A stretch of DNA of 64,000 nt from positions 15,872,001-15,936,000 of the forward strand of contig CM022673.1 in the NCBI GenBank assembly GCA_012295275.1, read 5' to 3'. Origin of the DNA: Chrysomallon squamiferum. Taxonomy: Eukaryota; Animalia; Mollusca. The position numbers were made by a program, and so were the translations under genes. Every line of letters starts with the position of its first letter. Position 1 is the first letter of the stretch. The notes below the pieces were generated by a model. The model saw only the letters and a program-made list of their open reading frames with translations, was not told the origin of the DNA and did no database searches. Below, one piece after another: positions 1-64,000 of this stretch.

Positions 1-255
1 AGTCTAGCAGTAGTAGTTGTGGTGGTGATGATGATGGTGGTAGTCATAGTCGCAGTTAGTAGGTAAATAATAGTGGTAGTTATAGCAGAGAAATAGTAGT
101 AGTGGTCGTGGTAGTACTGGTGGTTGAAGTAATAATAGCAATAACAGAAGTGATAGTAATAGTAGCAATAACAGAAGTGATAGTAATAGTAGCAGAGCAA
201 ACTTACGTGATTATGTTAATGTAGTGGTATACAGGAATGTTTGTGTCTGTCTGTC

Positions 256-344
<89 letters not shown>

Positions 345-482
345 TATTTGTAATCATATTTAATTGTTTTGTCTTAAAAAGACCCAGTCACACACACGCA
401 CACAACCATATATTCATACATGCAAACAAGCACACAGGCTTGTTATATTATCTAGAAATGTATCCAAAACATGCTGGCTAAC

Positions 483-2205
483 CTTACAGCGCAGTGAATT
501 AGCTTAACTCCGATAAAGTCGGGATTCTTTGCGGCGAATTCATTCGCGACATCACGATACATGCGCAAAGCCCATTCCGAGTCGTGTGTTGTGCCGTTTA
601 ATTCGTAAGTCTGTTTAAACGAAAACATAATAATATATAAATAAACAAATTAGAAAAAGTTTTCGGTCTTTAATTTTAAGAATAAGCACATATAGACAAA
701 ATGCTAGATATTAATAATGACGCCTGCTTACCTCTGGTAAAAGCGCTCGAACTTCCAAGTACTGTACATTGTCTTCACGGAACTGTTTCAGTGCTTCGCG
801 CCAGTAATCTCGGAATACTGGGGCATAGTACATTAGTCCATTCATAGCCATAAAATATTTGTTAAACTTCTGCCAGACTGCATTTAATGTGGGATAAGCT
901 TGGGTGGGGTTGTCGACAACTATAGACATCTTCTTTATTAACCTTCCATTAAAGAATGAGAACATTTTTTTTTTACATATTTAAATATTGAATATTAAAT
1001 ATCAAGAATTATAAGGAATGTTTCTTGAAAAGTCTTTCTCTGTTGTAAACCGAATTCAAAAAGGATTAATCAGACATTTATTTTAATTTGATTTTATTTT
1101 TATTTTTATTTTTATTTTTTTTTTTTATTCTATTCTATTTTTATTTAATTATTTATTTTAGTTTGTTTGTTTGTTGTTGTTTTTTTTTATTATTGTTGGG
1201 GTTTTTTAATGGAAAAATATTGCAATGTTAAAGAAATATATTTACATTTGATCAAAATGATCCGCATCTCCGGAAGCATCACGTTGCGATTTCACAGTCA
1301 CCCATATGCAATCTGTAAACAATCCAAAAATATTTGTTTAAGAGAATATTTGTGTTTCATCAGTTATTATATTATTCATGCATCCATTCATCCATCCAAT
1401 CATAATATCATTCATTTGTCAATTCATTATTCCTATTCATTCATGCATCCAATACATCATTCATTCATGTATTCATTATCATTCATCCTTCATCCATTCA
1501 TAATATCATTCATTCATCCATTCATAATATCATTAATTCGACCATTCATTAATCCATCCATTCATTCAGCGTTTGAAAATAAATACTTTAAGAAAACAAA
1601 ACTGAAATACCTGAACTGGCTGGCGGCGAGGAAAAGAAGTAAAACTTCAAATCTCCATCTGAACACATGTAACAGTTTTCACGATACGTGACGTTTTTAA
1701 TCACCCATTCCAAACTTGTTATCGATGAGTCGTGCACATGTAAGGCGCCACCTACAATAAAACAATATGTTTATTTCAACATTTTAACATTTCAGAAATG
1801 TACGGGGAATTTACATCTACATGCTCATGGATGGATTGATGGAAGTAGATAGACAGACAGAAAGATGGATGGTTTCATTCGTCAAAACAATAAATAAAAT
1901 AATTAAATTTAAAAAAAAATTAAAAATAAAATTAACTGAGCTTAAACCTTGTCGTATATATATATATATATATATATATATTTGATATAAGCCGACAAAC
2001 TTTAAATGTTTTTTTTTTTGGGGGCGTGTACTCGAAAAAAATGAAACATATGGAGAAATTCAAACACGTTTTCCTTATCTTAAAAACACTGTTGATATTT
2101 TTCCCACGATTAAAATGAAATATTATGAAGGTTTTTTATTAGTTGTTTCTTTTTTCTTCGTTTTTAAAATAATATTCGTTAGTTCCTGTTATTTTGTGTG
2201 TCTTC

Positions 2206-2264
<59 letters not shown>

Positions 2265-2549
2265 AAAATATCACAAGAAACATGAAAATTTAATAATTAC
2301 AATTAACTGATTAATCAAATTTTATAAAATTAATCAGATCATCAAAGAAAAGTTTTAAAATCTTTTGTATGTTTTTACAAATATTAATTTTTCTATTTTG
2401 TTTTTTCTTTCTTTTTTTTAATTTTATTTATTTATTTATTTTGTTGGGTTTTTATTTTTAAAAATTTAAATTTAAATGCATATATTATTTTGTTTTAAAT
2501 TTTAATGGATATATTTAATTAATTTTTTTTTAATTTAAATTTAAATGCA

Positions 2550-2587
<38 letters not shown>

Positions 2588-3214
2588 CATATATATATAG
2601 CACATATGTATTTAAACAGAACACTGTTCGATCTCTTTATAATTTTTTTTTTTTTTTTTTTTTGGGGGGGGGGTCACGTTCCTAAATTATTAGATTTTAA
2701 AATAATCTTTAATTTGTTTATCGTTTTGGTTAAATGTTTAATAATATAATTATGTGTATTTTTTCATCAAAATTCATAAACACTAAAAACATTGATGAGA
2801 CTGACATTATATAACAATTGTATTCTTCATGATTTCTCCACTTAAATATAACCTGATACAGTGGTCTCTCCCAACAGTTTGACAAGCGTACTTCTTACCT
2901 TTAGGCATCGCTTTAATAAATTGGTATACTGGACTACGATCGATCAACTTCTTGGCTTGGAAAAAGCTGATATGAGGTGGGAATATTGTTCCATTGATTC
3001 GAGAAGTCGCGATTTCTTTTCTTTTAGCATTCATTAGCATTGAATCTACTACGGTTTCTTTTTTATTCAAAACCATCGTTCCGCCAATACGAAGTTTGTC
3101 TTCTTCATGAACGATGTGCTGTCTTTTTTCCATGTAATCCTTTACGCTGCACCATGATACCCCACTGACAGCACTTACTACGAGAAAAAACAGCAACGTT
3201 TTTGCGGCCATCAT
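483..3214 (-). CDS. ADA2: Adenosine deaminase 2 / ADGF (mollusc-derived growth factor-like), 5' five exons; gene continues beyond the left edge
   Basis: Exons 3214-2899, 1751-1611, 1312-1246, 942-732, 610-483, all GT-AG and phase-consistent. Signal peptide (MMAAKTLLFFLVVSAVSG), ADGF N-terminal region FPPHISFFQAKKLIDRSPVYQFIKAMPKG, zinc-binding GGALHVHD across exons 1/2, and YAPVFRDY...FREDNVQYLEVR. Confidence 0.93.
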
Positions 3215-3978
3215 TGGTGACTCTTTGTCGTTTAACTTCCTAGTGGAGGTTTGCTAACCGAAACTGCAGAAATGGTATCAGCGGTGTAGAAAACATCACG
3301 CGGTCAATGGCGTACGTATCTATATATAATATAGCGACCTTTGGCCTAGTTCTGAAACACGAGATCGTCAATGTAAACATAACTTGAGCAGCCGATTACA
3401 GTTATTATTTTTAATTGCAACATCACCTTGAGGATATTTTTATTTATTTATTTATTATGTTTGAAAAGGATAATTCTCTAGTGAAACGTTCATGATCACA
3501 ATTTTTTAATAAAATCAGTTTAAGCTGGTTTATAAACAAGAAACATTATAATCTTAGCAAACTACATATTCCAAACATGTTTATGCTCGTAGATTCCGCT
3601 ACTTCGCTGGCACGTTTGATCCTGTTGTCATCATCATCGTCATAATGAATAATAATTAGTATTACTGTTAACTTACTGTTGTTGTTGTTACCACCATCAT
3701 TATTTATCTGGATATCACTGTACATAGTGACAACACTTTGTCAAGTACTTATTTATTGTTTATTAACTGGTTTTGATCTTAAAAGTTCATCTTGAAAACA
3801 GTTTCCATTTAAATGTTATTTAAGAATATTTTGTTTCAGTAATAATTAGTAACAATGAAATCAATATGTGTAATCTACTTCTGTCGAGAGTGGTGAGTTG
3901 AGAAATTAAACAGTTAATTTCATTTAGTTGTTTTTATTATTATTATTTAGGACTGGAGGTTATTATTTAGGACAGATC

Positions 3979-4043
3979 GAATAACCCAATGAAGCTCAGT
4001 TTAGCCTCACTGAATCAGGTCATTCTTACCTTCACAGGGTAAA
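3979..4043 (+). repeat. Dispersed repeat fragment (possible SINE); second copy at 36096-36173 on the minus strand
   Basis: GCTCAGTTTAGCCTCACTGAATCAGGTCATTCTTACCTTCACAG aligns without gaps to the reverse complement of the 36.1 kb copy (GCTCAGCAAAGCCTCATTGAATCTGATCATTCTAACCTTTACAG). Confidence 0.55.
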
Positions 4044-4357
4044 GCTGGTATCTTAAGAGAGTATCTGGTTATTCCATGTGTCTACAGTTGCATAACATAC
4101 GTGTATATACATGTGTTTTTCAGAGAATACATCTATGTAACTGCTGGGGTGTTATTATTTACAACTGCAGAATAAAGGAATTAACTTGTTACAGTCTTAA
4201 GATGTAGCTTTATTCTTGTAAGGTATGTGTGTGTGTATAAAAATAAAAATAAAATAGAAACAAATAATAACAATAAATTGCTGAATCTATCGAAATTGTA
4301 AAACTAGTTAAGAATGTTTGGAAAAAAAAAGTGAATACTAAATCACAGTTAAGCACT

Positions 4358-4391
<34 letters not shown>

Positions 4392-5253
4392 GTTGTGGTA
4401 ATGATGAATTAATAATTTAGTAGATTCATAATGAAAAAATAACAAAAAGTACCTTAAATGCAGCAATAAGGAGTTACCTGGTGAGTGATGACACCTCTAC
4501 CTCAGAACTCAAACTTGAAAAATGTGTTATTTGGGGACTGTTCACCACAGAACATACTTTATTTTGTTTATAAAAAGGTGTAGGGCCTTTAAAAAAAAAA
4601 TAATAAAATAAGAAGGAATGAAAATGGCAAAAATCATTTCTGACTTTGTTATACTACCTTACTAGTGAAAACTAATCTCATATAACATATAAACCACTAG
4701 TTGAGAATATACTAAATGTATTTGGTCTGATTTTATGCACTGCCATTTATGTATGCTTTCTGGAAGAACATAACATGAATTTAGCCATAACTTGTTCACA
4801 TAGCAACAAGAAGACTTAAACAAATCCATTTAAGCCTTTTATAATAATACAAGCAAAATAACTATTTCAAAGTACACAAGAACTGTAAAAAGACTAAAAT
4901 TCCAAATAACAGGTATTCTTAAGAATAAATTAAAAACAAAACAAAAAATTGATTATACAAATGCTTTTGTGAATATTTATTAGGTTACAGTACCATAAAT
5001 ATTTACATCAATTATTATTTCACACTATGAAAGTTATATTTATTTTAAAACAATCTCTTGGAATTATACTAAATATTTACATTATTTTGTTAGTACAGAT
5101 CATAAGTACATTTGTATAACCATTTTGAAAATCATGTTGAGGTTTGTATAATGTGTCTTGAGTACACCAATCACACTGTATGCATTACAGTACACAAATG
5201 AATTTAGATAATAAAATTATGTAGTGAAAACCTGATGCAACACATAGATATGT

Positions 5254-5925
5254 TCAGCCTGGTGGTTTTCCAAGCAAGGCACTGTCTGGGGCAGAATCCC
5301 AGATTATTTTCTGAATCTGTTTAAACTTGGGATGTGCAGAGTCACCAGTCAAACACAACAGAATACTCTCACTTGTTGTGAGAAAAGCCCCAGCATCTCG
5401 GATACGCTGATATGCATACATCCTGTAACAGTCAGAGAATTAGTTATTTATCCATTTGTTGATTTATTTACTTCCTTTTTTTTTAGTTGTAGTATTTATT
5501 AATATAAATACATCCTGAAATAGGAAATTATTTTTATTTATTAATTATTTATATTTATTTATATTTATATTCATGTATGCATATATTCAGTATATAATAT
5601 TATCATTACTAATAAAAAAAACACCACAATGAGTAAAACAAAATATATATATATATATTTGTGTATGTAATTTAAAAAATTAAAATGTGTAACTCCAAGA
5701 AACAAATAATTTGTTCATTTAGATATATAATTAGGCCATTTGTTTTAACTTGAGCTCCATTTTAACTCACATACCTGTCTACAAGACTTCTTGAAGAGCA
5801 AGCATCAACAACAAGGTGAACATCAAAGCCTTTATCAATAAGATCCAGAGCTGTGCACTGAATACACACCTGTGTCTCTATTCCACACAGAATGATTGAT
5901 TTCAGATCTTAAAAAAAGAAACAAA

Positions 5926-6013
<88 letters not shown>

Positions 6014-7139
6014 ATTGACTGGAAAAGAAACAATAAAAAGAAAATACTAAAAATCTCAATAACATAATGATTAATAAAAATATGTTACTCTAATACTGTG
6101 TTTCTTTCACGTATCATCTCTTACTCATTACCTAATTAAATCCTAACAATTAATATTAAATTATTTTGAAACATTCATTAACATTAATTCATTGACAGTT
6201 ATTAATTTTTTCATTAATTTATTCTTTCAATTTTTCATTTAATCTCTCATTTATTCAATCATAACATAACAGGGAGAGTAAACAAACCTTTCATTTTACT
6301 GATGTGTTCTTCTACACTTGGCACAAGCATAGAGAACTGAGTCTTTGGAAACACGTCGAGATTACTGACATCAAGTTCACTGACTGTGTGGCCAAGTTCT
6401 GAAGTAAAAAAGACAAAAATATTAACTATTAATTACTTGTATACATGATATGCAATTATAAATTATTACAATTTACACAGTTCTAATAGCAATTTAATGT
6501 ATTTGACTTCTAAAATTAAAAATGTATTTTTCAGATTGGAATGTAAGGAAAATAATAACTGAATGTAGTAAAGATTACCTCAACCAGCATTTTTGAAAGT
6601 GATTTTGTAAATAAATTCTACATTTGCCCATTTTTTCTTTCTTTTTTTTTTTTTTAGATTATTCATTGCATTATAAATTAATTATAAACCTCATTTATGA
6701 AAAATAATTTTAAAGAAAGAAAGGAACAGAAATGGTAAAATTATATTTATAATCATTAGAACTTCAATACAATCACCCAATTCTGGAATATATACACATA
6801 TATATTTACTTTAAATATGAAATTGAAAAACAGGGTGACAAACACATTTTCATAAAATCTGTATTCAGTATGTTGAAAGAGTTTCATATTTATTTATTTT
6901 TAACTTTTTATATTACAACTTAAGTCCACCCTTCAAGGGCCTCTCTGAGACTAACTTTCCGGGTTCTGCTCCGTCACTACAATAGGCATATCTAAAACTT
7001 TGGCTGCATTTAATAAACGACCGGAAACAGATATGATCTGCGGATAATACTGAATCGTTTTCCGAAAGGCTTCTTGCATGTCACATAAAAATAATGCAGA
7101 ATTTTTCAGAACAATCTTTCCTAATCGTTTGGTAGCCAT
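5254..7139 (-). CDS. ISOC2: Isochorismatase domain-containing protein (ISOC2-like), ~198 aa, 4 exons
   Basis: Exons 7139-6956, 6398-6288, 5907-5775, 5422-5254 (597 nt, in frame to TGA). Motifs [69 protein letters not shown]2 rather than ISOC1 is inferred from the short N-terminus. Confidence 0.88.
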
Positions 7140-7648
7140 GATTAATTATTTGTGTAAATTCCTCATTCTTTTCCACCGCTCCTGTCTCCTTCAATTGCAC
7201 GTAAACCGTAACCAAAAATCGATTTTTAACAGCACAACGATTGTAGCTTAACATCGAATATGTGATGTTTTATTAGTTTTATAAAAAGTAAACCAAATCC
7301 AGTAATGATTCATCTAAGTAAAACACAAGAGATCTGTATTTTGTTGTTTAATTGCCAAGGAGGAAAATCAAATTACATAATACAGAAAATGGCGGCGCCC
7401 GTATGGAAGTAAACAACAAAACAAAAATCAAAACACAAATGTCATATTTTATTTTCATAATTAGCAGAAATCAAGAGCGTTTTAAAACAACAGTTACCTA
7501 TTTTAGTATGATATTAAAGCTAGATTTCTAATATCAAAGCGAGACAAACAAAAAATTATTTTTTAATTTTTTATTGATAATTTAATAATTCATATGATTA
7601 TTATTATGATCATATAATTTTATACGTGTCGCAGGAAAAGATAACGAA
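7140..7648. promoter_or_regulatory. Putative bidirectional promoter shared by ISOC2 and H6PD
   Basis: Start codons diverge ~510 bp apart; YY1-type AAAATGGCGGC at ~7386-7396 and ETS-type GGAAGT at ~7405-7410. Confidence 0.55.
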
Positions 7649-8849
7649 ATGAAAAAATTATATTTTTGTGTTACTTTCTCTTTAACGTTTTGTTTTGCAT
7701 TAATTTCATCATCTGAGGCATATTCTGCTAGACATACGAACATTGTTATTTTGGGCGCTACTGGCAATCTTGCAAAACGGTATCTCTGGCAAGGGTTTTT
7801 TAATTTGTTTATCAAATACAGAGAAAAGGGGCAATCGTTCACATTTTATGCAGCCGGAAGAGCACCTGCAGATACTTCGAATTCTCTACTGACAGAAATA
7901 TTTGACAAAGAGTTATTATGTCCAGAGGAATTTAAAATTAATAACTGCATGGAAATTAAAAATAATTTCAAACATTTGGTATCTTACTCCGTACTTAAAA
8001 ACGAAACAGATTATTCAACATTTTGTTCCAAGATGCTGGATAACAGAATGAATTCCGAGAAAACCAGTGGAGAAATTATTTTCTATTTGTCAATTCCATC
8101 TAGCTCATATATCTCAGTCGCTGAAAACATAAATAAACACTGTAGACCAAAGAATGGCAAAATAAAATTACACATAATATTAGAGAAACCATTTGGAAAT
8201 GACAAGGCATCTGCTGTAACCATGGGCAACAGTTTAGCAGAACATTTTAAAGAAGATGAAATATTCAGAGTGGATCATTATCTCGGAAAAACTATTGTCT
8301 GCCAGATTTTAGCTTTCAGGTTAACATATTTAAAAGAAATATATTTATAGAAAATTTCTTGTTTAATAACATTTTATTAATATATTAGTATGTAATATTG
8401 TATTTATAATTATATAGGCCTATGGCTATATAATTTAATTTTAAATATTATATTTTACTTTATTTATATACAAGTAGATAAATGTCCACTAAGATATTAA
8501 TACACATGCGCGTCATACAGAAACAATGATCAAAGACAGTTCAACAAGCATGCAGACAAACTGACTGTTTTATATTTGTAGATCACTGAATAAACAGATA
8601 GAAGACAAACTGAACAAAGATGAAGTGGAGAGAGTGGAAATATTCATGAAAGAAACTGTTGGGGTTAAAGGTAACAATCACATTTACAATTAACCTGTGA
8701 CCTCTGAATTTTCTTCTACAACCAAGAATTGCTTTGTTACAGAGTCATTTTGGATAATATTATTACATATATGCATCTTTTAATAATATATATTTATTTT
8801 TTTATTTTTTTTATATATATATTTTGATATACTTTTAAAATTATTATAA

Positions 8850-8925
<76 letters not shown>

Positions 8926-10544
8926 AATTTATTTTAAATATTTTTTCTTCAGGTAGGATAGATTTCTTTGATCAGACAGGTATAATCCGTGACATATTTC
9001 AAAATCATCTGACAGAACTGTTAACTCTGGTTGGCATGGATTTACCTCAGAATCTGTCATTGCCTGAACAAGTTAAGACAGAGAAACTAAAACTGCTTCA
9101 TCGAATCAAGCCAGTGGTACAGTCATCAGTTTTGATTGGTCAGTATTCTGATTATGTCTCTGAAGTAAAGAATGAAACAAAAGGCTTGAAAAATACAACC
9201 TTGACTCCAACTTTTGCTGCAGCCATGTTGTTTATTGATTCACCGAGATGGACTGGAGTGCCGTTTATCCTAGCTGGAGGTAAAAAGCTGAATGAAAAGT
9301 CATCATTTGTCAGAATATTATTTAAACAAAACATAATTTGTGTCAGCTGCACAAACAATTCCAAAACCCAGCAGCTCATCTTTCAGATTGGACATGGCAT
9401 TGTAAAAAGTCCAGCCATTATTGTTTCAAAGTCTTTGGGTTCTCCAAAATGGCCAGCAGCTATGTCAGAAGTGGAATTTGATCATGGTGGTCACTTATTT
9501 GGTGATCATACTTCTGATCTTTTACTGGCCAGACCAATCAGCAATCATGATGCATATACAGTTCTCATTGAGGATATATTCATAGAAAGGAGAGATAATT
9601 TTGTAGGAACACACCACTTGTTAGCATTATGGGATATCTGGACTCACATCATCACAGAGACAGAAAAAAAGACGCCAAGAATATATAAAGCTGAAGACAA
9701 AGAAGGACTTTTAGATTTTGTTATTAAAGGTTCACAGTTAACCTTCAGAGTGCAGGATCCACAGAAAAACAAACTGCAAATTCAAGAAGACAGCATACAT
9801 ACACCAGCTACTTTTCTTGGCTATAAATTAATTTCTTGTTCCTGCACTCAAATTGCCAAAGTATTAGCTGAAGATATTTCCAAGAGTGTTCATTCTTCAC
9901 TCAAAAATAACTGGACATTTCACATTGCTTTTTCTGGAGGTAACAGCCCCAAACTTCTGCTTCAAGAACTAGCTCAGTCTTACACTCATCTTCCATGGGA
10001 AAAAATACATGTTTGGCAAGTGGATGAAAGATGTGTGCCCTTCACAGATTATCAGTCAAACTTTTATCATCTACAAGAGCTGTTGTTAAGATTTGTTCCA
10101 ATTCCTCATCAAAATATTCATCCAATGCCTGTTGACATAAATGGCAAGCTCTGTGCTCAAAGGGACATGGGAAAATATATGTATAAAGAATCAATGAAAT
10201 ACCATATTCCTGACCTTAGCTTTGATTATGTTGTCCTAGGTGTTGGTGATGATGGACATACAGCTTCCCTATTTCCACATTCTCCGCTGTTAAAAACAGA
10301 TGCTTTAGTTGAAATAGCAGACAGTGGCATGGACACCTTGAAATACAGGATGACTTTAACTTTGGCTGTGATAAACAAATCAAAACATATATCTGTATTG
10401 GTTAGCGGGAAGAAAAAATCCATGATTTTAAACAGACTGGAAAAGGAGGAAGGGTTTGTGTCAGATTTTCCTGTTCTAGGAGTGAAACCAGTGTCTGGAA
10501 AATTAGTGTGGTTTATAGACAAAGAAGCTATGTCTGATACATAG
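7649..10544 (+). CDS. H6PD: ER hexose-6-phosphate dehydrogenase / 6-phosphogluconolactonase bifunctional protein, ~783 aa, 3 exons
   Basis: Exons 7649-8319, 8582-8670, 8953-10544 (2352 nt). Signal peptide, Rossmann GATGNLAKRYLW, LEKPFG, RVDHYLGK, GIIRDIFQNHLTE, then a 6PGL domain (IAFSGGNSP, WQVDERCVP, LGVGDDGHTASLFP, RMTLT). Confidence 0.95.
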
Positions 10545-12433
10545 ATGATAATAATGAAGATTACTGTTATCTCTCTTTTTCTTACTTTCTTTCTCTGTAT
10601 GTTTCTCTATTGATAAATATTTTTATTGATTTATTTATTTTGTAAGATTTGGTTATTCAAATTGCTTTACACTTGTTTGCCAAATAAATATCAGTGCAGT
10701 ATTAGTTAGCATATGCAACGAATTTTAATATTTTAATTTTAAAAAAAGGTTAAAGGAAAAACCATTTTTATTTTTGTTTAATCACTTTAGTTGTTACAAA
10801 CACAGTAAATTTTGGTTTTTCTGGTTTTCATATTTTAATGAATAACCATAAATATCTATGTTTTTACTATTTATTTTTCTATAGATATTACTTTCGTTTT
10901 TCTTTTCAATCCCCGTGTTATTTCAGTTTGTCTGTGTGTGTGGGTGTTGTTTACATAATTATTTTAATTCATACATATATATATATACACTCATTCACAC
11001 ATTCACATGCTTAAACACACACAAACACAAAAATGTTTATTGCCATAAATAATATTTATAAACGAATTTTACAATTTATAAATGAATTTTTCTGCTTTAG
11101 TATCATTGTGATAGAAATATTGTTAAATATTGTTTGCATAAATGTATTATTCTGGAATAAAGAAAATATTTAACTGTATTTGTTTCTTATTTTCAAAAGC
11201 AGATTTAAGTCAAACACAAAGTAATTGTAACTCACGAATGTGAATACTAAATGAAATAATTCACAACGCAACAGAATGATGAACCTGTTTTAGGTTAACT
11301 TATGCAAAATGTTTCTACAAGATAAGTACATGTTTGTTTACTTTAAAAAAAAAAAAATCTTTTTAAGCTTATCATTAATTTAAAAAAAAAAAAAATTTCT
11401 CCTTTGATATTGTTATTTTGACACCATTAAAGCATCGAAGTGATTGTAATACAAAAAATACGAAATAATTTGTATTGTTCTATTTAATAATAATAATAAT
11501 GTTGGAACTTAATATAAGGTTTGATCATACGAAGTCTGAAAGGGCATCTAACGTTGTCGACTGACTAAAGAGCGCCTCACGTTTTAAGCCGGCCTTGCGG
11601 GTACTAATCGTGTTTTGGAATACAGTAAAGACTAATTACTGAGTGTTTTCTCCATTGTTTTCCAACGTCCACTGAGAGCAAATACCTAATGACCTCGTTT
11701 TTAATACTGAGTTTCATTTTGACAATAGTACGCATCAATTTACACTTACTGACCTAAATTGTACTAGTTTATATATTTGAAATGTCATATTATATATTAT
11801 TATTATTCCTAAAATAATGTAACAGAATGTGTGTGAATGATTTTAGCATACTTTCATAACAAAACTATACACGCATACCTGCCGTGTACTTTTTTGATTG
11901 CATGCCAAATCACTGAATATTTTGTCATAAAATAGTTTAACGTTATTTAATCATGTAGGTAAAACAGTCAGGTGGGTTGGGTTGTTTGGAGGGGATTAAA
12001 AAAATAATAATAAAATAAAATAATTTGTGAAAAGATAACAAGTAATGAATTCTGAATAAACATGTTTTATTCATTTGGCATTTATATTTACTTCAATGTC
12101 ATGGATACATCGTGAATGTACTAAATAGTTTAGAAGATAAGATATGTGGATTAAAACAAATGCAAACGAAATCTTTTGATTTTAATTATTATTGAATGTC
12201 AATTGTAAAAAAATTAAAAAATAAAATTAAAAAATTAAACAATCGAACAGGAAAAGATATAAGAAAAAAAAAGATAAACATTTTAAAAAGTTAATAAAAA
12301 AGGAGAAATAAATCTATACGAAAATACGTCATTTAAAATGACACGTTTTACACCTTACAAAAATGAAGGTGATACTGTGAATATATGTTTTTGTTTCGTT
12401 TCTATCCTCGTTTTTAATTTATTTTAATATTTA

Positions 12434-12718
12434 TTAATTTCCAGAAAACTTAAGATTAGTTTTTGCAATAACTCCAAACATGGCTTCCCCTAAATCTTCA
12501 CTGATTTCTGCTAGGATTTTTGGTTCCCGGAAGTGCGTCACAGCCTGGGCCATGGCTCGTGCACGTTTGGCGGGATTAGTACTTTTGAAGATTCCAGAAC
12601 CGACGAAAACGCCATCAACGCCCAGCTGCATCAGCAACGACACATCAGCAGGCGTGGCTGTAAAAGAAAAACAGTCTAAAACGAACCCGCCGTAAAAATT
12701 ATATTGCGTAAAAAACAA

Positions 12719-12775
<57 letters not shown>

Positions 12776-14176
12776 CTCTGTCACCATACGTTACCTAAAC
12801 CACCAGCAGCAAAATTTACAACCGGAAGTCGTCCCATTTCCGCCGTTTTCTGCAACAAATCGACTGGTACTCTAAGCTCTTTGGCGTAAGCATATATTTC
12901 TGTAGAATCCATTGACTTAGCAGCACGTATCTGTTTGTTTATCGTTCTAGCGTGAAAGACAGCTTGTGATACGTCGCCTGAAACAATGAATGGATTAATA
13001 TTTATCTGAGCACGTTTAAATATTACGATTTTTTCATTTGTGTGTGTGTGTGTGTGTGTCTTTAGGATCCTAGCAGTCATGGTTTTGCAGGCTATTCATA
13101 GTAATATCAGCAATGGTCAACAGGAAAATACATTTCTTTTGATACGTTAGTCCTAGTGCACTATGGTTGAAGAAAAGTTATTACTACTACTGCTATAAAA
13201 ACAAAAAAAATAAAAAAAATGGATATTCAGTTTTTAAAATCATGATTTACTTACCTGTTCCTGCTTCTCCTTTAGTTCGAATCATAGCCGCACCCTCTGA
13301 AATTCTCCTCAGAGCCTCTCCTAGATCACGTGCTCCGCAGACGAAGGGAACAGTGAATCGATGTTTATCAATATGATTTTCGTCATCAGCGGGGGTGAGA
13401 ACTAAATATTAATAAACACAGTCAAATGTACGTTCGATAATACGAATATGTACCTGTCTGTTTTCAGATTATCATTTCATTTCTTTACCAATAGTTTTTA
13501 ATAATAAATATTCACAGCAATAACACAAAAAGCTTACGATACAAAATATTGTAAATAATTGTTCCTTAATTCCTTATTTCGGACGAACTAGTGTATTTAA
13601 TATAAGACCACGGCAAAAGGAGAAAAAAGTATATATCAAATTACTAACTATCCAATTATCTAGCTTAATTAATTAATTAATTAAATCATAAACTATAAAC
13701 ATATAAAAAATAAAAAAGTATAAAATAAAACTGTGGTCTGAGATCACGTACCTTCAGACTCGTCCACCATATCGACGCCCAAACTTTCTAATATTTGCGC
13801 CTCGGCAAAATGTCCTATCCGAGCTTTTGCCATTACTGGTATAGTCACTGCCTTGATTATTTCTTTAATTTTCTACATGTACAAAAAAAAAATATATATA
13901 TATATATACTATTTATAAATGTATTGTGTTGTATTGTGTGTTTTTCTTCATGTATATATGTCTGTATATCTGTATGTGTATATATGTTTGTATGTCTCTG
14001 TTTGTATATACGTACATATGTGCGTATAAATTACCTTTGGATCAGTCATTCTTGCTACACCACCATCTCTTCGAATATCAGCCGGAACACGCTCCAATGC
14101 CATTACCGCGCATGCCTGAAAGAAGTAAATGTTTATGATATTAATAAGCATGGTAGAACTATTTATGAATGCTACT

Positions 14177-14223
<47 letters not shown>

Positions 14224-15428
14224 TAAATGAATAAACATGTAAGCCTATATTACGTCATATGTCTCATACAGTTAAAAACTATATTCTCCCTTCTCCGTTT
14301 ACAAACTTTTTGTTCCAAACGTTCCAAAATATTTTCTTTGACGATGACACATTTGTTTCATTATTTACATCATAAGACATTGTTTTACCAAAATTTGGCC
14401 GTGGTACCTCCTTCAAGTTAACATTATTTTGTCAGCTCCAAACAAGTCCAGTACATTTAACCAGACATATACCTGAAAATAAACCTCGCATAATATTTGG
14501 TTTTATTTCAAAAATGGACTCGCCAATACTTACTCCTGCTTCCTCTGCTATTTTCGCTTGTTCCGGCGTAGTGACGTCCATGATTATCCCCCCTTTTGCC
14601 ATTTGAGCGAGTCCAGCCTTGACCTTGAACGTTCCTAAAAATACAGGAAGGAAAAACGAATCACCTTATTTAGTGACGACTCAGACCCATTTTAAGTCTG
14701 CGTACGATTACAGTTATGACCCCGAAGATATGAAAGGCCACTGAGATAATAAAGTTGCTACATTTATCTCTAATAAATAAGTTCGGTTTCAAATAGGATA
14801 GTACATTCCATGACATTTATGGAATTAACATCCCATGGCCCCACCGAAGAAATCGATTTTAAGCAGATGACACATATAAGGGAATAGAGATAGAATTAGA
14901 TTTACAGACAGAGACGGAGACGACGGACCGACAGAAAGATGATTTATCAAAGGCTTTGGAATATATTTCCTGGTATATAGGAAGGTACATATAAGATTCC
15001 TTGATATTAATAAGTAACAATAAATCATAAAATGTTTTCCCCTTATGCCAGTTTAGATAATAATGTATGTCCGACCTCTAATATTTAAATATAGTCAGGC
15101 ATCACTAAACATTCATTCCTGTCATCCACATTCTCTTGCATACTGGCGATGAGAAACGAAACCCACATCCGTCAGTTAATTAGCTGATTCGTACAATAAG
15201 AATCAATGGATACATAACAGAGACAGGAATGTTCAAACCATATCCATTAATAGATTAGTCGTGGGACTCTATGCAGAACGGGAAATAACCTAATCGGCTC
15301 TAAAAGTTATTTGTAATAATGACTCCAGTAATTAATTTCAACAAACCTATTTTTCTCTCCGTTGTCAGATTCATGTCAGCAACCAAGTTTGTCACCTCCA
15401 CTGATCCGTTCTGGAATGAACTCGCCAT
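12434..15428 (-). CDS. PDX1: Pyridoxal 5'-phosphate synthase subunit PDX1 (PdxS/SNZ), ~312 aa, 7 coding exons
   Basis: Exons 15428-15347, 14634-14534, 14115-14035, 13872-13752, 13401-13255, 12977-12795, 12657-12434 (939 nt, no stops). Motifs [110 protein letters not shown]. Confidence 0.97.
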
Positions 15429-16311
15429 TTTTTTTTTCGCCTTTATTTTATTTTTATTTTTTTTTACGAATAATTTTCACGTTGAATTACCTCTGAAATG
15501 TGATGCAGTATATGACATTATGTATACAATATTATCAATAAACTGTAAGTAATGAGAGACAGAGGCAGACACAAAACCAAAATATTAAAATCGAACTGCA
15601 TGGAATTTATTAAAAAGGTGTATTAAACATAGTAGTAGAAGTAATAGTAATAGCAGCAGCAATAGTCGTATTAGCAGTAGTGGTAGTAGTAAAGTTATTG
15701 TAACAGTATTGATGGTAGTAGTAGTAGTATAACAAATACAAAATAATTTTGAAAGTTATATGATGGTAATTAATACGACTACGAAAATGCTATAGCTACA
15801 ATCATTATTATGTCCAATTATACTACTACAACTACTACCACCAATACTATTACAATAACTGATACTACTACCATTACTGCTACTACGACTATTACTTGCT
15901 TGATCATGATCAATATTTGTTGAGTTATAAATATTATAATTACACGGTAATGATCGTCACGATAATTAATACTATAACCATCATCATCTTTAATATCATT
16001 ATTATAGTCATATTAGTATTAAATATATCATTATCATTATTTTTATCATCATTATTAACAATAACTATTAATATTGTCAAATCGTTATTAATAACATCAT
16101 TATCATTATTATAAAGATATATTATTATTAAGATATGATTATCATTATTATTAAGATATCATTATCATCATTATTAATATATTATTATCATCAGTTACTA
16201 CTTCATATCATCTTCATATTTATGGTTTATGATAAACATAATCTACATATGTAAAAGATAAAACAGAATTTTTCCATGTAATACAACATGAAATAAACAA
16301 AGCCTACTCAC

Positions 16312-16673
16312 GTGGACAGTGCCGTTTCAGCCTGGTAAAAACGTATGGTCACCTCTGGCTTAAACACAATATTTAATCTATATCCTTTCCGCACTAATAG
16401 TTCTTCATTCACAATCCTAACACCTGTTACGTAGTTGCTCTGTTTATGGCTAACACCTGCTAAATATTCATGAGCTCCTATCAAAACTGATGAAATACAT
16501 ACACGCAATCCCTGAAGAGGTCTCGGTGTTTTAACCCAACAAAGAGACTCTACTATCACGAATATTTTCACCGTGATTCACATTATTAAAACCGAGACAA
16601 ACTCAGACTGAGGCTAATACGAGTTTCCTTTCTATGTCAGCCGTTACGCTTTTCTAAGTTAAGTCTCGTTAAG
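16312..16673. promoter_or_regulatory. Inferred bidirectional promoter plus non-coding first exons of PDX1 (minus) and PDX2 (plus)
   Basis: Minus-strand donor CAC|GTGAGT at 16312/16311 and plus-strand donor AAG|GTGAGA at 16673/16674 bound a non-repetitive island. Both first coding exons have unpaired acceptors just upstream of the ATG (minus TTTCAG ending 15493; plus TTTCAG ending 19378). Confidence 0.55.
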
Positions 16674-17485
16674 GTGAGATTTCGTTTGTATGCTACGCTT
16701 TTGGTTCTGATTATCAACATTATTTACATTCATGTATTTGATCGCTATCCTCGGTAAACGGTACTGTCTTTGTACAAAAGTAATAGTTAATTGATTAATT
16801 TTATGTTATCATCGACAGAGCCGACCATTATTATGGTTTATCACTTTATGTTTAACTCGTGGTAAAACACTAATAATGTAATATTTCAAAAATTCGATAT
16901 ATAACAGTTATTCTGGCCTATTGCTACATTACGATACAACGATTTACTGATATTCTAGAATGCGATATGCCTTTACGTTACACTCTAGAAAGCTGTATAA
17001 CTTATTGATATCCTAGAATGCGGTATGTTTTAGATCTCTAGGCTGAAACACGGTATCTATTAAAAAAAAATAATAATAATAATAATAATTTTTTTTATCA
17101 CTGAGACAGAAAGAGATGTTTGGGACTGAAGTGGAAACATTTTTTTTTTAACCTTTGTGTCTTACAAGATATGTATGGCCTATATAATATACCGTATGTT
17201 TTGTACATAAATGTAAAAGTTAATAAGCATATCTTTTCAGGCTAATTTATCAGAGTTGAGTGCTTAAATTTATTTATCCACAACAAAAACATAAATGCAA
17301 TGAAAGTCTATGTCTGATCATACAAGTTGTCAATTAAATTATCTTCGTTTTGATTAATTTATTTTATATTGTTTTTACTATTTATGTATATACTTTGCAA
17401 GTTAGGTGAACATTTTCTAATTTAAGTATTTTTTATTTCCTGTCTTTATCTAGTACGTAAATTTTGTTCTCCTGTATCAAAGAAA

Positions 17486-17566
<81 letters not shown>

Positions 17567-19280
17567 TGTGTGTTGTAGTTATTGTTGTTGTTACATTTAT
17601 TTGTAATTCAAGGGAGATTACTGTTTATATATTTTTTGTATTATTTTGTGTAGCGGCAATTTGTTTATGTACTTTTTGTATATATTTATGTATTTATCCG
17701 TTTCCGTGTGTACATGTGTGAGTGTATGTATTGTGTATGTATATGTATATGTTTATGATATGAAGATGGTATTATTAGTAGTAATTGATGATAATGATAT
17801 CTAAATAATAATGATAATGATATCTAAATAATAATGATAATGATATCTTAATAATGATAATAATAATGTTATTAATAACGATATGACAATAATAATAAAG
17901 TAATAATGATGATAATAATGATAATGATATGGTTGATACTAATATGACTGTAATAATGATGTTAAAGATGATGATGTTACATTATAAATGGATATATCTA
18001 TGTATGTATGTGTGTGTGTGTATGTATGTATGTATGTATGTATATGTGTGTGTGCGCATGTTGAAGAGTTTGTGTCTGTGAGTGTGTGTGAATATATTAA
18101 TGTTGTGTGTGTGTGTGGCGAATTCAGTTTATAATTTGGGTCATTTCGCGAAATAAATTTGATTTGTTTTCTTCTTTTTTTCTTTTCATTGTCTGTATTG
18201 TTAACATTTAGTATGACAAATATGTCAGTAACCTGATTAAAGAAAAATGTCAGACATGTGACCTGTCTAAGTCAATGTCACCAGGAACGATAACTGTAAT
18301 AATTAAACAGTCAAAACTGTGCGAAGAGGAAATAAACTGAAAGCAAACATCTAGCAAATAAATTAATAAAACGTAAACATTATTTGTATACAGTAGTTGT
18401 GTTAGAAGTAATTTTAGCTGTTGTATTAACAATAACTGAAGTGGACGTATTAGTAGTTACTGTTACATTAATAGTAAATGCAATATTTGTAAATTTGCAA
18501 CAGTAAGAGTAGCAGTAGTAGAAATATTAATATTAATACAAGTAGATGTTGTAGTTATAATAGCAATCATCATCATCATCCTCTTCATAATAATAATAAT
18601 AATAATCATCCTCTTCATACAATAATAATAATAATAATAATAATCATTACAGATGCCATGAAATAAAATGTTCTTTTTTTATAACTTCAATTCAGATCAA
18701 TCTGTTAATTAAAAAAAAAAAAATTAAATAAATTGCTGAAAACTTTATCACACTTCTTTATACAAACAGTTTACAGAAACCTTCTAACTGTGACACCTGT
18801 TAATTGTTACATCAGTCTTGTTTCAATAAACCTGTAAATGTTCGTAACTGATAAGTCTGTGATAAGATGTGTAGTTAAAATAAAACATCATAAATGTAAT
18901 CGGTAAACACGAAATGTTTAGTTTGTTAGAAAAACACAAACTTTCCTAATGATAAAGCATATGATTATAATGTAACAATTAGCCTGATTACAAAAACGAA
19001 AAAGGGCCTCTTTTTTGTTTTTATGTACTCTGACTTTAATTCATATATTAAAATGTAAAAAAAAAAAGTAGGTATAATGAGAGATTCAGTAAAATTTTAC
19101 TTATCACTAATGATTATGAAGGTACATAAGAAGACTGTAAACCTGTACCACTATAATATTGTTGTAATGAGTAATTCTGCTCCTGAAGTAAACAGTATAA
19201 ACAGTATTATAATGAGATACAATCTTGCATTGTTGATGTGGTTATTATTTCTTCTTCTTCTTCTTCTTCTTTTCTTATTC

Positions 19281-19329
<49 letters not shown>

Positions 19330-19414
19330 CACATATTTTTTGTGATTATCATTATATATTCATCCTTTAACGTTTCAGGACTCAAATTACTATCACGAAA
19401 CGTCCCGCCTAACC

Positions 19415-20445
19415 ATGCCAACCGAATCATCTTCTAAACCCGGAATTCACTGTAAAATAGGTATTTTAGAAATACAAGGAGCATTTCTGGAACATGAAAC
19501 TGCCTTGACCCAAGCAGGGAGAAATCTAGGTGTTTCCATAGACATACACGGGGTACGTCAAGTCTCAGATATTAAATCGGATATAGATGGCCTCATTATT
19601 CCTGGAGGGGAGAGCACTACGATGGGATTATTTCTGGAACGTCATGCTATGACGGAGCCGCTCAGGAAGTGGATAAACAGCAAAGACAAGGTCACGTGGG
19701 GTACCTGTGCGGGGATGATTCTTCTAGCTAAAGAGATGGAGAACCAGAAAGAAGGTGGACAGAATTCGGTAAGAAATTTAAATAAAAATAATACAAAATA
19801 AAAGAAAGAAAAATGAAACCAAAGCACACGAATATTGTTTTATTTTCGGGTGTGATGATTTATTTCTCGTTCTTGCCAAAGACATCAAATGGTTTATTAA
19901 AAGAGGTGTTATGTTAAAAAGAAATCGCTTTCTTCCAATACACTACATAATTATTATCATAATATATAAAACTAATATAATTCTTAACTTGTTATATTAT
20001 AATATTTTAATTATATATTCATTACTGTAAGTAATATGTTTACAATTATTTTTTTTGTTTTTTTTTTTTTTTTTTTTTTCCCCAGCTACAAGCAATGGAC
20101 GTGGTCGTATCCAGGAATTACTTCGGTCGTCAAGTTAACAGTTTTGAACAAGATATAGAAATCATAAGTTCAGAATTAATTTCTCAGATCGGACACTCAA
20201 CAAACGCTTCCACGTATCACGGGGTTTTTATCCGGGCTCCAGCCGTTGTTCGAATTACCCATCCATCTGTTGAAGTACTTGCCTATCTAAAGAAAACAGA
20301 CACTGGTGACAAGGTTACTGTGGCTTGTCGTCAGGGTAATATCATATCTACAGCTTTTCATCCGGAATTAACCGGAGATACACGATGGCATCAATTCTTT
20401 TTGAACACAATTTTGGCGAACAAAATCAAATCAACATCCAGCTAG
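19415..20445 (+). CDS. PDX2: Pyridoxal 5'-phosphate synthase glutaminase subunit PDX2 (PdxT/SNO), ~237 aa, 2 coding exons
   Basis: Exons 19415-19768 and 20086-20445 (714 nt). Motifs IGILEIQGAFLEH, DGLIIPGGESTTM, WGTCAGMILLA (catalytic Cys), RNYFGRQVNSFE, VFIRAP, AFHPELT (catalytic His/Glu). Confidence 0.97.
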
Positions 20446-20541
20446 AGTCCACTGAGAATTTTTATTTTTGTAATGTGTGATGGATCTTGGTTAAAATAAT
20501 AAAATATGAATTTAAAATATACATGTAAGTACCTGTATTGT

Positions 20542-20578
<37 letters not shown>

Positions 20579-21490
20579 GAGTTTGTGTTTCTGCACTTGT
20601 GATATTATGTAACAGAATGAAATGCACATAATCCGGCTGTGAGGAAATATACATAGATTTTATTCATTACTGTTTCCTCGCTTAAAAGCAAATACTATTG
20701 TACCAAGAATAAATATTCAAATCAACCAAATTTATAAAATTGTTTTCTTGTTTGATTATTGTTATTTTTTTTTTTTCTTTGCTTTCTTCAAAATATCAAC
20801 ATTAATAAACTAGAAATAACTTTAAAAGTAAAACTGAAAAAATGTTCAGGAAGAAAAGACAAAAATCTTTTACGAATCTGAATATAGATAATTTACGAGA
20901 AATAAAACTGTAAAAATAAGAAGAGATGAAACCATATTTCGTTTCACTGGTTAATTTGCTGAAAATTGCATCGATAAAATTATTCATTTCTCTTGCTATT
21001 TCTTCATTTTTTTCAGCTCAGGCATGTTGCTTAAACTGAAAAAACCAACAAAAACAAAGAAAAAAGAAAGAAAGAAAAAGAAAAATCAATTAAAATTTGA
21101 ACTCTTCGTAAAATGCAATATAGACGTTCAGTATAATCTTTTTAAACGTGTTTGACAAACTTTCCGTTGTATGTCAAGAGTGAGGGTACTACAAATGTTT
21201 CAGAATATGCGAATAATATAAACTAAATAGTTTTTGTATGCTTTAAAATGTATGTTTTATTTGTCATTGAAATCAGTATTTACTGAATGTGAAGTCTTTG
21301 TGTGTTACAAGAAATGTGTATGTTTGTGTGTCTGCTTATTTAATTATTTATTTTGAAAAAGATGCTTACCTCCTCCTTCCTCTCTTACTAAATTCCCGAT
21401 TAACAGGAAAGTTTATTAATAATGTCTGTCTGCTTATGAACTAAATTATGAGGAAATAAGAATTTAAAATTATATAATAGAGGAGCTATA

Positions 21491-21587
<97 letters not shown>

Positions 21588-22281
21588 TTCTTGCCTCCTC
21601 TGTTAAATAACAGGAGCACCATTTGAGGTGTTTTTAGCAAAACTATGGAGATATGCAAACTTACAATTTTTCAGTGCCGTGACGCCTGTTTGGAAATCGT
21701 CTGTTCCACTAAAATCCTCAGCCATGCACAATAAAGTTGTTGCGTGTGTTCGTTTGTAATTGTTTTTTGTCTTTTTTTGGACGGGATGTGTGTTCTGTTT
21801 TCATTTATTTATGCTTCTTTTTTGTCTTTTTTTTTTTTTTTTTTTTTCAGCCATGGTCTTTAATAATAGTGAATGTGCAGTCTAGTTCAATATTTCTCAA
21901 CTATTTCATTGTCATTCACTCTCTAGTGTTTACAAAAATTTTCATTCACCTGTAAATAACATTCCTGATGTTTTGGACAATTTTCATTTCTAATTTCAGT
22001 CCCACAAAATGAAAGGAGAGGGCTGTAGCGATGTACACGATGAGGCAGGGGAATCAGGTTACTTTCATCTCGTTTTTATAAAACACAAAAAGAGCAAGAT
22101 CATTTACTGATTAAATATATTTCATAACTGATTTTCAAAATAACAAAAACAGTAAAACAAACAAGTAAAAAATAAAAGCAAAATCTTAGGATCAGGCAGA
22201 CAGAAAGAAATTTAAATTTTCTTAGCATAAATTACTATAGATGGGATTTATCAAATTTACACGAAGAAAACTACTAGATAT

Positions 22282-22346
<65 letters not shown>

Positions 22347-22754
22347 AACAATAACAAAACAAAAATAGTAAAGAATTCATAGATATTTATTTTTTAATTT
22401 AATTTTTTAATTTAATTTAACTGTGTACAATGGTATAACTTTATTATATTTGCAATAAATAAATAAAAATACTAATATAAAAAAAAAATTACTAATAATA
22501 ATTGTTTCACATAATTCTCATCTGATTCAAAATATCTGGCTATAGTGGCAGAAAAAAATGGGCACCACCAATATAAATGAAAGCTATTAACTTTTTTTAT
22601 TTTTATTTTTATTTTATTTTATTTTATTTATTTTATTTTGCATCACAATATGTTGGTCAGTCTGGTTATGTACCATTGGAAAACACAGCAATTCAAAGGT
22701 GCGGTATCGTCTTTTTGATTTGATTATTTTTTACTTTTTTGTGTTTTTTCCTGT

Positions 22755-22795
22755 CCGATACCGAGTCAAATGTTTCGGTGTCGTGTCGGTATCGG
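22755..22795. repeat. 10-bp perfect inverted repeat (CCGATACCGA / TCGGTATCGG), probably a DNA-transposon end remnant
   Basis: Arms at 22755-22764 and 22786-22795, with further CGGTATCG-like copies nearby; CpG-rich against an AT-rich background. Confidence 0.45.
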
Positions 22796-22819
22796 GTCAA
22801 TGGAATTCTAGTACATTGC

Positions 22820-22944
22820 AAATGATTGGTTAATCTAGTTACGAATATCCAATGAAAGGAAGCCTTTCATAAGTGGGGGTTATTTTTTGACAGTGCGAGA
22901 TCAAAAACAAACAACGTGGCAGAAGATGTTGACGAACTTTAATG
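22820..22944 (+). promoter_or_regulatory. Putative TMEM263 promoter and non-coding first exon
   Basis: ATTGG/CCAAT boxes at ~22825 and ~22849, donor ATG|GTAAAT at ~22944, and an acceptor at 23911 preceding the first coding exon. Confidence 0.4.
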
Positions 22945-23996
22945 GTAAATTTAAAAGACATAATTAATGTACTGAGATTTTCAAAACCTGTTTTGCATTT
23001 AGATTTTGTATTTGATTTATATGTAGTTGTTATACTGTCATATAAATAATTAGTTTCATTTAGTCGATGCGTTAGTTAAGAGCTTTAAATTTGCTAGAAA
23101 AATCGAAAAGAAAATATCGTAAACGAGCCACTAAACTAGTAATTAGAGTTCACTAATGGTTCAGAATTAGTTGTTTTAATTGTTTTAGCTGTTTGGACTC
23201 CTTAATTTAACATATTTATTTTCATTTTCTTGTGTATTTAATATAATGTCAAAAATTTTTGTCAGTCACTGCATTATTTCTAATAACATTCACAAGCCGT
23301 ATCGTGGAAATATTATTGAGCATTTTAAATTCACAACAAAACAGTATTACGTGAAGCTAAACATAATAGCATCTTAAGTTAATACATACCATATATTAAC
23401 AACAGTCTGTTTCATACTTTAGAGTCAGTTCTGTGTGCTACGTAAAACATAACTAGCAGTACTATTAAAAATAGCAGTCTTTGCATAACTTGTCTTGGAG
23501 AGTATAAAACAAAAATATATATGTATAAATAACAAATTCTGTTTATTATTGTCATTTTATATAATAATGTAAATATTTTTTTTAGATAGAAGTTTAATAT
23601 TACCAGTCAATTAACTATATTTTAACAAATTGATTGTTTTCTTTCTTTGTCTCTAGCATCATAAACTTTTTGTGGTAGTTCAGAAGAATAGTAATAACAA
23701 ATTAAAAGCTATTATGATCATTTCATTTTGTTTTATTAATCATAATGTTTTGTATTTACATAATAAAAAGCCAGATCAATTATTAAAACTAAATTGTAGG
23801 TAGAGGCAAACTTTTTAAATTGTTCTCATTTTTGATGAAGTGATCATTTCATTTTGTTCAGTATCATTAATTTACTTCATTTAATTGTTATATATTTGTT
23901 TTGTTTTTCAGAAAAATCACAAATGTGTTTCTCTAAAAAGAATTTGTGACAAAGCAATCATTTTGAAGTTTGTTTTTAACTGTATACTGCCAAATC

Positions 23997-24439
23997 ATGG
24001 CAAGCATCTACAACAGTATTAAATCATGTATATATAAGGTATGTGTATTATTTTGTTCACTCAGGATTAGGCCTCATAAAATTATATGACTGACAGTTCA
24101 GTAAGCAAAATGACAAGTATTAATTAAATTCAAATTAAAAAAAAAAAAAAAAACTAGTTATAAAAATTACAAAATAAGTTTCTAACTAAATTAATACATG
24201 GATAAACATTTGGTATGACCATTTTTAAATTATTCAAATTTGTATCAACAGATATATCATAATGTTTTAAGTTAATAGAATAGTGTCATATGATTTTCAT
24301 ACTGATATTCAGCAAAAAGAAGACAAAATTCAGCATAACAATCCTAGATGGATTGAAATTATCAGAATGTGACGATTGCAATAAAGTCTAATTTAATTTT
24401 TTTAATTAATAAACACTTGTAGAACTGTATCTCTTATTG

Positions 24440-24495
<56 letters not shown>

Positions 24496-26454
24496 TCTCT
24501 CTCTCCAACACATATACATGTAACCTTATGAAATATTTTCAGAGTCCTGCATCTGAACAGACAGAAGTTATTACAGATGTTAATGCAGTAAAGGAGACAG
24601 ATGCTCCAGAATACATAGTTGATAAAAAGACAGATGAACTGACAGGTGAAGGAACATTCACTTCTACCCTTTCTGATTTAAAGGATTATTTATTTCTAAT
24701 TAAGATATTAGAGTGTAAAATGATTGCTGTTATTATATGAGCTACTTTGATACAAACATTTATGTTTCCTTCTTGTTATGATGTAGGTACATAATCTTAG
24801 ATAAAATAGTCATGGAAAAGTGATAGAATAAAAGAATATGAAAATCATGGATACTGGACATATCTGACAAAATTATGTTATTTGAGAAGAAAAAAAGATA
24901 AGCAAAATGCAAAAGTAACGATTTCAGTTATTTTTTTAGTTTTTAAAGTGTGTAACTTTGAGTCATTAGATAATAAACCACTCTGTTTGCTGAAAAAGAG
25001 CATCATGTTTGAACAACATTTTAATAAGTGTAACTAAATATGTTCAATTTTGCCTAGCAAGAGTTTGGTTTCAAAATAACCAGCAAAACTGACAGAGGTA
25101 AAAGAAAGTATTCGTTTTAATACATAATTCTTCTACATAGTTTGGTGTTTCCAGAGTTTGATGGGTCAACTTTCAGTCATAAAATGGCTAAATGAAGTCA
25201 GAAGTTGCATATTATCAAATAATATATATTAGATTTAAGTAGAGATGAAATTTTGTTCTATTTTTTTAAAATTGTGTATATATTTTTTTTGTGTAGTTGA
25301 AGATACAGCTTTGTGGCATTAAACATTTGTGGCTCTGTAACTTACCCATGATTTTCACATGTACCAACACATCTCAACAATCACAAACAAAATTGGGTAT
25401 CTAAATCTAGTATTTTTTAGATGTCTGCTTCACTGATTATAACATTTACATGTATTACTAAAACATACATAAATATGTTACAAATAAAGTAGTTAAACAA
25501 AAACTAATTTATAACAGAAGGCAATATTTGATTTATTTGTGGCTTTATTGATTTAGTAAATAATTAATTTGATAATGATATATTTTGAAATAAAGACTGA
25601 AAAAGCTGGATATTTAATTGTTTATTTCTTTCTCTCACTTTTTGGTTAAAAACAGTTTGGTTGAATTTTTTATGCTGTTGACAATTTAATTAGATAATAA
25701 TGATAAACTGTTAAAATGATCCTCATGTGAAAAAAAGAAATAGTCCACCTGTATTAATTTTTGTAATCCAGTTCTAACTGTAACAAATTTCAACAGCAAA
25801 AGAGTGTAGTTAGAATATATAGGTGCCAGTTTTCTGTAGTTGTGACATCTTCAGATACTTGGCAGACCAGTACACAATGGTTTCTCATAGAGATTCCTGT
25901 TCTGAAGTATGAAAATGCTGTGATAAGAAGTTTGTAACTGTATTATTCTGATCACAGGTCACTCAAACCAAATAAAATAATAGCTCTTAAGTACACAGAA
26001 TATTTTTAGACAATTCATTCATACAAGATTAATTACATCCTTATTATTATTTAGTAAATTTTAATAAATATTTTCTTACATATTTTTGTTCAAAATTTGT
26101 ATAAGTAAAAAAAAGAATATCATCAGATTTACAGTAGTTAGTCTGTTTTATAGTACCAGGTATTCATTAAATTGTCATCTGTTCATTATCATTATAATAT
26201 ATATTATTATTATTATTATTATTATCATCATCATTTTTATTATTTTCATATTATTTGTAGATCCCAGTAAACAGCCAGGTATAGTGTGGAGAATGTCTAG
26301 TGGTCTGTATAGTACAGCAACAGGTGCAGTTGGAATGGGTGTTGGTGGAGTGAAGTGGGTAGCAGGAAAGACATATGATGTTGGGTCAGCAGTGGTTAGC
26401 AAAGTCCCAAAGCCTTCAGTCCCTACATGGAGTCGCAAAGATAAAAAGGAATGA
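23997..26454 (+). CDS. TMEM263: Transmembrane protein 263 (UPF0444/C12orf23 family), ~112 aa, 3 coding exons
   Basis: Exons 23997-24038, 24543-24645, 26261-26454 (339 nt, phase-consistent). QPGIVWRMSSGLYSTATGAVGMGVGGVKWVAGKTYDVGSAVVSKVP...KDKKE matches the family pattern. The two N-terminal exons are less certain than the last. Confidence 0.82.
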
Positions 26455-29400
26455 TCCATATTTAGTCAAAACTGTCAGTATTAAATATATATTGCTAATG
26501 AGAATAATAGTCTGTACATAAAAGATTTTTATGGTAAAGTCAAACCATTTGTGTATGCTTGGTTTATCATTATGAAAAAAAGACCTCCATGAATTCATCC
26601 ATTTACATTTATTTTAGTCGAAGATTGGCAGAAGAATCTGTTTTGTTTTCAAAAATGAAAATTGAATTTTTATTTCATTTTATTTTGTTTTTAATTAAAA
26701 CAAAATTTTTTAGGAAATTTTATTTCTCATTTCAACAATAAATTAGATTAGTAACTGAATGTATTTTGATAAATAATTTTTTTTGTAATTCATTTATTTT
26801 TTATTTATTTCTGTACTTAAATTAGAACCACCTACTGGAATTTTTGTTACTGAAACAAATTTATAATTTAATAGAACTTAAGAATTTTTATTAGTCATAA
26901 TATCTAATATTAATTCTAAAGTTTGTTGAATGAAACAAAACAGAAATTAAATATATATGGGTATCCTTCATTTTAGATAGGGCAGTGTCATAGTGGTTAC
27001 GTTTAAACAAGTTTTATTACAAAGAGTAAAATGTCAGCAAAAAGAAATGAAAAGCCCAGATTGGGTGAACCCAATCCAGCCTCTCAGATCTGCATATATA
27101 TAAAATATCTGCATCTCATAGAGAAATGAACTTCAAAATTTTATATATAAATCACATTCAGAAAAAATACTAAAGTATTATTAATATTAAAGTAGAAATA
27201 TTGAAACAAAATTAACCAAAAATATAAAAGTAATGTTATTATGCTTCAGATATTATTTTAAATCATTTAGATTACAATTTTATAGATGTCGGGGTTTTTG
27301 TCTGCCCATCAATTTAGTTTATTTAATATAAAAACATTGTTTTATCATCCTTCATGGTAATAATTTTGATAAATATAAATCGTATTTTAATGGTTTTATT
27401 GTGTTTTGTGTTTAATACATGTCATATCTGAAATATTTTATTGCATAGTCCCATTTTATTTGTTTAAAACATAATCAGTCAAAATGTTTAATTTTCTCCA
27501 AATTTCTAAATATCTATGTTGCTATTTCACACAGAAATAAAATGTATTTTTGTACAAAATTACAGAAAAATAATGCTAAGTTTTAATAGTTATTTATTCT
27601 TCCGTCCAAAATATAAAAACACATTTATTTGTTTTATTTTTTATTATTATTTATTTATTTTTATTTAATTTTTTTTAAATAGTGTAGTTTGATTCCCGAT
27701 AAAATTTAAATCACATGGTATCAATTTTCTAACTCACTGCCAGAAGATCAGTAACTTATGTTGACAAAAAAGGAGAGAAAGTTGTTTACCATTTGATATC
27801 TTTTATTTACTGTGTATTATTTCTATTGAAAGAAATAATGAGATAATAGTGTACATGAAATTAAAACAGGCCTTTATTTGTCTTGCTTACATCTTTATTA
27901 TTATCAAAAATTACCTCTTTTTTTCAACTGACTAATTTGGTTTTTGGTGGAATATTCTCAGCTTTAGGTACAGTACAGAAATTAGTTTCTCTGTATATAA
28001 CAGTTTCATTTTTTAAGGTTAATAAATGTTAGTAAAAAAAAAAAAAAAAAAAACTGCCAAGAATGTTTCAGAAAGAAAGATGATCCTTTGAAACAAAAGC
28101 CTACTCTTTTATCACTACTAAAACAGAAAAAAAAAAATTATAATCATTACAACGACTGTATTATTTTTTTCTATCTCAGTTTTCTTGTAAAATTCAATAC
28201 TCATCAAAAATAAACAGGGCTGTATATTTATGAGTTCAGGTTCAACGATTTTCTCTTCCACACCAGCTGTTTCACACTCTGTAAGATTGGGATAATAGCA
28301 TTTGTATAATGCCTGATATGTTAATTCAGTTGTCATTATTACATTATCTACAGACATAAGTAAAATTATGTATGCTTTTATTACATTCAGCTGTGAGTAT
28401 TATAACTTGATCTTATTTTTGTCTGACACTTTTTATTTTGTTGAATGTCACTGATATTATTTCAAGTTCTTAATTATACTGCATTCATTTGTGTTAAGTG
28501 TCATAATGAATCATGCTTCTTTTAATCTGATATTTTATTACATCTTGATTCTTGCTGTTATATTATCTAAAATGTACATATGTCCATATATTATGTTAAA
28601 GTATGTTATCTAACTAACCTGTGTTTGTCCACTTTGTGAGTTTTATGAGAATTTTAATTCCACTCTGTACTATGGGTCAATAAATACAGTTTATCTGTAG
28701 ATGTATACATATGTTAATTTGTTATAACATCTGTCACAGTGACTTGCATCAACATCCACTGAACAGCACAAAAACTGGATTATATTAAATATGTTTCTAA
28801 ATTTAAGATTAACAAACATTTTACATCTGTGATAAATTTTATCAGTTTTGCATCTGACAAATTACTGAATATATTCTGACACAAATACTGATGTCCTCTG
28901 AATAAGTATCAAAAAAAATTATACACAAATTAACAGTTAATCTGTCAATTAGTAATATGGAGTGGAGTTTTGTTTCATGTTTTTGTTGTCTTTTTTGCAG
29001 GGATGTTTTTTATTATTATTATTATTTTGCATGTATTGTTGCTATTTTGGCATAATTTGTCCAATACTATTTTAAAATTTTACTTTTCTCCCAGATTTCT
29101 CTAAACTGTATTAAACAATATTTGTATTACACTACATGACACCTATCAAGGTTTTTAGCTACACAATGCTGTAGATATACAAAAATGTTTTATGATGGTT
29201 TGTTTTGTTTTATATATTTTTATATGTGAAACGTATGTATTTTTAAATTTTTACATCATATCTGCAAGAAATACTGTAGAACAGTCAACAGTGTTAGATA
29301 AATAAATAACAATACTGTACAACCTACATATACTTACAACTTCTGTTATTTATGTGAAATGTTTATCTATCTCATTGTTGACGGTCAGCCTGTTTGACAA

Positions 29401-29818
29401 ATCAGCTTTGGACAATTATTTATTATTATTTCTTTTCTTTTTTTTAATGTATATAATGTTATTTAACCTTAGAGACAATGGTTGATGGTAATTGTAGTGA
29501 AAATACCAAAATACATTTGTTCAAAAATCTCAGGATTTTTCATGTTACAAACTGCTATTTTTATTTTATGTGTTTATTTATTTATTTATTTACTCTTTTT
29601 TATTATTATAATTATTATTTATTATTCTTTATTTTTTTGTATTCCCCTCTAGTTTATTTTTGTGTAAATAATTATAGACCATTATAAAAATGTTAATATA
29701 GTTTTATGTTTCTTTTGATTTTAATTGCTTCTAGCCACAGTGAATTAAAGTGTACATTTTTATATGCTGCTTATATATTTTAATTTCTTTTTTTTCTTTC
29801 TTCTTCTTCTTCTTCTTG

Positions 29819-29877
<59 letters not shown>

Positions 29878-30203
29878 ATTATTATTATTATTATTATTAT
29901 TGTCACATCAGGTTCTCAGGCGTAATGTTATAACTGGTACTCCATATTCTAGTTTATCATTAGACTGAGACAGAGAAATAAAATTTTTAAATAATGTCAT
30001 ATGTAATTAAAAACCAAGCATAGTGACTACAGATTCATAACTTCTTGTATTCTAAATTTGTCTTTTTTTTTTAAATTTTTGTTGGGTTTTTAGGGGGTTG
30101 TGTGTGGGTGAATGAAAATATAAAACATATCTGTATGTTGTTCATACTTCTGAAAAAGAAGACTCATTTTTAGTGTTTTATCATAACAAATTATATTCCA
30201 CTG

Positions 30204-30390
30204 TTCATAAATTTTGTGACAAAAAGATTCCATGCTTGTAAATTTTAAGCACTAAAAGATTCATATTTTATAAAATTAAAACACTAAAAGATCTGTTTTT
30301 TCATAAATTTCAGTCACAAAAAGATCCACCTTTCATAAATTTCAGTTACTAGAAGATTAATTTTTTTAATAACTTCAATCAGTAATAGAA
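30204..30390. repeat. Degenerate ~32-bp minisatellite, about 6 copies
   Basis: Recurrent TTCATAAATTT....AC(T/A)AAAAGAT units. Confidence 0.6.
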
Positions 30391-31916
30391 AATGACTGCA
30401 GGAATAAAAATATTAAAGTAACTTTTACTGATATAAATATATCTTTATATTCAGCCATTATAAAGTAATCATCATTTAAATTCCACTTTCTCTAATAATA
30501 CATTTTTGTTTTTGTTTTTTATTTTTTGTATGTCATAGCTTTGGTCACCTAAAGATGTTGGTGAAAGAAATAGCTTATCCCAAAAATAAAAACATAATTT
30601 TTAAGAAACTTTGATTAAAATAAACATAACTTTGTTAAAATTCAAAGAATATATAGATAACCATTTTAACAGATATTTTATGTAATTATTGGTTTATTTA
30701 CAGTGACATTTGTTGTTGTTTTTTTGTTTTGTTGTTTAGAAATGTTTGATATGTCTCAAATTACACAAATGTAATTTTCAGTTTATATTTGGAGAGATAT
30801 AATTTTATATATGTTAATGTATGAATGCTTTTTTAATATTTCTTTCTGGATCAGTTCAGTACATATGTTTGAAAATATTCATAACAATGACATATTTTAA
30901 TATAACTTTGTTTTAAATTCATGATGAACGAATGTTTTTTGACATTTTAGTTGGTGGGTACACACTGTATTGTTACACCATTGTGTTCAGTTTCTTTCTG
31001 ACCTGGACTGGAAAAATATCAGATGGTCACATTGTGGTCAAAGTTTAATTTTGAAGATTAAAACTTTTATTTTGTGATTACAGTACAATAATAAAGAAAT
31101 AAATTTGAATCATCAGTGGTAGCAGTGATTAGTTTGAGATGTTTTGTTTTCTTTTTTCTGAAATTAGTAAAAATGTGACCAGCTGAGTTTATCCAGACCA
31201 TGGCAGATTTCATCAGATACCTTGTAAGTGATTACAGGATGTGCTGTGTTGAATTGTTTCAATAAATTGTGCAATATAAATTATCTGTCTCTTTACTTGT
31301 GCCAACAAAAAATTGGCATTTTTTTTTTTTTTTTTTTAATTAAGGGCTTCCATTTGAAGATGTAATTTTGAGAATATTTTCACTAGAAATGAACTAGATT
31401 TTCATGCTTACAAATCAGTGTTAAGAGAGAGAACTCTACAACTATTGTCTCTAAATATGATTACGTTCTATAAAAAGATTTCTAAATTTTTTAATAATTC
31501 TTTTATTGATTGATTTGTTTTAAGGGAGGGTCTATTTTCTTTCTTTCTTTTTTCATTTTACTCCTTTTTTATTTGTGATGAAATTATTAAAAGCTAATTT
31601 TCATTTCTCCACTTGGAATCACAAAAAGATCTTTTTTAAAACAATTATTCTTTGTTGTTTTAAGCATGTCCGATTTTGTTCCATAATAAATATTTTATTA
31701 ATTTAAACAACTGAATTACATCCTTGTATGTGAATTATTCAAACTGCTTGTTGCTGGGTGCTGCATTATTATAATGTTTTTCTTTTCTTTTATAAATAAA
31801 TATAATTGTTTCTACATGTGAGTTCTTCTGGTTATGGTATGTACATTTTTATGAAACTATCTGAAGAATAGCTATGTTTTGCTTATGAAAGATAATATGT
31901 TTTATTTAAGTCAGCT

Positions 31917-31993
<77 letters not shown>

Positions 31994-32150
31994 AAATAAA
32001 ATAACTGTTGTTGTCGTTGTCCTGTTTGCTGCTGACACAAATATAATGAAATGAAACAAATTCATAAATAACTAAAATATATATATAAATAAATTGATTA
32101 ATAATAATAAGTAAATATAATTACAGGTAATCAACAACCATTTTTTCCTT

Positions 32151-32185
<35 letters not shown>

Positions 32186-32296
32186 ATTCTCATTCACTCT
32201 CTGTCCGCGCGCTCATGTATACATAAATATATAAAAATAAGGGTAAAAAATAATTAAAAGATTAATAATCACAGGTAAACCGGAAATCTTATTTAA

Positions 32297-32310
32297 GTTG
32301 ACATGGTAAC
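32297..32310. promoter_or_regulatory. RFX X-box-like element
   Basis: GTTGACATGGTAAC, one mismatch from GTTGCCATGGTAAC, ~240 bp upstream of the ATG at 32549. A CRE-like TGACGTC lies at ~32375. Confidence 0.55.
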
Positions 32311-32548
32311 TATGACTTCCACACACAATCTCAAGTGATCATCTATTATCTCTTTACATCATATCGTCTTTTGATGACGTCGCAAGAAATGGGCGAGTGG
32401 AAAACAAAAGTACAACTTAAACATTATTGGTACGTCATAATGAATGACAGATATGTAATAAAAACATCTACAGTCCGACATGGAAAGAATTCCCTTTAGA
32501 ATGTTTTCAGTTCTGACTGGATTCCTTTAAGAAATTACAGATTTCAAA

Positions 32549-33020
32549 ATGAGTAGAATAGAAAAATATTTCTGTAGCGAATATGAGTGGGAATGCTACA
32601 AATGTCAGCTATGTGGAAGGTAAACTATTTTTATTATTATTATTGTTGTTGTTTACTACTATTATTGTTACCTTTATCATTTTCTTCGTCGTTCGTTATA
32701 TGTTACAGACATCGTTTCCCCTTCTTTTTCTTTCTATGCAGTTGATTTACACTGTAAAAAGAAAAAGAAGTGAACTGATTACTGAGTCAGTAGTATTTAT
32801 GTATATATTCTGACATTTTCTATAATATTTGTAATATTACTAGACTAATAATGCAAAACTTTATATGTATAGATGTTTTTTGTGCGTGTGTGTGTATTGA
32901 TGTATTTATGACATAAAAGAAAAAAACATTTCTGGCACTGTTTTCTTCCTTTCTTTCTTTTCTTCCTTTCATTGTTGTTGTTGTTGTTGTTGTTTTAATT
33001 TTTTATATTTCTCTTTTATT

Positions 33021-33052
<32 letters not shown>

Positions 33053-35263
33053 ATAAAAACAGATTTGGACAACATCCAGATTTTGAGAAAATCAAAGCCT
33101 TCTAACTAGTGATTTTAAAATTTAAAGATCTAGTTTTACATTTTACTGTTGTTATACATCTTAGTAAATAACAGTATTGTAATTTCACTGTCAACGTACA
33201 AGACATATTGTCCTCATACTATGTAAAAGTAATATAGAATTTCTATAACACGGATAAATGTTTGATATCTCAAAATAACTGTACACTAGCGGCATGAATT
33301 GAATGAACTATTCTTATTTCGGACGTGGCTTATCAAATTTAACCAAGCAAAATAATTAATTAGAAAGACAAACTAAACAATCTAGAAATAAATTACCACT
33401 AACAAAGGAAAACAAAAACAAACAAAAAATAAAATAAAAAGTAACAACGTACAAATTATATAACCTGTTTAGATAAGAAAGATCAGGTCGCCATAAAATA
33501 TGTTTTCTTGCTGATCTTTGAGTTTGTGTGTGCTTGTGTCAATATACGAGTGTGTTTGTGTGCGTACATACAGACAGACATACACACATACACACATACA
33601 CACACATACATACATATAAATATAAACTTTAAATAATTTCTAAATGCGTGAAACCTTCATGAAATAAAGTTATTGTATATAAACAGGGGCAATGAACCTT
33701 CGATATATATAAATAGTTGTATTGGCATTGGTAAGCAATTACCATGGAGTACTAGTAATATTTAAACACGTCAAAAAAAAAAAAACGAAATTTAAGAATA
33801 AATTAATCTTTAAAGTTTTTTGCATTACTGCATTTACAAACAAAATGAGTTCATTTCCCAAATATTCGGTATTTCCAATAACGATCAGATTGATACAAAT
33901 TTAATAATGTAAAACTTTATGTCAAACACGTTGTGTATCAATATTATTATAAGTCGAGCCGTTTTATCGTTAATCCGTCGCCAGATTTCACCTCAGAACC
34001 ATGGATTAAATGAGTTTTCCGACGTTAAAAAAAAAAAAAAAAAAAAAAAGTTTTTTTCTTTTCTTTTCTTTTCTTTTATTTTTTTCTGGCGCATGATATA
34101 TTTGGATGTCAGTCAAAATAATAAAGAATAAGTTTGTCTAATAAGCAAACAAAACACATTACAGAGACGTGTTCAGAAAGGTATGTAGTGAAAAAATAAT
34201 AACTTTCTTATATGTAATCGTACACGCTGAGAAATCGCTGTGCAGTGCAGGTAAAGATTTTTAGTGTTTTATCACTCTGTGTTACAGTTAACGGTACATG
34301 CTGAGAAGTAACGGTGTTTTACAGGTAACGTATTCAGCTAGAAATATCAATACATTAGTGGCAATTGTGAAAAATCATCAGTAGAAAATTGTGTATACAG
34401 TAAAGACTCTAATTGTTTTACCTGTAATGCTGATTACAAGATCATTATGTATTGTAATGGGGAATATTAAAACAAGTGAGTTAATTTGTAGTAAGAAATC
34501 GTATAGTTTCGTCTGCAATGTCGTCTGTAAACAGTATAAATTTTACAGTTTATGGTGTATAAATACAAACGAACTTTCATGTATTGTGAAACGGTGTACT
34601 GAAGAGAAAAGTATGAAGCGGAAACTCACAATTAACTGTATGTAATTACATTGAACAATCATGTGTAGTGTAATACGATATTCAACGGGAAATCACAAGC
34701 AAATTTACACAGTGTGAAATAAACTGGATTATTTGTATTGGTAATGAAGAAATCAAAGTGTATTTATCATATATAATAATGGAATATGACAATATATTTC
34801 AAACAATGACATGTATTCAAACTCACTCTGTTACGGTAATTGGAAAAATCACTGTTTTGTAGACAAATGTATGTAGTGGGAATTCATGATTAGTATAAGT
34901 AACAGACTGCACAGGGGAATCTATAGACATTTTAAAACTACTGAACATATATATATAATTATAATATCGTTTAATGTGACTTAACCATGACAAACATTTC
35001 GAAACTTACAGAAAAGTGTGTTTATACAGACAAAGTGATTGACCCCAGTTTCTGTAACAGTTGACTGTACTGCACAGAAAAAGCAGCACTTGAGTCAAGA
35101 GAAGATTAATTCTCTGTGTAGTGACATATCCCGTTCCAATTTATTTATGTGATTTATGAAAAATATGGCGTTTTATTATTATTATTTTTTTAATCAGTTT
35201 ATATTAAATACATAAGCAGTTTTGATTTTAAAAAAAAAATGATATAATTTTTGTTGTTGCTGC

Positions 35264-35314
<51 letters not shown>

Positions 35315-35698
35315 ATAGCTTGACGTGTCGTCAACCAAGATTCATTTACTTATTCATTTGATAAATTCTCTGATTTATTAATTTATTTCAAATAATTATA
35401 TTTTTATTCTTTATATACAGGTTACACAAGAGAGACGAAGAAGAAGAATATTCAGATCATTTATGTCAGTTTCGCACGTGCCCCTGGCATCGACGCGACA
35501 TTATGCTGGCAGGCATCGATATTAACCCTTTGACCAATCAGATCGCTGTTCAGTACGTATAAACAACAAATACGACTATATCGCGTTTCACCAAGTCGAT
35601 TATCGATATTAATGTAAATACTGGTAACCATATTAAAATGTTGTTTAATAAACAGTCTTCTTAAAAAATAATGTGTTTATTACACTGATGATTATACA

Positions 35699-35729
<31 letters not shown>

Positions 35730-36656
35730 ACGTTGACTATGATTATGGTTTTTGACATCCATATTAAAATATAATAAAATTATATATTTTACAAATATCT
35801 CATTTAACTCGCATAAATGTTTTTCAAAAATCGAAAGATAAAGACATGATTAGAATGTTTTTATGTGTATTAAAATAAAAAAATAATGTCTTATCAGATC
35901 AGTCCGATGTCCGTACCACCTGTGTCCGTATCGTCATTTCAAATGGCACGTTGCTGAAACGACGTCACCGGCTGTAGATGAATGTTTTGGTTACCCGCGT
36001 GTGGGACTGCCACCAATAGAGTAAGTGATAAACAGGGAACTGGGAAAACACACACACACACACACACTAACTGGTTGCGGTCTTATGATATCATATTTAT
36101 ACTGTAAAGGTTAGAATGATCAGATTCAATGAGGCTTTGCTGAGCGACACTGGGCATTCCACCAGAGTCGAACATTTATAATTTTCATATATTTTTCTCT
36201 GTATGTGTGTGTGGTGCATGAGTTTCATAAAATTAAAATTTGAAATCAAATTACGGCAAAATTTAAGTTAAATTAAATTTGTATTTTTCCAAATCAGAAC
36301 ATTTTTATTTATTTATTTATTTATTTATATTAAATATCAACTTAATTAATTTTGGTTTAAAATTCTGTGTACAAATGAAGGAAAGTTACATTCAAAATTA
36401 AGCCAGTCATATTGGAAATAAATATACAGTTTTTTAGTTTCTTCTTGCAGTTCAAAGAAAGAAAACAAAATGTTCATACATCATGACAGCGTTTTTGATG
36501 TAAGTTTTTTATTACTATTTTTTTATTATTATTATTATTATTTATGTATTATTATTCTTATCATAACCATCATCGTCATCATCATCATCTTTGTCGTTGT
36601 TACTGGTTTTATGATTATTATAATTACCACCATTACCATCATCATCATCTTATTTT

Positions 36657-36698
<42 letters not shown>

Positions 36699-38067
36699 TA
36701 ATTTGTATTACTTTTATTACTACGACTAATACTACTACTACTACTATTACTTGGGATCTTTATATTGATCTGTTTTCGTCATAATTACTCTTAATTATGG
36801 CCCATTGCAGAGAATCCCCACAATTGTTACGTCCATCATTAATATCGTATGTCTTTCTCACTTTGAGAAGAATCATGACAAAAATCATTTTCTTGTGGTC
36901 AGTTTTCATTTCCCAAAATTAATATAAAATAAAACGAGAATAAAAATTGTCTATTAAAATTTAATACTACCAATCGTTTGTTAAACGACGATATTTAATA
37001 TTGTGTTAATAGTTGTTATTTCTGGCATTTTTTTTAAATCCAAGATCAAAGAACAATGAGCTGTTACGCCATTAGTATTACATGAGTTACTTTTCACGCA
37101 TGATTGCGTAACCAGACATAATACCTTGTATATGATAGCCTTGTATATGTAATCTTGCCAAATTTTCTTATCTAATTAACATACCTATTATTTGTTTACC
37201 ATTAATATTCGACAGGTGTATTCTATTGTATTGATTGTTATTGAAATTCTGTTGTCCGCCATTTTAATATTGGAAATAAAAATATAAGATTGCTTCCATC
37301 AGGCGTTACAATACATCAAGCAGTTATTTAAAACCTGATATTATTTCTAAGTAGAAAGTCAATTAATAGTTTATTTTATGGGGAATATTCCATGAAATTC
37401 TCCTTTACTCAAATGTTTTTTTTTTTTTTTTTTTTTTAAATTAAAACAATACAAGACGCTTGTACTGAAAAATTTAGACTATGGGCGTTTCACGACGATT
37501 GAGCGCTTGCTCCATCCTACCCCGCTGCTGCTATTGCTACTACTACTACTACTGCTACTACTACTACTACCATTACTCTTACTGTTACTTCTGCTGATAC
37601 TGCTTCTACTATTACTACTAATAATAAAGAAGAAAGCTTAGTGTTTTATCTGTTTGTTTGGATGTGAGGTATATGGGGTTATTTTTGGTTATCTTCTGTT
37701 TCGAGTCTTCTTCTTCTTCTTCTTCTTCTTCGTATTACTGTTGTTGTTGTTTGTTATTCTTTTTATTTCATGTATCAAAATTGTTTTATTATTTTTTCAG
37801 GATCCTGCTAGAAACGTTACATCTCATTTCCTGGTTCATCCAGACTGGCTATCGGAAAAAATCAATCCACCGAAAATCCTTCCTCTGAAGAGAAAACCTT
37901 GGCCCTGGGAACAGTCCAGACATCGCATGAACTTGCAGATTCCAATCACGTATGACTACCCGAAATCCGCCGACGCCAACAGAGATCCCTGCGTCCCAAT
38001 TCTTCCTTACACCCCTCCCAAAGCCACCTGTGAAGATCTGAAAAGAAAATGGGCAGTACACTTTTAA
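32549..38067 (+). CDS. Uncharacterised 213-aa protein with a Cys/His-rich N-terminal half and Pro-rich C-terminus; 5 exons
   Basis: Exons 32549-32619, 35421-35552, 35898-36020, 36451-36499, 37801-38067; all GT-AG, phases 2,2,2,0 match, 642 nt with no internal stop: MSRIEKYFCSEYEWECYKCQLCGRLHKRDEEEEYSDHLCQFRTCPWHRR...RCPYHLCPYRHFKWH...GLPPID...HFLVHPDWLSE...KRKWAVHF. Confidence 0.78.
34160..34930. repeat. Highly degenerate intronic tandem repeat
   Basis: Recurring GAAATCA..GTG(T/C)..(A)GGTAA-like units at roughly 40-bp spacing. Confidence 0.4.
36096..36173 (-). repeat. Dispersed repeat fragment (possible tRNA-derived SINE)
   Basis: Homologous to 3979-4043; begins with a B-box-like GTTCGACTC on the minus strand. 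Confidence 0.5.
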
Positions 38068-38561
38068 AGATGGCTTCGACTCTGGTTGGTCAATAAACTA
38101 CAGGACTGTTAAATATTTGATGAATAATTTATACACATTAGTCAATTGAATAAATTAGATGAGTAACAGAAACAATATGTAGTTTAACAGATAATTAAAA
38201 TTTATGTATTTTGAATACCAAATTTATATTCTCTCAAGTAAAGATTAAATTATGTTGTTAACAGGAACTGAAATCTTTTATTTGAGAAGGTTTGTGTTGG
38301 TTTGTTTAATATTAATCGTGTGAGATTTAGACGTGAAATAAAACAAAAATTAAAAAATTAGTTGAAGTTTTTAAAGTGATCAGATATATCCGATTTTATG
38401 GTTTATTAAGGTATTTGATGGATCAGATTTGTTTGTATGTCTAATTATGAAAGTGCAGGATTTTCGTACTGTATATTAATGCTTTGTTTTAAAAATAAAA
38501 CATTATTTAATTTATGATATTTGTTTGTTCTTTGTGTTTTTAGGAAAAATTGTCTTAAAAA

Positions 38562-38602
<41 letters not shown>

Positions 38603-38725
38603 TAATAAAAAATAAAAATGCAGACCATCTGTAAAAAATGTGTATAATATACAAATGGGTTTTGTATTTATATTCCAAGGTGTAGAGGTGTTTCAAAAAT
38701 GCTATCTGTGATCTGTGTGTGTGTG

Positions 38726-38770
<45 letters not shown>

Positions 38771-39043
38771 TTGTGTTCAGAAGCAGACTGACCTATCACT
38801 TTAGAAATAACTGGAAAAATAAATTCTAAACAAAACAAAAAAACCCAACAAACTAATGCGTAGATTCTGAGCAGATTTTAAAAAGGATTCAAACGTCTCC
38901 TTTTATTTAATACCTTTTCTTTTTCTTTCTTTCTTTCGCTTTTTTTTGTTGTTGTTGTTGTTGTTATTGTTTTTTGTTTAATTTTTATTATCGTTGTCGT
39001 TATCAGAGATGGATTATGCTTTAGGTAATACGTATATGTTTAT

Positions 39044-39169
<126 letters not shown>

Positions 39170-39629
39170 TATTGTGAACTGTCTGAAACGAATGTTTACG
39201 TCAGTGCAACATAATGTGGTTAATTGCTTTAATCATATATCAGCAGCATGTTCGGCTGCAGTGTTGTCATACGTGTCCTGAATTTCAAAGCGAATGCACC
39301 AAGGACCGTAGGCAATCAACGTCAGTGTCACTGTGCAACTTCATAATGCATAAATAAGGGGACGAGAGAGTACATAATATTTGGACATATTTTTTATTTA
39401 CTTATTTTTATTTAGTTAGTTTATTATTCCATTATATATATTTTGACGTTTTTAAACTCTTTAGAGTATATTAATAATTAAAACTTTTTTACTTGTCTTA
39501 TAATACTGATAATATTAATTTACTATATAAATATCAGTTTCCAAATGTATTCGCTTCTAAGTTTCTTTGGAATAAAACAGAATATACTACTTACAGACAA
39601 CTGCATTCGTGATGTTTATTTACCTCCCA

Positions 39630-39725
39630 TGCACGTGGCTAATTAGGATGTTTTACCCATAAGCCAAAGCGACCAGGTCATGCGCAAATCATTTGACTGA
39701 CGTCATCACTTTAGACGGAAACACG
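39630..39725 (+). promoter_or_regulatory. ILRUN proximal promoter motifs
   Basis: CACGTG E-box at ~39632, full palindromic CRE TGACGTCA at 39698-39705 and CGGAA at ~39716, all within 200 bp of the ATG. Confidence 0.5.
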
Positions 39726-39826
39726 TTTGGAAAATGTCGTCGAAATTTGTATATATATGAAAAAAACTGTCATGTTTTAGCTATGTCATCTCCTTAAAAT
39801 TAATTACAGTGTTTAGTTTAAGGAAT

Positions 39827-42800
39827 ATGAAAACCGAAATGGATGTAGATGTAGATAACGATTTAGACGGAAAACTGCTTCAGCAGTTTAGCTCAATGGG
39901 CACACAAGACCGTGATGTTTTGATATCTGAGTTTCAGAAATTACTTAACAATGATTTGAACCCTTCATGCTGTTCTTTTTTCCTTGATATGAATAACTGG
40001 TACGTGTGCAGAAGATGAAATGTCACAGAATTGTTACACGTTTAAATAAATTAGTTAATATTAGTGGCACTGAATTTGTTCTGCGAGGTGGTTGCCATGA
40101 AAATGAAACAAAAGACGTTCGACCTTCGAATTTGAAAACTTAATTGTCTGTATGCGAAGGTGGAATGTGGTTTGACGTTGTAAATATATGTTACTTGCCA
40201 TATTAGAAATTGTACATTAAGACGTTTTTATGTAAAAAAAAAAAAGTTGAGAATTGTGTCCACTTCCATTTTATAAACTGCATACATCATTACATGTCCT
40301 ATTTATATACACTTAAACAGTTCATATTCAACGCCCCATCACCATATATAAAATAATTAAATGAAAATTTTATATATAGAACCAATGAAGCTGTTTAAAA
40401 AAAATAACAGCAGATTCATTATTCAGCAGTATGTGAAAGTGAATATTGTCATAAAATGTATAAAATATACAAATACATCAAAACAGACTGACACTTTAAA
40501 ATATTTTTTCATTAAATATGTTTAATGTATTGACAAATATTCCATGAATTTTAGGTAAAATTTTCGAGACATTTACGTAGTTTTGGTATCTTTTTGTTTG
40601 GAGGTGTCTGGTTTGGGTTAATAGTATTGTATACATCAAAGTAAACTAACTGATAATGATTTTTGCAAACACAAATAAATAACTGGCAAGAGAGTTACAT
40701 TTAAAGTACATTTGTGAAAGAAAAAAGAAAGGAAAATGGCTCCAACAACATATCAGCAAAAAAAAACAACCATTGGGAAGTGTGTCAAATGGATTTAAAA
40801 TTGTTTTATTAGCAAGTATACAACAGTATATTAACTGATTAGTGATACTTTTTTCAGGAACCTACAGGCAGCAATTTGCTCCTACTACGACTTTGAACAG
40901 CCCAGTACCAGTGTACCTCGCATGATGTTTGTCAGTGATGTTACCATTGGAGAAGGAGAATCAATTCCACCAAACACCACATTTGTTAAAACATGGAGGA
41001 TAAAGAATGGAGGTGTGTTTATTTATGTATACTTCTAATATTTTTGTTTATCTGGGTCTTGCATCAATGCACTGTTCTGTGTGTGTTTCTAATATAAAAA
41101 AAACAAACAAACAATTATTTAGAAATATATCAGTAAGTAGTAGGTTTTTAAATGTACAAATTTGAAAAATCAATTTTGATCTTTTATACACAAGCTGAAA
41201 CAAAAAGAAACGAAAATTAATTTTAATCAGTTTATCAGACAGTACATTTCAAAATGCATGATTGATTCTAAGCTTGAAAAAAATAACTGATCCAACTGAT
41301 AAACCGTGAAAGAATTCTCTCTGACATTTAAAAAAAAGAAAACTCACCTAGCAAATCTAGGCTTTTACAGAAGACTGGGACTTACTTATGATTTAACACT
41401 ATTTTTTTATTTCTCATATATATTCCACCATATTTATTTAGTATGAGGAAAGAACAGGTTATATCTACAGTATTTTTGTTTTCGTTCTCAGTTTTTTGTA
41501 AATTTTAATAGTGTGAATTCAGGATCTCAACTCTAATATTTAGAGGCAATAAAAATATTTCTGTGTGTCAGTTCCTTTATTGAAATGACCTATTAGCCCA
41601 AAATACAGCAGAGAAAAAAAGAAATTATTAATGAAAATATGTTTAAATCTGTTAATTTAAAATTATTTGATTAAATTTCATTATAGGATTAGAAACTTGG
41701 CCTCCAGGTTGTTGTCTCAGGTTCTGTAATGGTGACAACATGAGCCGGGTGGACAGAGTCATGGTTGATGCACTAGAGCCAGGCCAGATGACCGATGTCA
41801 GCATAGAAATGATAAGTCCAGCCAGTAAGGGGGTGTATCAAGGACAGTGGAGAATGAGTACACCCACTGGAGTTAGTTTTGGTGGTACAGTCCTTTTTTT
41901 TTTTGCTTTTTGACTTCATATAAGTGTTAATGTAATTATTTAAGTATTCTACATTTTATTGCAGTTTTTGTGATTTCTTTCATTTACTATGAAACAGATG
42001 AATGGTAAAAGCAATTTTAGTTTTGGATGCGTTGTAGAAATTTTGAGATTGAATTTTTTTTTTTTAAATAATAACACTGAAGATCTAAAAGAGGAACTTT
42101 GATTAGATTGTCACTAAAAAATATTACACTTGCATTATTTACAGCTAAATATTTAATTATTATTTTAAAAAAATTAATAATGTATGTTCTGTATGGATTA
42201 TAATTCTGAAAATAATATTGTAAATCATTGAGAGAAGAATCATTTTGTGTTTGTTAATTATTTTTAGTTATTAGCTTAGGAACTTATTATTAATAAAATG
42301 TTAGTAATATCTGTTTATAATTGTTACTTTTTTCAGATGTTATATGGGTTATTATAACCGTTGATGAAGCAGGGCTTCTTGGGGTTACACAACAACTTTC
42401 CAGAATTGGAAACGAATTTGTAAATAGAACACCACCCCAGACTGTTTTTAATCCATTTGCTTCCCCAGAAAAAGTAGCAGAGCCCATTCAGAGTTCCACT
42501 TCTCCGAACAGGTCACTTACAGCTCATCCAAGCAGTCCTGTCAACAACCTGAGTACAGCTTCAGAAGGTGCTACCTCATCAAAGTGGTTGTTTCAGGTTA
42601 GTCAGCATTTACCTCTTATAGTCAGTCATTAATGTGCAGGTTTGAGAAAATATATAGCCATTCTGATCATATGTAGTAACAAATTCTCCCTAGTGCATAT
42701 GTCAGTTTAATACTAAATATTGTTATTGTTTGATGTACAGTTTTCTGTTATCTGCATTAATAAATAAACTGTAAAATTCTGCATGCAGATACTTGCAGCC

Positions 42801-43654
42801 CAGGTTCTCAGACATTAAAATATATGCAGTACATGTACAGACACCCAGACTTACATATAAAAAACACTGATATATTCATCTCATTAAATATTACCTAAAT
42901 TAAAATTTTCAGTTCAGAGATCAAAGGATATTTCTCACAGATATAATGTAAAATACTCCTATTTCAAAAGTTGTGTATATTTGTGCCAGTGTTCTTAATT
43001 TGTTCTTCTACTTGTCACCTTTATTTTATCATAAGATTAAGATTTACATTATTTTAAACACTGCTTTTTGTATAAGTTAAGAATGAGAAAAGAAATCTCA
43101 AAGAAAACACAAATTAAATGTCCGAGTTTAAAATTATTTGAAATTGTTACTGAAATAAGTTTGATAAATACAGATCAGTCTAATTTATTATTGAGGATAC
43201 AGGCACCACCATGAAAAATGAAAACCAAATGCAAATTATTTTAACTGAAAGACACCCTTTCTGTTATCTGCAGGAAGGGAAGTAATTCTTTATAGATTTC
43301 TTATTTAGGATTATTTCCCTTGGATAAAGAGATGATTTTATGAATCTTTTTTTAAATTTGTTTTGATAATTGTGATGAAACATATTGTTGATCTATATGT
43401 GGAAAATATCTTGTCTCAAATTGAATGTACACATCTTAATTATTAATTTTTATTACCTAAAAGGGCTAATTTTATTTCATGTATCTTTTTAATTTGACAT
43501 GAATACTGGATTGCTATACTGTTTGTAATGTTTTCATTTAACAATATGTATACTTAAATTTATAATTGAAGAGATTCTACCTTTTTATTTTTTCCAGAGT
43601 TCTTTACAAACGTCATCTCAATTAGATAATTCACAAGACACGGAGATGTCCTAG
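39827..43654 (+). CDS. ILRUN: ILRUN (C6orf106): UBA-like plus NBR1-like FW domain protein, ~280 aa, 5 exons
   Basis: Exons 39827-39999, 40858-41012, 41687-41884, 42337-42596, 43598-43654 (843 nt). Motifs FSSMGTQDRDVLISEFQKLL, FFLDMNNWNLQAAICSYYDFE, DVTIGEGESIPPNTTFVKTWRIKN, YQGQWRM, FGDVIWVI, GLLGVTQQLS. The start may be 39839. Confidence 0.94.
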
Positions 43655-44019
43655 CAAAGAGCCAGTTTATGTTTTTTGTTTTAAGTTGCTAATTCTATGA
43701 ATGAATGGAATGAGGGAGCTCATGAGGCTGTACAGAAACAATGTGTCAGTTGACAATAATTATTTCATCAATACATTTTTATTATACTTTTTATATACCA
43801 GATAATGCGTAGCTTTACAATTGCGTAATTAGAACATGTTATTTTTTTCTTCTTAGTAATTTGTCCTAGACAGTGTGTACTATACTTATTATTTCTATTA
43901 ATTTTTTACATTCTTTTATATTCTTCTGTATCCTAGATGTATATAACAAATATTTTTATCGTTAGATAATGTAGTTTAATCATCCTTAATTATTTTATTT
44001 TATTTTATTTTATTTTATT

Positions 44020-44074
<55 letters not shown>

Positions 44075-45758
44075 TTGTTGTTGTTGTTGTTGTTTTGTTA
44101 CATCATAGATAATAAACTGTGGCAAACATACTTTGTTAAAATGATTCCATTAGAATCTGTATTTCACTGAAATTTTTGTTAGTTGTAAATGGGTTAGTTA
44201 ATGTAATATTTTATTGCTCATTTTAAAATAGAAAATATAGGGAAATTTATTTTCTACATCAATCTAGTTTTCATTTTAAATAGATAATAAGAATACTAAT
44301 TTTTTCAATTTTTTTTTATAATTATTTAAAATACTTTATTTTAATCTATTTTATTTTGTGTGATGTCAAGATTAAAACAGTGCAGTTACAACTAGAAATT
44401 GTTAGAAATATTTATTACTAGTATTATTTTATTTTGTATTATACAAGTAAGATAATTAAGAAAAAGTCTGATAACAAAATTCTATGTGGATTTTAATAGT
44501 TTTGAACTTCATATCTATGTGCATAAGATTAGAAACTAGTTTTAAAATACATATTTGGGCAAGATAGAAATTACACTTAAATTAGATTTTTTTTAGTTTA
44601 TTTTAATTGTTTTCTTTCTTTCTTTCTATCTTTCCTTTTTGCAATTTTTAATTACAAACGTAATGTCTGGCCAGATCATATATATATAAACAATAGTTTT
44701 ACAGTTGCTTTTGTTTTCTTCAGTAATGTTTTAGTAATAATTGTGAGAATAAAAACACAAAAATGATATTTGTTGAAATAATTATAAAAGCTGACAGTCT
44801 GTTGCCTGACATTTCAAATGGGACCTGTGTTTGTAGTTGGTTATGTTCTGAGACGTGTTTGTAATGATTACGTCTTGAAAGGATTGTATTATTATTTTAT
44901 TTTTATATATGTATTAAATATTTCACATTGTTGGCTTCACTGGTTATTTCTGCCATTTATATTTATAAAATCTTTGAATTGTTTTGGGTTTGGGGGACTC
45001 CTTATTCAGATACATTATTATTTAATTATTTTTTTATATGTATATTCAAAAAATGTGTTTCAATTTTATTTTATTTTCCTTCTCGATGACATTTATTAAT
45101 GTTATTTATTGTTATTTTAATAAAAAAATTAACAATTTAAAATATTTTTTTTATAAAAATATTTAATATTTATCTATAAGAATTGTTTTTTTCGGTGTCG
45201 GCATTAGTTTAATTAAAATTTCATTAATTGTGACGTTTTCCACAATTATGACATTGGTTTAGGTCAAGTTAAAATTATCTAGAGTTAAATGTTTCTTAGC
45301 TGTCTGTATTTTATGAAATTATTCTCTTGCTAGTTTTACAAATTCTGTATCACATTTTTATATTGTTATATTTAAAAATCTAAATTCACTGGTTTTTTTG
45401 TGTTTTAATTATTATTCCAAAATTTTGTGAAAATTTAAAGAATGATGATTTGCCTGAATTTCTTTTAATTTTTTGTTTTTTATTTTTAGAATAATAATAA
45501 TAAAAAGCATGAAAAAAAAAAAGAAAAAGAATAAAATAAATAATCTTTAAAAAAAAATTCTATTAAAATAACGAATACATTTTCTTTAAACTAAGTTGAA
45601 GCCCTAATGCTTGAATCAAGATTTTATATTTGTTTATTTATTTGTATTTTTCATCTGTTATCATATAAAAAGAAGAAAACTATTTCATTTAACTTTGTTA
45701 GTAATATTTCAAACCAGCCTACTGTCAGAAGTTATTTATATTTCATGGTATTTTATTT

Positions 45759-45789
<31 letters not shown>

Positions 45790-48504
45790 AAATATATACA
45801 CTTTAATGTCATTATATTTATTCAACATTTATTAAATGACAATGCCTTCACCCAAAGAAAAATCATAAAAACAATAAAAATTGTTAATTTTTATTTTAAT
45901 ACATATAATTACGGGGATCTTTGTCATTTCTTTTTTTACCTTAATTTTTTGAGGTAACTTTATTATTACGTACAGCATGTTACAGCTTAATTTTGGAAAG
46001 AGGGGAAAAGAAAAAATAATTTTAGTTTGTTTATACATTTATCTCAGTAGATCAAAATGTTAAGTAATCAAACTTGATTAAGAACATAATACAGAGAAGC
46101 ATGAAAGAATTCAAAATGGCTTTGTTTGATTGGTCCTTTGGTTGCTGTGGAAATGGGTGAATTAACCAGCTTACTTTTTTTCTTTTTTTTTGTCATGGAT
46201 GGAAATTGTTGGGGGTGTTTCATGAAGCATTTATGTGATACACTTTACAATTATTCAGCAAGGTGAAAAAATGTATAACATGTAACTAATAAATTGTATT
46301 TGTGTATAGTTTTTCTGTATTTTTGCAGATGTTAAGAATATTGTATACTTGTAGCATTGCTTTAACCATATATATATATATACAAAATTATGGTTATGTA
46401 AATATTTTTTCTTACTTAATTGTTTGATTTGTGAAAACATATAATTCTTTCTTTTTCTTTATCTTATTTTTCTTTTGCTTTTCTTTTTTCTTTGATTTGT
46501 TGTTGTTGCAGGCAAGAAAGGTATTGTTTTTCTTGTTCTTATTAATGTGCTGTACTAAACATTTACGACAGCTTCAGGTTTTTCCTTATTCATTTTTTTT
46601 TTCTTCTAATTTTACTTAAACCACACGTTTTGTAACTAAGTTCTGAACTTAGATGCCACAAATATCTTCATAATTTGTTTTTTTTCACTAGTTTCTCACT
46701 TTCTGCAATATTTCTTGCCAACAACATATATCTGTCTATACACACACACACACACGCACGCACACACGCACATATTACTATTACTGTTACTGTTAAGATT
46801 ATTATTATTCATTTTTTTAAATGCTCCACCACTACCACCACAATCTGAAAAAGAAAAGGAAAAAGACCATGTTATTTTGTTTTGTTTCATTTTGTGTACA
46901 AATTTTATGTAGCTATTTATTCACTAAAATGTCCGATGAATATAACACTGGTGTTTGTTGTTCCTTTTATGTTAAAATATTATTTGAAAAGGATATATTA
47001 CTCAAAAGAGGCCAATGACTTGCTGCAGTGTTCTAACTACAAAATCTTTCCTTAATGTACTGTAACCATTAGAAACAAAGACATATATTCTGTTTATATT
47101 CATTAATGGAGCTGTATGTTGTTAATAACAGCATAATTAAACAGTATCATTATGTTGTAATCACATATTAACTAAAGAATATTTAACATATTTCAGTATT
47201 AAAACCTAGTTACACTGTGTTACTCTATCTTAAAGAAGAAATGTACTGCCAACACATGAAAAGCCACATTAAATAGCAGAATGGGATATTTTGAGTGTAC
47301 TGTATAGACTGGCAGTTGTTAAGTACTGGCTTGCCAACTGCAAGAAAGGTTAAATAGTTGTTAAAGTCAGTAGAAAAGAATTGAATCTGCTGCTTATCAC
47401 ACCTAAGGCAAATGGACTCTTACTGTATTAACAGACATCCAAAACTTGATCACTCATCACTTAACTTCTGATTGCTACATTTTTGTGTACACTCACCAAC
47501 ACATGTACACATGTATCAAAATGTGTACGAGCGTTCAGTGCTAACTGTGGGCACATAACAAATGAAAGAAATGAACCCTCATGAACAAAAAATTGCAACT
47601 AACCTAACATTTAAGGTTATAGTTCAATTCAATGTGAATTGCAGGGTATTACATGGTTTGTTCAGGATAATGTAACTTTGTCCTTAAAAATACAAACTCA
47701 TTAGCATCAAAGGAAACAGTGTATAAAACAAAATAAAATGACAATTTAAAACTATTTATTATTAATTATAAGATACACAAGTCTTCAGAGAAATGCGAAT
47801 AATTAATGTTTCATAGATGTATTAAATAAATTAGCGGAAATATATTTTTTATTATTATTATTTTATTTATTTTATTGTTGTTGTTGTTATAATTATTACT
47901 AATTTTTGTTGTTTTACCCATGTTATTTTATCCATTAATAAGCCATAGTCTACAAAAATTCTGATAACGTGTTTGGGTTATGAGGCATCATTGTAAAATC
48001 ACCAAACTCACCCATTTTCTGTGCTCTTATCTGCTATTGCTGCATACAGTTCAGTACAGTATAGTATAATAATTAATTTGCTAGTAAATAAAAGTATACA
48101 CTATTAGTATTGTGTATACAAAAACCAATACTACTTTATACTTTTTTTATTATTATTTATTATTATTTTTTTAATGCCAAATACAGACTTCATAAACATG
48201 AACAGAATTACTAACAGACATAATACGATTAGCTGAATTTTACTGTAATTTTTAAAACCATTTATTTCATTTTCTTTTATTTACTTATATATTATTATAT
48301 AATTATATATATCGTTCATTCACTATTAATATATATCCCTGAAATACATGGACTTCTGGCGATGACCAAAACCATTTTTAAGAAACTGGAACTGTTAAGA
48401 AGTTTGCAGACACAGGTTTACACTGTTCATAGAAAGATTATTAATTTTAAATTATAACAATGAATTTTTGTATCTTGAATTTTTTTATTATTATTATTTT
48501 TATT

Positions 48505-48541
<37 letters not shown>

Positions 48542-48577
48542 TTACGTAAACCTTGCACTTAGCCTTACCTGATTGCA

Positions 48578-49350
48578 CCAACAGGAACGATAACTCGTAA
48601 CGGCAGACATTGCGTCTGCTCCAGATTTCTAAAATGTAATGGTAAATGGGTACATACTACGCTTGACGCTTATAAAAGATTAATTTCAGTTTTAGCTTAT
48701 TATGCACGCATTTGCATAAAAATAACCCAGTTTGAAAAGTTTGATTAAGTTGAAAAAGTAGTTAGGAAAGATGTTGTACATCATGGTTTGGTAAAAATCG
48801 GGTAAAACTATTGAATTTGGAAATTTAAAACCCCGATATGACGGTTTCCGATGGGACACGGAAATTTCCGATCGAAATTCAAGATGGCGGCGTCCGAGGC
48901 CGGTCAGTGTTTCCAAACTTTAGATCATACATTTCTTCATGATGCAATCAATTCTACAAGGATTATTAACGTACATTTTTAAAATATGTCATTTAATCAA
49001 TGCCTCGTTATATATAGACGTCCATTATTGAGTAGAAATTGTTGCAAAGGTCGAAAAAAAGTTTTGAGGGGTAACTTTGACGTTATACCACCTCGTATTC
49101 CTTTCGCACTACATATTTTCAATTATTATTACGTCACCAGCAAAGAAAATGTATACAAAAACAAAAACAAATTAATTTTTACAGACACTGACGCGTGAAT
49201 ATGAAGATGACTATTCTCATTACACGTTACTCTGCCAAAAGTCCATAGCGGACAGTTCTGAGAACGTTGTTGTAAAACAATATTTGAAACCATTATAATT
49301 TTTTATTATTATTATTTTATATTATTTATAATATTTCCATTTTCAATGCA
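48578..49350. mobile_element. Non-coding repeat element, copy 1 of a diverged tandem pair
   Basis: Shares ordered blocks with 49365-50323: CCAACAGGAACGATAACTCGTAACGGCA, GTTTGAAAAGTTTGATTAAGTTGAAAAAGTAGTTAG, CCGATCGAAAT.CAAGATGGC, GAAGATGACTATTCTCATTA, CACGTTACTCTGC, TTGAAACCATTATAATT. Confidence 0.65.
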
Positions 49351-49364
49351 TTAGGTAGAATGGA

Positions 49365-50006
49365 CCAACAGGAACGATAACTCGTAACGGCACAAATTAC
49401 GTCACGGGAAAAAACCCCACGAAATGTCGCCGATTTAATGCGTACAAACAACCCTTAAATGTTCTTTTCTGCTGGGTTCTGACAGAGGGAACATTGACAA
49501 CTACAAAAGTTAATACATTAATCTTATTCCGAATTATAATTTCAGATTATTATGCACACATTTACACAAAAATAATCCTGTTTGAAAAGTTTGATTAAGT
49601 TGAAAAAGTAGTTAGAAAAGGCGTGTGACATCACGATTTGGTAATATGAACAACCATCCTTACCTTTATCAGTGTAAATCATAAAAAGTTCTGAAAAATG
49701 GACGCAAAATAATTTAATTTGGAAGTTTAAAAATTCCGTGAGCTCACGGAAACTTCCGATCGAAATCCAAGATGGCAGCGTCGAACGCCGATTAGTGTTT
49801 ACAAACTTAAATACGTGTGCCTTCACAATCAATCAAATCTACGTGGATTATTAAAAGTAATTTGGGGAAATATGTCATTTAATCAGTGCCTCGAATACAT
49901 CGATACCTATTATTGAATACAAATTGCTGCAAAGGTCGAAACATTTTTTTTTTTTTTTTTTTTTGTGGTTTTTTAATTTTTTGTAACTTTGACGTCATAC
50001 CATCTC

Positions 50007-50067
<61 letters not shown>

Positions 50068-50323
50068 CACATATTATTACGACGTCGTCAGCCAAAAAAT
50101 AAAAAAATAATAATAAAAAAGTAATAGAATAAAATAAAATAAATAATGTTCACAGTCACTGGCGCGTGAATACGAAGATGACTATTCTCATTAGGTACCA
50201 TAAAGTGGACACGTTACTCTGCTAAAACTCCATAGCAGACAGTTCTGAGTCCGTAGTTGTAAAACGATACTTGAAACCATTATAATTCTTTATATATATA
50301 TATATTACTTCCATTTTCAATGC
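49365..50323. mobile_element. Non-coding repeat element, copy 2 (with poly-T and (TA)n expansions)
   Basis: Same ordered blocks as 48578-49350, direct orientation, starting ~15 bp after copy 1 ends. Confidence 0.65.
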
Positions 50324-51004
50324 TTTATAGGTCGTATTTACATGTAAAACGCAAACTGATCACATGTTATTTGAAAGATTGCCTTGATATATTCATTATA
50401 ACGCTTTAATCAGTTTTACAACAGAAAATATTTTAAAAATTAAAAATTAAAGGTCCGTCAACCGGCCTTATACAAAAATTCATTAAAAATAAAATTTTCA
50501 CTCTTTTTCGTTAAAACAAAAAGCACTCAACTTCTAAAACATGTACTATTATGTATGCAAACAATGTTTAATTTTTTATTTAAAAAAAAAATTGGTCCAT
50601 GCTACATTAGTCAAATTAAGTACGAGTTACTTGAATGATTCCCCTAATACATTCATTATAATGCATGATAGCAGTTTTTGGAGAGTAAAATGGTGTGTTT
50701 GTTTTTTTTTTTGTTTTTTTTTAAAATTAATTTTTCACTCTGTTTCTACTATTATGTATGCAAACAAGGAGTTTCCTATTTGAATCTTTAAAAAAAAAAA
50801 AAAAAAAAAAATCATTGGTCCATACTACTTTACCTGCGTATGCTGCTGATTCTTCTAAATGAGGTCAGGTGTGACGTCGTTTTTTAAAGTTTTATCACGT
50901 ATCAAACCTGAACCGAACGAAAGTTGACGAATGAGAAATATAGTCACATAGTTTCATTTTTATGATTTTTTTCATTCTTCTTCCTTCTTTTCCTATTTTT
51001 CTTA

Positions 51005-51044
<40 letters not shown>

Positions 51045-51663
51045 TTATTATTATTATTATTATTTTTAAATATTGTTTTCTTTTAAAAAGTAAAGAAAGA
51101 AAAAATCGAAAGACGAAAAACAATTTAAATATAAAAATATATATATATATATACATAATAATTATTATTCTCATTCGATATGTAAATCTTGTTACTGAAT
51201 ATGGAAAGGGGAGACTATATAATCATCCTCAGTGTGGCATTTGGTTATCTTCCTTTCCAGTTCTTCACAACTTGTATGTCAAAGGCTAGGACTATAATGT
51301 TTATCAGAATCTAGAATAAAGTTTATAAAATAAAGTATTTCTGCAGTAAATTTGTAAGATATATGACGTGTTCGTATTAGAACTGTTTTGGTTTATTTTT
51401 TATTTTATTCATAACTTTTTTTTTTCTTTTTTTTTTACGTATGTTTTTAAATTTTATTTATTTTATAATAATAATAATTATTATTATTATTACTACTACT
51501 ACTACTTCTACTACTACTATTACTACTACTACTACTTTTACTACTACTTCTACTACTACTATTACTACTACATTTTTCATTTTTATTTATTAATTACTTT
51601 TGTATTATTGTTATTTATTATTATTATTATTACTGTTACTACTACTACTACTACTACCACCAC

Positions 51664-51914
51664 CAGTGGCGTGCAGAGTGTGGGCGCCGAAAAGGCGGTG
51701 GGTCCGGGTATTAAAAAGGGGGGGGCTATCCAATCAGAAAAAAAGAACTTAATAAATTTGGTTGATTTACAGTTAAATCGAATAAAGTGTTTATTTAATG
51801 TTTCATCTGTGTTTATTACATCTTCAAAATATCTTCCTTTCTCGTAATATTTCTCAGAACTAGGCCTTATACTTGAGTCTTTGGGGCATACAAATACACC
51901 TCTGCACACCACTG
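51664..51914. mobile_element. 251-bp MITE with hAT-like termini, inserted in an (ACT)n tract
   Basis: TIRs CAGTGGCGTGCAGAG ... CTCTGCACACCACTG (14/15 match). TSD not resolvable inside the microsatellite. Confidence 0.75.
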
Positions 51915-52026
51915 ACTACTACTACTATTAATATTTGTTTCATTCAAATAACATTCAAGCTAGACTGATTAACGACTGAATTCTGTTAAGGATTAACGAT
52001 ATAAAATTTTAAAATATTAAAAGTGT

Positions 52027-52109
<83 letters not shown>

Positions 52110-52538
52110 AGCTATTTTATGGATAAATAAAATAATTCTAAAGAAAAACAGCACATAAAATCATTTTTCTTAAATATTTTATTTCAAGTAGAATATATAG
52201 TTATGTGTGTATATGTATATAGGGAATAAATATAGAGAGTAATATATAAATATATATGGACAGAAACCTCGTAACAATAGTTTTAAAAAACGAGGTTGTT
52301 TTGATGACGATATGTCAGCAGTTTCAAATCAGCAGTATAACGAAATACTGAGGACTGATAAATTTCAGCATTGTCTATCAGCAGTACAGTACGTCACAAA
52401 ATATTAGACAACGACGTCGTTTTCAGTCAGCAGTATTGTCAAAATCAGCAGTATAAGACTCTTTATAATGATCTCGCCCAAATAATCATTTCATTCTTTT
52501 TTTCATTTTCTTTTTTTAATTTGTTTCGCTTGCTGTTA

Positions 52539-52987
52539 TTATTCTTCAGCGGAACGTTTACCGAAGTGAAGCCAGCCGTTGCTGTAGTCGTCTGGTTGCC
52601 TACCAAACCTCATGAATCGCTTTTCGGCGACGTCGGAGTAGTCGTCTTCATTGCGTTTCTTGTCCAGACGAGGTTCACCAAACCAGACGCTGAGCTTCTT
52701 GTCGTTTGCTATTCCTCCACTACGTTTGCTCACGGTAGTCCCTTCGTCAATTTCCGCTGCGCGTTTCTGTCGCAGATGGAGACCAACGGCAGAAGGCCAG
52801 GAACGCTTGCCGAAACGCAGGTAACCCTTGTCGTCGTAGTAGTCGTCGTCAGGGTCGCTGCGTTTTCCAATTCTGTATCCGAAATTGGGGTAGTTGCCGC
52901 CGCTGCGACCGAACCGAAGGAAATTTTCGCCAAGTGTTGATCCACGTCCCCAGCGAAGATAGCTTCTTTTGCGAACATCGTATGATT
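52539..52987 (-). CDS. FMRFamide gene alternative terminal exon encoding extended FMRFamide-related peptides
   Basis: Acceptor TTTCAG at 52988, phase 1, open to a stop. Predicted amidated peptides SYLRWa, GSTLGENFLRFa, SGGNYPNFGYRIa, SDPDDDYYDDKGYLRFa, FMRFa and pQPDDYSNGWLHFa, each followed by G-R or G-KR. No signal peptide of its own. Confidence 0.88.
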
Positions 52988-53174
52988 CTGAAATTAAATA
53001 AATTTTAATTGTGTGCAAATTTGTTGGTTGTTTTTTCTATAATGTCTTTTTTAATTTAATCTTTTTATTTTTTATTTTTTTTAGGTTATTTGTTTTCATC
53101 ATTATCATTACTACTACTACTACTATAACAACAACTACTACTACTGCTACTATAACTACTACTACTACTACTAC

Positions 53175-53235
<61 letters not shown>

Positions 53236-55159
53236 GTTATTGTTACTGAAGGTGATGATTTAGTGGTAGTAGTAGTTTTAATAGTAATTGTAGTAGCTGC
53301 AGTAACAACATAAATGAAGCAAAATAAAAGTTATTTTGCCTTTGTGAACGATACATATTTAAAAAAAAATGCCTTACTGCTGGCTTATCGGATCGGCTTT
53401 TCTCTCAAAACGTATAACATAATTATTTTCTGACGCGCAACAAAGGACGACAGAAAATTAATGAATGTGCTCCTCCGGTGTAAACTGCAACACATGAGTT
53501 TCGTCCACATCTGTACATGAGAATCATAATTTATTTATCTCTGTAGCAAATGAACAAAAACAAATGACCGCGCTCTAGTAACCTTGTTTAGAGAATTATC
53601 CCACCAAAGATAACTCCTATCTCCGGACGTCATCTTGACAAACTAAACTCGATTGTTTCTGAAATGAATACCAAGATATTTTGTTAACTACAGAAACCGC
53701 TTGCCGGCTGTCACAATTACGGAAATTGCGACGTTGATTGCGTTGCCTTGTCATTAGTTAAAATTCCATTGCGAGGAGTACTTAGTTATTACTGAAAACT
53801 TCGCGTCCACCAAACGAACGAGATAAATTCACTATTTGATAAATGTTGTTTATTAACGAAACATAGAGTTTTAAGTGATCGTCTATGGACAATATCCGCT
53901 CTAGATGAAAAGAAAAAAAAACAAAACAACAACGATAAAACAAATTCGATTTACGGTTTTTAGAACATGTATGTAATATTACTTTTAAAAATAAAACAGT
54001 AAAATACTATTTTTACAAACGTGAAAATAATGTTTTCGAAGCACAGGGGAACACGTTAGAAACCCATTTAATAAAATAATGGATTTTAATGTATTCAAGC
54101 ATAGTGATGGGTTTCTACAAGTAAAATGGATTGTAATTAAAATAGAAGGCATCAATTTGACGCAAATAATACGAAACTATCGCTACTAAAAGGAATACTG
54201 ACTGACTCTGGCAAACATTGATATTTCATAATTTTTGTGCCTGAAGCAAATGATAAAATGCTACAATAATTTTTACTTGTTGTTATTACTATTAAAACAA
54301 ACCAAATATTTCCAATCATCAACTAAATGAAAAGGAGTGACACAATCAAATACGAAATTATGGCTAGTTTATGGCTATTGAAATTTAGCGTTGACAACAG
54401 AAAGTAATAATTTTTAAGTGCGAAAAAACATAAAATAATAAGTTTTTGACTGAATAAATATGAGATCAGTATTCATTTATTCATTCATTCCTTTTTATTT
54501 ATTTATTTATTATTTTAAAAGTAAACCTAAATTTTGGTATCTTTTATTAAAGAAAACAATAAAAATGAATTTTGAATATTTGGTAATGACATTTTTAGCA
54601 ACCACACCTAAACTCTAACTGTCAGAAGGTCAGAAACATCTTCTGGTCATTATTTGATTGTTTCTGACAACCAGTCTCGTGGGAAACGAGTTCCGCCGAA
54701 CGCGTGAGATAAGATTTCATTCAGTACGATGTGACTGTGAAATTGCAATGGATAGGTCCAGTTTATTGGTCAATTTAATAACAATGAGAACGGGCAGGTG
54801 GTTTTTCTCAAAGAAAAGTTACTCGATAATCCCGTCTGAAAACGAACTGCAACAAAAGTGTGCTAATTTAAAATGGCAAAGTTATTCTACGGTTAAACGT
54901 TACCTAATGATCTCCGGATATAACGAATTCCCTGGAAACTATTTTAGCCCGTGCATCCGATATACCGAAATTTTATAGCGAGAAATAAAGGAAAAATGGA
55001 AAGGATATTAGTATCGAGAGATCGCTGTGACGTGTTTCAGTCGAAAACTGTTACACTTTGAGAATTCATGCGAGAAATATTTTATAAATAAATACTAGTT
55101 GTTTTTTTTTGATTTTGGTACTTTTAATAAAACTAATATGTCTTATTTTCTTACATTTG

Positions 55160-55197
<38 letters not shown>

Positions 55198-55920
55198 TTT
55201 CATTTAATAATTATAATCATTAATATATTTTAGTCTCACCCTTCAGAAAAAAAAATAACAATAAATAATTAAATATTCAAAAAAGAAAATTAAGGAAGAA
55301 GAAGGAAAAATATATATCTTTATCATTCTTTTTACTTTTTTCTTTTTCTTTTCTTTTAATCAATGAAAGAAAAGTCGGTGAATTCAGCACTAGAATTCAA
55401 GACCGTTAACTCCTTACGGAAGCAGCATGTGTCATCTTAAACCTTTACTTGTGACATTGTCGTTGGCTAGCAAAGTGATTTAGTTTGAAAGGTAGTAATT
55501 AAAATTAACTTTTTGTCCTCGGGTGGTGACATATGATAACAGAAGTCATGAAAATGGCAGACATTTGAAATTATCATACTTTTTTTATTTCGATCATATT
55601 CTCCTAACATTAGTTTCATTTTCAACAAAATGCCTCAATTTGGTGTATAGACTACAAACGTAATCCAATATATATTCTTTTTAACTACACTTTTTCTCAA
55701 TATAATTGGTCCAGTTTTTTTTTTTGGAAAAATTAATTTAAAAAGAAAAAAGAAAACAAAAAAAGGAATATAAAAATAAAAAAAGAAAGAGAAAAGTGAA
55801 GAATGAACTCAAAATAAACATAATTAAAGGCATATTATGACTATTTTGTATCCAGAAACTTTGGAGCAAGAATGAGTTCTAGGTCAGTGTCAGTTTATTT
55901 CTGCCGATCTATTTATATGC

Positions 55921-56010
<90 letters not shown>

Positions 56011-56190
56011 ATTAGTTTTTTAAGAAAATGTTTGGACATAAATTTACGTCTCTAAATTTCGTCAGTTTTACATTAATTATACACCACAGCGAATCATACA
56101 CAGTTGAACAAAAACGTGAATTTATTTTAAACATGAAACGCACATACAAATGGTCAAACGGGATTATACTAAATAATAATAATAATAATA

Positions 56191-56230
<40 letters not shown>

Positions 56231-56507
56231 GAAGTGAAAAAAGGAAAAAAGGGTAATAAAGCTAATAAAATTAATCACCCTCAAAATACCCACCCCCGAT
56301 TGTGGATCTATCTTCGATACCCCTAATGTTATTCATTGCTGTCAAGTCTGTTATGTAAATTTTAGTTTTTCTCTGTAATACCAAACTTTCGTTTGCAAAC
56401 AAGACCAAACAAGTGTTAAGCGTTCGGTTGCCACAACTTCTTTTTTTTTTCAAATATCTAAACATTTACAAAATGGTTTTGTTACCTCTTAAGAACAGAT
56501 ATTGGAA

Positions 56508-56543
<36 letters not shown>

Positions 56544-56935
56544 TTCCCCGCTAATCAGTGTAGAATCAAAAACTGATTCCTTTGTGGTTTCGTGGCTTGA
56601 CTGAACAAAACAACAGTTTGCTAATATCAGCTTGATCAAACAGTTAAAAGCGAACTGGTCATGTTTATATTTCGCGATTAGTCTACATATTCACAATTTG
56701 TTTGGAAATAAGGAACAGCATGTTTGGTCGGATTTGAAAACAAAAGTTTAGTTGTATTCTTAGGGCTTAACAGATTCTCAAGTGCAAAATTTTCTTTGGA
56801 TGGATTTTATTTACAAAATCACTTCTCCCTCTTATTTGATCAGGAAAAACCCAAACATAACGATAAAATTGCAAACGTAAGTTGAAAATAACATGTTAAA
56901 AAGTCAACAAACAAAAAAATAAGCCTCGTTTTTAT

Positions 56936-56966
<31 letters not shown>

Positions 56967-57317
56967 ATCTGCTGTATGTTTTGGTTTCTTTGTTAGTTTC
57001 GTTTTCATCGTTGCTCGCTAAATCATATAATGACAATGTCTGCATAAATCTTCAGATCTTCATTGAATCCCACTCTCTCTAAAAACATGAGTACGTCCAT
57101 TTATATGTGAAAAATAAATATAAAATCACAGCGTTATGTTTTCTTCTTCTTTTGATTCACTTTGTTTGTAATTTTGAGTCAGTTCTTTGGTTCTTTTTTT
57201 TGTGTAATTTTTTGTATTTTCATTTTAGAAACAAGAATAATACTACTGTCCCATGAGATGACGAAGGCTAAAACATCGGACGCTTCCATTCTTGTTTTTA
57301 AAATCAACAAGAAAGAA

Positions 57318-58288
57318 CTACGAAGTTTCCTGTTCGTCTCCTGTCGTGGAGTCACGTTTGCCAAATCTCATGAACCTTTTGCCGAATCTCATGAATTTCT
57401 TTTCTGGACCGTCGCGTCCAAATCGCATGAACCTCTTCCCAAACCTCATGAAACGTTTCTCATCCTCTGACCCTCTTCCAAATCTCATGAACCTCTTCTC
57501 TGCTGGCTCTCTGCCGAACCTCATAAAGCGTTTATCCTTTTCGTTATCTCTTCCGAACCTCATAAAGCGTTTGTCTTTTTCGTTATCTCTTCCGAACCTC
57601 ATAAAGCGTTTGTCTTTTTCGTTATCTCTTCCGAACCTCATAAAGCGTTTGTCTTTTTCGTTATCTCTTCCAAACCGCATGAATCTTTTTTCATCTTCTA
57701 TGTTATCGTCATCTTCGTTATCGATTGCTTCATCTTCATCAACGAAATCTGAGTCATCATCTCCGCGGCCAAACCTCATGAATCTTTTCCCAAATCTCAT
57801 AAACCTTTTGTCTGGTTCTCTTCCAAACCTCATGAACCGTTTTTCGTCTTCGCCATCTCTGCCGAATCTCATGAAGCGTTTTTCTTCTTCGCCGTCACGC
57901 CCGAACCTCATAAACCGCTTTCCAAATCTCATGAACCTCTTTCCGAACCTCATAAATCTCTTATCCTTCTCCAAATTTTCATCGGCTTCTCTCTTCTCCA
58001 CATCTTTGGAATCTGCAGCTTCTTCTGGAAGTTTGGAATCAGTTTTGGCGGAGGTGTCTTCAACTGATCTCTTCTTCCGAGAAGGGATAGAACCTCTGTC
58101 GTACTCTGCTTCGATTAGCGCGGTTTTGATAAGATCATCTAGAGAATCGGCGTCTGACCTTCCGAACCTGAGAAATCGTTTTTCTTGTTTCGGTCTGCCA
58201 ATGCGGTAAAACTGACGTCCAAAACGCAAGAAACTTTCGCCACTCAGACCTCTGCCAAATCGAAGGAATCTTTTGTCCACGCTCGAGC
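57318..58288 (-). CDS. FMRFa: FMRFamide precursor, tetrapeptide exon (signal-peptide exon not found in the window)
   Basis: Acceptor TTTTTCAG at 58289, phase 1. Encodes 17x FMRFG, 2x FLRFG, decapeptide [32 protein letters not shown] spacer and RKKR furin site, the canonical molluscan layout. Confidence 0.97.
57514..57669. repeat. 39-bp coding tandem repeat x4 ([13 protein letters not shown])
   Basis: CCGAACCTCATAAAGCGTTTGTCTTTTTCGTTATCTCTT; three copies identical, one with two substitutions. Confidence 0.9.
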
Positions 58289-58819
58289 CTGAAAAATATT
58301 AACAAAACGGATAAAGTAAATTATAATAACAGAGGTAAACCGTTCGCTCACTCTGCAGAGAGTTAACTTGTCTTCTTGGCTTAATTTTTAAAAAAAAAGA
58401 AAAAAGAAAAAAAATAGGAATGAAGTTAGCTACCTATCGGGAAATTTCTGCGGTTGTTTTGGTTTAAATCATTTTTAAAATTTAGAAGCCAGAAAAGTGC
58501 AATTGTTTAGTTTTCTGTCTTGAACAATGAAATGGTTAAATAAAAACTTAACTTTACTTACCAAAATGTGCCTCGAGTTTTGTTCACTTCAAAAATGTTC
58601 TCGAAGAAATCACGCAGTATTCTTGATAAAAACAGAAACAAAATGAGACGAGGATGAAATTTTGAAAACGAAAAAAGAAAAAAAAATGATGTGTTATGAT
58701 TTTATCCCAAACAATTGCACGCAAAAATTTCCCGATGTCATTAAGGATAATAAAGGAAAGTTTCCAACTTCAACAGACTGCAGCTGCAGCCAGAATATGA
58801 ATCTGAAACGCAAGTTCAA

Positions 58820-59110
58820 AGAAATACTTCGAAACCAAATCTTTGTAACACAAGGAATATTTTTCACACATAAAAGAAATACTTCAAAGCCATATTTTTG
58901 TAATACGAGAAATAATATCTGTGTAAAACAAGAAAAATATTTCGGAACCACATTTTTGAAACATACAAGAACTATTTCGAAATCGTATCTTTCTAATATG
59001 TCAAATATGTCGAAATAATATTTGTTTGAAACAAAAGATATGTTTCGAAACCAAATCTGTGTAACACGAAATACAGTTTCAAAACCAAAATTCTGTAAAA
59101 AGACGAAGAT
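58820..59110. repeat. Degenerate ~33-bp tandem repeat in the FMRFamide intron
   Basis: Recurring AAATA.TTCGAAACC.AAT.T.TGTAACAC units. Confidence 0.5.
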
Positions 59111-59715
59111 GTATTTGACACAGATATATAATAATTAAATGTTTACTGCGGCCTTTTTAAAGCTCAATTCTTAATACCAAAAAATTATTTTATGACTAAG
59201 AAGAGAAAATGTAGATATTATTTTTTTTTAAATATATCTATAAAAATATACATTTATATATTTTGATGTAAGATGGACAGTTGTCTTTTATTCTGAAAAT
59301 GACCAATCATGAAACACAATACACGTCCACAAGCAAAGAAATAATAATTTAAAAATACGAAAATAAAAGGACTGCTGGCAAACCTATAAATAATATCAGT
59401 TTTATAAAGAAACATTCCTATTTGGATTTAATTTTTTTTTTTTTTAAATATTTATGCATTAATAAAAATTTTAAAAACTAAAGAAGCAAAGCAAACAATA
59501 ACTCCATAAGCAACGACAATTTTCTATATGTAAATTTTCAAAAGAAAACAGTTACATATCGCAGTGTTTGATAAAGCTGTTAGTATTAATCAATGGACGC
59601 AAGAGTGCATGATTTATTCTATCTGGTGTTTCACGGTCCAGAATTATTAATTATTTCACATTAAGTCTTATAGCTAAAACTCTATGAAAGTGGAGAGTCT
59701 TTCAGACAATTTAAA

Positions 59716-59784
<69 letters not shown>

Positions 59785-59867
59785 TGGCTAATATGTTTAA
59801 TACTTTATTATTCTCTTTTATTCTTGTAGAATATTTTATTTATTTATTTATTTATTTATTTACATTA

Positions 59868-60176
59868 CAGGTACCGGCGTCCTGAAATCCGGAAAGACCC
59901 GAAAACCGCAAGTTTTTCCCGACGCTGTTTTCATAGTACGCGCACGCGGGTGTTATCCTCACCAGACTACTCTTTCAAGCCGCGTGACGTTCATTCATTG
60001 TTTACGTGTCGAGTCGCCACAGCGGTGTATCGTCAGTTTTCTTTATGGTTTTCAATTTTAAAATTATTATGCCTAATTATTTAGTATTTAGATGCCTTGG
60101 TACCAGAAAACCTGAAAATCCAGAAAACCGGAATGCCTCAGGACCGAAGGAGTCCGGATAATTGGTCTGGTACCTG
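59868..60176. mobile_element. 309-bp Tc1/mariner(pogo)-type MITE
   Basis: TA|CAGGTACC ... GGTACCTG|TA: 8-bp perfect TIR, TA target duplication, subterminal TCCGGA at both ends and internal GAAAA(T)CC(G/A)G repeats. Confidence 0.75.
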
Positions 60177-62685
60177 TATTTGATTTGGTTGTGTTTTTTG
60201 CGATATTCTTGTTTTAAGATATATATAGATAGTGCATTTGTATAAAGAATATCCACATGCAGGTCCGTTTCGTTTTTAAATTTTCATTAAATTAACTGCA
60301 TTTAGTTTTCATTTTCTTTATATGAACTGCATTTGCTTTTCATTATCTTCAAATTAACTACATTTAATTTTCGTTTTCTTTAAATTAAGTTCTTTCCTTT
60401 CTTTTGAAGACAACAAGTCGACGTGTGTATCGTGGGATTTACTTCAAAACAATATGCGAAAAGTACGCACGGTTTCTTTGATTACTTTACTTTAATTTCA
60501 ATTACATGCCGACTTTTGATTCCTTGGGTAACTTAACCATCTGCCAATGTAACCTCTGCGGGATCGTCCGTATTGTTGAAATAAAATCATGCACAGTTCA
60601 AGAAAAGCTTGCAACAATTTCAAGAAAATGTTATTAGGATTTTACTTGATAAGTGATCACAACTGGGAAATCAAATTCGCTTCTGCTCCGACCTGCAATA
60701 TCTCACTTTTCACGCATGGGAACACGCCATTTTAAGCGCCCTGTTGTGACTGCTTCGCGAAACAATGCTACGCTGAACTTTCGGCGGAAAGTATACGTAC
60801 GGTGAATACTCAATGCGATAAAGGGACATAATCAGATTTCGCATAAAAATGAATGGATAACGGCTCTGTACTGGGTTATAATTCTAAAAACTGGTCGAGA
60901 GAAAAATTTTGAAATAACAGAGCCAAATTTATAAATTATTTTAGCATACTGATACTATAATCTGTTTTGCATACTTTTAAAATTCATAATAATAATACTA
61001 CTAATAATAATAGTAGTAATAGTAAGTAATAATAATAATAACAACAACAACAATAATGATAATAATAAGAAGAAGCACAACATCAATAACAATAATAATA
61101 ATAATGAAACATCTTGGTGTGGGGGGGACTGCATGTGAAACAAATGTCTTTTTTTCATTTTATATAATTAATGTTTTATTTTATTTTATACTTCTCTTGT
61201 TTTCTATATTTTATTATATTTTATTTCGTTTTATGTTATTTTATTTTTGTGCCAATGATATATATGTAACCGAAATGTTCGGGTGCAGGGTAGTAAACCA
61301 GAAACCACTGACGACAAAATTAATAAGACAGAATTCGAACCTAATCATTACCACTGAGCATTAATCTCAACAGACTCAGAGAAATATTTTTATGATTAGT
61401 CATGCATGTGTAAAATATTCAATAAAAAAAAAACAAAAAAAAAAGGTAATTTCATACCGAAATTAAGAGAACTGTTGTATTTCAGTGAAGTTAAATAGTA
61501 ACAAAGATATTTATTTATGTATCACAGCGTTATATTGTTTAATGCTAATCATTTCCAGATAGCTTGTAAACAATGTGTACCAGGGGTTTTCTGCTCTTGT
61601 TTCATCTTAACAAACTAACATTTATGACCGCTAATGTGATTTATGTTTAAGCACTGTAATTCCTTTTAAAATGTTTGTTGTCTACATCGACAATTAAAAT
61701 AGTCTGTTTAGGTATAATTAAACAACTATACATTCATTTAACACCAAATTAGAATACGTATATCGGACAACTAAATCGAATTCACTTTCAGTTATATTTG
61801 TGAAATATTCCTTTATAATTTCAGTACATTATTCCTTTCTGATCGACATTTTCAAGCAATTGTCTATGTATTTATTCGCTAACTTGCGAGTACATTCAAT
61901 GGTGCATTTAGTTTCTATTTTGTTTCGTTATTTATCGTCATTTTGTTGAAGACAAGCGACTCGATGCTTACCGTATACTTCTATATATAAGTCGATTTAT
62001 ATTTATACATCTAAATTATTTTCTGGTTAATCAAATAGATGAAGATATGTTTATGGTCATTTATAACTGCCACGAATAACTTTACACTAAAACAAGGTTG
62101 TTTTGTAATCGATGGAGTGATAAGAGAAGTTATATTGTTGCCAGAGACAAATGTGACTTATAGGGGAAGATATACGGTATGCGACACAGCCGCCGGCTAC
62201 ATTATTTCAAGATCATTAAATTATGAGTGTCCATTACTCGTTGTGGAAGCAGTTAAACGGTGAACCCTGTTTGAATTAACAAAGTTTCGCTGCCGGCTGT
62301 TTGTAACAGATCACCAAAGTCGTTTTCATTAATTTCCATTTACGAAAGACAGATATTTCGGTATGAGGCGGGAATACTTTTGTTTTAAACGTGAGTTTTA
62401 ACGATTAGGGACAAAAAGAACAGAGTCGTATGAAAGAGAGTTTTAACAGATTATAAAGACTGTGACAATATAAAAAGTACATAACATCATGCATTGCAGT
62501 CTAGTCTAAACAATTTAAGTAATCAAGCATTGACAAATTTCCATGTATACTTCTATCCCCGACTTTTTTGTACTTGTTTCTTTATTTATTTATTTCATTA
62601 GTCGAGCGCATAGTAACGTCAAAGGACAGGAATTAATGTAGCGGTGTATGTAGATGTGTGCTTGCTGGCGTCGGGGTGGCTGTGT

Positions 62686-62766
<81 letters not shown>

Positions 62767-64000
62767 CATAAAGTAGCAATCGTTTTGAAACCGGAAACGG
62801 AAAAGCACTAAGATGGCGAATATTTCCGATATTAAGCGAACTTATTTTATTCCTGAATGTTTCTGACGAATAATTTAATAGTAACCTAAAATAAGGATCT
62901 CTATTAAATCAAAAACAAATTTTCACCCACTTCTTTCGAGTTTCCATGACTTTTGATTATCTTATCGAATTAAAAGATCAGACTTTAATTTCGTTACTAG
63001 CATTAACAAACAGTCACGTGATGCAAACTTACTTTATTATTTCTGTTTAAAGCTTTCTCTCAGATAGATGGCAGTGTAAACAGCGCGTATGATTACAGAC
63101 AAGTCAGCTAATGGCGCACGGTAAGCCAGTTACCGTAAATAACCTATTTACAGCGCCGCGTTAGTTATTAATGTGTGGGTTTTATATTAGATAAAAATGT
63201 ACAGTAAATTAATGCGTCAGTGTGAAATGCGTCACATAATATGATATAGTAAGTGAATTAAATAATAATTATATTTCTTGTAATCAATAATACGTGGTGA
63301 ATAATAATAATAATAATAATAAGTATTAGTATTAGTATTAACAACAACAACGATAATAATAATGATAATAACAACAATGGCACCAATAGCATGGTGATTA
63401 TTATGATGATGATGATGATGATGGTGATGATGAAAACAATAGCAACAACAACAAGAGTAATATATTTGATTTTTACTATTATGATATGTCTGGAGGGGGG
63501 GATGAAATGATATTTACATAGACCAGCCATTAGTTAAACGTTTTTTCCTTTTTCATTCCGATGTTCGTTCTCTAAATATTTCCAGCACTTTATTCTGACA
63601 TTTGTCTCGTTCGGTTTGATTGGATAAAGAAACACAAACAGCAGCATGTCAAACGGGCTGTAATTTGTTGCACTCTTTATTAAACTCGATGGTAAAATAA
63701 ACAATGATACAGCAACGATGGAAATCGAGAAATTACGAAGCTGACGTTAAATCGAAACCGTTTTAAGAGTTTTTCTTTACTAACTTCGCCCTGTCTGACT
63801 TCTCTAATGTTGTGTACAGAATAACCGTGCTTTGACTATTTTTATCGATCACACATACTAAAAGAACTGTAACATTTCGGCTTTCTTTTCTTTTTTCTCC
63901 CCTTTTTATAAAGATTTTTTATTTTTTTTTTTTTTTTTATTTTATATATATTTTTTTTTTTAATGGAAGTGATTGTTGTTGTTGTTATTATTGTTATCAT

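What the first reader, a model, noticed from the sequence alone, without database searches (positions are those of the whole stretch)
12434..20445. Complete, intron-bearing de novo vitamin B6 synthase (PDX1 + PDX2) in an animal chromosome
Seen: two uninterrupted spliced ORFs with intact catalytic residues. PDX1 has the Asp in IMDV and the Schiff-base lysines in VMAKARIGH and [11 protein letters not shown]2 has the Cys-His-Glu triad in GTCAG/FHPE. Their introns carry the same microsatellites as the neighbouring animal genes (H6PD, TMEM263), which argues against contamination or a fresh bacterial insert. Established: Pdx1/Pdx2 together make PLP from ribose-5-P, glyceraldehyde-3-P and glutamine; the pathway is typical of bacteria, archaea, fungi and plants and absent from vertebrates and the usual model invertebrates, with only patchy animal reports (e.g. 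sponge SNZ, horizontally acquired genes in cyst nematodes). Inference: this mollusc is a B6 prototroph, through ancestral retention or an old domesticated transfer.
Basis: partly seen in the sequence, partly recalled or inferred. Interest (0 to 1): 0.85.

Follow-up and report, generated by a model that had tools for sequence, protein, structure and literature searches.

The report
Vitamin B6 synthase pair in snail
This snail chromosome carries an intact, intron-containing, back-to-back pair of genes for the enzyme predicted to make vitamin B6 from scratch; the same genes are already annotated in many molluscs and other invertebrates and were likely inherited from early animals, so this is a known case rather than a discovery.

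Summary
The genes are real. PDX1 (7 coding exons, 312 aa, minus strand) and PDX2 (2 coding exons, 237 aa, plus strand) lie head-to-head, with GT-AG introns and all catalytic residues. The closest relatives are from the vent snail Gigantopelta aegis (93% and 76% identical), where the pair shares a contig with H6PD, TMEM263 and other neighbours seen here. The genes are not rare: named orthologues occur in over 20 mollusc species, many cnidarians, annelids, a brachiopod, a tunicate and a sponge, often with consecutive accessions. Animal copies form one group against prokaryotes (100/99), which favours ancestral retention. Host B6 synthesis in these snails is already in print (Lan et al. 2021). 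My searches found no biochemical test of an animal enzyme. One anomaly: mollusc PDX1 groups with cnidarians rather than annelids (AU p 0.03-0.065). The scan earlier noted an animal-type PDX1 in a springtail-like genome (e1-7495689).

The parts
15347..15428 (-). PDX1 coding exon 1 (ATG at 15428-15426); donor GTTTGT
   Evidence: 712-nt intron skipped in RNA contigs of 3 runs; N-terminus aligns with G. aegis PDX1
14534..14634 (-). PDX1 exon 2, carries D47 (IMDV)
14035..14115 (-). PDX1 exon 3 ([10 protein letters not shown])
   Evidence: loose end of the RNA contigs at 14533 equals the start of this exon
13752..13872 (-). PDX1 exon 4, carries K104 (first Schiff-base lysine by alignment)
13255..13401 (-). 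PDX1 exon 5, carries LGEALRRI (R160, R161; P2 phosphate site) and K172 (second catalytic lysine by alignment)
12795..12977 (-). PDX1 exon 6
12434..12657 (-). PDX1 exon 7 with stop codon
19415..19768 (+). PDX2 coding exon 1 (PGGEST, nucleophile C98)
20086..20445 (+). PDX2 coding exon 2 (H210, E212) with stop codon
15429..19414 (.). 3,986-nt stretch between the two start codons; probably holds a 5'-UTR intron of each gene and a short shared promoter near 16,640 (inferred, untested)
   Evidence: RNA contig X1 has 391 nt ahead of the PDX1 ATG (table 8); acceptor 64 nt before the ATG, candidate donors at 16311 (minus) and 16674 (plus); acceptor 36 nt before the PDX2 ATG
7610..10544 (+). Neighbour H6PD (context, not part of the pair)
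26263..26454 (+). Neighbour TMEM263, last coding exon (context)

Best explanation
The locus is an intact, spliced, head-to-head PDX1/PDX2 gene pair of a snail closely related to Gigantopelta aegis, which likely descends from the genes of early animals and is predicted to make vitamin B6 (PLP) de novo. By family knowledge, PDX2 would hydrolyse glutamine with C98-H210-E212 and pass ammonia to PDX1, which would bind ribose 5-phosphate at K104, relay the intermediate to K172 and condense it with glyceraldehyde 3-phosphate to PLP; the divergent layout would let one promoter co-regulate both subunits, as in yeast SNZ/SNO pairs. Shown here: gene structure, residues, splicing of PDX1 exons 1-2-3, host-gene neighbourhood, wide animal distribution, one animal group against prokaryotes. 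Inferred: enzyme activity, B6 prototrophy, shared promoter, and that the animal ancestor itself inherited the genes from unicellular relatives.
For: Open spliced frames with GT-AG introns. Pfam cut-offs passed. Catalytic residues conserved against solved PDX1/PdxS (G. aegis protein as query) and PdxT structures. RNA contigs in 3 of 3 RNA runs laid skip intron 1 and continue into exon 3. Synonymous sites saturated (pS 0.79-0.90) while pN is 0.13-0.17 against 6 of 6 unnamed animal-type transcripts. G. aegis carries SNZERR-like, pdx2, H6PD, TMEM263, ISOC2, CECR1, two FMRFamide genes and C6orf106 on one contig, the gene set of this window, and its PDX1 was seen in the host proteome, one peptide signal in each of 3 animals. 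All 28 named rows of the best 120 PDX1 hits are animals. Animal PDX1 against prokaryotes: 99, 100/99; animal PDX2 against prokaryotes and one fungus: 100. Consecutive or near-consecutive accessions or locus tags for the two genes in Gigantopelta, Lottia, Saccostrea, Patella, Pomacea, Mactra and the coral Desmophyllum. In prokaryotic loci pdxT is downstream on the same strand in 68 of 80, absent from the flank in 12 of 80, never divergent, so this is not a bacterial operon layout.
Against: No activity was measured here and I found none in print for an animal enzyme. All RNA runs are contigs of one study. The PDX1 tree does not follow the animal tree: molluscs join cnidarians (97/96), even hexacorals inside (97/94), with annelids and the tunicate outside; Lophotrochozoa held together gives p-AU 0.065 and 0.033. 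No named choanoflagellate, fungal or plant PDX1 was in the trees and only one fungal PDX2, which fell among bacteria, so the origin before animals is untested. The prokaryote sample is 599 of about 20,000 matching stretches. The pair is split across scaffolds in Potamilus and Acanthosepion, and orientation in relatives was not seen.
Confidence: 0.85

Rival explanations
1. The pair is functional but came into stem animals (or their unicellular ancestors) by an ancient transfer from bacteria and was then inherited vertically.
For: Animal PDX1 and PDX2 each sit on a long stem, and the nearest named non-animal hits are Chloroflexota and other bacteria (73% identity for PDX1). The one fungal PDX2 does not join the animals.
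Against: Named unicellular relatives of animals were not sampled, so closeness to bacteria is partly a sampling effect; the solved structure scoring best against G. aegis PDX1 is the plant enzyme, not a bacterial one. The divergent layout matches yeast SNZ/SNO (PMC7187267 passage), not the bacterial operon. It does not change the reading for this mollusc.
Confidence: 0.08
2. Animal PDX1 has two hidden ancient lineages, or moved once between a cnidarian and the mollusc stem, so mollusc and annelid copies are not simple orthologues.
For: Molluscs plus cnidarians 97/96 in the careful mixture tree, 97-98; animals-only AU test of Lophotrochozoa p 0.033.
Against: With the outgroup the same test gives p 0.065 and Bilateria p 0.33; cnidarian monophyly is not rejected (p 0.57); four AU tests were run; only 2 annelids and 1 tunicate were available, picked by a mollusc-cnidarian profile; fewer than 320 slow columns; PDX2 puts the two cnidarians with the sponge and the brachiopod, not inside molluscs (weak support).
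Confidence: 0.05
3. The genes are contamination, a recent bacterial insertion or decaying relics.
For: GC at third codon positions is a little higher (0.39 in both) than in H6PD (0.29-0.31). The DNA-like run X5 laid no contig on the tested stretch.
Against: Seven spliceosomal introns, spliced RNA, the same neighbours in an independent assembly, placement next to G. aegis at 99-100 support in every tree, strong purifying selection. The tool marks the X5 blank as no proof of absence.
Confidence: 0.02

Closest known systems
Gigantopelta aegis PLP synthase pair (XP_041366013.1 SNZERR-like; XP_041366014.1 PDX2; ctg152-4.14 and 4.18 in Lan et al. 2021, PMC7895826)
   Same: 92.6% identity over 312 aa and 75.8% over 231 aa; consecutive accessions; same neighbour genes; the paper scores B6 as made by the host.
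   Different: A different, related species; nothing of kind differs in what I could compare. Exon structure and orientation in G. aegis were not seen.
Two-subunit DXP-independent PLP synthase Pdx1/Pdx2 (PdxS/PdxT, SNZ/SNO; PDB 2NV2, 2ISS, 4WXY, 5LNR, 8U7J)
   Same: Pfam PF01680 and PF01174, both catalytic lysines, the aspartate, the LGEAxRRI site, the Cys-His-Glu triad.
   Different: Intron-bearing and divergent instead of a pdxS-pdxT operon; animal-type N-terminal extension and AQMAKGG where the plant enzyme differs; oligomer and activity untested.
Sponge SNZ/SNO of Suberites domuncula (Seack et al. 2001; seen only as a reference in PMC7954711)
   Same: An animal SNZ/SNO pair; NCBI names the mollusc proteins SNZERR-like. 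A head-to-head layout with a two-way promoter is recalled, not checked.
   Different: The paper is not held and its sequences were not compared; only Amphimedon PDX2 was in my tree.
Saccharomyces cerevisiae SNZ/SNO pairs
   Same: Co-localised pairs expressed from one bidirectional promoter (PMC7187267 passage).
   Different: Yeast has three pairs; whether the linkage is homologous or convergent with the animal pair was not tested.
Cyst-nematode SNZ/SNO
   Same: Same enzyme in an animal.
   Different: The genes here fall in a broad animal group and in conserved mollusc synteny; no nematode sequence was in my trees.

Membership tests
PDX1/PdxS/SNZ | SOR_SNZ (PF01680) domain above the curated cut-off over a full-length protein | tested here: met
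   5 of 6 exons scanned pass alone and tile profile positions 2-207 of 207; 312-aa model aligns end to end with 15 named animal proteins at 74-93%
PDX1/PdxS/SNZ | Two catalytic lysines and the N-terminal aspartate | tested here: met
   D47, K104, K172 in the model; same columns as the plant PDX1.3 chains in the G. aegis alignment; roles of the lysines from PMC11237949 passages
PDX1/PdxS/SNZ | LGEAxRRI P2 phosphate site | tested here: met
   LGEALRRI at 155-162; motif named in PMC11237949
PDX1/PdxS/SNZ | Hexamer/dodecamer ring and binding of PDX2 | not tested
   No structure or complex prediction was run
PDX1/PdxS/SNZ | PLP formation from R5P, G3P and ammonia | not testable with these tools
   Needs assay or complementation
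PDX2/PdxT/SNO | SNO (PF01174) domain above the curated cut-off | tested here: met
   88.8 and 80.3 bits against a cut-off of 27, profile 1-89 and 93-186 of 188; all 12 solved-structure hits for each exon are PdxT/Pdx2-type amidotransferases
PDX2/PdxT/SNO | Class I amidotransferase triad Cys-His-Glu and PGGEST motif | tested here: met
   C98, H210, E212; PGGEST at 63; aligned with PdxT chains
PDX2/PdxT/SNO | PDX1-dependent glutaminase activity | not testable with these tools
   Needs assay
Lineage-restricted gene transferred from bacteria into this mollusc | Nests among prokaryotic homologues and is missing from related animals | tested here: not met
   Groups with G. aegis and other animals against 78 prokaryotic PdxS and 23 prokaryotic PdxT; present in over 20 mollusc species
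Bidirectional SNZ/SNO gene pair | Divergent orientation with both 5' ends on one short promoter | tested here: inconclusive
   Divergent orientation is shown; the short promoter rests on contig length and candidate splice sites only

The most novel reading that the evidence does not exclude
Molluscs and cnidarians keep one head-to-head, co-regulated PLP synthase pair that has stayed linked since their common ancestor, and their PDX1 belongs to a different lineage from the annelid-tunicate PDX1 (hidden paralogy or an old animal-to-animal transfer); in this vent snail the pair would supply B6 to a holobiont whose symbionts live inside host cells.
Probability: 0.1. Interest if true: 0.6.

Novelty: already known. 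Interest (0 to 1): 0.25.

Why it matters
Reviews still state that animals cannot make vitamin B6 (PMC7954711) or that most lack the enzymes (PMC6071262), yet the pathway genes are intact across molluscs and cnidarians and in several other phyla. That gap between textbook and databases is worth a short comparative and biochemical study, which matters for shellfish nutrition and for host-symbiont nutrient budgets. But this window adds one more species to a pattern that is already annotated and, for the closest relative, already published, so it is not itself a surprise.

Tried and rejected
No whole genome is held for the window, so copy number and other B6 genes were not checked. Intron positions in relatives could not be compared: none of the 80 loci kept from the metagenome scan showed an intron-split match; they were single-segment, transcript-like or prokaryotic. 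Run X5 laid nothing on 14256-15420 and one RNA contig of X1 lay in intron 2 at depth 4.9: neither is informative. Unnamed marine-transcript clusters could be named only in part: 4 of 10 clusters looked up had no named member, the others were corals, Hydractinia, Clytia, Sanderia, Owenia and Clavelina. Literature searches: PDX1+PDX2+vitamin B6+metazoa 1 paper; vitamin B6+de novo+PDX1+animals+mollus 0; pyridoxal+biosynthesis+sponge+SNZ 1; a six-term gene-loss search gave nothing on B6 in animals by title or abstract (one paper opened); vitamin B6+PLP synthase+invertebrates+genome 0; SNZERR 0. Seack 2001 is not held. Rejected: contamination, recent bacterial transfer and pseudogene (see rivals). 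Rejected as unproven: that the host must feed B6 to its symbionts; the G. aegis sulfur oxidiser has an expressed pdxJ and another paper scores B6 as present in 8 of 13 symbiont genomes of these snails. No structure or complex prediction was run, since a textbook pair would pass by likeness to solved structures. Earlier-finding look-ups by sequence and place gave nothing relevant.
Full report
Observation. The sequence 11500-21500 holds two genes in opposite orientation. Joining exons at GT-AG sites gives PDX1 on the minus strand (15428-15347, 14634-14534, 14115-14035, 13872-13752, 13401-13255, 12977-12795, 12657-12434; 312 aa) and PDX2 on the plus strand (19415-19768, 20086-20445; 237 aa), with no internal stop. 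Pfam SOR_SNZ passes its cut-off in 5 of 6 PDX1 exons scanned and SNO in 2 of 2 PDX2 exons. They align with solved PDX1 chains (G. aegis protein as query) and PdxT chains. The microsatellite argument is only loosely right: PDX1 introns carry the array classes common in the window, but H6PD has a single AG array and the PDX2 coding intron none.

Expression. Five runs hold part of the region, four of them RNA from one study. On 14256-15420, contigs of 3 of 3 RNA runs laid skip exactly the 712-nt first intron, which confirms the unusual GTTTGT donor and exon 1, and their loose end at 14533 is the start of exon 3, which confirms the second junction; the fourth run laid (X5, kind unknown) gave no contig. 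Contig X4 has 772 nt beyond exon 2 where the spliced model needs 756 to reach the stop, which fits the remaining junctions but does not show them. Against six unnamed animal-type transcripts, pS is 0.79-0.90 (saturated) and pN 0.13-0.17, as expected of strong purifying selection.

Host and neighbourhood. The window also encodes an adenosine deaminase (ADA2/CECR1 type), ISOC2, H6PD, TMEM263, a C6orf106-type gene and two FMRFamide-type precursors. The best hits for both proteins are from Gigantopelta aegis: 92.6% over 312 aa and 75.8% over 231 aa. I infer a closely related snail, likely another peltospirid; the species was not determined. In the annotation table of Lan et al. 2021 (PMC7895826, supplementary file 6, rows seen), contig ctg152 lists H6PD, pdx2, TMEM263, ISOC2, SNZERR-like, CECR1, two FMRFamide genes and C6orf106 together.

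Distribution. With PDX1 exon 6 as query, 17 of the best 120 rows carry a name and all 17 are molluscs or cnidarians. With an eight-sequence mollusc-cnidarian profile, 28 of the best 120 rows carry a name and all are animals, adding a chiton, cephalopods, scyphozoans, an octocoral, the annelids Owenia and Dimorphilus and the tunicate Clavelina. With PDX2 exon 1, 26 of the best 120 rows are named animals, including Lingula and the sponge Amphimedon; the other named rows are bacteria, one fungus and organism-less pdxT entries. Counting species over searches gives 21 molluscs with PDX1 and 23 with PDX2. These lists are cut at 120 rows and biased to the query, so they say nothing on absence elsewhere. 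The two genes have consecutive or near-consecutive identifiers in Gigantopelta (XP_041366013/014), Lottia (ESO95428/429), Saccostrea (XP_062589098-099/100), Pomacea (XP_025085464/467), Patella (SNE40_003454/453), Mactra (ACF0H5_015607/605) and the coral Desmophyllum (OS493_004432/433); they are on different scaffolds in Potamilus and Acanthosepion. Adjacency is read from identifiers only; orientation was not seen. In the 80 prokaryotic loci, pdxT follows pdxS on the same strand in 68, is not in the 2.5-kb flank in 12 and is divergent in none.

Phylogeny. In a 286-row FastTree, the 27 named animal rows and 78 prokaryotic rows are separated by one branch (99; rows under about 250-260 aa were left out). 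A careful mixture-model tree of 54 rows (19 prokaryotes picked by hand) gives 100/99 for the same split (bootstrap not fully settled). For PDX2, 25 animal rows stand against 23 prokaryotes and one fungus at 100 (quick tree). The window's proteins are sister to G. aegis in every tree. This rules out a transfer into this lineage. It does not show where the animal ancestor got the genes, since no named unicellular relative of animals was available, and the prokaryote scan covered 2 of 64 parts of the collection. Against a clean picture: PDX1 joins molluscs with cnidarians (97/96) and leaves annelids and the tunicate outside. AU tests: Lophotrochozoa p 0.065 and Bilateria p 0.33 with 8 prokaryotes under LG+G4 (three molluscs and all unnamed rows left out); animals only under the mixture model, Lophotrochozoa p 0.033 and Cnidaria p 0.57. 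With two annelids, one tunicate and four tests I read this as probable noise, but it is not explained.

Mechanism. From established knowledge of Pdx1/Pdx2 (PMC11237949 and PMC7954711, passages): PDX2 releases ammonia from glutamine, and PDX1 binds ribose 5-phosphate on the first lysine, passes the I320 intermediate to the second and adds glyceraldehyde 3-phosphate to give PLP. Every residue needed is present, so the snail very likely makes PLP; this is inference, not assay. The start codons are 3,986 nt apart, but RNA contig X1 has 391 nt ahead of the PDX1 ATG; with an acceptor 64 nt before the ATG and a donor at 16311, the 5' end would be near 16,640, next to a candidate PDX2 leader exon ending at 16673. 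That would be a short two-way promoter like that of yeast SNZ/SNO pairs (PMC7187267, passage). It is a guess from lengths; an unspliced leader fits as well.

What is in print. Lan et al. 2021 (PMC7895826; passages and supplement rows seen, figures not held) state that B3 and B6 can only be made by the host in the G. aegis holobiont, list six vitamins that G. aegis and Chrysomallon squamiferum hosts cannot make with B6 not among them, compare 18 other molluscan taxa, and propose that the host supplies B6 to its symbionts; their tables annotate K06215 and K08681 in the host and detect the PDX1 protein. A 2026 scallop paper (PMC13212745; section 13 and part 76 of supplementary file 5 seen) marks 11 of 12 host genomes as making B6 'from Glu and D-R5P'. 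A deep-sea mussel paper scores the host set as incomplete from gill data (PMC9841196, passages), so holobiont papers disagree. Reviews mention only 'some sponges' citing Seack et al. 2001 (PMC7954711, passages) or say most animals lack the enzymes (PMC6071262, passages). Seack 2001 itself was not available; its head-to-head arrangement, an earlier report of repeated losses in animals (Tanaka et al. 2005) and the cyst-nematode transfer are recalled. My searches found no biochemical test of an animal PDX1/PDX2, but the library lacks most subscription journals.

Verdict. Novelty: already known. Interest 0.25, carried by the untested biochemistry, the conserved linkage of the pair and the odd PDX1 topology.

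Noticed in passing
window 12434-12470 (PDX1 C-terminus): The window's PDX1 and that of G. aegis end about 20 residues earlier than those of the 11 other molluscs aligned, most of which share a tail with a W-x-x-TLG motif; cnidarian proteins are also short. The tail may have been lost in this snail family.
   Followed up: no
PDX1 trees: Mollusc PDX1 groups with cnidarians, not with annelids; Lophotrochozoa is borderline rejected (p-AU 0.033 and 0.065).
   Followed up: partly
window 16311-16674: Candidate 5'-UTR donors on opposite strands about 360 nt apart suggest that PDX1 and PDX2 start back to back near 16,640.
   Followed up: partly
window about 5800-7100 (minus) and 7610 onward (plus): ISOC2-like exons lie head-to-head with H6PD, a second divergent pair next to PDX1/PDX2. 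H6PD is a pentose-phosphate-type enzyme beside a pentose-phosphate-consuming synthase; probably chance.
   Followed up: no
window 52539-53036 and 57318-58298 (minus): Two neuropeptide precursor exons in tandem: one with YLRFG/FLRFG/FMRFG repeats and a classical FMRFamide precursor with many FMRFG copies; both are also on the G. aegis contig.
   Followed up: partly
window 711-3253 (minus): Exons of an ADA2/CECR1-type adenosine deaminase with signal peptide.
   Followed up: no
window 39761-42632 (plus): Exons of a C6orf106/ILRUN-type gene with an NBR1-like Ig domain.
   Followed up: no
window 14599: One RNA contig (X2, depth 3.5) reads A for C on the plus strand inside PDX1 exon 2; allele or error.
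   Followed up: no
P0278 (Batillaria, 621 aa) and P0342 (Porites, 507 aa): Two named PDX1 proteins are far longer than the family norm, one with an extra PF13837 domain; probably merged gene models.
   Followed up: no
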